In this document: in pieces, positions 1-22,748 of the stretch
Position numbering within the stretch: the first letter of the stretch is position 1
Layout: the number at the start of each line of letters is the position of its first letter
From: a virus
Lineage: Duplodnaviria; Heunggongvirae; Uroviricota; Caudoviricetes
Virus record (IMG/VR): IMGVR_UViG_2534682096_000014
Reading direction: 5' to 3' (one strand)
DNA: 22,748 bases
The notes under the pieces: generated by a model
Told to the model about the DNA's origin: nothing
What the model saw: the letters and a program-made list of their open reading frames with translations, nothing else
Database searches by the model: none
Translations under genes and position numbers: made by a program

Positions 1-837
1 ATGGCTAATGAAAAAAAGACATCCCGCAAAAAGTTTCGCGTGGCTGTCTCCGGATCAACTGTTGATGGCCGCGAAATCAGCCCGGTACATCTGCGTGAAG
101 CCGCCGAGAACTTCAACCCGGATGTTTACGCTGCCCGCGTGAACGTTGAGCACTATCTCTCGCCATGCCCGTCAAGCGAATTTTCCGCAATGGGCGATGT
201 CACCGCACTGAGTACGGAAGACATTACGGAAGGTCCGCTGGCCGGACGTACTGCGCTGTATGCAGAAATCGAACCGACCGAGCGCATGAAGCAGCTTGTC
301 GCGGACGGCAAGAAAATCTATTCCAGTATCGAACTGCACCCGCAGTTCTCCGTTAACGGGCGCGCCTATCTGGTCGGGCTGGCGATGACCGACACCCCGG
401 CAAGCCTGGGCACTGAGCGCCTGAAATTTACGGCACAGCAACGTCAGGCGGTAATGACGTTCAACAGTGTCCAGGGTGAAGCACCGCTTATCTCCGAAGC
501 CATCGAGTCTGAAATCATCGAAATGGCAGAACAACGCCAGGAAGAAGGCACCCAGTGGTTTAACCGCGTAATGGGGATTATTGGCCGTGGCCGCAAAGCG
601 GATGACGCCAGTTTCTCCCGTATTCAGGAAGCGCTGGAAGGCGTCGCAACGTCACAGGCCGACATTATCGACCGTTTTAATGTGCTGGAAACCCGCCATC
701 AGCAGGACCGCCAGAAAATCACGTCACTGACCACAGAGCTGACAGCACTGAAGGAAAAACTGCGCACGCAGGACGGCGATCCGCAGAACCGGTTCACCGC
801 AACAGGTGCAGCCTCCGACCAGCTGGCTGACTTCTGA
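1..837 (+). CDS. O: capsid scaffolding protein (gpO-like)
   Basis: 278 aa ORF starting at window base 1; N-terminus MANEKK..FRVAVSGSTVDGREISP resembles P2 gpO; sits immediately upstream of the major capsid gene. Confidence 0.8.
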   Translation: MANEKKTSRKKFRVAVSGSTVDGREISPVHLREAAENFNPDVYAARVNVEHYLSPCPSSEFSAMGDVTALSTEDITEGPLAGRTALYAEIEPTERMKQLVADGKKIYSSIELHPQFSVNGRAYLVGLAMTDTPASLGTERLKFTAQQRQAVMTFNSVQGEAPLISEAIESEIIEMAEQRQEEGTQWFNRVMGIIGRGRKADDASFSRIQEALEGVATSQADIIDRFNVLETRHQQDRQKITSLTTELTALKEKLRTQDGDPQNRFTATGAASDQLADF

Positions 838-859
838 TAAGACAAAGGAGCAAATTTTT

Positions 860-1912
860 ATGAATCTGGTGATGTCAGATATTACCCGCAACAAGCTGGG
901 TTGCTATATGGCGCAGCAGGCGTCGCTTAACAATATCCCGGTTTCCGCACTGGTATCGCGATTTACCGTGGAACCCTCGGTACAGCAGCGTTTTGAAAAC
1001 GCCTCAAAGGAAAGCACCGAATTTACAAAAAGAATTAACGTGATCGGCGTGACCGACCAGAAAGGCGAAAAAATCCTCCTGGACACCACCGGGCCAATTG
1101 CACGCACGAATACCAGTTATGACGGCACAAAACGCCGTAACCCGAATAACGTGGTTGATCTGAAAAACCGCAAATACCAGTGCGAACAGGTGAACTACGA
1201 CACGTTTATTTCGTATCCGCAGCTTGATGCCTGGTCGGCACACCCTGATTTTCAGTCCCGCATCAGCGCACAGATTGCCCGACAGGTGGCGCTTGACCGC
1301 ATCATGATCGGTTTCAACGGCACGTCTCACGCGGATGAGTCCAACTTCAGCACCAACAAGCTGCTTCAGGACGTTAACGTGGGCTGGCTGGAGCACATCA
1401 GAACCGACGCCAGCGAACGCGTTATGAATGACGTGACGCTGACCTCCCGCAACATGGACAACACCGTGGCGCACGCGGGTAAGTATGCGAACGCTGATGC
1501 ACTGGTACAGGACGCGCGTTCATCCCTGCTGGATGAATGGCACAAGGAAGCTGACGACCTCGTGGTGATTATGGGGCGCAACCTGTTTAACTCGCTGCGT
1601 CTGCCCGTGCTGAACAGCATCAGCGGCCAGAATCCCAATGCGGAATTACTCGCCGGACAGCTCATCCTGTCATCGCGCACCATTGGCGGGCTGGATGTAT
1701 TCCTTGCGCCGTTCTTCCCGGATGCAACGATGCTGATCACCTCATTCAACAACCTGTCAATTTACTGGCAGAAAGGTTCAATGCGTCGCCTGATGAAAGA
1801 CGAGCCGGAATACAACCGCATCGCCACCTACCAGTCCATCAATGACGCTTATGTCGTTGAAGACTATGGCAAGTGCGCAATGGTCACTGGCCTGAAGTTC
1901 GCCGACAGCTAA
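860..1912 (+). CDS. N: major capsid protein (gpN-like)
   Basis: ORF 806..1912; start placed at ATG 860 preceded by AAGGAG at 845-850; contains the FTVEPSVQQ motif typical of P2-family major capsid proteins. Confidence 0.85.
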   Translation: MNLVMSDITRNKLGCYMAQQASLNNIPVSALVSRFTVEPSVQQRFENASKESTEFTKRINVIGVTDQKGEKILLDTTGPIARTNTSYDGTKRRNPNNVVDLKNRKYQCEQVNYDTFISYPQLDAWSAHPDFQSRISAQIARQVALDRIMIGFNGTSHADESNFSTNKLLQDVNVGWLEHIRTDASERVMNDVTLTSRNMDNTVAHAGKYANADALVQDARSSLLDEWHKEADDLVVIMGRNLFNSLRLPVLNSISGQNPNAELLAGQLILSSRTIGGLDVFLAPFFPDATMLITSFNNLSIYWQKGSMRRLMKDEPEYNRIATYQSINDAYVVEDYGKCAMVTGLKFADS

Positions 1913-1957
1913 TCAACTCACGGCGGGCATCATGCCCGCCAGTAACGGAGAGAAAAA

Positions 1958-2758
1958 ATGATTACTCCTGCACAGCAACACTGGCAGAACGTGATGGCAC
2001 AGCGCGCAGGCCGGGCGAATGAAGGCGTGGACCACGCCGCGCGTACCGCGCATGAAGAGGTGCTGTATCGTCTGCGTCTGGCACAGGCCCGGCTTAAGGG
2101 CGTACAGGCCAGAAGCGCGAAAGCCGCCATCAAAAAAGAGTTGTTGCCGGATTTTTCCGGCTGGATTGAGGGAACGCTGGAGGCTGACGGCGGGCAGCAG
2201 GATGAAGTGATTGCCACGCTGATGGTGTGGGCGATTGACTGTGGCGATCTTCCGCTTGCGCTGCGTATCGGCGCGTATGTGGTCCGTCATAACCTCATTA
2301 TGCCGGATAACTTTGGCCGTACTGCTGCCACAGTGCTGACCGAAGAAATCTGCAACCCGGTACTGACGCAGGCCGGGACGGATGCCGACGCGGATTTGTC
2401 CGCCTTTATCGAACCGCTGGACACCCTCCGGAAGATTGTCACCGACCAGGACATGCCGGACGAAGTACGCGCCAAATTATGCAAGGCGTGCGCCTTTGCC
2501 CGTCGTGGTCTGACCGATGCAGACAACATGGCCTTATCACTGAAGCTGCTGCGCGAAGCGATGCACCTGAACCCGAACGCAGGTGTGAAACGCGAGATTG
2601 CAACCCTTTCCCGCGCCCTGAAAAAAGCCGATTCCGCAGCCGAACCAGAAGACGCCAGCGCACAGCAGGCGCAGGACGAAAGCAGCAAAAGTAAAAAGAC
2701 AACGCGGAAGCCTGCAACACGAAAAACCACCGCGACGCAGAAGGCGAAGCGCGGTTAA
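1958..2758 (+). CDS. M: terminase endonuclease (small) subunit (gpM-like)
   Basis: 266 aa ORF after N with GGAGAG RBS; basic, Lys/Thr-rich C-terminal tail; position matches P2 M. Confidence 0.75.
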   Translation: MITPAQQHWQNVMAQRAGRANEGVDHAARTAHEEVLYRLRLAQARLKGVQARSAKAAIKKELLPDFSGWIEGTLEADGGQQDEVIATLMVWAIDCGDLPLALRIGAYVVRHNLIMPDNFGRTAATVLTEEICNPVLTQAGTDADADLSAFIEPLDTLRKIVTDQDMPDEVRAKLCKACAFARRGLTDADNMALSLKLLREAMHLNPNAGVKREIATLSRALKKADSAAEPEDASAQQAQDESSKSKKTTRKPATRKTTATQKAKRG

Positions 2759-2859
2759 CAACTGACCCCGTCAGCGGGCGGCGTGCGCGGTGTTCCGGTT
2801 TGACTCCGTGACCGTTTACACCGCGCACCCACCGCCCGATTTTTTCAGGAGTGAACCCC

Positions 2860-3354
2860 ATGAGTATGGTTGCCAGAACCAACCCCAGACCCGCAGAGGA
2901 CGACATCACCGATACCGATGATGGCGATACCCGCATTTCAGCGGGTGCATTCTGGCCGGATATTGTGCTGCGCGAGCTGCGTCTGGCGGTACGACTGCCG
3001 GGCCGCGTGACCACCTCCCGCCTGCTGCATAGTGCCACCGGGGCCGTGGCACACGTTACCCGCGAGCTGGAAGCATGGCAGCAGGAACAGCAGGCAGCTG
3101 GCCATCAGACGCTGGCCGATGTTCCGGCACCCGTAATTAACGGAGAAAGCGTCAATCTCTGGCACTGGCGCAATGCTGTTTATACCGCCACGCGCGCCCT
3201 GATTCTGGAGCGTTATCGTGATGCAGACACAACGGACAAGGGCGACCGCCGGGCGGACGCTCTGGATATACAGACATCGGATTTGTGGCGTGATGTGAGC
3301 TGGGCCATCTCTGACATTCTGTGCCGCCCGCGAATGTTTGCGGAGTTGTGCTGA
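2860..3354 (+). CDS. L: head completion/stabilization protein (gpL-like)
   Basis: ORF 2851..3354; ATG 2860 lies 8 nt after AGGAG at 2847-2851; position between M and X. Confidence 0.7.
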   Translation: MSMVARTNPRPAEDDITDTDDGDTRISAGAFWPDIVLRELRLAVRLPGRVTTSRLLHSATGAVAHVTRELEAWQQEQQAAGHQTLADVPAPVINGESVNLWHWRNAVYTATRALILERYRDADTTDKGDRRADALDIQTSDLWRDVSWAISDILCRPRMFAELC

Positions 3355-3554
3355 TGAAAGTGAAGGCACTGGAAGGCGACACCGTGGATTCGCTCTGTTT
3401 CCGGTACTACGGCACGACGCAGGGCGTCACCGAAAAGGTGCTGGATGCCAACCCCGGACTCTGTCAGCAGGTATTTCTGGACGCCGGGCAGGAAGTGGAG
3501 ATGCCGGAGCCGGAGAAGAAGAAACGAGAAATGATTCAGTTGTGGGGGGAGTAG
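3354..3554 (+). CDS. X: tail protein X (gpX-like, LysM-like)
   Basis: 66 aa MKVKALEGDTVDSLCFRYYG...; start ATG overlaps the L stop as ATGA; small protein in the expected position before the lysis genes. Confidence 0.7.
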   Translation: MKVKALEGDTVDSLCFRYYGTTQGVTEKVLDANPGLCQQVFLDAGQEVEMPEPEKKKREMIQLWGE

Positions 3555-3556
3555 CA

Positions 3557-3880
3557 GTGAGCACCATTCAAACAGGGATCACAGAGCAGGTTATTGCGTG
3601 GCTCTTTGACCACCTGCCAACGGTGTATGCAGTAGGCGCGGCGGTCAGCATTTCCGCGCTGATGAGTCTTTATGACGGACGAACACTGGTTCAGACCGTA
3701 ACGGGATCGCTGGCGTGCGGCGTTCTTGCCATGGCCGTGGCCGGGTCGTTGCGCTTCTTCGGTTTTCCTGAAGATGCCGTGACGTTTATCGGCGCATCAA
3801 TCGGTTTTATGGGCGCAGAGAAAGCACGCGACAAGGTTATTGCAGCCTTTAATCGCAGGGTGAAGGAGAAGGACGAATGA
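3557..3880 (+). CDS. Y: holin (gpY-like)
   Basis: GTG start directly after the X stop; 107 aa with hydrophobic stretches (VYAVGAAVSISALMSL, LACGVLAMAVAGSL) and a charged C-terminus; directly upstream of the endolysin. Confidence 0.7.
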   Translation: MSTIQTGITEQVIAWLFDHLPTVYAVGAAVSISALMSLYDGRTLVQTVTGSLACGVLAMAVAGSLRFFGFPEDAVTFIGASIGFMGAEKARDKVIAAFNRRVKEKDE

Positions 3881-4269
3881 GCAACACATTTAAATTCAGC
3901 AGCCGGAGCGAAAAGAATTTGCAGGGCGTAAATCCTGATCTGGTGAAAGTGACCCGACGGGCACTGGAAATTTCGGAAGTGGATTTTGGTATCACCGAAG
4001 GGTTGCGCAGTCGTTACCGCCAGAAGCAACTTGTGGCCACGGGTAAGAGCCAGACCATGAACAGCCGCCACCTTACGGGACATGCCGTGGATGTTGTGGC
4101 TTATATCGGCAGCCAGGTGTCATGGGAATGGCCGCTGTACGAAAAAATCGCAGCAGCATTCAGACAGGCCAGCCGGGAACTGAATATTCCGGTGGAATGG
4201 GGCGGCGACTGGAAGACCCTGAAAGACGGACCGCATTTTCAGTTACCACACGGAGCCTATCCGGCATGA
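3877..4269 (+). CDS. endolysin, peptidase M15 / VanY-like zinc peptidase type
   Basis: 130 aa; SRHLTGHAVDV and WGGDW...GPHFQL motifs resemble L-Ala-D-Glu peptidase-type endolysins; ATG overlaps the holin stop (ATGA). Confidence 0.65.
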   Translation: MSNTFKFSSRSEKNLQGVNPDLVKVTRRALEISEVDFGITEGLRSRYRQKQLVATGKSQTMNSRHLTGHAVDVVAYIGSQVSWEWPLYEKIAAAFRQASRELNIPVEWGGDWKTLKDGPHFQLPHGAYPA

Positions 4270-4673
4270 AGCTCTGGCCCACGCTGGGTGTCGCTTTCCT
4301 TCTGATTGCCGCATGGGGAACATCCATGCGTCTGTCGTGGTCGCTGGGCCGGGAGAACGCCAGAAACGAAGCGCAGGCCAGCGCCCTGAAAAGTACCGTC
4401 GACACCCTGAATATCATCAGCACCGGGGTACAGGATATGCAGCAGGTGCTGGCGCAACTCCGCGTGGAAAATCAACAGAGAAATCAGGACGGAGAGGCCA
4501 GACGTGAACAGCTACGCAACGATATTGCAAAAGATGAATGCGCCCACGCTTTGCCTGACGCTCGTTTTACTGACAGGTTGCGCAGGCACGCAGAACGCGC
4601 CACTGCCAGCGCCGTCAGTCCGGCTTATACCGCAGACGCTGACCATACCGGTAACGCCTCCCCCCTTCCCTGA
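4266..4673 (+). CDS. lysB: i-spanin (LysB/Rz-like)
   Basis: ATG 4266 overlaps the endolysin stop; N-terminal TM helix LWPTLGVAFLLIAAWG followed by a charged, coiled-coil-like region. Confidence 0.6.
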   Translation: MKLWPTLGVAFLLIAAWGTSMRLSWSLGRENARNEAQASALKSTVDTLNIISTGVQDMQQVLAQLRVENQQRNQDGEARREQLRNDIAKDECAHALPDARFTDRLRRHAERATASAVSPAYTADADHTGNASPLP

Positions 4674-5277
4674 CACTCCCACATGGGGAAATCTCGGTAT
4701 ATGGGGCGACCGCCTTCTGGATGCACTGGAAACCTGTAACGCGGATAAACGGGCCATTGAATTACTGGAACAGCGCAGGCTGCAACGACTGAACAACGAG
4801 GATAACAACCATGCTGAAACTGATTCCCTGCGTGAAGCCATGACCCGTTCATGCCGATGGTGTCAGGCCAACCCGGAAAAATTCACCATTTTCGTGGAGA
4901 GCGGCAACATTGAAACGACCGGAGAAACGCCCTCGTTTGTTTACCGCTATCAGATGGTGATGTTTGTCATGGATTACGCCGGGGAGCTGGACGACCTCAC
5001 GCTGCCGCTGCTGGCGTGGTTATCCGAAAATCAGCCACAGTTGTTGCTCAACCCTGAGCGTAATCAGGACATCAAATTCTCCGCCGTTATCAATGACGAT
5101 GACAGCGCCGATCTCCTGTTTACGCTCCCCCTGCGGGAACGCGTTCGCATCACGCGCAGCAGTCAGGGCACACCGCAGGCAGAACACCTGCCGGAGCCAA
5201 AACCCCGCCTGCCCTCTTCCGAAGGCGACTGGTCGCATGTATTCCAGGATGTGACGTGGGGTGAAAGCGATGGATAA
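4534..5277 (+). CDS. lysC: o-spanin (LysC/Rz1-like lipoprotein) reading frame, open in-frame into the body of R; expected stop near 4821 is absent
   Basis: Lipobox LLTGC after MNAPTLCLTLV, Pro-rich region, +1 frame overlapping lysB (overlapped architecture); no in-frame stop until 5277. See findings. Confidence 0.45.
   Translation: MNAPTLCLTLVLLTGCAGTQNAPLPAPSVRLIPQTLTIPVTPPPFPDTPTWGNLGIWGDRLLDALETCNADKRAIELLEQRRLQRLNNEDNNHAETDSLREAMTRSCRWCQANPEKFTIFVESGNIETTGETPSFVYRYQMVMFVMDYAGELDDLTLPLLAWLSENQPQLLLNPERNQDIKFSAVINDDDSADLLFTLPLRERVRITRSSQGTPQAEHLPEPKPRLPSSEGDWSHVFQDVTWGESDG
4840..5277 (+). CDS. R: tail completion protein R (gpR-like) body; canonical-looking start ATG 4811 (MLK...) is out of frame with it
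   Basis: DSLREAMTRS...FTIFVESGN...LPLLAWLSENQP resembles P2 gpR; the first in-frame Met is at 4840; the frame-2 ATG at 4811 reads MLKLIPCVKP then stops. Confidence 0.55.
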   Translation: MTRSCRWCQANPEKFTIFVESGNIETTGETPSFVYRYQMVMFVMDYAGELDDLTLPLLAWLSENQPQLLLNPERNQDIKFSAVINDDDSADLLFTLPLRERVRITRSSQGTPQAEHLPEPKPRLPSSEGDWSHVFQDVTWGESDG

Positions 5278-5905
5278 GGCATTCACCCGCGTGGATGAAA
5301 CCTTTGAGGCCATCCGCGACAGCCTGAATCAGCAGGCCATCAATAACATCGCCAGAAAGCTGGCACAGGATTTACGCCGCGCCCAGCAGGCACGTATCCG
5401 GTCACAGAAAGCGCCGGACGGGACTGCATGGACACCACGCAGACGCCGCGTAACCCGGATACAGGAGCGCATTCGCTTTATCTGGAATAACGAAGCACGC
5501 ACGCTGAAAAACTGGCATCACGACACGGGGAAATACGGGCGAACCATTACCGGGTGGGATGAGGATAAAAACAATATCCGCACGTTTTACCGGGATGACA
5601 TCGACCGTTTTCTGGAAATACGCACCCGGCGCATCAACCAGGACAGCACAAAGCGCGTCCCCATGTTCGTAAAACTGCGCACCGCCCGCTACCTGAAAGC
5701 CCGTGCAGATGCTTCCGGTGTGACGGTGGGTTACAGCGGCGTGGCCGCACGTATTGCACGCGTTCATCAGTTCGGTGAGCGCGATCAGGTTGCGCCGGGC
5801 ATTTTCACCGATTACCCGGTACGTGAGCTGTTGGGTATCAGCCAGGCAGATGAGCGCCTGATTTATAACACGGTGCTGGGCCGGATTGCGGAGGCTGTAC
5901 GGTGA
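5270..5905 (+). CDS. S: tail completion / virion morphogenesis protein S (gpS-like)
   Basis: ORF 5261..5905; ATG 5270 overlaps the R stop; ARIARVHQFGE motif; position between R and V. GTG 5261 is an alternative start. Confidence 0.65.
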   Translation: MDKAFTRVDETFEAIRDSLNQQAINNIARKLAQDLRRAQQARIRSQKAPDGTAWTPRRRRVTRIQERIRFIWNNEARTLKNWHHDTGKYGRTITGWDEDKNNIRTFYRDDIDRFLEIRTRRINQDSTKRVPMFVKLRTARYLKARADASGVTVGYSGVAARIARVHQFGERDQVAPGIFTDYPVRELLGISQADERLIYNTVLGRIAEAVR

Positions 5906-6483
5906 GCGCAGAACTCATGCGACTGCTGAGCAACATCATCCGCACCGGGATCATCTCTGAAGTTGATGAGGAATCCTGGTGCGTGCGCGTTCGCAGCGGC
6001 GAACTGGAAACAGGCTGGTTGCGCTGGAACACCACGCGCGCGGGAGCCTTCAATGTGTGGCTGCCGCCATCACCAGGCGAACAGGTGGCAATTGCCTGCA
6101 TTGGCGGCAACCCGGAAACCGCCATGATAATCGGCAGCCTGTGGAGTGATGCCATTCCGGCACCCGGCAAAAGCCTGAAAGAAATCGTGGTCAGCGCGCC
6201 GGACGGCGCGGTGTTCCGCTACGACGCGGACGCAGGCGCACTGAGCGCCAGCGGCATGAAAACGGCCACCCTGCAGGCATCTGTCAGCGTGACACTGGAC
6301 ACGCCCGTCGTGGAATGCACAAACCTTCTGAAAACAGCCGAGATTGACGTCACAAAAGGGGGAAAGATGAGCGGCAATATCACGCACAGCGGCGGCGATT
6401 TCACCTCAAACGGCATCACAGTGCATACGCATAAACACGGTGGCGTTAAAGGTGGCAGCGATTCGACAGGAGGCCCGCAGTGA
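5902..6483 (+). CDS. V: baseplate spike / assembly protein V (gpV-like)
   Basis: 193 aa; C-terminal GNITHSGGDFTSNGITVHTHKH motif typical of gpV; GTG start overlaps the S stop. Confidence 0.8.
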   Translation: MSAELMRLLSNIIRTGIISEVDEESWCVRVRSGELETGWLRWNTTRAGAFNVWLPPSPGEQVAIACIGGNPETAMIIGSLWSDAIPAPGKSLKEIVVSAPDGAVFRYDADAGALSASGMKTATLQASVSVTLDTPVVECTNLLKTAEIDVTKGGKMSGNITHSGGDFTSNGITVHTHKHGGVKGGSDSTGGPQ

Positions 6484-6830
6484 CAACCCGCTACACAGGA
6501 ATGAACCCGGACGGGACGGGAAACCTGAACGATATGGAGCACCTGAAACAGTCAGTCAAGGACATCCTGACCACCCCGCTGGCAAGCCGGGTTATGCGAC
6601 GGGAATATGGCAGCCTTGTGCCTGATTTGATTGACGAACCCATGAATAACACCACGCGTCTGCAATGCATGAGTGCTGCCGTGATTGCGCTGACACGATG
6701 GGAACCCCGCATTGCCCTGGATGCCATCGACGTTGTCTGGAAAGCGGGAGGCCACGCCGGGGTGACACTGTCGGGCACTGTCATGCAGACCATGCAGAAT
6801 GTTGAGTTAACCATCACGCTGAGGGAGTAA
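6480..6830 (+). CDS. W: baseplate wedge protein W (gpW, gp25-like)
   Basis: 116 aa MTTRYTGMN...SRVMRREYGS matches P2 gpW; overlaps the V stop. Confidence 0.8.
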   Translation: MTTRYTGMNPDGTGNLNDMEHLKQSVKDILTTPLASRVMRREYGSLVPDLIDEPMNNTTRLQCMSAAVIALTRWEPRIALDAIDVVWKAGGHAGVTLSGTVMQTMQNVELTITLRE

Positions 6831-6833
6831 ATC

Positions 6834-7730
6834 ATGCCCGCCGTTGACCTTTCCCAGTTACCGGAACCCGCCATCATCGCGGAGCCTGACTTTGAAGCAA
6901 TTCTGGCTGACACAAAAGCCATGATGATTGCGTCCTATCCCGCCGAACAGCGTGAAGCCGTTTCCGCCGCGCTGGAGCTGGAATCGGAACCCCTTAACGT
7001 TATCGCTCAAACCATGTCGTTTCGTGAAATGCTGTTACGCCAGCGGGTCAATGAGGGTGCACGCGCCTGCATGTTAAGCCACAGCGCCGGGACAGACCTG
7101 GACAACCTCGCAGGCAATATGAACACAAAGCGCCTGGTTATCACTCCGGCAACGGATACCACCGACGCGGTGATGGAAAGCGACACCTCGCTGAGACTGC
7201 GGGCGCAACGGGCGTACGACGGCCTGAGTGTTGCTGGCCCGTCAGGTGCATACGAGTATTTTGCCCGCAGCGCCAGCGGTCTGGTGCGTGATGCGCGGGC
7301 TATCAGCCCGTCTCCGGCAAATGTGACGGTTTCCATCCTGTCCACTGAAGGCGACGGCACAGCAACGGAGGCGTTGCTTAATACCGTTCGCGCCGTTCTG
7401 AATGCAGAGGATACCCGCCCTGTGGCCGACCGCCTGACCGTACAGAGCGCCAGAATCGTGACATGGCGGCTGAATGCAAAACTGTACTTTTACCCCGGCC
7501 CGGAATCCGAACCTATTCTGGCTGCGGCGGAATCGTCGTTCAGGAAGTGGCTGGCTGAGCAGGGACTTATCGGTCAGGACGTGGCGTTGTCCGCCATTGC
7601 TGCCGCACTGCATGTGCACGGTGTGCAACGCGTGGAGATAATCGAACCCACACAGAATATGGCCATCAGCGACATACAGGCGGCGCGCTGTGAGTCGTTC
7701 ACCATCAGCGAAGGTGGGCGCAATGAGTAA
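6834..7730 (+). CDS. J: baseplate protein J (gpJ-like)
   Basis: 298 aa ORF in the conserved V-W-J-I order. Confidence 0.8.
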   Translation: MPAVDLSQLPEPAIIAEPDFEAILADTKAMMIASYPAEQREAVSAALELESEPLNVIAQTMSFREMLLRQRVNEGARACMLSHSAGTDLDNLAGNMNTKRLVITPATDTTDAVMESDTSLRLRAQRAYDGLSVAGPSGAYEYFARSASGLVRDARAISPSPANVTVSILSTEGDGTATEALLNTVRAVLNAEDTRPVADRLTVQSARIVTWRLNAKLYFYPGPESEPILAAAESSFRKWLAEQGLIGQDVALSAIAAALHVHGVQRVEIIEPTQNMAISDIQAARCESFTISEGGRNE

Positions 7731-8253
7731 TTCGTTGTTACCACCATCAGCCAGCAATTTCATGCGTTGTGCCGAAGCCGTCGGAACGCGCATTACAGAC
7801 ATTCCGGTAGACCTCAACACGCTGTGGTCGCCGGACACCTGCCCGGTGCATCTGCTGCCTTATCTCGCCTGGGCATTTTCCGTTGACCGCTGGGATCGCA
7901 ACTGGCCGGAAGAGACAAAGCGACAGGTTATTCGTGATGCATGGCTGATACACCGACACAAAGGGACCATCAGCGCACTGCGCCGGGCCATTGAGCCGCT
8001 GGGATACCTCATTCGCGTGTCTGAGTGGTGGGAGTTCGGCGGAGAACCGGGAACATTTACCGTTGAAGTCGGCACGCTGGACAGTGGCGTGACGGAGGAA
8101 ATGTATCTGGAAATGGAGCGGTTGATTGCTGATGCCCGCCCGGTCAGCCGCCACATGACAGGGCTGAATATCATTCAGGAAATTCCGGGGGATATTTTCG
8201 CAGCGGCGGCAACTTATGACGGTGAAGTTATTACCATTTATCCAGGCGATTAA
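7723..8253 (+). CDS. I: baseplate protein I (gpI-like)
   Basis: ORF 7690..8253; ATG 7723 overlaps the J stop; 176 aa, matching the remembered P2 gpI size. Confidence 0.75.
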   Translation: MSNSLLPPSASNFMRCAEAVGTRITDIPVDLNTLWSPDTCPVHLLPYLAWAFSVDRWDRNWPEETKRQVIRDAWLIHRHKGTISALRRAIEPLGYLIRVSEWWEFGGEPGTFTVEVGTLDSGVTEEMYLEMERLIADARPVSRHMTGLNIIQEIPGDIFAAAATYDGEVITIYPGD

Positions 8254-8255
8254 GC

Positions 8256-10481
8256 ATGAGTACCACAACACGAAAATTTAAAACCGTTATCACCGATACG
8301 GGTGCAAAAAAATTAGCTCAGGCAGCCGCGCCAGATGGTAAGCCTGTCCGCCTGACTCATATGGCCGTGGGCGACGGTGGCGGCACGTTGCCCACACCAG
8401 ACAGTAAGCAGACCCGTCTGGTGCATGAGGTGTGGCGACATACTGTTAATCGCGTCATCCTGGACGCAACACATCAGAACCGCATTATTGCGGAGCTAGT
8501 TATTCCTCCTGAAACGGGCGGATTCTGGATCCGGGAAATTGGTGTATTTGATGAGCACGGCGATTTAATCGCGGTGGGAAATACTGCCGAAAGTTACAAG
8601 CCAGCCGTTGCCGAAGGGTCCGGTCGTGCACAAACATTTCGCACCATTCTGACCGTATCCAGCACTGCCACCGTGGCGCTTACCGTGGATAACACCATGG
8701 TGATGGCCACAGTGGATTACGTGGATGACAAACTGAAAGAGCATGAACAGTCACGACGTCACCCGGACGCCTCGCTGACCGCAAAAGGCTTTGTTCAACT
8801 CAGTAGCGCCACTAACAGCGTGTCTGAAACGCAGGCTGCAACGCCGAAAGCAGTAAAGGCCGCGTATGATCTTGCTAACGGTAAATATACTGCGCAGGAT
8901 GCCAGCACGACGCGAAAAGGCCTTGTCCAGCTCAGTAGCGCCACCAACAGCACGTCTGAAACGCAGGCTGCAACGCCGAAAGCAGTAAAGGCCGCGTATG
9001 ACCTTGCTAACGCAAAATATACCGCTCAGGACGCTACGACGGCACAAAAAGGGATAGTCCAGCTCAGTAGTGCCACCAACAGCACGTCTGAAACACTGGC
9101 CGCGACATCGAAAGCGGTTAAGGCGGTAATGGATGAAACGAACAAGAAAGCGCCCTTAAACAGTCCTGCGTTGACCGGAACGCCAACAACGCCAACTGCG
9201 CGACAGGGAACGAATAATACCCAAATCGCAAGCACGGCTTTCGTTATGGCTGCGATTGCCGCCCTTGTAGATTCGTCACCTGACGCACTGAATACGCTGA
9301 ACGAGTTAGCGGCGGCGCTGGGAAACGACCCGAATTTTGCGACCACCATGACTAACGCGCTTGCGGGTAAGCAACCGAAAGATGCCACCCTGACGGCGCT
9401 GGCCGGGCTTGCTACTGCGGCAGACAAGTTTCCGTATTTTACGGGGAATGATGTCGCCAGCCTGGCAACCCTGACAAAAGTCGGGCGGGATATTCTTGCG
9501 AAATCGACCGTTGCTGCCGTTATCGAATACCTCGGTTTACAAGAAACGGTAAATCAGGCTTCTGGCGCATTACAGAAAAACCAGAACGGCGCAGATATTC
9601 CAGGAAAAGATACCTTCACAAAAAATATTGGTGCATGTCGCGCTTTTCACAGTGCTATTAGTACAGGGGCAGGGAACTGGACAACGGCACAATTGATTGA
9701 ATGGCTGGATTCTCAAGGGGCATTCAATCACCCATACTGGATGTGCAAATGTTCATGGTCATACGGCAATAATAAAATTATTACCGATACTGGCTGTGGA
9801 ACTATTCATCTTGCAGGTTGCGTTATTGAGGTTATGGGTAATAAAGGTGCCATGACCATCCGTGTAACCACCCCGAGCACTTCCAGCGGTGGCGGAACTA
9901 CTAATGCACAATTTACTTATATAAACCACGGTGGAGATTATGCGCCAGGCTGGCGGCGTGACTACAGTACCAAAAATCAGCAGCCTGCATTTGCTTTAGG
10001 GCAGACAGGAAGCACTGTTGGAAATGACAAAGCTGTTGGATGGAACTCAAATAGCGGCGTTTATAATGCGACTATTAGTGGAGCGTCAACATTGATTCTT
10101 CACTTTAATATGAATGCGGGGAGTTGCCCGGCGGTTCAGTTCCGTGTGAATTATAAGAACGGCGGTATTTATTATCGTTCAGCGCGAGATGGTTATGGAT
10201 TTGAGGCTGACTGGTCAGAGTTTTATACCACAACACGCAAGCCATCAGCAGGAGATGTTGGTGCATATACCAAAGCCGAATCAGATTCTCGCTATGTACG
10301 AGATATTCGCCTGGGCACACGTGTTGTTCAGACTATGCAAAAAGGCGTGATGTATGAGAAATCAGGTCATGCAATTACGGGGCTTGGCATTGTCGGTGAA
10401 GTTGATGGCGATGATCCGGCAGTATTCAGACCAATACAAAAGTTAATTAACGGAACATGGTATAACGTATCGCAGGTATAA
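8256..10481 (+). CDS. H: tail fiber protein H (expressed variant in the current orientation)
   Basis: 741 aa; conserved P2 H-type N-terminus, three tandem 44-aa shaft repeats, variable distal part, conserved extreme C-terminus; the 3' portion lies inside the invertible segment. Confidence 0.85.
8787..9182 (+). repeat. tandem coding repeat, 3 x 132 bp (44-aa tail-fiber repeat, third copy diverged)
   Basis: [44 protein letters not shown] repeated with period 132 bp (copies begin at 8787, 8919, 9051). Confidence 0.8.
9520..9601. repeat. left inverted repeat of the invertible segment, including a gix/hix-like crossover site (ttatcgaatacctcggtttacaagaa, 9520..9545)
   Basis: About 71 bp (9531..9601) matches the reverse complement of 12502..12572 at 69/71 positions; the outer 26 bp resembles the recombination sites of Gin/Hin/Cin/Pin systems. 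Confidence 0.7.
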
Positions 10482-10483
10482 TC

Positions 10484-11017
10484 ATGCAGCATTTAAAAAA
10501 CATTGTCGCAGGTAATCCAAAAACCGTTGAACAATATCAGCTAACAAAGAATTTTAATGTTATCTGGTTATGGTCCGAAGACGGAAAAAACTGGTATGAG
10601 GAAGTGAAAAACTTTCAGGAAGATACAATAAAACTGGCTTACACTGTAGAGGGAATAATTGTTGCTATGGATAAAGATGTATCGGCAATTAATCCAGAAG
10701 GTTTAAGTGTCGTTGAGTTGCCTGATATTACAGCAAATCGCCGGGCTGATATTTCGGGGAAATGGATGTTCAAAGATGGCGTAGTGATAAAGCGAACTTA
10801 TACCGAGGAAGAGCAGAGGCAACAAGCGGAAAATGAAAAGCAAAGCCTGCTACAGCTCGTCAGGGATAAAACACAGCTATGGGACTCACAGCTACGGCTG
10901 GGTATCATTTCCAACGAGAATAAACAAAAATTAACCGAGTGGATGCTCTATGCGCAGAAGGTCGAATCCACAGACACCTCCAGCCTGCCAGTAACGTTTC
11001 CAGAACAACCAGAATGA
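10484..11017 (+). CDS. G: tail fiber assembly chaperone (gpG / Tfa), expressed copy
   Basis: 177 aa immediately after H; N-terminus [20 protein letters not shown]; paralog of the - strand ORF at 11046..11573. Confidence 0.8.
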
Positions 11018-11020
11018 AAC

Positions 11021-11040
11021 AAGGCCCGCTATCGGGCCTT
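11021..11040. terminator. hairpin between the convergent Tfa genes (aaggcccg ctat cgggcctt, then T-rich on the + strand)
   Basis: 8-bp GC-rich stem followed by aatttttatt; sits at the centre of the invertible segment. Confidence 0.4.
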
Positions 11041-11045
11041 AATTT

Positions 11046-11573
11046 TTATTCAGGCTTTTGTGGCCATTCAGGATTTGCCGTATCCACACGGCTGACCAGA
11101 ACACTATAGCGTTCCCATGACTCCAGTCGTGCGCGTTCCTCATCCGTCGCCATATTCAGCCTGACAGCGCGTTCCAGTGGCTGAATAACGTTTTCTGCTT
11201 CGGAAAGTAACGCGGCCTTTTGTGATTCGGCCTGTTGTTGTTGCTCGTCTGCCGTATAAATCCGTTTAACCACAGCTCCGTCCTTAAACATCCACTTACC
11301 GGAATCATCAGCACGACGATTAGCTGTAATATCAGGAACCTCAACGACGCTATAACCTTCAGGGTTAAGCGTGGAGGCATCTTTGGTGATGGCGACAATA
11401 ATATTATTTGCATCGTAAACAATCTTTATTGTGTCTGGCTGAAAGTTTTTCACTTCCTCATACCAGTTTTTTCCGTCTTCGGACCATAACCAGATAACAT
11501 CAAAATTCTTTGTTAGCTGATATTGTTCAACGGTTTTTGGATTACCTGACTTAATGTTTTTTAAATGCTGCAT
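11046..11573 (-). CDS. alternative tail fiber assembly chaperone (Tfa'), silent cassette partner
   Basis: 175 aa; first ~45 residues nearly identical to G, C-terminal third diverged; convergent with G. Confidence 0.8.
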
Positions 11574-11576
11574 AAT

Positions 11577-12566
11577 TTACACCTGCGCAACGTTATACCA
11601 TGTGCCATTGATGTATTTTTGTATTGGTCTGAATACTGCTGGGTCATCACCATCAACTTCACCGACAATACCAAGCCCCGTGATTACATGGCCTGATTTT
11701 TCATACATCACGCCTTTTTGCATGGTCTGAACAACACGTGTGCCAAGTCTGACATCTCTCACATAGCGGGAATCAAAGTTACCGTAATCCGAGGGGTTAA
11801 CACGCCCTGTAATATTTATGGTTTTATTACTTTGAATGCTGCCGGAGACAAAGCGCATAACATGGACGTTATTAGCATAAACATCCAGATACCCGTCGCC
11901 ATTTTGTTTAAATCCCGTGTCATTATCACCCAAAACAATCGAGTTACCGCCAAGAGCACTGGATGTTCCGATACCCAATGCACCATTCAATTGACCGCCA
12001 GATAATGACAACGCCCCAACCTCAGCAGCAGTCGGTTTAATGTGCGAACTGTAAATTACATATACAGTTCCATCTGTCAGGCCTGTTGGTTTATTCGCTG
12101 TATAAGTTGGTGATGTATGAATTTGTACAGTTGCATCCTTTGTATAATCCCACTGGATATTAACACCTGTGGCGTAATTACCTATTTCTACATAAATGTC
12201 ATAGGTATCACCGGATGTATTCACCCATGCAAAATTAGTAAATCCAACCGAGGTCCGTCGCCATAATGCACCAGTAAGACCTTTTGGATTTCCATTTCCC
12301 GCACGAAGAACAAGTTCAGATATACCAGCCTGCATAGGGGAGTTAACATTATATCCAGCACCACCAATCAGACTTATGTAAACCACGGAACTGGCTTGTG
12401 GCATTGTTACAGTTGCCAGTTTGAACCATCCAGCACCACCACTAAAAGACATGGTTGTTGAATTTGTTGTGCCGATATTACGCAGGAATAGTTTTTTATC
12501 GGGAATATCTGCGCCGTTCTGGTTTTTCTGTAATGCGCCAGAAGCCTGATTTACCGTTTCCTGCAA
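11577..12566 (-). CDS. alternative tail fiber C-terminal cassette (H'), promoterless in this orientation
   Basis: Begins inside the right inverted repeat with the same [21 protein letters not shown] junction as H residues ~428-448 (the apparent start is a TTG continuing an upstream reading frame); conserved C-terminal ~60 aa, different middle region. Confidence 0.75.
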   Translation of the reverse strand: MQETVNQASGALQKNQNGADIPDKKLFLRNIGTTNSTTMSFSGGAGWFKLATVTMPQASSVVYISLIGGAGYNVNSPMQAGISELVLRAGNGNPKGLTGALWRRTSVGFTNFAWVNTSGDTYDIYVEIGNYATGVNIQWDYTKDATVQIHTSPTYTANKPTGLTDGTVYVIYSSHIKPTAAEVGALSLSGGQLNGALGIGTSSALGGNSIVLGDNDTGFKQNGDGYLDVYANNVHVMRFVSGSIQSNKTINITGRVNPSDYGNFDSRYVRDVRLGTRVVQTMQKGVMYEKSGHVITGLGIVGEVDGDDPAVFRPIQKYINGTWYNVAQV

Positions 12567-12583
12567 ACCGAGGTTTTAGATAA
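12502..12583. repeat. right inverted repeat of the invertible segment, including a gix/hix-like crossover site (ttcctgcaaaccgaggttttagataa, 12558..12583)
   Basis: Reverse complement matches 9531..9601; the outer site is a near-palindromic 26-mer. Confidence 0.7.
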
Positions 12584-12637
12584 TGGCTGTTTCTGACCTG
12601 CATGGCATGATTTACGCTTTTGGACGGGAGATTCAGC

Positions 12638-13225
12638 GTGCTGATTGGCTATGTAAGGGTATCAACAAATGACCAGAATACAGACCTGCAACGAAACGCT
12701 CTTGTTTGTGCAGGATGTGAACAAATATTTGAAGATAAATTAAGCGGGACAAAGACAGACCGACCGGGATTAAAACGCGCTTTAAAGCGTCTTCAAAAAG
12801 GTGACACGCTGGTTGTCTGGAAACTGGATCGCCTCGGGCGAAGCATGAAACATCTGATTTCTCTCGTCGGGGAACTACGGGAGCGAGGGATTAATTTTCG
12901 CAGTCTGACCGACAGCATAGATACATCTTCTCCAATGGGGCGTTTTTTCTTCCACGTGATGGGTGCCCTGGCTGAAATGGAACGTGAATTAATTGTTGAA
13001 CGTACACTGGCCGGACTGGCGGCAGCGCGCGCACGGGGGCGCACAGGCGGACGTCGACCGAAGCTGACAAAAGAACAGCATGAGCAAATAGCAAGGCTGA
13101 TTAAAAACGGTCACGACAGAAAACAACTGGCAATAATTTACGGCATTGGTACATCGACGATTTATCGTTACCACCCCGCAGGAGAATCAAGCGGAACAAT
13201 AGAGAAGAGTCAGAAAACAAAATAA
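12638..13225 (+). CDS. DNA invertase, serine recombinase of the Pin/Gin/Hin/Cin family
   Basis: VLIGYVRVSTNDQNTDLQRNAL... with the catalytic-Ser motif and a C-terminal HTH; GTG 12638 preceded by GGAG; the ORF track starts at TTG 12620. Immediately adjacent to the invertible segment. Confidence 0.85.
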   Translation: MLIGYVRVSTNDQNTDLQRNALVCAGCEQIFEDKLSGTKTDRPGLKRALKRLQKGDTLVVWKLDRLGRSMKHLISLVGELRERGINFRSLTDSIDTSSPMGRFFFHVMGALAEMERELIVERTLAGLAAARARGRTGGRRPKLTKEQHEQIARLIKNGHDRKQLAIIYGIGTSTIYRYHPAGESSGTIEKSQKTK

Positions 13226-13252
13226 CCGCTAATCTGGCCATTAGCGGTTTTT
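13226..13252. terminator. hairpin + T-run after the invertase stop, possibly bidirectional (also downstream of U on the - strand)
   Basis: ccgctaat ctggcc attagcgg followed by ttttt. Confidence 0.5.
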
Positions 13253-13260
13253 GTGTTAAA

Positions 13261-13749
13261 TCAGAACAGCCCTTTAACTGAACTGGCCGCGCTGTTAAGA
13301 GATGATGTCACCTTATCTTTGAAGCCGGACAGCATATCGCTGAATGATGAGGATTGCAGGCGTTCCCGCAAATCCTCATCACAGCGTTCAAGGGTCAGTG
13401 AAAATTCTATCTTTTTCGCCTTACCGTAGCGATCAAACTCGGAACGGGTCGTATTCGTTTCAGTCAGCACATACATGCCGTAAATCTGCCCGACACTATC
13501 AATCAGAGGCCAGGGGCGTCCTGTATACGCCTGCGTGGTCAGCAGCGACAGCGACACTTCGCCACCTGTAATTTCAGGATAAAGCACACCAGAAAGAACG
13601 ATGCGATCATCACCTGCACCGATATACTGCCAGCTTGCTGAACGGTTAACGCGTTCATTTTTCACATGCCGCCAGCTTTTGTTTTGCTGTAACTGCTGAT
13701 GCGGCAACGTGCGCAGCTCAAAAACAAACATGCCGTAGATCATCATCAT
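13261..13749 (-). CDS. U: tail protein U (gpU-like)
   Basis: MMMIYGMFVFELRTLP...VLSGVLYPE..GG resembles P2 gpU; start chosen at the ATG 8 nt after GAGGAG; ORF track start is 13755. Confidence 0.8.
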   Translation of the reverse strand: MMMIYGMFVFELRTLPHQQLQQNKSWRHVKNERVNRSASWQYIGAGDDRIVLSGVLYPEITGGEVSLSLLTTQAYTGRPWPLIDSVGQIYGMYVLTETNTTRSEFDRYGKAKKIEFSLTLERCDEDLRERLQSSSFSDMLSGFKDKVTSSLNSAASSVKGLF

Positions 13750-13761
13750 GGCCATGACTCC

Positions 13762-16605
13762 TCAATCTTTATCGTAAAAACTGCCACGCCCGGCACGGGC
13801 ACGCCGTTCCATTTCTGCCCTGACCATTTCACCGACCAGTTTCGCCAGTTCGCGGGGATTCTGCGTAACAACGTTATGCAGATGAACATGAATTTCACCA
13901 CCAAATCCGGAGGCAACAGGCTCCCGGTTACGGGAAGTTACAGGAACTGATGCCACTGGAGATCGTATGGCCTCCGCCACCGGGCGGGAGCTGGCCGCAA
14001 CAACAGGGACCAGCGCCGGAGGCAGCGGAGCCGGGACCACGGGGGTGATATTAATTGCGGGGGCAGGCTTACTGACCTGCGCAATCTTCCGCTCCTGCCA
14101 CTCCCCACGAACAGCAAGTGCGCGGGGCAGGTTCTTAAAGACAATATCGCCGGGGCCAATGCGTTTTTTCGTCTCATCAACCAGCTTACCTGTGTTATCA
14201 GCAATTTTGCTGAGTCTGCGTAGCGTCCCGGTATTGCTGTCTGTGAGCGGTTTGTTGTCTTTGGGTTTATCACCTCCGGTGCCATTGCCATTTTCCACAG
14301 GCTTCGGCGGATTGATTTTCGCCAGGTCCCCCTGAAGTAAGGCAACCTTGTCCTGAAGAATGGCCGCACGCTGTGCATCTTCGATTTTCTTGCGCGCCCT
14401 TTCCGCTTCATCCGGAAGGACGCCAAGTTTTTCAAGTATCCACGCCAGCGTATCCAGTAGCATTTTTGCAGGTGTCAGAACAAGTTGTAACGCACCGCCA
14501 AGAACGTTACCGAATATCTCGCCAGCACTGGTACATTTATCCAGCGTTTCCTTGCTGGACTCCATCGGTGACAACAGCGATTTAAACCAGTTAAACACCT
14601 GGCTGATCCCGCTTCCGATTGCGTCAAAAACAGGACCAAACCGTTCAAAGGTTTCGCGCAACGGGGTCAGCCTTTCCATAATCCCGCTGAACACCCCGGC
14701 AAAAAATGCCCTGATGGGATCCCAGTATTTCCAGATAAGAACGGCAGCTCCGGCAAGCGCAGCCACGATAAGACCAACCGGACTGAACAGCGCTCCGATA
14801 GCGCCTCCCAGCAAAGAAACGGAACCCGTCAGCATTCCCCACAGCGCAGGCAACACCCTGACGACATTCATTGACCGGGTAAGAATGTCAAAACCAAGAC
14901 GCAGGGTGGCCAGCTTTCCGTAAAGCACCCCAATAACCAGCGACAACGAGCCAATCGTTGCAGTCATTGCCAGCAACGCACCGCCTGCTATCAGTAGCTG
15001 GCGTGTCAGTACCGGATGGGCCTGCGCCAGCGAGGTGATTTTTTCAAGCACCCGCGTGAGCCACTGCGTGACAGAACGCAGCGGACCGTCAACCAGATCA
15101 CTGATGCGAATACGAAGACCTTCCCATGCGCTGTCGAGATTTTTCAGGTCCCCATCAAGATTATCGGCCATTACTTTTGCAACGCGATCGGCCTCTCCCT
15201 TTGCCCCCTGCAATTCTCTGGTCAGTTTTTGCAGCTCTCCTGAACCAGCCGCCGCAACAAGCGTCTGCAAACCAACGAACGCCTCTTCTCCGGCGATGTC
15301 CTTGAAGAAGGAAACCTGGTCCACCTGTCCGTATTTTTGTGTCGCCTTATAGAGATCAAGCAGCACATCCTCCATCGGGCGCATTTTGCCTCTGGCGTCA
15401 GCAACTGACACCCCCAGCTCTTTCAGCGCATCAGCCGCAGCTTTTGGCGGTGATGCTAGGCGGGACAGACTTGCGCGCATGGCCGTACCAGCATCGCTTC
15501 CGCGAAGACCATTATTGGCAAGCATCCCGGCCATGGCCGTCGCTTCTTCAAGACTGATACCAAGTTTTGCGGCAACCGGACCGGTATACTTCATGGTTTC
15601 GCCCAGCGCGCGTAAATCAGTATTGGTCCGGGTGAATGCTGCTGTCAGCGTATCGCCAACCCGGTCCATTTGATCGGCTGTCAGGTTGAACTGTGTGAGG
15701 ATATTGGAGCCTATATCAGCCGTCTCGCCGAGTTCGACGCCACCTGCCAGCGCCATATTAAGAACACCGGGCAATGCGGCCTGAATGGCCTGCGGAGTAA
15801 AACCAGCCATTGCCAGAAAGCTCTGCCCACTGGCGGCATCACTCGCAGTAAACTGTGTTTCAGAGCCAAGTTTTAACGCCTGCTCACGCAGCGCCTTAAA
15901 CTGCGGGCTGTTTTTGTCGATTCGCGTCAGTGCCTGAACGCGGGACATCTCTTTGCCGAACCCGATCGCAGGCTGCAAAAAACGCCCGGCAGCATAGCCG
16001 CCAGCCGCTGCCGCACCAATTGCCAGCGCACCACCTGTTTTCAGTTTTCCCGCGTTTTCCTGCGCGCGCGAATACCGCTCACGCGCCCGCGTTACACGCG
16101 CAAGCGCCTGCCGTTCGCGTTCAAGCTGGTTGTTGTACTGTTCGGTGCGTCTGATGGCCTGCTGGATGGTGTTATCGCTGCCTGTCAGGGAAATGCCGTG
16201 GCGTTTCAGCTCTCCGCCAAGCTCCCGCATTTTCTGAATTTCCCGTGTGCGCGATTCATTCAGGCGTTCAAGCCGGGTGCTTAACTGCTGCATCAGCTTT
16301 TGTTGTTTTTCGCTGAGCACTGTACCCGTGCGTTGTAACTGATTAAGGGCGTTAAGCTGGCGTCGTGCTTTCACGATGCCCGCATCCGCTTTACTGACAG
16401 CGTCACGGGCGCGCTCAAATGATCGCGCCTGACGCTCGAGATTTTTGATCGCCCCCTGCGTTCGCTGGATGGAGTCACCAAACTGCCCCATCAGGCGGCG
16501 GGCGTTTTCGGCAGGCCGGGTCAGCCTGTCAACGGCGCTGAAAGCGACCCGGATATCAAGAGTCTTCATTGTCTGCATTCCCGCTGCGAAGTGCCGCCCG
16601 CTCAC
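13762..16605 (-). CDS. T: tail tape measure protein (gpT-like)
   Basis: 947 aa, Ala/Gly-rich with coiled-coil N-terminal part and hydrophobic central segments; lies between E/E' and U. Confidence 0.85.
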   Translation of the reverse strand: MSGRHFAAGMQTMKTLDIRVAFSAVDRLTRPAENARRLMGQFGDSIQRTQGAIKNLERQARSFERARDAVSKADAGIVKARRQLNALNQLQRTGTVLSEKQQKLMQQLSTRLERLNESRTREIQKMRELGGELKRHGISLTGSDNTIQQAIRRTEQYNNQLERERQALARVTRARERYSRAQENAGKLKTGGALAIGAAAAGGYAAGRFLQPAIGFGKEMSRVQALTRIDKNSPQFKALREQALKLGSETQFTASDAASGQSFLAMAGFTPQAIQAALPGVLNMALAGGVELGETADIGSNILTQFNLTADQMDRVGDTLTAAFTRTNTDLRALGETMKYTGPVAAKLGISLEEATAMAGMLANNGLRGSDAGTAMRASLSRLASPPKAAADALKELGVSVADARGKMRPMEDVLLDLYKATQKYGQVDQVSFFKDIAGEEAFVGLQTLVAAAGSGELQKLTRELQGAKGEADRVAKVMADNLDGDLKNLDSAWEGLRIRISDLVDGPLRSVTQWLTRVLEKITSLAQAHPVLTRQLLIAGGALLAMTATIGSLSLVIGVLYGKLATLRLGFDILTRSMNVVRVLPALWGMLTGSVSLLGGAIGALFSPVGLIVAALAGAAVLIWKYWDPIRAFFAGVFSGIMERLTPLRETFERFGPVFDAIGSGISQVFNWFKSLLSPMESSKETLDKCTSAGEIFGNVLGGALQLVLTPAKMLLDTLAWILEKLGVLPDEAERARKKIEDAQRAAILQDKVALLQGDLAKINPPKPVENGNGTGGDKPKDNKPLTDSNTGTLRRLSKIADNTGKLVDETKKRIGPGDIVFKNLPRALAVRGEWQERKIAQVSKPAPAINITPVVPAPLPPALVPVVAASSRPVAEAIRSPVASVPVTSRNREPVASGFGGEIHVHLHNVVTQNPRELAKLVGEMVRAEMERRARAGRGSFYDKD

Positions 16606-17085
16606 GCCAGCTAACCACTTCGCCGGGCGTCATCATGAAGATTTCGGCGGGCGACCAGTTAAAAATGGCGGCAATATCCGCCACAAAGTCTTCTATGTGC
16701 TCAAAGCACACAACCGTGATCAGGCTTCCGTCGCCTGTTCGTTCTTCCCGCCAGAGTCCGCACCGCTCAAAAAATTTACGGCAACCACACATAACTGAAT
16801 AAAGTCACGGGATGCCATTTTTTTGATCGTCACTTCATCCAGTCGCGGTGATGTCACGCGTGACAGCAGCGTAAACATGGATTCCGCTTTCAGATTCAGC
16901 ACATCAGACAGCGACAAATCTCGCAGAGATCCAGCCTGCTCAATAGCCCCGGTGATCTCCACATACGTGATTTTTTCGCCGCCTCGCTCAATTGGTTGGG
17001 TAAGTTTTACGCCACGCTCACTGGTTTCTTTCACAGTGTCAGTAACTACCGTGTTTTCGGTATCGATGTTTTTCGTCTCTTTCAT
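16556..17085 (-). CDS. tail assembly chaperone E+E', product of a -1 programmed translational frameshift
   Basis: After slipping at the heptamer the -1 frame reads FFERCGLWREERTGDGSL..., which is the C-terminal part of ORF 16556..16792; this is the conserved G/GT-type arrangement upstream of the tape measure gene. Confidence 0.6.
16720..17085 (-). CDS. E: tail assembly chaperone E (gpE-like), zero-frame product
   Basis: 121 aa ORF upstream of T; contains the TTTTTTG slippery heptamer near its 3' end. Confidence 0.7.
   Translation of the reverse strand: MKETKNIDTENTVVTDTVKETSERGVKLTQPIERGGEKITYVEITGAIEQAGSLRDLSLSDVLNLKAESMFTLLSRVTSPRLDEVTIKKMASRDFIQLCVVAVNFLSGADSGGKNEQATEA
16768..16774 (-). 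other. slippery heptamer TTTTTTG (seen as caaaaaa on the + strand) for the E/E' -1 frameshift
   Basis: Direct reading of the minus strand: gta aat ttt ttg agc. Confidence 0.6.
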
Positions 17086-17139
17086 CAGGAAACTCCTTTC
17101 AGTCAGAGGCGACGCACTGCGCCGCCTGCATATTACTTA

Positions 17140-17652
17140 TCAGCCAAGCCCGAGCGCGGAACGGATGCGATCGGGCACAATGTCCTTGCCGTCCTTCCGG
17201 TAAATGAAGTTCAGCAGGTCAATCTCCCACAACGGGCGATCGTTAACACTCAGCTTGTAGTAGGTGTTTTTAATGGCGTAAGTGTGTGATGTGGCTTCGC
17301 CCTGTTTGGCTTCCCCCATATCAATTTCCGTCACACGTCCGCGCATTTCGACTTCATACAGGTCGCTTTCTGCATCGGTGTAGTATTCACCCGCAAAACG
17401 CAGCAGCGTGCCGTCAATCGTGCCGCCATACTTAAGGAACAGCTCACGAACTGCGCCCCCCATGACAAAGCTCGCATCAAGCGCGGAGTCGTCCAGACCG
17501 AGATCAATACTTACCGCACCCATCATGCCACCACCCCGGTAGCTGTCGGTTTTGCGCGTCAGCTTAGGCAGAGTGACGGACGTCACCTTACCCACTTCGT
17601 TTTCACCATCCACAAACAGCGTAAAAAAGCGAAGATGTTTTGGTACAGCCAT
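17140..17652 (-). CDS. FII: tail tube protein (gpFII-like)
   Basis: 170 aa, position and size as P2 FII; follows FI. Confidence 0.85.
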   Translation of the reverse strand: MAVPKHLRFFTLFVDGENEVGKVTSVTLPKLTRKTDSYRGGGMMGAVSIDLGLDDSALDASFVMGGAVRELFLKYGGTIDGTLLRFAGEYYTDAESDLYEVEMRGRVTEIDMGEAKQGEATSHTYAIKNTYYKLSVNDRPLWEIDLLNFIYRKDGKDIVPDRIRSALGLG

Positions 17653-18836
17653 CAGGCACCTCCCAGCACCGCAAATGCGGGACCAAAGAATTCATCAGTA
17701 AACGACTGGTAAAGCTCCATGTCTTCCAGCGGGGGAACAGGCGTATATTTGTAGCGAATACGCACGCGCCCCTGACGTAAATTCGTGGTGCCGTTATCCA
17801 CCACGTCATACCAGCACGACGCCCCAATCAGTTTCCCGGCAGTAACCAGTGAATCCAGTTTTGCCCTGATGGCACTGATAACATCTTTCACGTTCGCAGG
17901 CGTCAGTGGACTGTCGATGGTTTCAAACTGCGCTTCCGCAATTGAATCAGCCAGCACCTGTGCGGTTCGGGTATACACCTCAAAGATGTAGGCGTTCGTT
18001 TCCGGTGTGCGGTTGCCCCAGAAGCGGAACCCATTGCGACGAATAATGGTCGTGATTTCTTTGTTGTTGAGGCTGTTGGCATCACTGTCTTCGGCCTGCA
18101 ACGACCAGAACACATGCCTGGACATCCCCAGCACATTTTTAACCGGAACGTTGGACAGCGATTTGTGCCAGCCCTGCTCATGGTCAATGTACGCACGAAG
18201 GCCGCACGCATAGGCAGGCGCGGGGAACGTTTCGTTTTTGCCACTTTTCGGGTTGTAGGCGATGAAGTCCGGCCATAAGAGCATCACCTCACGTTCGTTG
18301 AATTTCTGGCGGTAGGTAATCGCCTCAGCCATCGTGTTACAGCCGTGACATGAGGCATACACAAACGCGCGCAGTTTACCCGCAATCACGCACAGGGATT
18401 TTGTTACCGCCTCCGTGTCCAGCTCCGGCGCGGCCAGAATACGCGGACGGTATCCGATGCTTTCATCCTGCTCTGCAACAAGCAGCGCATACATCCCCGT
18501 ATAGCTGCCGTCATCCTCAGAACCACCGATAACCAGTTGATCCTGCGTCTTTCCGTCTTCTTCTTTGTGTTCAGCCACGCGAACGACGATCACCTTTGTG
18601 CTCACCTGGTCTGCGATGGCCTTAAGCGCACGATAAAGCGTCCCCGTTGTCCCGCATTTTCCCAGCACGTCATTGACGCGGGTCAGCAGTGTGGGCTTGT
18701 TCAGCGGGAACAGCTTCGCATCCGCATCATCCGCCGTTGCCACGATACCGATAACACTGGAATCAACATCATTAATCGCTGTTACCAGGTCGGTACTTTC
18801 CGTAACACGGGCACCATGAAAACGAGTTTCACTCAT
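17652..18836 (-). CDS. FI: contractile tail sheath protein (gpFI-like)
   Basis: 394 aa, size as P2 FI; its stop overlaps the FII start. Confidence 0.85.
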   Translation of the reverse strand: MSETRFHGARVTESTDLVTAINDVDSSVIGIVATADDADAKLFPLNKPTLLTRVNDVLGKCGTTGTLYRALKAIADQVSTKVIVVRVAEHKEEDGKTQDQLVIGGSEDDGSYTGMYALLVAEQDESIGYRPRILAAPELDTEAVTKSLCVIAGKLRAFVYASCHGCNTMAEAITYRQKFNEREVMLLWPDFIAYNPKSGKNETFPAPAYACGLRAYIDHEQGWHKSLSNVPVKNVLGMSRHVFWSLQAEDSDANSLNNKEITTIIRRNGFRFWGNRTPETNAYIFEVYTRTAQVLADSIAEAQFETIDSPLTPANVKDVISAIRAKLDSLVTAGKLIGASCWYDVVDNGTTNLRQGRVRIRYKYTPVPPLEDMELYQSFTDEFFGPAFAVLGGA

Positions 18837-18992
18837 AGCTTCAGCCCCTTGTATCCGTTAAATGATTCGGCAACAATCATCACCCACCACGCGCGTAATC
18901 TCACCCCTGCGCCGTTCTCCCGCCACGGCGACAACAAAAAGCAGTAACCCCCTCCGCACGCACATGCGACCATGCCGCACAGGGAGGGAAAG

Positions 18993-20093
18993 ATGACCGA
19001 CACCACCATGCAATTGCTCAGTCAGGGCACAGACCCCGTGAAAATGCCGGATTTTGATATTCTCGCGGAGGGGAAAACGCTGTCCGGCGTGGCAGAGCGC
19101 CTGATGAGTCTGTCACTGACCGACAACCGGGGATTTGAAGCGGACCAGCTCACCATCACGCTGGATGATGCGGATGGTCAGTTGCAGCTACCGCCACGGG
19201 GCGCGCGCCTGACGGTTCTCATTGGCTGGAAAGGAGAACCGCTGACAGAAAAAGGCACTTACATTGTTGATGAAATCGCTCACGAAGGACCGCCGGACAG
19301 GCTGACTGTTTCAGCCAGAAGCGCAGATTTTCGGGATGAATTTAACGTTAAACGTGAGGTGTCCTGGCATGATGTGACCATTGAGCGTGTGGTATCCGCC
19401 ATCGCTCATCGGTATGGTCTGAAACCGCAAATCAGCGAAATGCTGATGGATATCGAAATCGACCACGCCGACCAGACTGAAGAAAGCGACATGTCCTTCC
19501 TTACGCGCATGGCGGAAATGCTGGGCGCAATCACCACGGTAAAAAGCGGTAATCTGTTATTCATCATGCCCGGCGGTGGCGTGAACGCACAGGGCCAGCC
19601 GTTGCCATCGTTCGCCATCACACGCAGCAGCGGCGATCGCCATCAGTTCCGCATTGCTGACCGCGAGGCGTATACGGGTGTACGCGCCTACTGGCTTGAT
19701 CTTAATTACGGGAAAAAGAAAAAAGTCAGCGTGAAACGCCGCAAACCGAAAAAGGAGAAAAGCAGCAGCCGGGAAGGCGACTATATGGAAGGCGCGGAAG
19801 GCAACGTGTTTGTGTTACGCAAGACTTATCAGAACGAGCAGGCAGCAAGACGTGCAGCGGCGGCAAAGTGGCAGCAGCTACAACGCGGAGCCGCAGCGTT
19901 CTCCATCACGCTGGCGTGTGGACGTGCAGAACTCTATCCCGAAATGCATGGCACGGTGACAGGCTTCAAAAGTGACATTGACAATCAGGACTGGATTATT
20001 GCAAAAGCCGAGCACACCATTGACAACAGCGGCTTTACCACTCAGCTTGAGCTTGAAGCAAAAATCCCGGAATGGATAGCAGAAACAGAGTAA
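18993..20093 (+). CDS. D: tail protein D (gpD-like)
   Basis: ORF 18972..20093; ATG 18993 follows GGAGGG by 5 nt; about 366 aa, comparable to P2 gpD. Confidence 0.8.
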   Translation: MTDTTMQLLSQGTDPVKMPDFDILAEGKTLSGVAERLMSLSLTDNRGFEADQLTITLDDADGQLQLPPRGARLTVLIGWKGEPLTEKGTYIVDEIAHEGPPDRLTVSARSADFRDEFNVKREVSWHDVTIERVVSAIAHRYGLKPQISEMLMDIEIDHADQTEESDMSFLTRMAEMLGAITTVKSGNLLFIMPGGGVNAQGQPLPSFAITRSSGDRHQFRIADREAYTGVRAYWLDLNYGKKKKVSVKRRKPKKEKSSSREGDYMEGAEGNVFVLRKTYQNEQAARRAAAAKWQQLQRGAAAFSITLACGRAELYPEMHGTVTGFKSDIDNQDWIIAKAEHTIDNSGFTTQLELEAKIPEWIAETE

Positions 20094-20287
20094 ACAACTT
20101 AGATGCATTAGCCCTGACATTTGTTAACGCGCCTACAGCAAGAATCATAACCAATCTGACAGCCTACCAAGTGTCAAAATCAGAAGTACCTTACATTAGA
20201 ATATGTTAATTTGTAGCAAACAAATTTACACACAAATGATTACTGCTGAAATAGCGCCCATAAATGCCATGTCAGAGGATCCATGTT

Positions 20288-20941
20288 ATGAATATGCAAC
20301 CAGCAGCCACAGTTGCTGCAGTCTGCCTTGCTGCATATTTTGCTTTACGAAATGAACGTAAAAAGAAAGCACTTGAGATTAGAACAACTCAACTAGATCG
20401 AATATCTGAGCTAGTAAACCGAGCATCTACCAATTTGATGCAATATACAGGTAGCCTTGCCTCTATACTGGAAGCGCGCGCCAAAGAAGATTATCGACCG
20501 AACAAAAAATTTGACATTAATGTAATTAGCAAATGGAAAGATTGCCTCGATGAGAGTGAGGTCTGGGCGATTGATATACAGCAACTCAGAGCATGTCAGC
20601 ACAGCCTGGAGTTTCATCGTGAAAAAGAATGGGCTGAATGGAAACAAATAATTCCACCATTACTTGATAAAATTGATCAATTCTTTCTCATATCTAAGCC
20701 AGGGCAACCTGTTACGTTTATAAATAGCCAAAACAAAACAGCTGATGAACTACTTGATTTCTCAAGATATTTGAGAGCTCAAACAGCAGAAATTGAATCA
20801 GTACGTCGGCAGTTACTTTCCCAAATGAGAAAAGAATTCAGCGAGTTGACTAGCTTTAGACCTATCACAATATTTAGCCTATTTAAATCAATAAAGAAAA
20901 ATGTCATGCAATTTTTCTGTATCGGCGCTCTTAAAAATTGA
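20288..20941 (+). CDS. hypothetical membrane-anchored protein, AT-rich cargo (moron) gene, function unknown
   Basis: ORF 20264..20941; ATG 20288 lies 8 nt after AGAGGA; N-terminal hydrophobic segment AATVAAVCLAAYFAL; clearly AT-richer than flanking phage genes; AT-rich upstream intergenic region and downstream hairpin. Confidence 0.5.
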   Translation: MNMQPAATVAAVCLAAYFALRNERKKKALEIRTTQLDRISELVNRASTNLMQYTGSLASILEARAKEDYRPNKKFDINVISKWKDCLDESEVWAIDIQQLRACQHSLEFHREKEWAEWKQIIPPLLDKIDQFFLISKPGQPVTFINSQNKTADELLDFSRYLRAQTAEIESVRRQLLSQMRKEFSELTSFRPITIFSLFKSIKKNVMQFFCIGALKN

Positions 20942-20956
20942 CGCTCTGTTGCAAGC

Positions 20957-20985
20957 AACCCCAGTGTTAAACTGGGGTTATTCTT
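20957..20985 (+). terminator. hairpin (aaccccag tgttaaa ctggggtt) followed by a weakly T-rich tract, downstream of the cargo gene
   Basis: 8-bp stem read directly from the sequence; U-tract is weak. Confidence 0.4.
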
Positions 20986-21090
20986 GCTAAGAGACCTTTC
21001 TACGGCATCAGTAAACAAAGCGAACTATCAGTTGGAGTCTGAGTAAGTTCAGCCTAAACTAGCGACAGTACTACGTTAAGGGAGGTCGCT

Positions 21091-21351
21091 ATGTTTCGTT
21101 GTCCGCTTTGTGGCGCATCTGCCCGTATCCGCACCAGTCGTTCGGAAAATGATTCAGATACCGTGCGGAAAAAATATTACCAGTGTAACAACCTGGAATG
21201 CGGCGTATGCTTCTCAACACTGGAGGCTTTCCATAAATTCACATCGAAACACGCCCCAGGCGTTCACTCTTCAGAGGGCATCCCGTGGAATGAGCTGCCA
21301 GCTTCGCACAGGGGAAACAACCAAATGAGTTTGCCCTTACCTCAGAATTAA
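21091..21351 (+). CDS. ogr: Ogr/Delta-family zinc-finger late transcription activator
   Basis: MFRCPLCG...YYQCNNLEC has the CxxC-N22-CxxxxC arrangement of P2 Ogr; GGGAGG RBS; 86 aa. Confidence 0.8.
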   Translation: MFRCPLCGASARIRTSRSENDSDTVRKKYYQCNNLECGVCFSTLEAFHKFTSKHAPGVHSSEGIPWNELPASHRGNNQMSLPLPQN

Positions 21352-21411
21352 CAGGCTGAATTGCCGGAGTAACAAAAAAGCGATAGATTACGCGCGGGTG
21401 CCTTTCGGCTG

Positions 21412-21624
21412 ATGGCTGGAGGGAATACCCGAAGGCCAGATGTGGAAAGGCCCCGGAAAACATTTCTGTTTAACCGAGGCCCTGACCATCTAACCTTAGC
21501 AAGTGATAGGTTAGCGCCTCCCCAAAAAAGGAGCAAGCGCTATGTCGCAAAAATCGCTTATGGCCATCACGTTCTGCGTGACGGTAATCCTCATCATCTG
21601 GATGCTGCACGGTTCGCTGTGTGA
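21412..21624 (+). CDS. mok-like overlapping reading frame of the hok-family locus
   Basis: 70-aa ORF overlapping the 5' two-thirds of the hok-like ORF in another frame, as in hok/mok/sok loci. Confidence 0.35.
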   Translation: MAGGNTRRPDVERPRKTFLFNRGPDHLTLASDRLAPPQKRSKRYVAKIAYGHHVLRDGNPHHLDAARFAV

Positions 21625-21682
21625 AATACGGATGAGCTTCTGGGGAGCGGAGTTTGCGGCGTTCTTACAGTGTAAGCAGTAA
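21542..21682 (+). CDS. Hok/Gef-family small membrane toxin (type I toxin-antitoxin)
   Basis: 46 aa MSQKSLMAITFCVTVILIIWMLHGSLCEIR...; single TM helix followed by the SLCEIR motif shared by Hok/Gef/RelF; AGGAG RBS 8 nt upstream; below the 60-aa cutoff of the ORF track. Confidence 0.6.
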   Translation: MSQKSLMAITFCVTVILIIWMLHGSLCEIRMSFWGAEFAAFLQCKQ

Positions 21683-21771
21683 GGAAACCGCGACGGGGGA
21701 GCAATCCCCCGTCAATCGGTTGCTAAGGCTGGCCGAAGTGGCACCCTATCCCATGGACACAAACAAGAAAA

Positions 21772-21802
21772 CCCGCAGCGTAAAAACTGCGGGTTTTCTT
21801 TT
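21772..21802. terminator. rho-independent terminator (cccgcag cgtaaaaa ctgcggg ttttctttt), probably bidirectional
   Basis: 7-bp GC stem followed by a T-run on the + strand; A-run on the other side. Confidence 0.5.
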
Positions 21803-21873
21803 GGAGCTCTCACTTAGCTAGGGTACCGTTAACAACACACATAATGCTCGCAAAACAAACCAGTTAAAAGTGA

Positions 21874-22155
21874 TTACTCAGCATTCTCCTGCTTCCATTG
21901 CCGGATCATTTCATCCGTAACATCACTCTCATAACATACCACGTCATACCCTCCAGTACGGCTATATGCACTGCGTCTACCACATCTACTACCATTCCTT
22001 GCATGATTATAAGGACACGCACAATTGCCTGGATACGATTCAATGGATTCTTTAATTATTTCTTTCTTGATCTGAGCATCAGACTTTCCTGTTGCTGCAT
22101 ACCCACTAAAAGATACCAAACAAAAACAGATTGCCATTAATAAACCACATCGCAT
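21874..22155 (-). CDS. hypothetical small secreted cysteine-containing protein
   Basis: ORF 21874..22269; likely start at the internal Met giving signal-peptide-like MRCGLLMAICFCLVSFSGYAA; CACPYNHARNGSRCG motif; AT-rich. Confidence 0.4.
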   Translation of the reverse strand: MRCGLLMAICFCLVSFSGYAATGKSDAQIKKEIIKESIESYPGNCACPYNHARNGSRCGRRSAYSRTGGYDVVCYESDVTDEMIRQWKQENAE

Positions 22156-22439
22156 ACCGATACACTCTATTACTAACCAATCATAACCCACATCATAAAA
22201 TCGAGATGTGGAGTACAACACCTTTAACAAGAAGGTGTCATAACGATAATATGCCGTGCAATTCATCAAAAAAAAGATCTATATCAAAGAGATAGAGCTC
22301 TTATCAGTGCTGCAGACATCGGCATTCGAGGCAGCAGAAAAACAGTAAATCTGACGATTTTGCCTTTTCTCAGGATGTTGTCAGATTAAAAAAGACAGAT
22401 TAGCGCAGGTACCTTTTGGTGGATGGCAGGAGGAAAAAT

Positions 22440-22545
22440 GAAGTCGAGTGGAAAAATCCCAGAAAAATTTTTGTTTAACCGAGGTCCTAGTTCACTATGC
22501 GAAATACGGAGGAGCTGCAGGAGAATTCGGCTTCATCCTTAGAGT
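22440..22545 (+). pseudogene. decayed second hok-family locus (leader region plus a C-terminal CEIR.. remnant, internal deletion)
   Basis: 22408..22495 is about 75% similar to the hok leader at 21408..21500 (shared gtttaaccgagg(c/t)cct); gaaatacgga matches the hok CEIR-coding region but the N-terminal half is missing. Confidence 0.35.
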
Positions 22546-22623
22546 TTAAACAGCACGTGCACTACTATTGTTTCTGCATATCGCCACACCATCGCCACTC
22601 CACCGCCATTGCACAAAATACAA

Positions 22624-22651
22624 ATACAAAAAAACCACCCGAAGGTGGTTT
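22624..22651 (-). terminator. rho-independent terminator downstream of the tRNA-Leu gene
   Basis: Minus strand reads aaaccacc ttcg ggtggttt followed by tttttgtatttg. Confidence 0.5.
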
Positions 22652-22695
22652 CACGACACTGCTTATTGCTTTGATTTTATTCTTATCTTTCCCAT

Positions 22696-22748
22696 GGTAC
22701 CCGGAGCGGGACTTGAACCCGCACAGCGCGAACGCCGAGGGATTTTAA
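22696..22748 (-). tRNA. leuZ: tRNA-Leu(UAA), 3' portion only (gene continues beyond the window end)
   Basis: Minus strand reads ...TTAAAATCCCTCGGCGTTCGCGCTGTGCGGGTTCAAGTCCCGCTCCGGGTACCA: anticodon loop with UAA, long variable arm, T-arm and ACCA end; matches my recollection of E. coli leuZ. Confidence 0.8.

Follow-up and report, generated by a model that had tools for sequence, protein, structure and literature searches.

At the boundary between the lysis and tail genes of the window, i.e., the whole stretch of 22,748 nt that was analyzed, the o-spanin gene lysC and the tail completion gene R are joined in a single reading frame. The window covers the late-gene half of a P88-like Escherichia coli prophage (Xuanwuvirus, Peduoviridae, P2 family), in which O, N, M, L, X, the holin gene, an M15 endolysin gene, lysB, lysC, R, S, V, W, J, I, and H are followed by tail-fibre assembly genes with an invertase, U, T, E/E′, FII, FI, D, ogr, hok, and host tRNA genes. 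This junction locus is common, being present in 693 of 5,426 complete E. coli genomes. The features at and around it are the following, each with the evidence on which it was placed.

4266..4673, plus strand: lysB, i-spanin (DUF2570), 135 aa, left intact by the lesion (tblastn match over the full length in one frame; relatives' annotation).
4504..5277, plus strand: fused ORF, LysC(1-95) joined to R(4-155) (ORF reading and Pfam matches).
4534..4818, plus strand: lysC (o-spanin), codons 1 to 95 (Pfam LysC match, relatives' annotation, and direct reading).
4798..4802, plus strand: GAGGA, Shine-Dalgarno (SD)-like, 8 nt upstream of the R ATG; putative function (direct reading).
4811..4843, plus strand: native R start ATG 4811, now a 10-codon ORF, MLKLIPCVKP, with its TGA stop at 4841-4843 (sequence and alignment).
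4817..4819, plus strand: the lesion, a run of three A's where relatives have four, inside the 14-nt lysC/R overlap ATGCTGAAAACTGA (alignment).
4840..5277, plus strand: R body from the internal Met-11, 145 aa (sequence; called by gene callers on contigs with the three-A run).
5270..5905, plus strand: S, tail completion/virion morphogenesis, intact, its start overlapping the end of R (full-length tblastn match; relatives' annotation).

The spanin genes are arranged as in P2. The ATG of lysC at 4534 (frame 1) lies inside lysB (frame 3), in the +1 frame, and the gene extends past the lysB end at 4673, which is the overlapped lysB/lysC architecture described for that phage (PMC3556154). The match of LysB to Pfam DUF2570 is weak and below the gathering score, and relatives annotate a DUF2570 protein at this position. 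The lipoprotein signal of LysC, MNAPTLCLTLVLLTGC, contains the lipobox LLTGC with Cys16 at 4579-4581 by direct reading, and thus has the signal peptide and lipobox Cys of a P2-type o-spanin. In relatives, the gene is annotated as "Rz1-like lysis system protein LysC" and ends at the equivalent of 4822, and the protein ends at 96 aa in relatives and P2 alike. The window has lost both the last codon (Asn96) and the TGA stop, so that the product is not a small o-spanin with a free C-terminus: the frame runs for another 152 codons into R.

The resulting ORF is uninterrupted from 4504 to its stop codon at 5275-5277 and would encode 257 aa from GTG 4504 or 247 aa from ATG 4534. Pfam assigns residues 22 to 86 of the fused ORF to LysC (PF23793; E 5.5e-12) and residues 107 to 232 to P2_Phage_GpR (PF06891; E 5e-38), and tblastn with the proteins of a close relative places LysC and R directly against each other at 4816-4818 in one frame. 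The original prediction of a lipobox ORF running stop-free into gpR-like sequence is borne out by these matches. The same tblastn comparison recovered the other late genes at full length, which leaves the lysC/R junction as the only frame disruption in 22.7 kb. Since the remaining late genes of the window are intact and match their homologues over the full length in one frame, the fused ORF is a specific and isolated lesion and not a chance ORF.

When the junction was aligned with its annotated counterparts in an E. coli chromosome, phage PhiR44_2, and phage P88, exactly one gap appeared, AAA (4817-4819; hereafter A3) in the window versus AAAA (A4) in the other three, in which lysC and R are separate genes. 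A 1-bp disruption had been suspected near 4819-4821, and the single missing A accounts for it. The run lies in the overlap of 14 nt, ATGCTGAAAACTGA, that lysC and R share in P88-like phages. With A4 restored, the lysC frame reads CAT GCT GAA AAC TGA and LysC ends in ...HAEN*, 96 aa from ATG 4534, while the R frame reads ATG CTG AAA ACT GAT and yields MLKTDSLREAM..., the 155-aa R annotated in relatives. The one-base repair that had been proposed therefore works as expected in that LysC ends after about 96 codons and R regains its own ATG, but the restored base is an A (giving MLKT) and not a C (MLKP). Between 4743 and 4869 no A3 carrier shows any other difference, i.e., there is no compensating change. 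The mononucleotide run is thus one base shorter than in the family consensus, and the junction carries an ordinary, rare one-base frameshift lesion, or else a consensus error of this assembly at the run, and not a new kind of feature.

The consequences for R are seen at its 5′ end. The ATG equivalent to 4811 starts the 155-aa protein in relatives. In the window it is out of frame with the R body and, as had been claimed, reads MLKLIPCVKP up to the TGA at 4841-4843, so that R (about 155 aa) is no longer translated from its own MLKxDSLR start. The gene is nevertheless recognizable as gpR by its position between lysC and S and by its profile match (PF06891; E as above), and residues 3 to 155 are 98.7% identical to R of relatives. 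ATG 4840, the codon of Met-11, overlaps TGA 4841 of the short ORF (ATGA), and because of this overlap it could serve as a termination-reinitiation start; direct reading found no SD-like sequence just upstream of it. Across 40 homologues, M1, L2, K3, and L7 of the R N-terminus do not vary, S6 and R8 reach at least 90% conservation, and P2 R, at 37% identity, has the motif as well. Met-11 occurs in the P88 clade alone, and none of the homologues compared starts there. In the AlphaFold model of R (pLDDT 85), residues 3 to 14 are part of helix 1. A Foldseek comparison of this model with the PDB returned the lambda gpU tail terminator as its best but weak hit (E 4e-3, TM ∼0.3) and no match at an E value of ≤0.001, and a sequence search of the PDB with R gave no match. 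The conserved motif, the lack of homologues starting at Met-11, and the placement of residues 3 to 14 in the modeled helix 1 together suggest that R lacking residues 1 to 10 is probably crippled. The P2 record annotates R as "essential tail gene; tail completion".

No natural counterpart of the fused protein was found. Exact look-ups of the 257-aa and 247-aa products retrieved no called gene anywhere, and a homology search of 5.8 billion protein clusters retrieved no fused LysC-R protein, the maximum query coverage being 62%. A natural LysC-R fusion family was therefore rejected, as no protein in the clusters spans both halves. We infer that gene callers avoid the 170-nt overlap of the long ORF with lysB and call the 145-aa product from ATG 4840 instead. 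This shorter product is called on 28 contigs, several of which carry A3, and its look-up exposed other carriers of the allele.

A3 proved to be rare. None of the 695 complete E. coli records with the junction has it (all 695 are A4); best matches in complete genomes were all in the 95 to 99% identity band, those listed being at 98.4%, which is the value for one gap. Exact-pattern scans, in which the A4 positive controls worked, found no A3 in the GTDB representative genomes (A4 in 1 contig), in IMG/VR (A4 in at least 120 contigs), or in the metagenome collection (A4 in 54 contigs). The loci that were fetched comprised 188 with A4, 4 with A3, and 1 with an inserted G. Carriers of A3 are the NCBI drafts AQAK01000085.1, AQEG01000113.1, and AQAL01000019.1, the ENA metagenome scaffold ERZ28645029 scaffold_970, and the Logan assemblies SRR29657607 and ERR14366148. 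AQAK01000085.1 matches the window at 100% identity over 15,277 nt, which makes it the source of the window or a clone. For comparison, the adjacent S protein occurs with identical sequence in 24,157 blocks of the collection, and at least 1,000 contigs have the 155-aa R allele that is commonest, so that A3 is a rare allele. The original prediction had held that close relatives with the same continuous frame, and with R starting at Met 4840, would speak against a disruption: the same continuous frame does exist in a very small minority of relatives, but no homologue starts at that Met.

Two further records came to light at this junction. The prophage copy in CP015240.1 carries a different lesion at the equivalent of about 4816, a +1 change by an inserted G (CTGGAAAAC), and is also frameshifted in L, endolysin, S, and T, so that it is either a noisy assembly or in advanced decay. 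A 226-kb contig titled Vagococcus sp. WN89Y, NZ_JBQPOM010000071.1, has an exact 37-nt match to the junction, which suggests that this GTDB representative genome, labeled as a Gram-positive Vagococcus, is contaminated or mislabeled.

The A3 carriers fall into six haplotypes that are 2 to 11 differences apart over 952 nt around the junction, and each of them has an A4 neighbor at a distance of 3 to 7 differences. Among the carriers, the polymorphisms that flank the run most closely (4674/4743 to the left and 4869/4929 to the right) occur in every combination. A shared A3 haplotype, which would have indicated a single origin, was looked for and not found. Six haplotypes with close A4 neighbors and every combination of flanks make the deletion look recurrent in this prophage family, at very low frequency; this is the simpler reading, because a single origin would need repeated recombination within about 50 to 75 nt of a very rare allele. 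Ascertainment helps this interpretation, as the look-up selects precisely those lesions that force an R call from Met-11. Other frameshifted R alleles are plentiful in public assemblies, e.g., P0015, in which the frame shifts after ...FTLP and which has 191 member sequences, and the many variants of this sort indicate that decay of R is commonplace among P88-like prophages. In another prophage copy, P0003 (276 aa, on an 11.6-kb Logan contig) joins the N-terminal half of the scaffold protein gpO to residues 38 to 155 of R, implying an O-to-R deletion or a misassembly.

Occurrence of the same allele in several unrelated data sets establishes A3 as real in nature, and the deletion is probably genuine in this record too. 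The competing account, which we consider unlikely though far from negligible, is that the true sequence is AAAA and that the consensus dropped one A of the homopolymer. The lesion does lie in a homopolymer and is absent from every complete-genome record with the locus; moreover, one AQ-series draft contig shares the window's sequence exactly, and three A3 carriers (AQAK, AQAL, and AQEG) come from that one accession series. Sibling assemblies of this series do not look clean: AQEG has two extra 1-bp deletions in the capsid gene, and AQFB01000011.1 has four private single-base indels in R and V (window-equivalent positions 4870, 4940, 4967, and 6057) against five substitutions to its nearest relative, L206, a pattern typical of consensus errors, which these four indels probably are. 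The indels have been carried into IMG/VR, since IMGVR_UViG_2534681760_000003 is 100% identical to AQFB01000011.1 over 9,093 nt. The junction is also a mosaic boundary or an assembly-graph branch point between the lysis and tail modules, with five draft contigs beginning at 4814-4833. A random error, however, cannot give the same missing base in six haplotypes from unrelated sources, among them a metagenome scaffold that is clean otherwise and two Logan assemblies built from the reads of other laboratories. The window shows no second frame disruption in its 22.7 kb. Its other homopolymers have lengths that are common alleles, as seen for the T-runs at 855 and 2840, and general under-calling of homopolymers in the window was rejected on this ground. 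A literature search for the sequencing platform found no paper naming the AQAK or AQEG assemblies. Among the fetched loci, the five contigs mentioned above (L132 to L136) are independent drafts that begin within 20 nt downstream of the A-run, and one scaffold (L215) has a 10-N gap there.

Our preferred reading, to which we assign a probability of about 0.62, is a genuine slippage deletion that damages lysC and R together as part of ordinary prophage decay, with no role in regulation or recoding. Of the four A's in the run, one would have been lost in the bacterial lineage, most likely by replication slippage, and both genes would be damaged because the deletion lies inside their overlap. The lysC frame then misses its TGA and runs into R, which would yield a 247-aa lipoprotein precursor, LysC(1-95)-R(4-155). 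From what is known of the family, this precursor would be exported, carrying the R domain out of the cytoplasm, and ribosomes starting at the R ATG at 4811 would make a 10-residue peptide and stop at 4841-4843. Normal cytoplasmic R would be missing, tail completion would be expected to fail, and the prophage would for that reason be defective or strongly impaired for infectious particles. On the lysis side, the o-spanin would be burdened with a bulky extension at its C-terminus, where it normally meets the i-spanin. Spanin subunits interact via their C-termini, and spanin defects result in Mg2+-stabilized spherical cells (PMC6139136, PMC5295617). As the subunits meet through their C-termini, the 152-residue extension likely impairs spanin function. 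The P2 record annotates lysC as "non-essential". Some R without residues 1 to 10 might still be produced by termination-reinitiation at ATG 4840, but it would miss most of the conserved first helix.

That last product is the basis of a sub-case of the slippage deletion with a different functional outcome, in which the deletion is genuine but tolerated: restart at ATG 4840 would give R without residues 1 to 10 that completes tails, leaving the prophage viable. Spanin damage would be tolerated as well because lysC is non-essential according to the P2 annotation, and viability would explain the recurrence of the allele. The deletion does create the ATGA stop/start overlap, a good SD-like GAGGA precedes ATG 4811, the other late genes are all intact both in the window and in L130, and A3 is found on six haplotypes. 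We nonetheless regard this outcome as quite improbable. Within residues 1 to 10 lies MLKxDSLR, the N-terminal motif that the family conserves best, and residue 11 is not the start of any natural homologue; the model puts residues 3 to 14 in helix 1; ATG 4840 is not preceded by a nearby SD-like sequence; and the frequency of A3, far below 1%, is that expected of a lesion which is deleterious, or neutral in a prophage, and not of a transmissible variant. Narrower still, and even less probable, is the proposal that A3 is both recurrent and tolerated, with a Met-11 restart giving sufficient R and a LysC-R fusion that is harmless or blunts lysis. If the tolerated reading were true, the lysC/R overlap would be a one-hit site at which hosts repeatedly tame the prophage, or at which the phage survives the hit. 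Programmed recoding, by −1 frameshifting or transcriptional slippage at the A-run that restores R or regulates a LysC-R fusion, had been offered as an option in the original prediction, and we consider it extremely improbable. If ribosomes slipped by −1 on AAA (4817-4819), the product would indeed read MLKTDSL..., and the P2 family does have a programmed −1 frameshift elsewhere, at E/E′. However, the junction has no X_XXY_YYZ heptamer (the frame of the R start reads CUG AAA CUG), and the 81 nt downstream fold at −20.3 kcal/mol, no better than shuffled sequences (z = −0.39). Three A's are far too few for transcriptional slippage. Nor is the arrangement conserved: all relatives whose retrieval did not depend on the allele have A4 and two ORFs, A3 is seen only in a handful of contigs from a targeted look-up, and the clusters searched contain no fused LysC-R protein (query coverage as given above). 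Recoding at lysC/R was thus rejected for want of a slippery heptamer, downstream structure, a sufficient number of A's, and conservation.

The window does contain a genuine recoding site, at E/E′. The heptamer T_TTT_TTG at 16774-16768 on the minus strand, within 17085-16559, lies near the end of a 121-aa tail-chaperone ORF that is followed by a 51-aa GpE-family ORF, and it is the classical P2 E/E+E′ programmed −1 site. Other parts of the prophage yielded observations of their own. Inverted repeats at 10284-10481/11577-11774 (198 nt, 87%) and 10480-10840/11217-11577 flank two opposed tail-fibre assembly genes and an alternative C-terminus of H; with a resolvase/invertase gene (12638-13222) adjoining the repeats, the 10284-11774 segment looks like a Gin/Cin-type invertible host-range segment. 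Compared with L125 and L126, gene D (18993-20093) has an in-frame 9-bp (3-aa) deletion at 19749 that keeps the frame. At the end of the prophage, a hok/gef-family toxin gene (21542-21682) and the ogr late-gene activator (21091-21351) adjoin the host tRNA-Leu/Cys/Gly cluster. Finally, some relatives carry an insert of about 1.9 kb between lysB and R, where lysC would end (649-2526 in L194 and 648-2526 in L199); it encodes a DUF1737/SASA (sialate O-acetylesterase-like)/DUF6645 protein, the 5′ end of R is diverged (MLKTNSLRKGMIHG...), and the insert is a moron at this same junction.

For annotation, lysC and R are best recorded as disrupted by a frameshift, and neither the long fusion protein nor a 145-aa R should be entered. 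The prophage should be flagged as probably tail-defective although it looks complete. Otherwise, the lesion is of an ordinary sort, and the E. coli prophage that carries it is very common. The case illustrates how the loss of one base where two genes overlap can harm both of them.

The closest relatives, phage P88 and related phages (e.g., NC_026014, PhiR44_2, and 500465-2), are 97 to 99% identical to the window in nucleotide sequence at the lysis-tail junction and have an identical gene order, but they have AAAA, with lysC and R separate, whereas the window has AAA and fused frames. P2 (NC_001895) shares the order holin, endolysin, lysB, lysC, R, S. Its lysC (8202-8492; 291 nt, 96 aa) begins within lysB, in the +1 frame, and continues past its end, as in the window, and its R (8455-8922; 155 aa) has the MLK-DSLR start of P88-like R; the LysC length of 96 aa and the gpR start MLKPDSLRRA that had been given for P2 both agree with the P2 record and sequences. 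The 3′ end of P2 lysC likewise overlaps the start of R, by 38 nt versus 14 nt in P88-like phages. The endolysin of P2 is lysozyme-type (K) and is accompanied by lysA, whereas the phage of the window has an M15 peptidase endolysin and no lysA. The P2 E/E+E′ system has a genuine slippery site, in contrast with lysC/R, at which slippery heptamer, conservation, and stimulatory structure are all lacking. A further parallel is with the frameshift pseudogenes of decaying prophages, in which, as in the window, essential late genes of a prophage that is intact elsewhere are broken by the loss of one base from a short mononucleotide run; the lysC/R lesion differs in that, owing to its place in a two-gene overlap, it fuses the upstream gene to the downstream one, cuts the latter off from its start, and creates an ATGA context.

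Follow-up and report, generated by a model that had tools for sequence, protein, structure and literature searches.

The analysed stretch of 22,748 nucleotides, hereafter the window, is part of a prophage. In its central portion the gene of the tail fibre H is followed by two opposed cassettes, each with a fibre C-terminus and a tail-fibre assembly chaperone, which lie between two short recombination sites and next to a DNA invertase gene. The features are as follows (strand is given for the coding features):

8256-9533, plus strand: constant N-terminal part of H (Sc equivalent), in the reading frame 8256-10481, transcribed from outside the invertible segment
9516-9608: left arm of an inverted repeat, complementary to 12495-12587 at 85 of 93 positions, encoding the shared fibre junction
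9520-9545: left recombination site (gixL-like), within the H reading frame, central TC at 9532-9533
9534-10481, plus strand: variable fibre C-terminus A, in the presently expressed orientation, Pfam gp37_C match
10484-11017, plus strand: tail-fibre assembly chaperone A, 177 aa, in the presently expressed orientation, Pfam Caudo_TAP (E=1e-33)
11020-11041: bidirectional hairpin terminator between the convergent cassettes, with a GC-rich stem and, on either strand, a run of T after it
11046-11573, minus strand: tail-fibre assembly chaperone B, 175 aa, silent in the window orientation, Pfam Caudo_TAP (E=5e-38)
11577-12569, minus strand: variable fibre C-terminus B, silent in the window orientation and promoterless until inverted
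12558-12583: right recombination site (gixR-like), with GA at its centre (12570-12571)
12638-13225, plus strand: serine DNA invertase of the Gin family (195 aa, first codon GTG) with the Pfam domains Resolvase (E=1e-50) and HTH_7
12656-12727: putative recombinational enhancer (sis, Fis-binding), identified from homology, at the 5' end of the invertase gene
13224-13249: bidirectional hairpin terminator that separates the invertase gene from gpU, which is convergent with it

The two 26-bp sites are in inverted orientation relative to each other, and the central TC/GA is common to both of them and to the gix site of phage Mu. The left site, TTATCGAATACC TC GGTTTACAAGAA, differs from Mu gix (TTATCCAAAACC TC GGTTTACAGGAA, taken from AF083977) by three mismatches, one of which is in the outer half-site, and the right site, TTCCTGCAAACC GA GGTTTTAGATAA (reverse complement TTATCTAAAACC TC GGTTTGCAGGAA), differs by two. 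The H coding sequence limits how far the outer half-site on the left can vary. At up to three mismatches these were the only matches in the whole window, where none is expected (100 shuffles), and at up to eight mismatches the whole window held no further gix-like sites beyond chance-level matches. A shufflon or a third site was rejected on the basis of these two scans, and the presence of only two sites in the window makes the switch a two-state one. The core of the repeat (9529-9601) is identical at 71 of 73 positions and includes a run of 59 consecutive identical bp (9543-9601), and the same 23-residue junction peptide is encoded by both fibre variants. A second, imperfect inverted repeat of about 560 bp lies inside the segment (10284-10840 and 11217-11774, 80-87% identity). 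The initial annotation, which proposed a complete invertible host-range switch, had described outer 26-bp sites resembling gix and hix, repeats identical at 69 of 71 positions and a neighboring invertase of the Pin/Gin family, and all of these, together with the opposed cassettes and their chaperones, are present.

The invertase shares 82% identity with Mu Gin overall, with a single substitution in the first 119 residues and a far more diverged C-terminal DNA-binding domain; it is 73% identical to P1 Cin and 93% to the invertase of phage 503458, and matches the sequences of the Gin crystal structures PDB 4m6f and 3uj3 at E=1e-100. The nucleophile Ser9 is present and aligns with S9 of Gin. Residues that are specific to the Fis/enhancer-dependent invertases have been described in Hin, namely Q151, R154 and L155 and the basic positions 47, 48 and 51 (PMC3798978). 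The former correspond here to Q150, R153 and L154, invariant with Gin and Cin, and the latter to K46, R47 and K50, where the basic character is kept. The enhancer interval aligns to the annotated enhancer of P1 cin (nt 19-90 of cin, AF234172) and is 100% identical in bases to Mu gin. Translation most likely starts at GTG 12638, which corrects the TTG 12620 listed earlier, judging by a GGGAGA ribosome-binding site upstream, as for gin in Mu. The invertase may act on the two predicted sites, with an efficiency that is uncertain because its DNA-binding domain is so much diverged from that of Gin.

Both cassettes have counterparts in Mu. Fibre tip A shows 75% identity to Mu S' (G(-) type), and 152 of the 177 residues of chaperone A (86%) are identical to Mu U', while chaperone B is identical to Mu U in 166 of 175 residues (95%). 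Tip B had no match in Pfam; its receptor-binding part shows 31% identity to Mu S and is 100% identical to that of the Mu-like Yersinia phages vB_YpM_5 and vB_YpM_6. The receptor-binding parts of tips A and B are 41% identical to each other, and their last ~66 aa are nearly alike, which is not so in Mu. The constant part of H carries Pfam Phage_tail_fib and three Phage_fiber_2 repeats. The terminator at 11020-11041, recognized from its stem and T-runs, would stop transcription in either orientation of the segment. The 329-aa cassette of the initial annotation is an alternative C-terminus whose reading frame, 11577-12566, is without a start codon of its own, and the TTG inside the repeat is an artefact of ORF calling.

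This layout is in accordance with the well-known G segment of Mu, also found in D108 and SfMu: a constant fibre N-terminus, gix, Sv-U, convergent U'-Sv', gix, and an invertase gene with an enhancer at its 5' end. The segment is 84-88% identical in nucleotide sequence to the G segments of these phages over about half of the query. It differs from Mu in its carrier, which is P2-like rather than transposable and Mu-like and has a constant fibre part similar to P2 H, and in tip B, whose receptor-binding part is not related to that of Mu S. The Y. pestis phages vB_YpM_5 and vB_YpM_6 show 98.6% nucleotide identity from inside the left repeat to about codon 119 of the invertase; their backbone is Mu-like, and the similarity stops where the catalytic domain of the invertase joins its DNA-binding domain. 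P1 Cin, e14 Pin, Salmonella Hin and Fels-2 Fin belong to the same family of Fis/enhancer-dependent invertases, and the P1 C segment, the e14 P segment and Fels-2 follow the same logic of tail-fibre switching. P1 differs in having cin on the other side and a segment of 4.2 kb, and Salmonella Hin in flipping a promoter instead of coding cassettes.

Judged from its genes, the element is P2-like but is not P2 proper. P2 (NC_001895) has H-G-fun(Z)-FI-FII-E-T-U-D on one strand and no invertase, which agrees with the statement of the initial annotation that P2 lacks such a switch; in the window the invertible segment and the invertase follow H, and the FI-U block runs along the other strand. The same switch layout is annotated in the Xuanwuvirus phages (Peduoviridae) P88, 503458 and 520873. 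These and Citrobacter phage phiSM share the order I, H, chaperone, inverted chaperone, inverted fibre fragment and DNA invertase, followed, on the other strand, by gpU and the tape-measure gene, with fibre-tip cassettes that differ in sequence from those found here. Gene order around our switch is that of 503458, with 91% nucleotide identity over 64% of the 4.3-kb query. Inversion is not mentioned in the paper on P88 (PMC5285337); in P2-like prophages of EPEC it was demonstrated by sequencing and PCR (PMC4272514), and in the P2-like prophage Fels-2, which has an invertible fibre segment, it was inferred (PMC7953296). Prophages of the same lineage as the window, with 98.4% identity over 20 kb and an identical or nearly identical segment, are found in E. 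coli AH20J067, SCU-111 and FDN-11, all three with the segment in the opposite orientation. The AH20J067 prophage adjoins ihfA/pheT, rather than tRNA-Leu. Scanning the window for Rfam families and tRNA genes gave no matches.

When the segment was flipped in silico at the central dinucleotide, the constant part of H was joined in frame to tip B in a fibre of 756 aa, with chaperone B following 3 nt past its stop codon, which is the fusion that the initial annotation had foreseen. The fibre is thus 741 or 756 aa long depending on orientation, with residues 1-449 in common and the matching chaperone, A or B, 3 nt downstream. The flipped sequence of 4301 nt matches E. coli AH20J067 in a single piece at 4299 positions, the constant part of H is the same in that strain, and its prophage is colinear with the window only after the flip. 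Over the 2995 nt of the segment that were compared, the window, L007 (window orientation) and AH20J067 (flipped) show no differences, and L009 (window orientation) has two differences from SCU-111 (flipped), so that there are two segment haplotypes, each found in both orientations. AH20J067 was uninformative for mapping the crossover, as both inner half-sites are identical, and the pair L009/SCU-111 resolved it. In this pair an A/G polymorphism at site position 20 travels with the segment, and positions 6 and 9 keep to the flanking DNA. This one polymorphism, in a single pair of haplotypes, maps the exchange to ACCTCGGTTT (9529-9538), which surrounds the central TC. Of the 5426 complete E. coli genomes, 2364 have a match to the region or to some part of it, and at a coverage of at least 80% eight records are in the window orientation and 16 are flipped. 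This evidence for inversion is historical, as it comes from related public genomes.

We consider that the locus is very probably a two-state switch of phage host range, operated by Gin-type site-specific inversion in a P2-like (Peduoviridae, Xuanwuvirus-like) E. coli prophage. Dimers of the invertase would bind both gix-like sites and, with host Fis on the enhancer, form an invertasome, in which both sites would be cut at the central TC/GA dinucleotide, one half rotated by 180 degrees, and the ends religated with 9534-12569 flipped. The promoter of the late operon and the constant 426-aa N-terminus of H both sit outside the segment, so that orientation would decide which pair of products is made: tip A (Mu S'-like) with chaperone A (Mu U'-like) in the window orientation, tip B with chaperone B (Mu U-like) in the flipped one. 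A population of lysogens would then release particles of two receptor specificities. Different host ranges for the two orientations are suggested by the 41% identity between the tips in their receptor-binding parts and by relatives that use the LPS core, such as vB_YpM_5 and vB_YpM_6, whose receptor is the rough LPS core (PMC10434027). The receptors here are most likely two different LPS-core structures. Switches of this family depend on host Fis and on negative supercoiling; the dependence on Fis here, the receptors, and the present activity and rate of the switch in this strain are inferred.

Homologous recombination by RecA between the 93-bp repeats, or between the internal repeats of about 560 bp, could also have produced the two orientations without involvement of the invertase. 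The run of 59 identical bp and the 80-87% identity of the internal repeat speak for such an origin, but repeats identical over 59 bp are poor substrates for RecA, the exchange in L009/SCU-111 falls in 10 bp at the central dinucleotide and not in the long identical run further in, and a full Gin-type machinery adjoins the segment, which makes this origin extremely improbable. It is also very unlikely that the switch is a frozen relic, with all parts intact, the invertase unexpressed or inactive on diverged sites, and the prophage locked with tip A. A simple scan upstream of the invertase gave no sigma-70-like promoter, the left site is three mismatches away from gix, and in the close relative FDN-11 the invertase is truncated, which indicates that the switch is subject to decay in this lineage. 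However, the invertase reading frame is intact, with the identical protein (WP_000905060.1) annotated in AH20J067, SCU-111 and TUM14668, segments identical or two positions apart occur in both orientations, and the region upstream of the invertase is closely similar to that upstream of Mu gin.

Another reading is that the switch mainly serves the host lysogen, with the alternative fibre masking receptors and so blocking superinfecting phages. Gin-family invertases act on one another's sites, which can be counted in its favour. A recent report on PinQ and StfE2 in the cryptic prophage e14 gives a precedent, in which inversion yields a receptor-masking fibre that blocks superinfecting phages (PMC12529663). 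Against this, the fibre genes lie in the late operon of an intact-looking P2-like prophage, with genes for capsid, lysis, baseplate, sheath, tube and tape measure present, so that they should not be expressed in the lysogen. PADLOC, run on the invertase and two unannotated ORFs near the end of the prophage, gave no match, and nothing in the sequence calls for a function of this kind, so we regard it as hardly probable that the lysogen is the main beneficiary. A broader role in the lysogen beyond host range, with the invertase acting in trans on segments of other prophages or with a receptor-masking fibre, or, as a milder proposal, a cassette that is portable between Mu-like and P2-like phages, likewise has only a slight probability. 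The portable unit as proposed consists of the sites, the cassettes and the catalytic half of the invertase, and corresponds to the stretch shared at 98.6% identity with the Mu-like Yersinia phages.

A site-specific host-range switch of this type is already known, as the G and C segments of Mu and P1, and was described previously in P2-like prophages; its mechanism, enzyme family, phage context and biological logic are all established. In the PGAP annotation the silent cassette is labelled a pseudogene 'missing N-terminus' and the invertase a 'recombinase family protein', which are routine annotation errors. Comparison of natural variants is a cheap means of showing flipping in nature and the position of the exchange, and needs no read data. 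The finding matters little beyond annotation, where it helps to predict that this prophage would release two types of particles.

The switch region is made up of the following features (positions are those of the window):

8256-10481, plus strand: tail-fibre gene of 741 aa in the ORF listing, with a P2-type N-terminal domain by Pfam
8783-9178: three tandem fibre repeats of 44 aa (132 nt) in the constant part of H (Pfam Phage_fiber_2)
9520-9545: left 26-bp site at the outer end of the repeat, TTATCGAATACC TC GGTTTACAAGAA
10484-11017, plus strand: Caudo_TAP chaperone, 177 aa, directly after the 741-aa fibre gene
11020-11041: bidirectional hairpin terminator between both chaperone genes
11046-11573, minus strand: Caudo_TAP chaperone, 175 aa, convergent with the fibre and the 177-aa chaperone
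11577-12566, minus strand: open frame of 329 codons, also convergent with these two genes
12558-12583: right 26-bp site at the outer end of the repeat, reverse complement TTATCTAAAACC TC GGTTTGCAGGAA
13224-13249: bidirectional hairpin terminator after the invertase gene

Relative to the reference copy, the three repeats in H have identities of 100%, 86% and 61%, and analogous repeated elements are annotated in S in the P1 record. Repeat finding detected a 93-bp inverted repeat (arms 9516-9608 and 12495-12587, 85/93 complementary; core 9529-9601, 71/73) which brackets all four fibre-tip and chaperone units. The 26-bp sites differ from the Mu gix sites taken from AF083977 (TTATCCAAAACC TC GGTTTACAGGAA) by three bases on the left and two on the right, and the central dinucleotide is kept. 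A pattern search allowing up to 3 mismatches returned exactly two sites in the 22.7 kb, compared with 0 in 100 shuffles, and at up to 8 mismatches further gix-like sites in the window were only chance-level noise. A shufflon is ruled out since neither threshold gave a third site above chance level in the window; the switch is therefore two-state.

The gene adjoining the segment carries Resolvase and HTH_7 domains (Pfam) and likely starts at GTG 12638, preceded by GGGAGA as in Mu gin, which gives a product of 195 aa. This invertase shows 93% identity with its counterpart in the P2-like phage 503458, 82% with Mu Gin and 73% with P1 Cin; over aa 1-119 a single position differs from Gin, the nucleophile Ser9 is present, and the best solved-structure matches are the Gin entries 4m6f and 3uj3 (E about 1e-100). 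Residues specific to Fis/enhancer-dependent invertases are Hin Q151, R154 and L155 and the basic Hin residues 47, 48 and 51 (PMC3798978). Counterparts of the former are conserved as Q150, R153 and L154, and those of the latter are K46, R47 and K50. The Cin enhancer is annotated at nt 19-90 of cin in the P1 GenBank record, and window 12656-12727, which aligns to it, is base-for-base identical to Mu gin and represents a putative enhancer. Inverted repeats at the fibre junction, gix-like outer sites and a Pin/Gin-family invertase beside the segment, all proposed in the initial annotation, are borne out by these comparisons.

When 9534-12569 was inverted in silico, with cuts at the central dinucleotides, the product was an uninterrupted 756-aa fibre composed of the constant N-terminus, the shared GLQETVNQ... 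junction and tip B, with the 175-aa chaperone beginning 3 nt past its stop codon. The flip thus joins the constant H N-terminus to the second cassette and brings the alternative chaperone into the expressed position, as had been predicted. The 329-aa alternative cassette does fuse in frame, and it is therefore a cassette without promoter or start of its own; its TTG start did not hold up, being an ORF-calling artefact within the repeat.

Both orientations are found in public genomes. Of 5,426 complete E. coli genomes, none matched the native 4.3 kb (9000-13300) near-identically over its full length (best 93%); 2,364 of them matched at least part of it. The in-silico flipped version aligned to E. 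coli AH20J067 over 4299/4301 nt in one alignment, and the window is colinear with the AH20J067 prophage over 20 kb (98.4%) only after the flip. With all parts found and the flipped form present in the AH20J067 prophage, the claim of a complete invertible fibre/chaperone switch stands. At least 24 public contigs encode the exact 741-aa fusion of the window. Of the complete E. coli genome records with 80% coverage or more, 8 match in the window orientation and 16 in the flipped one. A 2995-nt stretch of the segment was compared across seven genomes in one alignment, with the flipped ones reverse-complemented. Two haplotypes result, separated by 27 differences. One, with 0 differences within it, comprises the window and L007, both in the window orientation, and the flipped AH20J067; the other, with 2 differences, comprises L009 (window orientation) and SCU-111 (flipped). 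As each haplotype is present in both orientations, the alignment implies that the segment has inverted repeatedly in nature.

Inversion could also arise by homologous recombination within the repeat, which contains a 59-bp perfectly identical stretch further in than the site centre, but a different polymorphism pattern would then be expected than the one seen in the L009/SCU-111 pair. There, an A/G polymorphism at site position 20 moves with the segment and those at positions 6 and 9 remain with the flanks, so that the exchange is confined to the 10 bp ACCTCGGTTT around the central TC, as a Gin-type crossover predicts.

The PGAP annotation of five RefSeq E. coli genomes (L002, L014-L017) calls the silent fibre cassette a pseudogene ('incomplete; missing N-terminus') and gives the invertase only the name 'recombinase family protein'. 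The close relative FDN-11 carries a truncated invertase, and its copy of the switch is therefore probably locked.

In relation to Mu, tip A, the one expressed in the window, is 75% identical to S', chaperone A 86% to U' and chaperone B 95% to U, but tip B is merely 31% identical to S. Tip B matches at 100% identity a fibre fragment of vB_YpM_5 and vB_YpM_6, Mu-like phages of Yersinia pestis whose receptor is the rough LPS core (PMC10434027). Nucleotide identity of these phages to the window is 98.6% from inside the left repeat to about invertase codon 119 (vB_YpM_5, MT374853.1, 1-3405 against window 9589-12993), and in vB_YpM_5 the similarity stops at the junction of the catalytic and DNA-binding domains. 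That a Mu-like phage of Y. pestis and a P2-like E. coli prophage are so alike here points to the whole switch having been exchanged recently between unrelated families of myoviruses. Tips A and B are near-identical over their last ~66 residues and the two chaperones over their N-terminal two-thirds (first ~120 codons), which is absent in Mu and suggests gene conversion between the cassettes. These stretches form an internal imperfect inverted repeat (10284-10840 and 11217-11774, 80-87% identity), at which a second inversion, dependent on RecA, might also take place.

Around the switch the genes are of P2 type and include those for baseplate J, I and W, gpU, tape measure, sheath, tube, gpD and ogr. 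P2 itself (NC_001895) has H-G-fun(Z)-FI...D all on one strand and no invertase, in agreement with the earlier statement that it lacks such a switch, while Xuanwuvirus, e.g. 503458, is annotated with the layout of the window: H, cassettes, invertase and inverted U-T-E-FII-FI. Similar DNA to the switch region is present in P88, 520873 and Citrobacter phiSM. U, T (tape measure), E, FII and FI (13261-18836, minus strand) lie opposite to H and D, with the invertase exactly at one border of this block; in P2 FI-FII-E-T-U-D is on the H strand. The opposite-strand block, shared by the window, 503458 and AH20J067, looks like a genus-level rearrangement. Between gpD and ogr lies a 225-aa ORF (20264-20941, plus strand) with no match in Pfam and PADLOC searches; AH20J067 has here a truncated gpD and an unrelated 1155-nt hypothetical gene instead, and the position looks like a variable cargo slot. 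Further on are:

21091-21351: ogr-like zinc-finger gene
21542-21682: Hok/Gef-type toxin ORF
22423-22748: degenerate second hok-like fragment

Comparison with 510016 and EC130, two near-identical E. coli genomes, places the end of the window within or next to a tRNA-Leu gene, probably the attachment site; because the window is cut there, ARAGORN found no tRNA in it.

Whole-genome sequencing revealed inversion in two P2-like prophages of EPEC E2348/69, and coexisting variants of a three-repeat locus were also PCR-validated (PMC4272514). Inversion of the fibre segment beside the pin/fin gene is described in Fels-2 (PMC7953296). From all these results we consider it very likely that the element is a functional Gin/Cin-type invertible host-range switch of a P2-like prophage that may be active in the window strain; a Gin/Cin-type switch in such a prophage is textbook and already known.

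Follow-up and report, generated by a model that had tools for sequence, protein, structure and literature searches.

The tail fiber loci closest to the one described here are the G segment of phage Mu (gene order S-U / U'-S', invertase Gin, crossover sites gix) and the C segment of phage P1 (invertase Cin, crossover sites cix). The Cin family of invertases also includes Min of plasmid p15B, which acts on tail fiber gene segments. The tail fiber and chaperone genes of phages P2, Mu, P1, lambda and the T-even phages are reportedly mosaic. As for the fiber assembly chaperone of Mu (Tfa), the summary of North et al. (2019) given in PMC9608196 states that its N-terminal domain attaches to the fiber at the distal part, that its C-terminal domain has been proposed to drive trimerization, and that the protein stays on the virion. 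No paper discussing an inner repeat in G or C segments was found in the literature, and the papers on Mu-like Yersinia phages and P1-like plasmids do not mention one.

The window, that is, the whole stretch of 22,748 nt which was analyzed (IMG/VR record IMGVR_UViG_2534682096_000014), carries an invertible tail fiber segment of the Mu G/P1 C type within the backbone of a P88-like prophage of the P2 family (Table 1). A constant fiber N-terminus is located outside the segment and two alternative C-termini are located inside it, each followed by its own chaperone gene, with the two pairs being convergent. Both the gene order and the type of 26-bp crossover site are those of Mu, the site pattern TTATCNAANACCTCGGTTTNCANGAA being present exactly twice in the window against a chance expectation of 0, and the architecture is likewise that of P1. 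The invertase shares 86% amino acid identity with Mu Gin and 73% with P1 Cin (blastp) and possesses the Resolvase (E = 1.5e-50) and HTH_7 domains of Pfam. Enhancer-like sequence was found in the 5' part of its gene, where blastn aligned the annotated P1 enhancer to approximately 12659-12672 (14/14) and 12689-12720 (28/32).

Fiber protein H (Pfam domains Phage_tail_fib, Phage_fiber_2 and gp37_C) consists of a P2-type constant N-terminus and a variable part of the Mu S'/P1 S' type, which meet at the left crossover site. It is 73-79% identical at the amino acid level to Mu S' and P1 Sv' (variable part to Mu S', 73%), matches the Mu S/S' fiber structure (PDB 8ju3, E = 6e-158), and its middle is in places up to 100% identical to P1 Sv'. 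The chaperone G has an N-terminus of U-type with the remainder being U'-type, sharing 86% amino acid identity with Mu U' (PDB 5yvq_B, Mu U, E = 4e-64), and G' shares 95-96% with Mu U and P1 U (95% with Mu U). Both exceed the Pfam cut-off for Caudo_TAP (PF02413; E = 1.1e-33 and 5.5e-38, respectively). Unlike in Mu, the constant fiber part is P2-type and the middle of H' is unrelated to S of Mu, or indeed of P1; sliding identities identify the tip of H' as P1-S-like. Both orientations of the segment occur in nature, as in Escherichia coli AH20J067, FDN-11 and SCU-111 the entire segment lies the other way round between its invertase and baseplate flanks, with H' joined to the constant fiber part.

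Table 1. Features of the invertible tail fiber segment and of the inverted repeat nested within it (positions in the window).
Feature	Position	Strand	Basis or remark
H, expressed tail fiber gene, 741 aa	8256..10481	+	ORF
Outer inverted repeat	9516-9608 / 12495-12587		93 nt, 91%; left crossover site inside
Left gix/cix-like crossover site	9520..9545	+	26-bp pattern match
Arm A part 1, last 65 codons and stop of H (fiber tip, "type 0", P1-S-like)	10284..10481	+	
G, tail fiber assembly protein, 177 aa	10484..11017	+	Caudo_TAP and homology
Arm A part 2, codons 1-50 of G	10484..10633	+	
Low-identity extension of arm A, chaperone codons 51-119	10634..10840	+	57-90% to arm B per 30-nt block
Bidirectional hairpin terminator between convergent G and G'	11020..11041	both	predicted, terminator-like matches
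G', silent chaperone, 175 aa, Mu U/P1 U type	11046..11573	-	homology and Pfam
Arm B part 2, codons 1-50 of G'	11424..11573	-	
H', silent promoterless alternative fiber C-terminal segment	11577..12566	-	ORF
Arm B part 1, last 65 codons and stop of H' (fiber tip, type 0)	11577..11774	-	
Right gix/cix-like crossover site	12558..12583	-	26-bp pattern match
Serine DNA invertase	12620..13225	+	Pfam and blastp; probable start GTG at 12638

Nested within this segment is a further inverted repeat made up of the end of each fiber gene and the start of the chaperone gene behind it. An inverted-repeat search placed its beginning at 10284 rather than at 10275 as originally predicted, and found the tip arms to be 87% identical over 198 nt. 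It also returned a longer chaperone repeat (10480-10840 / 11217-11577, 361 nt, 80%), its 1-nt offset from the tip repeat resulting from a stop-to-ATG spacer of 2 nt in the H-G cassette as against 3 nt in H'-G'. Over chaperone codons 1-50 the arms are 94% identical, and this declines to about 80% by 10840. The predicted continuity across the fiber 3' end and chaperone 5' end was borne out, as the global alignment is ungapped from approximately 10302 to 10840, with 25-28 matches per 30 nt in the fiber tip, 27-30 over 10511-10630, and 17-27 beyond. At the protein level, the comparison of the fiber C-termini proposed with the original prediction gave 94% identity across the last 65 aa. Tfa residues 1-50 are about 90% identical (45/50), compared with 61% for the whole Tfa proteins and about 30% for the C-terminal ~70 aa of G and G'.

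The description of the arms as nearly identical is accurate for the chaperone part (94-98%) and is not so for the tip part, with its 87% identity and synonymous divergence (dS) of 0.66. Beyond the ~130 bp originally described in the chaperone genes, a weaker similarity runs about 200 nt deeper. The variable regions had been assigned to the fiber middle, which is correct (~9650-10283 and its H' counterpart), and to the C-terminal third of the chaperone, which is only approximate; divergence there begins at residue 51 and is interrupted by a semi-conserved island spanning approximately residues 70-105. A chance or low-complexity repeat is ruled out by a shuffle test on the two halves of the segment with the outer repeat left out, in which the best local score was 257, whereas 100 dinucleotide shuffles had a mean of 11 and never exceeded 16. 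Neither is the repeat an assembly artifact, because the same structure was found in independent complete assemblies, namely E. coli AH20J067, FDN-11, SCU-111 and the Yersinia Muvirus vB_YpM_5. These four carry essentially the same 3-kb segment (98.6-99.7%), three of them with an alternative arm B allele, and vB_YpM_5 differs from the window in its Mu-like backbone and divergent invertase (85% aa).

Such a repeat is not a general property of these loci. Mu has no inner inverted repeat of at least 40 nt, and its tips and chaperone N-termini are 54 and 71% identical at the nucleotide level. The long repeat of P1 (636 nt) is an outer one situated beside the cix sites. The inner junction modules of P1 differ from one another, with only one 40-nt match of 75%. 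Within the Mu and P1 cassettes the tips are 54-56% identical at the nucleotide level and codons 1-50 of U/U' are saturated at synonymous sites. Among about 70 convergent chaperone pairs, four had tips of 83-90% and chaperone N-termini of 86-94% identity (the window, vB_YpM_5 and the loci L005 and L006), the others having 52-59% tip to tip and mostly 70-77% between N-termini.

Comparison of H-G with the S'U' cassettes of Mu and P1 indicates how the repeat may have arisen. H-G is 75-100% identical to these up to about 10270 and again from about 10670, whereas its stretch at 10324-10611 shares 33-70% with S'U' and 82-98% with H'G'. The arm A tip itself shares 33-66% with Mu/P1 S', and arm A from 10672 on shares 82-100% with Mu U'. 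In H-G, a ~350-bp patch of S-U type is flanked left and right by sequence of S'-U' type, and both arms carry a tip module of P1 S type (75-78% aa). In the tip arms, the dS of 0.66 is accompanied by a dN of 0.04 (dN/dS about 0.06), and the dS of the chaperone genes is 0.10 in codons 1-50 and 1.6 in codons 51-110. From these values, the tip halves of the arms would be old alleles and the chaperone-N halves young or repeatedly homogenized. Origin by one recent arm-to-arm gene conversion is ruled out by the dS of 0.66 in the tip vs. 0.10 in the chaperone N-terminus. The sequences do not fix the donor or direction of the original exchange, an external donor being equally possible.

Recombination inside the repeat can be seen in four natural relatives which change between the arm alleles there, three of them by single clean switches. 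The E. coli AH04 plasmid has 27 successive A-only sites up to 10483 followed by 40 successive B-only sites from 10505; NCTC86 switches from B to A between 10409 and 10415, and O145 RM12761 from A to B between 10334 and 10358. The plasmid of OkiPb01714 is a mosaic of arm alleles inside the repeat. Relatives also carry re-paired fiber and chaperone combinations with the allele switches positioned inside the repeat. Phage vB_YpM_5 differs from the window at 22 positions of the 3-kb segment, 21 of which are in arm B (11529-11750), and the corresponding proportions within arm B are 18/33 for FDN-11 and 21/34 for SCU-111. An arm B of the vB_YpM_5 type has a contiguous run of 9 sites with the bases of arm A, half of its changed sites match neither arm, and import of a third allele could account for the entire patch. 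The suggestion that the repeat is a footprint of cassette exchange is strongly supported by these switches and by the mosaic structure of H-G relative to Mu and P1. Judged from sequence comparison, the repeat appears to be recombinogenic, both resulting from homologous recombination and serving as a hotspot for it.

Linkage between modules was assessed across 150 cassettes with 27 distinct combinations, a biased and phylogenetically non-independent sample (80 IMG/VR loci are the best matches to G), in which the AMI was 0.80 for tip vs. Tfa N-core (aa 14-33), -0.04 for fiber middle vs. tip, 0.27 for tip vs. Tfa C and 0.72 for Tfa middle vs. C. The tip and the chaperone N-terminus are physically adjacent, so that linkage alone adds to the AMI. 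The equally adjacent borders (middle/tip and N/middle) are much less associated than tip and N-core. Among 44 type-0 cassettes, nucleotide conservation is 0.44-0.52 before approximately 10265 and steps up there to 0.76-0.95, being highest at 10400-10623. In the 150 cassettes, fiber tip type and chaperone N-core are inherited jointly, and the fiber middle reassorts freely. This covariation (AMI 0.80), taken with the summary in PMC9608196, indirectly suggests that the N-domain of these chaperones binds the distal end of the cognate fiber.

We consider it probable that the nested repeat is a tip/chaperone module shared by both cassettes and spread by homologous recombination, and that it is not a second switch. 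Both cassettes of the Gin/Cin-type segment would bear one evolutionary module, with its allele type being the same in the two; the module consists of the last ~65 fiber codons (distal tip, chaperone dock) and the first ~50 chaperone codons; the Mu and P1 cassettes differ in their version of this module and therefore have no inner repeat. H-G would then be ordered as an S'-type fiber middle, a ~350-bp junction module of S/U type (P1-S-like) and the rest of a U'-type chaperone, the module having presumably been put in place by homologous recombination at its conserved borders. Once on both arms, the repeat would be a substrate for general recombination (RecA or phage recombinase), with the likely outcomes being short inter-arm gene-conversion patches and crossovers that pair fiber bodies with the other chaperone body. 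Products of these kinds do occur in other genomes.

The similarity might instead be ancestral and have persisted without any recombination because purifying selection acts on a conserved protein interface. Both the low dN/dS of about 0.06 and substantial synonymous divergence of the tip arms, and the fact that the fiber end and chaperone start are the most conserved parts family-wide, agree with this. However, the Mu and P1 cassettes are strongly different in exactly this region, the S'U' character of H-G on both flanks ends at sharp breakpoints, dS rises from codons 1-50 to codons 51-110 of the chaperone as given above, and clean recombinant haplotypes are present. This explanation is contradicted by the breakpoint pattern and is exceedingly improbable. 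It is also conceivable that the inversion is programmed, the invertase acting in a shufflon-like manner as does Min on extra sites at the inner repeat, given that multiple-inversion relatives of Cin exist and that a weak core-like match, AACCCCTCGGATTAC, lies at 11784-11798, just beyond arm B. This pseudo-site fits only 13 of the 22 specified positions in our own alignment, and no partner near 10270 was found in the 15-nt core search, which returned 8 matches in total, where chance would give 5.5, with none of them forming a pair at the inner repeat. The 26-bp pattern gave no third crossover site in the window with up to 3 mismatches allowed, leaving two sites, compared with the six of Min and the more than two that characterize a Min-type system. 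With both searches empty there, the inner repeat is not a second invertase site, and programmed nested inversion has almost no chance of being correct.

A second tier of switching by RecA is unlikely. A crossover would here invert the core at 10634-11423 in some cells, and the resulting four combinations would be kept as useful. With 87-98% identity over about 350 bp the arms offer RecA ample homology, S'-type fibers with a U-type body and H'-type fibers with a U'-type body exist with switches inside the repeat, and the reported presence of Tfa on the virion (in the summary of PMC9608196) means that the chaperone body could matter in adsorption. Against this, a 2.3-kb query inverted in silico retrieved no complete inner-inverted isomer from 5,426 complete E. 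coli genomes, its matches being limited to partial relatives and to native arrangements (2 pieces, about 80% coverage). Exact two-anchor patterns for the chimeric junctions, searched both ways, gave 0 matches in IMG/VR, JGI metagenomes and GTDB genomes, and the inner-only inversion raised in the original prediction was in this sense not seen, although this negative is weak because no more than 3 IMG/VR contigs contained the native-junction control and because an assembly represents a consensus sequence. Core orientation is native in 6/6 repeat-bearing records (the window, L005, vB_YpM_5, AH20J067, FDN-11 and SCU-111), the re-paired cases are single fixed cassettes or have another partner cassette and fit intermolecular exchange equally well, and the rarity of the arrangement (4 of about 70 pairs) speaks against selection. 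A full two-tier host-range generator, combining fast site-specific inversion of the whole segment with slow RecA-dependent inversion of the chaperone core, is very unlikely; its four body combinations would have distinct adsorption specificities because the chaperone remains on the fiber tip of the virion.

The nested repeat as a shared tip/chaperone module is a case of known tail fiber mosaicism, in which fiber segments are likewise exchanged at conserved borders, and its mechanism is not new. What differs is that both copies of the module are inverted within one invertible segment, and the mosaicism therefore appears as a nested repeat. The locus also resembles the modular Tfa model as summarized in PMC9608196 (North et al., 2019), with a chaperone N-domain matched to the distal fiber and a generic C-part. 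A selected switch function for the repeat is improbable. With one tip/chaperone docking interface common to both variants, the ~200 aa preceding the tip would have to account for the host-range differences, possibly together with the chaperone body. Natural variation alone delimits the functional modules of this widespread fiber/chaperone system, in which the last ~65 fiber residues and first ~50 chaperone residues would form one co-inherited unit, with the receptor-specific fiber middle and the chaperone body freely exchangeable around it. For host-range engineering, this suggests exchanging the fiber middle while retaining the tip and its matching chaperone N-terminus, and the same module limits may be useful in interpreting prophage fiber loci. 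Homology arising from module exchange within an invertible segment would create a local recombination hotspot, which assemblers and annotators should expect.

The window corresponds by sequence comparison to the late region of a P88-like, P2-family prophage, with long stretches 95–98% identical to Escherichia phages 503458, 500465-2 and P88 and to Citrobacter phage Shae_phiSM. Its fiber locus is a canonical invertible tail fiber segment of the Mu G/P1 C type, in which the expressed fiber and chaperone (H, G) face silent counterparts on the opposite strand (H', G'). Exactly two matches to the 26-bp crossover pattern TTATCNAANACCTCGGTTTNCANGAA were found in the window, inverted, at 9520–9545 and 12558–12583. 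The invertase possesses the Resolvase and HTH_7 domains of Pfam and shares 86% identity with Mu Gin and 73% with P1 Cin; its gene contains a candidate enhancer matching that annotated in P1. G and G' both belong to the Caudo_TAP family. Among solved structures, G is matched by the Mu chaperone U (5yvq_B, E = 4e-64) and the variable part of H by the Mu S' fiber (8ju3, E = 6e-158). A bidirectional hairpin terminator is predicted between G and G'. In E. coli AH20J067, FDN-11 and SCU-111 the segment is 98.9–99.7% identical and flipped relative to the invertase and baseplate genes, and the outer switch is therefore seen in both states in nature. In these copies (1501–4572 of each locus) H' is fused to the constant fiber part and the H segment adjoins the invertase, the differences to the window clustering in the crossover-site halves (9519–9542, 12575–12584).

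Coordinates of the genes and inverted repeats of the invertible fiber region
Feature	Position	Strand	Details
Fiber gene H	8256–10481	+	741 aa
Chaperone G	10484–11017	+	
Chaperone G'	11046–11573	-	
Fiber C-terminal segment H'	11577–12566	-	without promoter
Serine invertase	12620–13225	+	mechanical ORF
Outer inverted repeat	9516–9608 / 12495–12587		93 nt, 91%
Inner repeat, fiber tips	10284–10481 / 11577–11774		198 nt, 87%
Inner repeat, chaperone part	10480–10840 / 11217–11577		361 nt, 80%

Alignment to Gin, Cin and an E. coli homolog suggests that the invertase, whose mechanical ORF opens with TTG, probably starts at GTG 12638 (VLIGYVRVS...). The constant part of the fiber carries a 132-nt tandem repeat in three copies (8783–9178; 100/86/61% identity), which correspond to Phage_fiber_2 repeats of Pfam and resemble the elements of P1 S annotated as "a/b" repeats. 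Tail genes for a gpU-like protein and a 947-aa tape measure (13261–16605, minus strand) converge on the fiber/invertase block, an arrangement that differs from P2; the E. coli prophage copies of the segment have these neighbors too.

An inverted-repeat search returned three nested repeats, of which the 198-nt and 361-nt ones are a single repeat in two pieces, because the stop-to-ATG spacer differs by 1 nt. The nested repeat across the fiber 3' end and chaperone 5' end, predicted at 10275–11783, is real and, as the original prediction had proposed, continuous: in global alignment the arms match ungapped from ~10302 to 10840 and agree at 116 of the 120 positions of 10511–10630. With the outer repeat left out, local alignment of the two halves scored 257 at best, whereas 100 dinucleotide shuffles reached no more than 16. 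H and H' are 94% identical in their last 65 residues, and G and G' are ~90% identical over residues 1–50 and 61% as whole chaperones. The predicted borders and near identity needed correction in small part, as the repeat starts at 10284 and the tips share 87%.

Mu G/P1 C-type segments do not generally carry such a repeat. In Mu, inner inverted repeats of at least 40 nt are absent, and the only inner match in P1 is 40 nt at 75%. Loci coding for relatives of G were collected from IMG/VR (80 in all), and for ~70 convergent chaperone pairs the two cassettes were compared; fiber tips were usually 52–59% identical and the first 150 nt of the chaperones mostly 70–77%, with values of 83–90% (tips) and 86–94% (chaperone N-terminus) only in the window, locus L005 (the same sequence type), Yersinia phage vB_YpM_5 and locus L006. 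In a sliding comparison H–G is of the S'–U' type, one of the two cassettes of Mu and P1, up to ~10270 (75–100% identity) and again from ~10670 (97–100% from 10732), whereas at ~10280–10630 it is 33–70% identical to S'–U' and 82–98% to H'–G', the partner cassette of S–U type. Within an otherwise S'–U' cassette, ~350 bp are thus of the other type, and this patch is the repeat.

Five segments were typed in each of 150 extracted fiber-plus-chaperone cassettes, giving eight types of tip (last 65 aa) and seven of chaperone N-core (residues 14–33). Every type of tip goes with an N-core motif of its own: type 0 (P1-S-like) a 12-residue one, type 5 (Mu S') QFNIKWLYSDDG or QFGVVWLYSEDG, and type 6 KHGVIWLYSEDG. 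On 27 distinct combinations, adjusted mutual information was 0.80 between tip and N-core, -0.04 between fiber middle and tip, 0.27 between tip and chaperone C-terminus and 0.72 between chaperone middle and C-terminus. In 44 distinct type-0 cassettes, nucleotide identity averaged over all pairs rises from 0.44–0.52 to 0.76 at ~10265 and is highest (0.86–0.95) across 10400–10623. The inheritance units are therefore fiber middle, tip plus chaperone N-terminus, and chaperone body, and the inner repeat is the second of these, of the same type on both arms. Judged from sequence, this unit would fit the Mu chaperone model as outlined in PMC9608196 (summarizing North et al., 2019), where the N-terminal domain binds the distal fiber and the C-terminal part drives trimerization. 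In E. coli NCTC86 (1143–6233 of the locus) an invertible cassette pair of the G type, accompanied by a truncated recombinase, lies downstream of a lambdoid J/lom/stf region, with tip/chaperone modules of the window kind grafted onto a lambdoid side-tail-fiber N-terminus.

The repeat also appears to be a recombination hotspot. The two chimeric cassettes expected from a crossover in it were built and queried against 5,426 complete E. coli genomes, and both were matched full-length in a single piece (47 and 26 genomes at ≥80% coverage). Relatives were scored at the 67 sites (10289–10720) where arm A (in H–G) and arm B (in H'–G') differ. A P1-like plasmid of E. coli AH04 has arm-A bases at 27 consecutive sites to 10483 and then arm-B bases at 40 consecutive sites from 10505; on the two sides of this switch its cassette is 100% identical to H and to G', respectively. 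The B-to-A change of NCTC86 falls between 10409 and 10415 and the A-to-B change of a P2-like prophage of O145:H28 RM12761 between 10334 and 10358, and plasmid pOkiPb01714_2 is a finer mosaic, joining a U'-type chaperone body to an H'-type fiber. On the AH04 plasmid (NZ_CP081707; 4585–5145 of the locus) the recombinant cassette is followed by an intergenic terminator, and homology ends exactly where the second chaperone gene would start; the plasmid lacks a second cassette and invertase, and its switch is therefore reduced to a fixed single cassette.

Segment exchange is also suggested by vB_YpM_5, a Mu-like phage whose segment is ~99.3% identical to that of the P2-like window (9589–12587). Beyond the right crossover site divergence climbs sharply (26 differences in 12594–12989) and the invertase proteins share only 85% identity. 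As a unit delimited by the crossover sites, the segment seems to be passed between unrelated backbones. Of 22 differences in the 3-kb segment, 21 fall at 11529–11750, within arm B. Eleven of these match neither arm, which makes an external donor a possible source of the patch; the other 10 carry arm A's base, nine of them at consecutive informative sites (10334–10418 in arm A) with arm-B sites on either side, and the patch has the look of a short tract of gene conversion between the arms. The same allele occurs in FDN-11 and SCU-111; AH20J067 has that of the window. One recent arm-to-arm conversion is ruled out as the source of the whole repeat, the halves of which differ in age: dS is 0.66 (dN 0.04) for the tips and 0.10 (dN 0.06) for chaperone codons 1–50, compared with 1.6 (dN 0.22) for codons 51–110 of G and G' and saturation (dN 0.18) for codons 1–50 of Mu U and U'. 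The tips are therefore two old alleles of one type under purifying selection, and the chaperone N-terminal part was recently exchanged or homogenized.

A role as a second invertase site is likewise ruled out: a full-site search allowing three mismatches gave only the two outer sites and none in or beside the inner repeat, and a 15-nt core search of the window was at chance level (8 matches, 5.5 expected). One core-like match with two mismatches, AACCCCTCGGATTAC (11784–11798, minus strand), lies directly upstream of the tip module border in the reading direction of H'. The other arm holds no partner for it, and it may be a relic or pseudo-site at the module boundary, or chance. The inner-only inversion of the original prediction is possible but was not observed: in E. 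coli the segment inverted in silico met only native arrangements and partial relatives, and the exact junction patterns had 0 matches in IMG/VR, JGI metagenomes and GTDB genomes, a limited negative, as only three IMG/VR contigs contain the native junction itself and an assembly gives the consensus sequence. Given such assemblies, rare inner inversion within populations is possible.

The other proposal, a footprint of cassette exchange, is well supported by the S'–U' mosaic and the recombinant relatives. The repeat is nested, of mosaic origin relative to Mu and P1, and a co-inherited tip/chaperone-N module. Homologous recombination at conserved module borders would have installed this module, and the repeat is probably now a substrate for general recombination. 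Already present in deposited genomes without comment there, it is of modest significance, being another instance of tail fiber mosaicism inside a known kind of switch; as a consequence, both fiber variants would share a docking interface, with specificity encoded upstream of the tip.

Follow-up and report, generated by a model that had tools for sequence, protein, structure and literature searches.

The locus described here raises the question of why the tail genes U-T-E/E'-FII-FI (13261-18836) of a P2-like prophage lie on the minus strand, flanked by a plus-strand DNA invertase gene and a plus-strand D gene, and of how D would be transcribed in such an arrangement. The window, i.e., the whole stretch of 22,748 nucleotides that was analysed, belongs to a P2-family prophage of the P88-like (Xuanwuvirus) type. 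The features identified from the invertase gene to the late activator gene are the following.

12638..13225, plus strand: Gin-type serine DNA invertase (ORF 12620-13225; likely start GTG 12638, 195 aa)
13224..13249, folding on both strands: bidirectional intrinsic terminator hairpin
13261..13755, minus strand: gpU homolog, tail protein (Pfam Phage_P2_GpU 5.8e-38; 46% identity to P2 U)
13762..16569, minus strand: gpT tape-measure protein (Pfam PhageMin_Tail; 33% identity to P2 T)
16556..17085, minus strand: gpE (16720-17085) and its E' extension (16556-16792) (PHROG 103 and 1756)
17140..17652, minus strand: gpFII tail tube (Pfam Phage_tube 7.5e-47; 42% identity to P2 FII)
17652..18836, minus strand: gpFI tail sheath (Pfam sheath domains; 45% identity to P2 FI)
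18993..20093, plus strand: gpD, baseplate hub / late control D (Pfam Phage_GPD; PHROG 52 1e-164; 49% identity to P2 D)
21091..21351, plus strand: Ogr/Delta-family zinc-finger late activator (Pfam Ogr_Delta 2.4e-14; 39% identity to P2 Ogr)

Gene order of the tail region

The tail-block genes and D are P2 homologs that share 32-49% amino-acid identity with their P2 counterparts by tblastn, and the genes from FI to U and their internal order are the same as in the P2 F operon (P_F-FI-FII-E/E'-T-U-D, then ogr). The T ORF reaches 16605, and its likely start is ATG 16569, matching the P88 annotation. E' carries Pfam Phage_P2_GpE; E is 32% identical to P2 E, and E' is 45% identical to P2 E'. A slippery heptamer of the P2 type (TTTTTTG, 16774 to 16768) is found within the E/E' overlap, and a -1 frameshift at this heptamer is predicted to join E to E' as in P2. 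An Ogr/Delta activator is also common to P2 and the window, where ogr sits downstream of D on the same strand; in most members of the clade described below it directly follows D. In the window, an extra 225-aa ORF (20264-20941), which had no match in Pfam, PHROGs or PADLOC, lies between D and ogr, a difference from P88 and PhiSM.

In the P2 reference record, FI-FII-E/E'-T-U-D-ogr share a strand with V-W-J-I-H-G. In the window, the plus strand carries H, G and D and the minus strand FI through U, as the sequence-only reading had described, and the canonical P2 layout, in which a single operon from FI through D runs in the same direction as the fibre genes, is absent. The difference in orientation of the tail block is confirmed as real, since the P2 record itself carries FI...U-D-ogr on the V-G strand. 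Relative to P2, the block together with its promoter is inverted with respect to V-G and D, and D, no longer joined to U, is predicted to have a promoter of its own. FI is the first and U the last gene of a leftward F operon. The D start is most likely ATG 18993, which is preceded by a Shine-Dalgarno sequence (GGGAGGG, 18982-18988) and gives a protein of 366 aa, the same as in P88. The divergent FI-D gap, which had been put at 135-156 bp, is therefore fixed at 156 bp (18837-18992).

At the other end of the block, the U and invertase genes converge at the hairpin of 13224-13249, whose folding energies on the two strands are -15.7 and -16.1 kcal/mol (z = -4.0 and -5.1) and which has U-runs on both strands. 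This bears out the earlier suggestion that U converges on the terminator of the invertase gene. The hairpin is predicted to be a terminator common to the invertase gene (plus strand) and the F operon (minus strand), so that the F operon would end differently from that of P2. No RNA family was found in the whole window with Rfam at gathering thresholds.

Distribution of the inverted order

Thirteen phage records, including P88 and Citrobacter PhiSM, are collinear with the window in one piece at 92-97.5% identity. The closest comparisons are with P88 and PhiSM (Xuanwuvirus, Peduoviridae), which share the collinear order invertase-U...FI-D with identical strands and differ from the window in the fibre variable region. 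P88 is 95.5% identical over 99% of window positions 12500-20200 in a single piece, a comparison limited to this 7.7-kb region, and its annotated strands are identical to those of the window; the nucleotide identity of PhiSM is 93.1%. Both are viable temperate phages (PMC5285337, PMC6456863). Neither of the two papers comments on the inverted block, and our literature search found no paper that describes it.

The same order is widespread among bacterial genomes. The block plus D is collinear in one piece (at least 80%) in 1349 of 5426 complete E. coli genomes, and the FI-D junction is unbroken in 1358 of the 1379 matching genomes. In Klebsiella phages of two further Peduoviridae genera, D (70-71% identity) is divergent from FI and J is on the opposite strand. 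Among the loci found in species genomes, FI identity separates the two orders completely: the 33 loci at 67% or more (from 17 enterobacterial genera and one contig of doubtful label) all have the inverted block, and the 47 loci at 51% or less all have the canonical one. We also searched for a synthetic U-to-D junction representing the flipped state of the block, and none of 1410 genomes contained it. Applied to the fibre segment as a validation, this method detected the flipped state of that segment in 19 genomes and its native state in 124.

The inverted block is thus the normal, ancient and fixed order of a large P88-like group in enteric bacteria, and the arrangement in the window is ordinary for its lineage. 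This clade takes in Xuanwuvirus, Reipivirus, Reginaelenavirus and many unclassified prophages. Of the earlier proposals, a lineage-specific rearrangement is the one borne out: in many independent related prophages, this orientation is the normal one. In these comparisons of protein identity, the values fall into two modes and the orientations divide perfectly between them, which suggests a single ancestral inversion. The P2 gene order is not universal among P2-like prophages; roughly one in four complete E. coli genomes has the inverted FI-U block as its normal state, as do prophages of many enterobacterial genera, and annotators should not mark it as rearranged, artefactual or made by an invertase.

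The adjacent invertase and the origin of the inversion

The invertase gene lies next to a fibre segment that is bounded by two crossover sites.

9520..9545, no strand assigned: left gix-type crossover site (20/24 versus the right-site half-sites; inside a 93-nt inverted repeat)
12558..12583, no strand assigned: right gix-type crossover site TTCCTGCAAACCGAGGTTTTAGATAA

The two copies of the 93-nt inverted repeat are at 9516-9608 and 12495-12587. The invertase has Pfam Resolvase (1.5e-50) and HTH_7 domains, and its gene, which is annotated in P88 as 588 nt, is 92-95% identical in nucleotide sequence to Mu/D108 gin; the region of the right gix site is identical to the same extent to the Mu/D108 G-segment boundary plus gin. 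The fibre segment (9533-12570) therefore has a serine recombinase and two inverted gix sites, and it occurs in both orientations among E. coli genomes. Switching of the fibre segment has been reported for P88-like prophages (bioRxiv 10.1101/2022.05.07.487787). As in the Mu G segment with Gin, a system to which P1 Cin, e14 Pin and Salmonella Hin also belong, the two inverted gix sites surround ~3 kb of alternative fibre C-termini and assembly genes. Unlike the G segment, the tail block of the window is no substrate, as it has no such sites and no second orientation was seen. In Fels-2 and other canonical P2-like prophages, the site that separates the fibre genes from the tail module likewise holds an invertible fibre segment and an invertase, and there FI...U-D-ogr are canonical, unlike in the window, which means that an adjacent invertase does not imply inversion of the block. 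These results confirm that the Gin-type enzyme beside the block acts solely as a host-range switch for the fibres. It is unrelated cargo in the variable G-U junction, turning over only the 3-kb fibre segment.

The departure from the P2 order is all that would favour an assembly or scaffolding artefact in the window, one of the explanations offered by the sequence-only reading. Given that more than 1300 complete genomes, each assembled independently, contain both junctions (with the FI-D junction intact in the 1358 genomes mentioned above), as do the genomes of the viable phages P88 and PhiSM, the probability of such an artefact is negligible. The same reading had also proposed inversion by the adjacent serine invertase at secondary sites, in which case the Gin-type enzyme would have flipped the 5.6-kb tail block via pseudo-gix sites, either as a recent accident or as a programmed switch. 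The invertase gene does adjoin one end of the block, and enzymes of the Gin family occasionally use degenerate sites. However, neither tail-block junction has a gix-like site, the best matches scoring 13/24 and 14/24, no better than shuffles, and no inverted repeats flanking the block were found. The inverted order is present without an invertase in 29 of the 33 clade loci and in many E. coli prophages, such as that of E. coli O104:H4, while 7 of the 47 canonical loci plus Fels-2 carry an invertase in front of a block in the P2 orientation; presence of the invertase and orientation of the block are independent (Fisher p = 1.0). Together with the absence of the flipped junction from genomes in which the true substrate was caught in both states, these observations effectively refute an invertase-made inversion, recent or ongoing, and leave it a very low probability. 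A third possibility is that no inversion took place in situ and that modular exchange instead brought in, in the opposite orientation, an FI-U module of foreign origin. The late regions of P2-like phages are mosaic; in the window, G' shares 95% identity with P2 G but G itself only 59%, and the fibre genes form a Mu-like cassette. Nevertheless, the divergence of FI-U from P2 (32-46% identity) matches that of D (49%), N (42%) and J (54%), the identities of FI, U and D co-vary across the clade, and the FI-side promoter shares its dyad and -10 geometry with the canonical P_F, all of which make such an exchange quite improbable. An inversion of the resident block that is ancient and fixed remains the preferred explanation.

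Predicted promoters in the FI-D gap

Given that D is parted from the operon that contains it in P2, the sequence-only reading had argued that D would need its own promoter and that P_F would have to read leftward from the FI-D gap. Comparative sequence evidence supports both parts of this argument. The elements recognised in the gap are the following.

18876..18881, minus strand: predicted P_F -10 hexamer GATGAT (predicted start site near 18869)
18916..18933, no strand assigned: Ogr-type activator dyad TCT-N12-ACA (centre 18924.5; extended form GTTCT-N12-ACAACAAAAAG)
18965..18973, plus strand: predicted P_D extended -10 TGcGACCAT (predicted start site near 18980)

Among 35 distinct FI-D gaps, T[C/G]T-N12-ACAAC was found exactly in 32, the window reading TCT-N12-ACAAC. 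On the P_F side, 34 of these gaps contain a GAnnAT-type hexamer whose last T and the dyad centre are 48.5 bp apart. All 40 canonical P_F regions share this FI-side -10 geometry, as do the mapped promoters of P2. On the P_D side, the distance between the dyad centre and the last T of TGnnAnnnT is 48.5 bp in 33 gaps, and the remaining 2 have 49.5 bp. This mirror-side -10 was found in 35/35 gaps of the inverted clade versus 5/40 canonical loci (p = 3.8e-16), and the predicted D-side -10 element is thus specific to the clade. The sequence of the spacer varies across the 35 gaps, and the dyad and the -10 offsets are constant.

The FI-D gap looks like a two-way late promoter of the kind that P2 already has elsewhere. 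In P2, the mapped start sites of P_P and P_O are 55.5 bp either side of a dyad, with nAnnnT hexamers that end at +/-48.5, so that one dyad lies midway between two divergent late units whose start sites are 111 bp apart. The predicted start sites in the window are likewise 111 bp apart and symmetric about 18924.5, and its dyad is ~55 bp upstream of the FI start (predicted), with the -10 at +48.5, as in the P2 F operon. The P-O gap of the lineage itself (154 bp) holds the same motif, GTTCT-N12-ACAACAAAAG. There are two differences from P2 P_P/P_O: the pair in the window would govern tail genes (FI...U versus D) rather than packaging and head genes, and its second promoter is apparently an evolutionary gain that followed the inversion.

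Two simple searches gave negative results. No exact TGT-N12-ACA site was found in the window, which is misleading because the window site reads TCT-N12-ACA and the mapped sites of P2 are inexact too. A generic sigma-70 scan found no consensus promoter in the FI-D gap, as expected for promoters that are predicted to depend on an activator. Two other candidates were rejected: the dyad CGCCGT-N9-ACGGCG (18910-18930) was discarded as the functional element because it falls within the variable N12 spacer and shows no conservation across other genera, and a likeness between the P-O and FI-D gaps in GATTAC(C)GCGCG has opposite polarity in the two gaps and is not conserved.

It could be argued that the inversion is real and ancient but that D has no dedicated Ogr-dependent promoter, and that the D-side elements serve another role, whether as an extended upstream element belonging to P_F, as the target of a different regulator or as a D-ogr promoter of constitutive or early type. 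Consistent with this, the predicted D leader is very short (~13 nt, beginning ~2 nt before the Shine-Dalgarno sequence), the D and F start sites are sequence predictions, and P2 ogr is annotated with its own non-late promoter, a precedent for an Ogr-independent promoter on this side. On the other hand, the invariant positions are exactly the TG, A(-11) and T(-7) of an extended -10, their mirror offset from the dyad is the same in nearly all of the gaps, the geometry equals that mapped for P2 P_P/P_O, and the element is largely missing from canonical relatives. D is also an essential late structural gene that has lost its upstream operon. Taken together, these points make a D gene that does without such a promoter unlikely. 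We consider it probable that the FI-D gap holds a new mirror-symmetric, Ogr-dependent bidirectional promoter that was created by the inversion, with the P_F dyad reused for D.

The reading that we prefer combines an ancestral fixed inversion, divergent promoters P_F and P_D that share one dyad, and an invertase that is unrelated cargo; as a whole, we give it a probability of about 0.8. The segment from the P_F promoter through FI-FII-E/E'-T-U would have been inverted once in the ancestor of a large enterobacterial Peduoviridae clade, by a cut between U and D, and then fixed. The dyad-symmetric Ogr-binding site of P_F would thereby have been set back to back with D, and a -10 element may then have arisen, or have been selected, at the exact mirror position, so that a single activator site at about -55 would give rise to two divergent late promoters. 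P_F would read leftward through FI...U to the hairpin terminator and P_D rightward through D towards ogr, in an F/D pair that would copy the P_P/P_O architecture of P2.

The case shows an essential late operon that is split by inversion yet still functional. One activator site could serve both directions because it is dyad-symmetric; if the proposed promoters are correct, a site at -55 that is usable in either direction lets a phage tolerate extensive rearrangement of an essential operon. The predictions are precise and cheap, namely two start sites 111 bp apart that both need one dyad and Ogr, and they are testable in P88 and PhiSM, which are culturable. If so, the late genes of the clade would have no more than two control regions, P/O and F/D, each of them bidirectional. 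A search of the 35.8-kb P88 genome for the exact motif TTCT-N12-ACAACAAAA gave just two sites, one in the P-O gap and one in the FI-D gap, both of the same polarity.

Gene content and strand layout

ORF mapping and domain searches identified the window as a P2-family late region with the gene content listed below. The identities to P2 (tblastn) are 45% for FI, 42% for FII, 32% for E, 45% for E', 33% for T, 46% for U and 49% for D; N (capsid, 42%) and J (baseplate, 54%) fall in the same range. The E/E' overlap holds the P2-type slippery heptamer TTTTTTG. In the P2 reference record, FI-FII-E/E'-T-U-D-ogr are on the strand of V...H-G, and the sequence-only reading that the U-T-E/E'-FII-FI block is oriented opposite to that of P2 is thus correct.

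Genes of the window (coordinates, strand, identity)
Ahead of H, plus: head, lysis, tail-completion and baseplate genes (ORF map and domain searches)
8256-10481, plus: fibre gene H
10484-11017, plus: G
11046-11573, minus: alternative G'
11577-12566, minus: alternative H C-terminus
ORF from 12620, plus: serine invertase, likely start GTG 12638
13261-13755, minus: U
ORF 13762-16605, minus: T, likely start 16569
16556-16792, minus: E'
16720-17085, minus: E
17140-17652, minus: FII
17652-18836, minus: FI
18993 (likely start)-20093, plus: D
20264-20941, plus: orphan ORF
21091-21351, plus: Ogr/Delta zinc-finger gene

The orphan ORF 20264-20941 (225 aa, low GC of about 39-43%) lies between D and ogr, unlike the arrangement in most clade members, where ogr directly follows D. 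It had no match in Pfam, PHROG or PADLOC and is possibly a cargo or defence gene. At the same spot, the O104:H4 prophage carries a DUF3800 gene and an IS5 element. A hok/gef (MokW-like) toxin is annotated in P88 downstream of D; a search of the window with Rfam at gathering thresholds found neither Sok/Hok-type nor any other RNA family. For the minus-strand ORF 21874-22269, the only matches are to PHROG families of unknown function.

Distribution and origin of the inverted order

Three possible origins had been proposed for the inverted order: an assembly artefact, an inversion mediated by the adjacent invertase at secondary sites, or a lineage-specific rearrangement. With window 12500-20200 as megablast query, 13 phage records were collinear in one piece at 92-97.5% identity across the invertase, U...FI and D, including Escherichia phage P88, phages 500465-2, 520873 and 503458, Citrobacter phage PhiSM and other members of the genus Xuanwuvirus, and the strands in the P88 annotation are those of the window. 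P88 and PhiSM are plaque-forming, inducible phages (PMC5285337, PMC6456863). At least 80% of window 12600-20100 was collinear at one place in 1349 of 5426 complete E. coli genomes. Given that the 831-bp FI-D junction is whole in 1358 of the 1379 E. coli genomes matching any of it and that P88 and PhiSM form plaques, an assembly artefact does not stand. In many E. coli O157:H7 genomes, the match stops at query position 6739, inside D and beside an IS30-family transposase, and this prophage lineage is probably defective in those genomes.

The same order is found beyond E. coli. In the Klebsiella phages Kp4847-1 (Reipivirus) and Kp4876-2 (Reginaelenavirus), whose FI are 70% and 67.5% identical to that of the window, respectively, FI and D (71% and 70% identity) point away from each other, and J is encoded on the strand that does not carry FI. 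With each bacterial species represented by a single genome, a scan that used an FI alignment, with orientation scored by tblastn, gave 80 loci. In all 33 loci with FI identity of at least 67%, D lay some 1.3 kb upstream of FI on the other strand, and U was co-directional with FI at +4.8 kb; wherever detected, J was on the opposite strand past U, and ogr followed D. Where detected, H was also on the opposite strand beyond U, with the exception of one locus (L024), whose best H match was co-directional with FI and probably reflects an alternative fibre copy next to the invertase there. The inverted loci came from 17 enterobacterial genera, including Salmonella, Citrobacter, Edwardsiella, Enterobacter, Kosakonia, Pantoea, Erwinia, Klebsiella, Raoultella, Serratia, Yokenella and Symbiopectobacterium, plus one 226-kb contig doubtfully labelled Vagococcus sp., a Firmicute (NZ_JBQPOM010000071.1; FI 98% identical to that of the window), which probably reflects contamination or mislabelling of the assembly. 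In contrast, all 47 loci with FI identity of 51% or less, among them Pseudomonas, Acinetobacter and many enterics, were canonical. FI identity is bimodal and the two orders split without exception, from which a single old inversion at the base of the inverted clade is inferred as the simplest reading, and it is the lineage-specific rearrangement that is upheld.

The invertase gene at the block's left end made it a candidate for the cause. Gix-type crossover sites are, however, found only at 9520-9545 and 12558-12583, within 93-nt inverted repeats bounding the 3-kb fibre segment. A search of the block junctions gave best half-site matches of 13/24 and 14/24, equalled by 45% and 16% of shuffles, respectively, and no inverted repeats bracketing the block were found in the window. 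In the species scan, 4 of the 33 inverted loci and 7 of the 47 canonical ones had an invertase beside the module (Fisher p = 1.0). A synthetic canonical U-to-D junction was collinear in 0 of 1410 genomes holding both halves, while as positive control a synthetic flipped fibre-segment junction was collinear in 19 genomes and the native one in 124. One of these flipped junctions, at 100% identity, is in strain AH20J067; over the block, the prophage of this strain and the window are 99% identical. With neither sites nor repeats at the block's ends, no association and no flipped block among the 1410 genomes, invertase-mediated inversion of the block does not hold.

The invertase is instead a switch for the fibre genes and occupies a variable cargo site lying between G and U. 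The invertase and segment boundary are 92-95% identical in nucleotides to Mu/D108 gin and G-segment end, many E. coli matches start only at the U stop codon, and the U-to-H distance differs by several kilobases among the scanned loci. In the O104:H4 prophage, a serine acetyltransferase replaces the fibre cassette and invertase, with the U...FI(-)/D(+) layout unchanged. Conversely, Fels-2 has an invertible fibre segment and invertase followed directly by FI...U-D-ogr in canonical order. The cassette at 9520-12583 is Mu-type, its inverted gix sites enclosing G/G' and the alternative H C-termini, and AH20J067, the closest relative of the window, has it in the opposite orientation. In P88-like prophages of ST131, the GpH segment is reported to invert reversibly (bioRxiv 10.1101/2022.05.07.487787). 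G' is 95% identical to P2 G, whereas G is only 59% identical, which suggests that fibre modules were recently exchanged with P2 itself in a mosaic fashion.

We class the inverted block as a variant, found throughout its lineage, of an organization already known and not as a new kind of element: it is real, ordinary in its lineage and mechanistically tidy. Its genes and regulatory logic are those of P2; what differs is that FI...U and their promoter are inverted as one fixed segment and that there is a predicted second bidirectional control region for late genes. Annotated genomes have shown this layout publicly since the deposition of P88; our literature search found no paper that remarks on it.

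Predicted control of the split module

The FI-D gap (156 bp) and the lineage's divergent P-O gap (154 bp, read from P88) carry the motifs GTTCT-CCCGCCACGGCG-ACAACAAAAAG and GTTCT-GGCCGTTTTCTT-ACAACAAAAG, respectively, in the same polarity. Across the 35.8-kb P88 genome, exact TTCT-N12-ACAACAAAA has only two occurrences, one in each of these gaps, with about 0.001 matches expected by chance by our own arithmetic. Of 35 distinct FI-D gaps of the clade, 32 match the dyad T[C/G]T-N12-ACAAC exactly and three differ by one substitution, with a freely variable N12 spacer. On the D side, the invariant positions read TG-n-nAnnnT, an extended -10 with its most important A and T kept; the distance from its last T to the dyad centre is 48.5 bp in 33 gaps and 49.5 bp in two. 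On the bottom strand of the FI side, a GAnnAT-type hexamer has its last T at the same 48.5-bp distance in 34 of the 35.

Control elements in the FI-D gap of the window
18916-18933: dyad, centre 18924.5 (clade conservation)
18881 to 18876, bottom strand: predicted -10 GATGAT of P_F, the leftward FI promoter; start site near 18869 (conserved offset)
18965-18973, plus: predicted extended -10 TGcGACCAT of P_D, the rightward D promoter; start site near 18980 (conserved offset)

The P2 P/O region served as calibration: the start sites mapped there for P and O, at 3016 and 3127, flank a TGT-N12-CCA dyad with 55.5 bp between its centre and either site, and nAnnnT hexamers end at +/-48.5. The predicted P_F and P_D start sites are likewise 111 bp apart. 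In the 40 canonical loci with a recognizable dyad upstream of FI, the FI-side hexamer was found at +48.5 or +49.5 in all 40, while a hexamer at the mirror position was found in 5, about the chance rate, versus 35/35 in the inverted clade (p = 3.8e-16). Thus, the predicted FI-side promoter is the inherited P_F and the predicted D-side promoter a clade-specific gain at the mirror position. One Ogr-type site would drive both directions, by analogy with P2 P_P/P_O, and the predicted D leader would be short (about 13 nt). We put at roughly 0.65 the probability that the FI-D gap holds an inversion-born, mirror-symmetric promoter dependent on Ogr, the P2-type late activator, a reading that the comparative data support well. 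The earlier proposals that D needs its own promoter and that P_F reads leftward from this gap are supported comparatively by the conserved dyad/-10 geometry.

The S homolog overlaps the V homolog (window 5261-6483), leaving no room for a P_V promoter. Given also that the motif is confined to the P-O and FI-D gaps in P88, the O operon may run about 11 kb through to G, with the late genes driven from just two bidirectional regions.

At the left end, where U and the invertase converge, a hairpin at 13224-13249 can form on either strand (-15.7 and -16.1 kcal/mol; 0 of 200 shuffles as good), with U-runs after it in each direction; it is a predicted bidirectional terminator.

P88 (gp50, 12315-12446) and many RefSeq E. 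coli records have a small hypothetical CDS annotated over the FI-D intergenic region, which is probably spurious because it overlaps the conserved dyad and -10 elements. D is frequently annotated from a later start in these records.

What the first reader, a model, noticed from the sequence alone, without database searches (positions are those of the whole stretch)
20094..21090. AT-rich cargo (moron) gene of unknown function inserted between tail gene D and ogr
A 218-aa ORF with a good RBS sits in its own AT-rich unit between two conserved phage genes, with an AT-rich upstream region containing promoter-like hexamers (for example tagaat near 20195) and a downstream hairpin. The protein has an N-terminal hydrophobic anchor (AATVAAVCLAAYFAL), a helical, charge-rich body and a hydrophobic C-terminal tail, and no motif I can assign. 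This position and composition are typical of lysogenic-conversion, superinfection-exclusion or anti-phage defence cargo, making it the best candidate here for an undescribed function.
Basis: partly seen in the sequence, partly recalled or inferred. Interest (0 to 1): 0.7.

Follow-up and report, generated by a model that had tools for sequence, protein, structure and literature searches.

The report
Uncharacterised membrane-protein cargo gene in P2-like prophage
A real, optional 217-residue gene has been dropped between the tail gene D and the regulator ogr of a P2-like prophage; it belongs to a small undescribed protein family that hops between phages, plasmids and conjugative elements, often beside anti-phage genes, so it is a reasonable but unproven candidate for a new phage-exclusion protein.

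Summary
A 956-bp AT-rich cassette (window 20104-21059; GC 0.39 against 0.52) lies in a gap that is only 42 bp long in most related prophages. It carries one gene, 20288-20941, 217 aa. The gene evolves under purifying selection (dN/dS 0.26). About 140 bp of conserved upstream sequence travels with it, and a strong hairpin follows it.

The protein matches nothing in Pfam, PADLOC, PHROGs, NCBIfam or PDB sequences. An exhaustive profile search of 1.84 billion proteins found 23 representatives, and every member whose source is named comes from Enterobacterales.

With 24 homologues, AlphaFold gives pLDDT 83. The model shows an N-terminal hydrophobic helix running into a long four-helix bundle, then a basic amphipathic C-terminal helix. 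The fold matches only generic bundles. The N-terminal helix and the stretch just after it are the most conserved part of the family.

Homologues sit as single genes in P2-like and lambdoid prophages, two ICE contexts, plasmids and integrative islands. Neighbours often include PifA, CBASS, OLD-like, TIR and HNH defence genes.

My best reading is an inner-membrane phage-exclusion or abortive-infection protein. That function rests on context and architecture only. Confidence is about 0.4 for the function and above 0.9 for "genuine cargo gene of an undescribed family".

The parts
18972..20093 (+). gpD (late control / baseplate hub gene). Conserved left flank of the insertion site.
   Evidence: PF05954 Phage_GPD, E 2.6e-17. 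Annotated as late control D / VgrG-Pvc8 family in related prophages.
20104..21059 (+). Inserted 956-bp AT-rich cargo cassette. Absent from most related prophages.
   Evidence: Homology with the empty site (L016) ends at 20103 and resumes at 21060. GC 0.388 against 0.524 for the whole window.
20146..20287 (+). Upstream non-coding region that travels with the gene. Probably holds the promoter and 5' UTR.
   Evidence: blastn homology with the Kluyvera lambdoid-prophage copy (76% identity) starts at 20146 and ends at 20948. Alignment.
20187..20204 (+). TAGAAT (20187-20192) overlapping the invariant block GAATATGTTAATTTGT (20189-20204). Candidate -10 / regulatory element.
   Evidence: Identical in the window, E2348/69 and the Kluyvera copy. 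Aligns with a TATAGT element upstream of the second clade. Not called by the consensus promoter scan.
20274..20279 (+). Ribosome-binding site AGAGGA, 8 nt upstream of the ATG.
   Evidence: Sequence. Conserved in the Kluyvera copy.
20288..20941 (+). CDS of 217 aa. Member of an undescribed Enterobacterales family carried on mobile elements.
   Evidence: ORF. dN/dS 0.26 at dS 0.67 against the Kluyvera copy. Homologues. No hit in Pfam, PADLOC, PHROGs, NCBIfam or PDB sequences.
20300..20386 (+). Codons for residues 5-33: the N-terminal hydrophobic helix (5-20) plus the basic juxtamembrane stretch RNERKKKALE. This is the most conserved part of the family.
   Evidence: 3.2 bits per position against 2.18 overall. 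A16, L20, K26 and K27 are invariant. Hydropathy.
20870..20938 (+). Codons for residues 195-217: C-terminal basic amphipathic helix carrying the conserved FF motif (F209).
   Evidence: AF2 helix 195-215. Mean KD 1.05, hydrophobic moment 0.99. Not a membrane span on the Hessa-type sum.
20944..20993 (+). Strong stem-loop after the stop codon (core 20957-20979). Terminator-like, but with a poor U-tract.
   Evidence: 9-bp stem, 5 GC pairs. (-26.7 kcal/mol, z -5.6).
21015..21059 (+). Short segment shared by all three 'filled' versions of the D-ogr gap and absent from the empty site. It ends in an imperfect copy of the end of D (GAGTAA..CA.C.TA.A).
   Evidence: blastn right-hand homology with L017 and L018 starts at 21016 and 21015. 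With the empty L016 it starts at 21060. Alignment.
21091..21351 (+). ogr (late-gene activator). Conserved right flank.
   Evidence: PF04606 Ogr_Delta, E 2.4e-14.

Best explanation
**Shown.** Window 20104-21059 is an independently acquired single-gene cassette (moron) in a variable site between gpD and ogr of a Xuanwuvirus-type P2-like prophage. It encodes a 217-aa protein under purifying selection. The protein belongs to a small, previously undescribed family that occurs as a stand-alone gene on many kinds of mobile element in Enterobacterales.

**Inferred from the model and the sequence.**
- The protein is bitopic, with a very short N-terminus outside the cell.
- A weakly hydrophobic but highly conserved helix (residues 5-20) lies in the inner membrane.
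- A basic juxtamembrane stretch (RNERKKK) follows it.
- A four-helix bundle, roughly 70 Angstrom long by my estimate from helix lengths, sits in the cytoplasm.
- A basic amphipathic C-terminal helix returns to the inner leaflet.
- The invariant residues (A16, L20, K26, K27, H110, W118) and the near-invariant N22 would cluster at the membrane-proximal end.
- There is no enzymatic fold.

**Inferred from context.** The protein is made in the lysogen, from its own upstream region and/or by read-through from the D/ogr promoter region. It protects the element-bearing cell against incoming phages or other mobile elements by acting at the inner membrane. The conserved membrane module is the effector. 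It either oligomerises to permeabilise the membrane (abortive infection) or blocks genome entry (superinfection exclusion). The more variable distal bundle senses or regulates. I favour the sensor-plus-membrane-effector (abortive) version slightly, because the family is also carried by plasmids, ICEs and chromosomal defence islands.
For: **Insertion and polymorphism:**

**Foreign composition:**

**Real coding gene:** dN/dS 0.25-0.26 at dS about 0.65.

**A self-contained unit.**
- 142 bp of upstream sequence is co-conserved between a P2-like and a lambdoid context.
- Clade-2 copies likewise share about 150 nt of upstream sequence with a TATAGT element.
- No partner gene is shared between contexts.

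**Distribution.**
- Found in 58 of 5426 complete E. coli genomes. Every copy examined lies in the D-ogr gap, in prophages integrated at different chromosomal sites.
- Homologues occur in two lambdoid prophages, ICEs, plasmids next to Rep3/RepE, an ssrA island and a cysH-side island.

**Defence genes within 10 kb, confirmed with PADLOC.**
- PifA, in two separate contexts.
- CBASS cyclase with an S_4TM effector, in two separate contexts.
- An OLD/AriA-like ATPase.
- A PDC-S35 TIR protein.
- An HNH / type IV-like nuclease.
- A Ppl-like ATPase.
- Pfam additionally marks nSTAND, RES and HipA neighbours.
- One alternative occupant of the same D-ogr gap has a sub-threshold HEPN_RiboL-PSP match, E 1.2e-4.

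**Architecture.**
- AF2 pLDDT 83.4, pTM 0.69.
- Positive charges follow the hydrophobic helix.
- The N-terminal helix plus juxtamembrane segment is the best conserved region.

**Possible expression in lysogens.** ogr of a Salmonella P2-like prophage is transcribed in lysogens under all conditions tested (PMC7067206). No terminator separates D from the cargo.
Against: - There is no experimental or homology evidence for any function. Association with defence genes is qualitative, has no background control, and is expected to some degree for any cargo on a mobile element.
- The N-terminal segment is only marginally hydrophobic across the family. A crude Hessa-type sum gives about -0.2 to +5 kcal/mol for 19-mers. 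Membrane insertion is therefore not certain.
- The window's allele has lost 4 residues there.
- No sigma-70 consensus promoter was found in the upstream gap. Expression in lysogens is untested.
- Several copies are decaying: a frameshift in phage 520873, an IS1 insertion, and half-copies.
- Many contexts lie next to replication or partition genes. That would also fit a maintenance role.
- PADLOC v2 and PHROGs do not contain the family.
Confidence: 0.4

Rival explanations
1. Lysogenic-conversion or host-fitness membrane protein unrelated to phage defence. It would alter envelope physiology, stress tolerance, division or colonisation in the lysogen.
For: - It is a stand-alone AT-rich moron with a membrane-associated, non-enzymatic architecture.
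- It is present in pathogens such as EPEC E2348/69 and O55:H7 CB9615.
- In the Kluyvera lambdoid prophage its neighbours include PerC-like and colicin-domain genes.
Against: - The family is rare: about 1% of complete E. coli genomes, 12 of 72,556 plasmids, and 4 loci among 185,579 species representatives.
- It is spread over very different elements and hosts, including plant-associated Erwiniaceae. That argues against a niche-specific trait.
- The bulk of the protein is predicted to be cytoplasmic, not surface-exposed.
Confidence: 0.2
2. Element-maintenance or addiction function. The protein would be a membrane-active toxin-like or tethering protein that stabilises the plasmid, prophage or ICE that carries it. 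Examples are post-segregational killing with an unseen RNA antitoxin, or membrane anchoring of replication or partition.
For: - It sits directly downstream of Rep3/RepE initiators and before a tyrosine recombinase on at least five plasmids.
- It follows ParA/ParG-like genes.
- It follows HipA in one ICE type, seen in two loci from different sources.
- It lies next to phage replication genes in lambdoid prophages.
- In this prophage a hok/mok module lies just beyond ogr.
- A promoter-like site lies on the minus strand inside the ORF at 20517-20490.
Against: - No conserved partner or antitoxin gene exists.
- At 217 aa with a structured bundle, it is unlike type I toxins.
- It is optional in otherwise near-identical prophages, which are evidently maintained without it.
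- One plasmid carries two paralogues, one of them in a defence cluster far from rep.
- The minus-strand promoter is a bare 9/12 consensus match within chance expectation: 4 found, 2.6 expected.
Confidence: 0.15
3. Phage-serving late function or counter-defence. The protein would be expressed with the tail operon during lytic growth to modulate lysis timing or exclusion during the lytic cycle, or to counteract a host defence.
For: - It has the same orientation as D and ogr, with no terminator between D and the ORF. Late transcription from the D promoter should therefore read into it.
- The weakly hydrophobic, Ala/Thr-rich N-terminal helix resembles signal-anchor-release or holin-regulator segments. 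This comparison is from my own knowledge and was not tested.
Against: - The same family sits on plasmids, ICEs and chromosomal islands that have no lytic cycle.
- It carries its own conserved upstream region.
- The charge distribution predicts a cytoplasmic bundle, not a periplasmic one.
- Anti-defence proteins are usually small and soluble (own knowledge).
Confidence: 0.1
4. In this particular window the gene is a decaying or inactive allele of the family. Whatever the family does, this copy may not do it.
For: - It carries a 12-nt in-frame deletion that shortens the hydrophobic helix from 20 to 16 residues. This is a minority allele: 2 of 58 genomes, and a cluster of 11 members against clusters of 138 and 37 for two of the full-length forms.
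- The 99.2%-identical copy in phage 520873 is frameshifted.
- dN/dS against the E2348/69 allele is higher, 0.53, on few substitutions.
Against: - The reading frame is intact.
- All invariant residues are retained.
- The deletion lies N-terminal to the conserved Pro5. Other clades have only 3-4 residues there.
Confidence: 0.15

Closest known systems
P2 accessory exclusion genes old, tin and Z/fun, and the defence hotspots of P2-like prophages (gpA-gpQ; within the tail genes; tail protein-CI / int region)
   Same: It is an optional, AT-rich, single-gene cargo in a variable site flanked by conserved P2-like genes. These hotspots are known reservoirs of anti-phage systems (PMC9122126; PMC9519451; PMC13586616). 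[quoted passage not shown]
   Different: It occupies a different site, the 42-bp D-ogr gap. It has no sequence similarity to Old or any other PADLOC model. None of the papers searched mentions ogr or this protein.
Small inner-membrane phage-exclusion / abortive-infection proteins encoded by (pro)phages and plasmids (lambda RexB, P22 SieA, T4 Imm, HK97 gp15, lactococcal AbiP). Recalled from my own knowledge.
   Same: It is a non-enzymatic, membrane-associated protein from a mobile element, able to act without a partner gene. AbiP in particular is described as an N-terminally anchored protein with a cytoplasmic domain.
   Different: There is no detectable homology: only 23 relatives in 1.84 billion proteins, none named, and no PHROG hit. 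The predicted architecture is different, with one marginal TM helix plus a long four-helix bundle. The family is also carried by plasmids, ICEs and islands.
Transmembrane effectors of signalling defence systems (CBASS S_4TM / 2TM effectors and similar)
   Same: It has an N-terminal membrane segment plus a cytoplasmic regulatory domain. Two diverged homologues lie about 550 bp upstream of a CBASS cyclase plus S_4TM pair.
   Different: Most family members, including this one, have no cyclase nearby. The adjacent CBASS operons already have their own effector. There is no SAVED or other nucleotide-sensor domain.
Four-helix-bundle sensor domains of chemoreceptors and histidine kinases (Tar/Tsr, NarX/NarQ, QseE; 4HB_MCP)
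   Different: There is no HMM match to 4HB_MCP or any Pfam family. De novo designed bundles score equally well, so the similarity is generic. The charge distribution puts this bundle in the cytoplasm. There is no second TM helix and no output domain.

Membership tests
Prophage moron / hotspot cargo | Presence/absence polymorphism between conserved flanking phage genes | tested here: met
   Empty 42-bp D-ogr gap in most related prophages. This gene or one of two unrelated single genes occupies the gap in others.
Prophage moron / hotspot cargo | Base composition distinct from the surrounding phage genes | tested here: met
   GC 0.379 and GC3 0.298, against 0.543 and 0.607 for gpD.
Prophage moron / hotspot cargo | Own promoter and terminator (autonomous transcription unit) | tested here: inconclusive
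   The upstream 142 bp co-migrates with the gene and holds an invariant 16-nt block. No consensus sigma-70 site is called there. A strong hairpin follows the gene but its U-tract is poor.
Prophage moron / hotspot cargo | Expression from the repressed prophage | not testable with these tools
   Indirect only: ogr of a Salmonella P2-like prophage is expressed in lysogens (PMC7067206).
Known anti-phage defence families (PADLOC-DB v2.0.0, including Old, PifA, Abi and PDC candidates) | Significant match to a family HMM | tested here: not met
   Best hit is REase_II at E 0.012 over 33 residues. No family is shared by more than 3 of 24 homologues.
Any curated protein family (Pfam-A, NCBIfam, PHROGs) or solved structure by sequence | Match above the curated cut-off | tested here: not met
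   Best Pfam E-value is 0.21, NCBIfam 0.031, PHROGs 0.093. PDB profile searches give E 0.38 or worse.
4HB_MCP-type sensor domain | Periplasmic four-helix bundle between two TM helices, coupled to a cytoplasmic output | tested here: not met
HEPN RNases (considered because of the invariant H110, the adjacent R111, and a HEPN-like alternative cargo at the same site) | Conserved Rx4-6H motif in a HEPN helical fold | tested here: not met
Hok/Gef-type or other type I membrane toxins | Small (under 60 aa) hydrophobic peptide with overlapping antisense-RNA control | tested here: not met
   The protein is 217 aa with a structured bundle. No Rfam family appears in the window. The true Hok/Gef ORF is a separate gene at 21542-21682.
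Classical superinfection-exclusion proteins (SieA/SieB, Imm, Sim, gp15) | Block of incoming phage DNA entry without cell death | not testable with these tools
   No sequence relationship was found. The functional criterion needs infection assays.

The most novel reading that the evidence does not exclude
The gene founds a new single-protein immunity family of Enterobacterales mobile elements. A conserved N-terminal membrane helix plus basic juxtamembrane patch would act as a membrane-disrupting or entry-blocking effector. A rapidly diverging cytoplasmic four-helix bundle, which would sense phage infection, would keep it in check. The whole module would be exchanged as a promoter-plus-gene cassette between P2-like phages, lambdoid phages, plasmids and ICEs.
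Probability: 0.3. Interest if true: 0.65.

Novelty: new variant of a known kind. Interest (0 to 1): 0.45.

Why it matters
Most recently discovered anti-phage systems came from variable hotspots of P2-like prophages. The 42-bp D-ogr gap is not mentioned in the hotspot papers I could search. Here it turns out to hold at least three alternative single-gene cargos.

The occupant in this window defines a protein family with no annotation in any of the libraries searched here. Even so, it has a confident predicted architecture, clear purifying selection, and a distribution across phages, plasmids, ICEs and defence islands.

If it is a defence or exclusion protein, it would be a compact (0.65 kb) non-enzymatic membrane-acting system. 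It has an obvious set of point mutants to test (T8, N22, K26/K27, H110, W118) and a natural 4-residue deletion allele for comparison. If it is not, it is still a well-delimited example of cassette exchange between unrelated mobile elements.

Tried and rejected
**Homology to known families.** All of these were negative.
- Single-sequence and per-member scans of Pfam, PADLOC, PHROGs and NCBIfam.
- PDB sequence profiles.
- An exhaustive HMM search of 1.84 billion representatives.
- A profile search of 5.8 billion proteins.

**Structure.**
- The first AF2 run, with 5 close sequences, was unusable (pLDDT 50). I did not use it.
- The second run, with 24 sequences, was good.

**HEPN idea, prompted by the invariant H110 and the adjacent R111.** Rejected, because the upstream R is not conserved and there is no HEPN fold.

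**Functional link to CBASS.** Two homologues lie upstream of SMODS plus S_4TM. I rejected this as a general rule. The adjacency is absent from the other contexts, and the two parts diverge at different rates, 76% against 86% nt identity.

**Conserved partner gene.** None was found by locus-against-locus blastn.

**RNA elements.** No Rfam or tRNA feature appears in the window.

**Literature.** There is no mention of the protein accession (WP_001057121) or of a D-ogr cargo. One search failed on a too-short term.

**Broader locus harvest.** The profile A2 was too diverse to back-translate. A3 gave only 4 loci among species representatives.
Full report
**1. The observation**

It runs from ATG 20288 to the stop at 20939-20941 and encodes 217 aa. 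AGAGGA lies 8 nt upstream of the ATG.

A longer reading from ATG 20264 (225 aa) is unlikely. In the Kluyvera homologue that ATG opens a 4-codon mini-ORF, while the downstream ATG, the RBS and the protein are all conserved.

GC drops to 0.35-0.42 across about 20000-21050. It is 0.50-0.60 in gene D and about 0.50 in ogr. The CDS has GC3 0.30, against 0.61 in D.

gpD (18972-20093) matches PF05954 and ogr (21091-21351) matches PF04606.

A strong stem-loop follows the stop codon. Its core is 20957-20979, and the extended fold is -26.7 kcal/mol with z = -5.6. Its U-tract is poor.

TAGAAT is at 20187-20192. The consensus scan calls no sigma-70 promoter in the 194-bp gap upstream of the ORF.

**2. It is an insertion in a variable site**

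- The flanks match 1203 of 5426 complete E. coli genomes, but only 52 carry the whole stretch.
- I looked at 40 records taken at even steps down the ranking. About 23 have D and ogr separated by only about 42 bp, 2 have this gene, 1 has an unrelated 201-aa ORF, 2 have an unrelated 340-aa ORF on the other strand, and the rest match only ogr.
- Against the empty site (strain RM8082), homology stops at 20103 and resumes at 21060. The cassette is therefore 956 bp.
- The three filled versions share a further 45 bp (21015-21059) that the empty site lacks. This segment ends in an imperfect copy of the last bases of D.
- The 340-aa alternative cargo has a sub-threshold HEPN_RiboL-PSP match, E 1.2e-4. 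Neither alternative matches PADLOC.
- With the cargo alone as query, 58 of 5426 genomes carry it, all on chromosomes. They fall into three allele groups at 100%, about 94% and about 88% nt identity.
- Every copy examined is in the D-ogr gap. The host prophages are integrated at different chromosomal sites, for example next to ihfA in E2348/69 and next to serS in strain 1190.
- One copy is split by IS1, some are half-copies, and the copy in phage 520873 is frameshifted.

**3. It is a real gene and a self-contained unit**

Against the 76%-identical Kluyvera copy, dN/dS is 0.26 at dS 0.67.

That copy sits in a lambdoid prophage, in the accessory region between the replication genes and Q. Homology between the two contexts runs from 20146 to 20948. 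That covers 142 bp of upstream sequence plus the ORF, but not the hairpin.

Within the upstream part, GAATATGTTAATTTGT (20189-20204) is invariant. Members of a second clade likewise share about 150 nt upstream, with a TATAGT element at the aligned position.

Locus-against-locus blastn finds no other gene shared between contexts.

**4. The family**

- There is no significant hit in Pfam, PADLOC v2, PHROGs, NCBIfam or PDB sequences. This holds for the protein alone and for 24 homologues scanned one by one.
- A word-seeded search of 5.8 billion proteins found 7 close relatives in E. coli and Kluyvera.
- An exhaustive profile search of 1.84 billion 50%-identity representatives found only 23 with E <= 1e-3.
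- A second profile search returned 29 clusters. All that carry a name are 'hypothetical', and all are from Enterobacteriaceae.
- tblastn adds a few Erwiniaceae plasmids, 12 of 72,556 plasmids in all.
- A scan of one genome per species found 4 loci.

The family is therefore rare, narrow and undescribed. I found no paper that mentions it.

**5. Structure**

With 5 close sequences AlphaFold was uninformative (pLDDT 50). With 24 diverse homologues it gave pLDDT 83.4 and pTM 0.69.

| Element | Residues |
|---|---|
| Helix 1 (one long helix) | 5-67 |
| Helix 2 (two segments) | 77-89 and 97-110 |
| Helix 3 | 112-132 |
| Loop with a short hairpin | 133-151 |
| Helix 4 | 152-188 |
| C-terminal helix | 195-215 |

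- Foldseek against the PDB and BFVD finds nothing significant. The fold is a generic elongated four-helix bundle with no enzymatic signature.
- From the helix lengths I infer that residues 5 to about 29 project beyond the bundle.
- The hydrophobic stretch is marginal as a membrane span. Kyte-Doolittle 19-mer maxima are 1.3-2.15, and a crude Hessa-type sum is about -0.2 to +5 kcal/mol.
- In this allele a 12-nt deletion removes four residues just before the conserved Pro5.
- Net positive charge follows the segment, +4 in this clade. The N-tail is short and neutral or acidic. By the positive-inside rule (established knowledge) this predicts N-terminus out and bundle in the cytoplasm.
- The C-terminal helix is basic and amphipathic, not a membrane span.
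- Residues 5-33 are the most conserved part of the family, at 3.2 bits per position against 2.18 overall.
- A16, L20, K26, K27, H110 and W118 are invariant. P5, T8 and N22 are nearly so. A passive anchor would not be conserved in this way.

**6. Contexts of homologues**

| Context | Position of the family gene | Notable neighbours |
|---|---|---|
| C. braakii lambdoid prophage | After the replication gene | |
| Kluyvera lambdoid prophage | In a small island | Colicin-domain gene, PerC-like gene |
| ICE type 1 (two loci) | Directly after HipA | McrA-like HNH nuclease; SMC-like ATPase |
| Salmonella ICE | Between TraC and TraU | |
| Plasmids (several) | Between Rep3/RepE and a convergent tyrosine recombinase | |
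| Plasmid | After ParA | |
| K. michiganensis plasmid | Two paralogues | |
| K. aerogenes island at ssrA | | |
| Pseudescherichia island beside cysH | | |

PADLOC confirms the following among neighbours within 10 kb:
- PifA in two contexts (E 1e-257 and 1e-302);
- a CBASS cyclase (E 2e-149), scanned in one locus and 86% nt-identical in a second, each beside an S_4TM effector (Pfam);
- an OLD/AriA-like ATPase;
- a PDC-S35 TIR protein;
- an HNH / type IV-like nuclease;
- a Ppl-like ATPase.

Pfam also marks nSTAND, RES and KAP NTPase neighbours.

**7. What it most likely does**

*Shown.* It is an optional, horizontally exchanged, selected single-gene cassette that encodes a helical-bundle protein with a conserved hydrophobic N-terminus.

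*Inferred.* It is an inner-membrane protein made in lysogens. It benefits whatever element carries it by interfering with incoming phages or other elements. I see two variants.
- The conserved membrane module permeabilises the membrane when the variable bundle detects infection (abortive infection).
- The protein blocks genome entry (exclusion).

I slightly prefer the first, because plasmids, ICEs and chromosomal islands carry the family too.

Transcription could come from its own upstream region. It could also come from the region at the end of D that must drive ogr in the empty-gap prophages. ogr of a Salmonella P2-like prophage is expressed in lysogens (PMC7067206), and nothing terminator-like separates D from the ORF.

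My confidence in the functional class is about 0.4. My confidence in "genuine cargo gene of an undescribed family" is above 0.9.

**8. Rivals**

- A host-fitness membrane protein, about 0.2.
- A maintenance or addiction function, suggested by the frequent neighbourhood of rep/par genes, HipA and hok, about 0.15.
- A phage-serving late or counter-defence function, about 0.1.
- Not exclusive of the others: this allele may be impaired by its 4-residue deletion, about 0.15.

**9. Comparison with what is known**

It behaves like the cargo of the known P2 hotspots (old/tin, Z/fun), as described in PMC9122126, PMC9519451 and PMC13586616. It sits at a site that those papers do not mention. The iLund4u preprint's 'third hotspot between a tail protein and CI' may include it. 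It matches no defence model.

In architecture it recalls small membrane exclusion or abortive-infection proteines and TM effectors of signalling systems. It is not a member of any of them. Its fold resembles 4HB sensor domains only generically.

**10. Verdict**

The novelty lies in the protein family and in the recognition of the D-ogr gap as a small cargo site. The category itself, prophage hotspot cargo and probable inter-element conflict gene, is familiar.

Interest is 0.45. It is a good, cheap experimental candidate, and a specialist would not find it surprising.

Noticed in passing
window 21412-21682: A hok/mok-type toxin module lies just downstream of ogr. It has a 46-aa Hok/Gef ORF (21542-21682; PF01848, E 3e-7) overlapped by a 70-aa mok-like ORF (21412-21624). 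Related prophages annotate the same gene. Rfam called no sok-type RNA at gathering threshold.
   Followed up: partly
window 22462-22495 vs 21458-21490: A second copy of the hok-leader-like sequence (tttgtttaaccgagg.cct) lies outside the apparent prophage end. It may be a remnant of an earlier P2-like prophage or hok locus at the same site.
   Followed up: no
window ~21750-22748: Homology to related phages ends near 21750. Beyond it lies an AT-rich 131-aa minus-strand ORF (21874-22269; phrog_27544, E 4e-58, unknown function, Cys-rich C-terminus). At the very end (about 22698-22748, minus strand) is the 3' part of what looks like a tRNA-Leu gene cut by the window edge. ARAGORN finds nothing because the gene is truncated.
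   Followed up: partly
window 21015-21059 and 20085-20103: All three 'filled' versions of the D-ogr gap share a 45-bp right-hand segment that the empty site lacks. It ends in an imperfect direct repeat of the end of gene D (GAGTAA..CA.C.TA.A). This may be a footprint of how cassettes are swapped at this site.
   Followed up: partly
window 20288-20302 (codons 1-5): The window's allele has a 12-nt in-frame deletion (loss of 'IFIA') relative to the common E. coli alleles. The nearly identical copy in Escherichia phage 520873 is additionally frameshifted. One genome (AR_0128) has the gene split by IS1.
   Followed up: yes
L017 747-1352 (+) and L018 715-1737 (-): Two other unannotated single-gene cargos occupy the same D-ogr gap. 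One is a 201-aa protein in O157:H7 ECP19-2498 (WP_000069998.1) with no hit at all. The other is a 340-aa protein in IHE3034 (WP_000532200.1) with a sub-threshold HEPN_RiboL-PSP match. Both are candidates in their own right.
   Followed up: partly
L007 1265-2065 and 8001-8780: One Klebsiella michiganensis plasmid carries two diverged paralogues of the family. One lies directly after the Rep3 initiator and near a pifC-like/PifA pair. The other is embedded in a cluster with a TIR protein, CBASS and a RES toxin.
   Followed up: partly
L003 8001-11199 and L007 8001-11233: In two unrelated replicons a family member lies about 550 bp upstream of a CBASS cyclase plus S_4TM pair. The family genes are 76% nt identical and the CBASS genes 86%. 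The adjacency is not general, but it recurs.
   Followed up: partly
L009 6360-8672 and L026 8521-10648: In one ICE type, seen in two loci from different sources, the family gene directly follows a HipA-like kinase gene for which no HipB-like gene was called upstream.
   Followed up: no
window 11046-13225: A serine invertase (12620-13225; PF00239 plus HTH_7) lies next to an oppositely oriented tail-fibre assembly gene (11046-11573) and a 329-aa ORF. This is the usual invertible tail-fibre host-range switch of this phage group.
   Followed up: partly

Follow-up and report, generated by a model that had tools for sequence, protein, structure and literature searches.

In the window (the whole 22,748-nt stretch of DNA analysed here), the gene for the P2 late-gene activator Ogr occupies positions 21091..21351 of the plus strand (Pfam Ogr_Delta, 53.4 bits against a cut-off of 26.3), and the region immediately downstream of it carries a hok-type type I toxin locus. 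An earlier note on this DNA had placed such a locus just past ogr, and that placement is supported by the protein family, the RNA family, the predicted folds, their covariation and the comparison with related loci. The toxin gene hok (MSQKSLMAITFCVTVILIIWMLHGSLCEIRMSFWGAEFAAFLQCKQ) lies on the plus strand at 21542..21682 and encodes a 46-aa membrane toxin of the Hok/Gef type; its Shine-Dalgarno sequence, AAGGAG, is found at 21528..21533 of the same strand, 8 nt 5' of the ATG. A hok promoter is predicted from sequence reading at 21361..21389 (plus strand), where TTGCCG (21361-21366), which begins ten bases 3' of ogr, is separated by a 17-nt spacer from TAGATT (21384-21389). This -10 hexamer aligns with TATGAT of R1-type loci and appears as TAGATT, TAGAAT, TACATT or TAAATT across 18 homologues. 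The predicted full-length hok mRNA (21396..21803, plus strand) would be about 408 nt long. Its 5' end, 7 nt past the -10 hexamer, was set by a match to the Rfam family RF01794 that begins at model position 1, and its 3' end was set by the terminator; the leader, from 21396 to the 46-aa ORF, measures 146 nt. The terminator that had been noticed 3' of hok is confirmed at 21765..21800 as an intrinsic terminator working in both directions (both strands), which closes the hok mRNA and faces a convergent 131-aa ORF; its region also gives Rfam Thr_leader terminator-type matches on both strands. A sigma-70 scan of the locus found no promoter. The predicted hok and sok promoters are both weak matches to the consensus, and both were placed via alignment to R1-type loci and by their conservation.

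The 46-aa peptide passes the gathering score of the Pfam family HOK_GEF (PF01848; 30.3 bits against 22, residues 7-44) and matches PHROG 251 ('MokW-like host killing') with an E-value of 3e-23. The hydrophobic helix and the SLCEIR motif previously read from the ORF at 21542-21682 are both confirmed: a hydrophobic stretch spans residues 7-22, one cysteine (C27) lies inside SLCEIR and a second (C44) is C-terminal. The peptide is RefSeq WP_000078911.1, 'Hok/Gef family protein', and an identical sequence was found on 997 contigs or more, in some sources under the name 'protein HokA'. The best NCBIfam match is HokA (NF007290) at 35.1 bits, far under the equivalog cut-off of 89 for that model, and assignment as the HokA equivalog was rejected on this ground. 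Identity with HokW, suggested by the PHROG name and by an 83% DNA match to Stx2a phages, was rejected because HokW has 51 aa. Compared with the Hok of R1, the peptide shows 39% identity over 31 residues; the R1-type locus used for alignment encodes a Hok identical to that of R1.

In the census of Hok proteins by Escalera-Maurer et al. (bioRxiv 10.1101/2025.08.07.668861), this subfamily corresponds to identity cluster 72, tagged in the table as 'HAC', which we read as high-abundance cluster. The census authors overexpressed 45 Hok homologues and found only three to be non-toxic. Two members of the cluster were in the tested set and fall outside those three, namely 72_1621, which is 2 of 46 residues off the Hok described here, and 72_1589, the Stx2a-phage form. 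The former is the exact peptide encoded beside ogr in several of the loci that we compared (L002, L005, L020, L022 and L023), and its testing amounts in effect to the toxicity check by overexpression that the earlier note had proposed. That census covered coding sequences only, leaving aside the mRNA elements, Sok, mok and the position adjacent to ogr. In our set of complete viral-contig copies (72 complete IMG/VR copies with 60 distinct sequences), an intact Hok of 44-48 aa is encoded by all 72.

A search with Rfam at gathering thresholds gave no match in the window. In E-value mode, RF01794 matches 21396-21530 end to end (E 1.8e-8), with a score of 45 bits that stays below the gathering score of 59. 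This family is named 'sok', but its consensus spans the hok mRNA from the 5' end to the AUG, so that the plus-strand match represents the hok leader. The plus-strand elements known from hok mRNAs can be placed along the transcript in order. The leader starts with tac at 21396..21409 (GGGUGCCUUUCGGC), which is invariant in 18 homologues, and continues with the upstream complementary box ucb at 21442..21454 (GUGGAAAGGCCCC) and with the antisense-target hairpin at 21476..21520, in which, in the 3'-shortened fold, GAGG (21476-79) pairs with CCUC of dcb (21517-20). Past the stop codon lies a GC-rich hairpin, which folds as 21692..21713 (given earlier as 21693-21712, a placement that holds to within a nucleotide at either end) and is predicted to protect the 3' end of the processed mRNA. 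It is followed by a 3'-UTR segment at 21715..21728, which in the full-length fold pairs with the Sok-target loop at 21494-21507, and by the fold-back inhibition element fbi at 21732..21746 (GCCGAAGUGGCACCC), the partner of tac.

Folding of the full-length RNA (21396-21803) gives -186 to -187 kcal/mol, with z = -8.0 against shuffled sequences. In this fold, tac (21396-21409) is paired with fbi (21732-21746), GAGG and its surroundings (21475-21483) with the ucb region (21447-21455), and the 3'-UTR segment 21715-21728 with the loop region 21494-21507; GGAG of the hok Shine-Dalgarno sequence pairs with CUCC at 21518-21521. When the RNA is cut past the GC hairpin (21396-21716), tac re-pairs with ucb (21442-21454), the GAGG/dcb pairing is formed and the loop 21491-21504 is left open. 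The same switch from a full-length to a truncated conformation has been described for R1 (PMC9841398). From the two folds, the segment 21715-21728 would appear to hide the Sok target until 3' processing.

Both conformations were evaluated on an alignment of 18 homologues that are 74-100% identical. Pairing across the 18 homologues amounts to 92.0% for the full-length structure, in which 29 pairs have changed on both sides, and to 94.7% for the shortened one, in which 19 have. None of 500 shuffles reaches the values of either structure, and partners slid out of register give only 38-44% pairing, a comparison that favours the two structures somewhat because both were derived from the window sequence. 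Among individual elements, the GC hairpin is 100% paired in the 18 sequences, with compensatory changes in 4 of its 9 pairs, and in the helix between 21494-21507 and 21715-21728 both bases have changed in 6 of the 13 pairs. The target hairpin is 91.3% paired. The tac/ucb helix, at 99.1% paired, shows no covariation because it is almost invariant, and in the tac/fbi helix, which is 92% paired, variation is seen on one side only. The tac/fbi duplex has a predicted energy of -25.7 to -31.3 kcal/mol in all 12 homologues for which it was calculated, as compared with -17 +/- 2.6 kcal/mol for shuffles; in the same 12 of 12, the duplex partner of the first 18 nt sits 45-51 nt past the stop codon, and the fbi sequences differ. 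The covariance and fold comparison of the leader that the earlier note had proposed as a check finds both conformations kept across the 18 homologues. We consider the identity of the locus and the existence of the RNA switch to be well supported.

The antisense RNA Sok is predicted to run along the minus strand from about 21500 to about 21437 (21437..21500, approximately 57-64 nt) and would consist of a 5' single-stranded tail and a stem-loop. Its predicted promoter occupies 21508..21536 of the minus strand, with TTGCTC at 21536-21531 and TAACCT at 21513-21508 separated by a 17-nt spacer. In the leader alignment, the -10 hexamer of the R1-type sok promoter, which we take to be TTGCGC-17-TATCCT, falls opposite TAACCT and its -35 hexamer opposite TTGCTC, with an equal 17-nt spacer. 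At this predicted promoter, AGGTTAGCGCCTC shows no change in any of the 18 sequences, and AGGTTA is kept in each of the 72 viral-contig copies. Only 6 of the 12 positions of the sok hexamers agree with the consensus, which explains why the promoter scan missed them. The predicted sok promoter overlaps dcb, as it does in R1, where a sok promoter mutation falls in dcb (PMC9841398). The putative Sok folds at -28.3 kcal/mol (z = -4.0), and its 5' tail is complementary to the open loop at 21491-21500. A minus-strand, Sok-like RNA had been expected here at 21400-21480; the promoter hexamers at the R1-homologous place are in line with the expectation itself, but the predicted position of the RNA (approximately 21437-21500) is some 20-40 nt to the right of that range. 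A decayed second hok copy is present 600 bp away from the locus. Its use as a sponge for Sok was considered and rejected, as its deletion starts exactly at the would-be Sok-recognition loop.

Several features are common to this locus and hok/sok (parB) of R1. Both encode a small membrane peptide of the Hok/Gef type that contains LCEIR, both have a leader of some 147 nt, and both show the tac/fbi clamp, the alternative tac/ucb stem and the GAGG/dcb target hairpin; at corresponding positions of the opposite strand, the sok promoter (predicted here) overlaps dcb, and a protective hairpin past the stop codon is followed by a terminator. The locus differs from R1 in that its Hok has 46 aa rather than 52, in lacking both an ATG at the mok position and a conserved mok frame, and in that a strong AAGGAG Shine-Dalgarno sequence of hok overlaps the -35 hexamer of sok. 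It also resides on a prophage and not on a plasmid, and its RF01794 score is under the gathering score. Another prophage-borne type I module with an antisense RNA directed against the 5' UTR is hokW/sokW of the Stx2 prophage Sp5 in E. coli O157 Sakai, whose measured role is in phage release; HokW, however, is a 51-aa protein, 44% identical to R1 Hok, that belongs to another subfamily and to a lambdoid phage. Like HokA of E. coli K-12, for which this is reported, the present Hok has both its cysteines directly encoded; hokA, however, is a chromosomal locus and is not phage-borne.

On the strength of R1 homology, folding and covariation, the following sequence of events can be proposed. A stable mRNA of about 408 nt would start at 21396 with tac clamped to fbi and with the 3'-UTR segment covering the Sok-target loop; on account of the clamp and the covered loop, the full-length RNA would be neither translated nor bound by Sok. 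Slow 3' trimming to the GC hairpin would remove fbi, upon which tac would re-pair with ucb and the GAGG/dcb hairpin would form with an open loop. The short, unstable Sok would bind this loop, and the duplex would be destroyed (by RNase III in R1). Should sok transcription stop, through prophage loss, transcription shut-off or phage development, the processed hok mRNA would be translated, and Hok would enter the inner membrane, with the cell being killed or lysed.

With respect to mok, the earlier note calls for a correction. The 70-aa overlapping mok-like frame of the earlier note is present and open in this copy (21412..21624, plus strand), but its function is doubtful: the frame is not conserved and it lacks a start at the R1 mok position. 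Its ATG lies 17 nt from the mRNA 5' end and has no Shine-Dalgarno sequence, and an alternative GTG start is available at 21442. GAGG sits at the position of the R1 mok Shine-Dalgarno sequence, and the sequence at the position of the R1 mok ATG is CTAAC, which contains no start codon; a search for a near-cognate mok start 5-10 nt past GAGG found none in frame. In the copies from P88, Chuche, L002, IncI1 and Stx2a, the 70-aa frame is stopped before the hok ribosome-binding site. A leader ORF of any kind (ATG, GTG or TTG) that reaches the hok Shine-Dalgarno sequence occurs in 8 of 18 curated loci with an intact Hok and in 30 of the 72 viral-contig copies (24 of the 60 distinct sequences). In R1, translation of mok up to the hok Shine-Dalgarno sequence is mandatory (PMC9841398); the authors of the Hok census set mok aside as 'not trivial' (bioRxiv 10.1101/2025.08.07.668861). 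Judged by the R1 standard, the copy in the window looks intact, yet mok is not among the conserved features of the subfamily. Given that the leader ORF is not conserved and that R1 needs mok, either the subfamily is mok-free or many of its copies are translationally silent.

If the locus belonged to the silent copies, the peptide would be potentially toxic, but its mRNA would never be productively translated for want of a functional mok, and the whole module would be a neutral passenger. Besides the missing start codon at the R1 mok position, the minority of copies with a leader ORF that reaches the hok Shine-Dalgarno sequence and the mok requirement of R1, this explanation can draw on the chromosomal hokA, hokB and hokC, which are reported to be inactive in post-segregational killing, and on the decayed copy 600 bp off, which indicates that such loci do rot here. 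However, all 72 copies encode an intact Hok despite nucleotide divergence of up to 25%, compensatory changes are seen in both alternative RNA folds, the sok promoter hexamers are invariant, and hok has a strong AAGGAG of its own at the ideal spacing of 8 nt. This pattern, in which toxin, switch and sok promoter are all conserved, indicates that purifying selection acts on the toxin, the switch and the antitoxin jointly, and it argues against a silent locus, which we regard as improbable.

The mok-free reading can be put forward tentatively, as a possibility. According to it, the 46-aa Hok of cluster 72 would belong to a naturally mok-independent variant of hok/sok, in which the toxin gene uses its own AAGGAG, competition between dcb (CCUCC) and GAGG controls that sequence, and the covarying segment 21715-21728 masks a hypervariable Sok-recognition loop until 3' processing. 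The scattered and variable leader ORFs, the 70-aa frame included, would on this view have arisen as a side effect of indels in the target loop. The predicted accessibility of the hok Shine-Dalgarno sequence is 0.34 in both folds, with no difference between them, so that thermodynamics alone cannot support the idea of direct control.

The earlier note had been unable to tell whether this locus is host DNA or cargo at the end of a prophage, and the boundary of the element settles the matter in favour of the latter. The prophage/host boundary attR (22626..22748) is a repeat of the 3' part of tRNA-Leu (leuZ) together with the sequence just downstream, and what all E. coli genomes (5425 matching) share of the window is only the part from 22626 onward. 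The 123-bp attR repeat recurs as attL beside the integrase gene, between yecA and int, in strain 510016 (L007, 9369-9491), and the hok locus is located 824 bp inside attR. The presence of attL and attR, together with host core sequence from 22626, assigns the hok locus to the prophage, an assignment also supported by its recurrence at several sites: the ogr-hok pair is found at five or more integration sites, including leuZ, ytfP/tamB, flk, ihfA/pheT and serS. The locus is therefore accessory cargo of a P2-like (P88/Xuanwuvirus-type, Peduoviridae) E. coli prophage, located between ogr and attR, and with high confidence we describe it as a hok/sok-type type I toxin-antitoxin module carried by this prophage.

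The same arrangement is widespread. The ogr-hok junction (21180-21480) occurs in 1186 of 5426 complete E. coli genomes, about a fifth, and the hok locus itself is matched in 1577 of the 5426. Among the compared loci, ogr is immediately 5' of hok in L001, L002, L004, L005, L008, L014 and L016, and the pair is also encoded by phages P88, Chuche, P884B11, 500465-2, 520873, PhiR44_2 and Shae_phiSM, the gene order in Chuche being ogr, hok, com/methylase, int. It is found in Salmonella as well. A degenerate tac pattern retrieved only 6 stretches from contigs representing one genome per species; four of the six contain the locus, one from Salmonella, one from E. albertii and two from probably contaminated assemblies. 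The cluster-72 subfamily of Hok is further present in lambdoid prophages (among tail genes), in Stx2a phages, on IncI1 plasmids and in a urease island. Enrichment of hok in prophages has already been reported, with 6290 homologues in IMG/VR.

As to the benefit for the prophage, post-segregational killing is the default role of hok/sok modules carried by mobile elements. Here it would stabilize lysogeny through the killing of cured cells, which is the likeliest pay-off, although this may be said with much less certainty than the identity of the locus. Side effects on the timing of lysis and on the exclusion of other phages are possible. Two reports count against stabilization: the chromosomal hokA, hokB and hokC loci are reported as unable to mediate post-segregational killing, and the effect measured for hokW/sokW was on phage release, not on stabilization.

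That measurement underlies a lytic role, in which Hok would be freed during prophage development and would act as an auxiliary membrane-damaging factor that speeds lysis and raises phage release. The hokW-sokW module of Sp5 aided lysis following induction, and phage release was approximately halved without it. There is no terminator between ogr and hok, so late read-through could shift the balance between hok and Sok, and the same Hok subfamily is encoded among the tail genes of lambdoid prophages. Several considerations nevertheless make this role rather unlikely here. HokW (51 aa, 44% identity with the Hok of R1) is not the same Hok, and the P2-like prophage has lysis genes of its own, a holin, a peptidase, an Rz1-like protein and one more being annotated in a related copy. 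The same module is also carried by IncI1 plasmids and the urease island, which have no lytic cycle. To our knowledge, P2-type phages are not SOS-inducible, which counts against such a role as well.

A function in abortive infection, in which a superinfecting phage would stop transcription, Sok would decay and Hok would kill the cell before progeny are formed, appears quite improbable. P2-like phages do carry hotspots of antiviral genes, and hok/sok of R1 on a high-copy plasmid is reported to have lowered T4 plating and plaque size. The reported effect was modest, however, and was obtained with the high-copy plasmid, and hok genes are reported not to be enriched near defence systems. PADLOC had no model match for Hok, nor for the orphan ORFs beside it, and the P2 hotspot adjoins cos rather than ogr (PMC9122126). 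A search for hok or ogr in two papers on P2 defence hotspots (PMC9122126 and PMC13586616) found no mention of either, and the lack of any reference to hok there likewise speaks against a defence function.

Taken as cargo of a P2-like prophage, the locus is real but ordinary: the ogr-hok arrangement is very common, has been annotated before and is dealt with in recent literature. The right arms of P88-type P2-like prophages routinely carry a complete hok/sok module, whose Sok RNA and mRNA elements lack annotation and escape Rfam at its gathering threshold. Apart from correct annotation, and from the assignment of the locus to the phage, the consequences are small, and the only loose end is the apparent dispensability of mok. 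Of wider interest is the contrast between a strictly conserved Hok and a leader ORF of the mok type that is not conserved; if the subfamily is truly mok-free, it would offer a simple natural test of which regulatory parts of R1 are essential.

Strain 510016 (locus L001, 648-2449) has a hok segment with 100% identity to window positions 21352-21802; for the adjoining end segment (21803-22748) the identity is 99.9%. In the prophage of strain 510016, IS100 interrupts the tail-sheath gene; the ORF that the window carries at this position (17652-18836; 394 aa) is intact. Since the best match of the whole window to any complete genome reaches only about 95-97%, the window is a mosaic relative.

Further upstream, the region 10284-13225 is probably an invertible tail-fibre segment, as indicated by its inverted repeats and an adjoining invertase gene. 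One set of repeats is 198 nt long with 87% complementarity, the other 361 nt with 80%. They enclose a pair of tail-fibre-assembly genes in opposite orientations, together with an alternative C-terminus for the fibre; the adjoining gene (12620-13225) encodes a serine invertase of the Gin/Cin type (Pfam Resolvase, 171 bits). The arrangement looks like a host-range switch in the style of P1 and Mu, here in a P2-like prophage.

Between gpD and ogr there is an insertion with a 225-aa ORF on the plus strand (20264-20941), whose predicted product has an N-terminal hydrophobic segment. This ORF matched no family in Pfam, PHROG, NCBIfam or PADLOC, and its exact sequence was not found in a collection of 15 billion proteins. 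We regard it from its position as extra cargo, because in phages P88 and Chuche and in one other compared locus (L008) D is followed by ogr with a gap of only about 43 nt.

Downstream of hok, a 131-aa ORF on the minus strand (21874-22269) is convergent to the toxin gene, with the same bidirectional terminator between the two. Its RefSeq annotation covers only the last 93 aa (21874-22155). From its sequence, the product seems to start with a hydrophobic leader and to end in a tail rich in Cys, and its sole family match is PHROG 27544 (function unknown; E 4e-58). The ORF lies within an 823-bp phage end segment, present in 587 genomes.

A second, decayed hok/sok copy is found on the plus strand at 22388-22556, between the intact module and attR, the boundary with host DNA at leuZ. 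What it retains, with 75% of positions identical to the intact copy, is the hok -10 element, both tac and ucb, and the region of the Sok stem. A deletion of about 130 nt has taken out the loop targeted by Sok and the sok promoter, as well as the SD of hok and its first ~26 codons. In O157:H7, leuZ is adjoined by about 910 nt of the prophage end segment, the decayed copy included; ogr-hok itself is missing from the P2-like remnant there, lost to IS30. E. coli-type ogr-hok or hok sequences (84-95% identity) also occur on a contig of Vagococcus sp. WN89Y and on an 857-bp contig of Xanthomonas pisi, which most likely represent contaminated or misassigned assemblies.

The leader of the intact hok mRNA matches RF01794 ('sok antitoxin') at 21396-21530 on the plus, that is the sense (hok), strand. 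The consensus of this family resembles the hok mRNA 5' end at its start and its last bases are AUG; the strand of a match to RF01794 should therefore not be taken as that of Sok. Within the leader, variability is greatest in the Sok-recognition loop region (21484-21507), where indels shift the reading frames. This region covaries with a 3'-UTR segment (21715-21728), two-sided changes being seen in 6 of the 13 pairs. The combination of a variable loop and a covarying 3'-UTR segment suggests that the specificity of the predicted Sok RNA diversifies and that the masking element may be matched to it.
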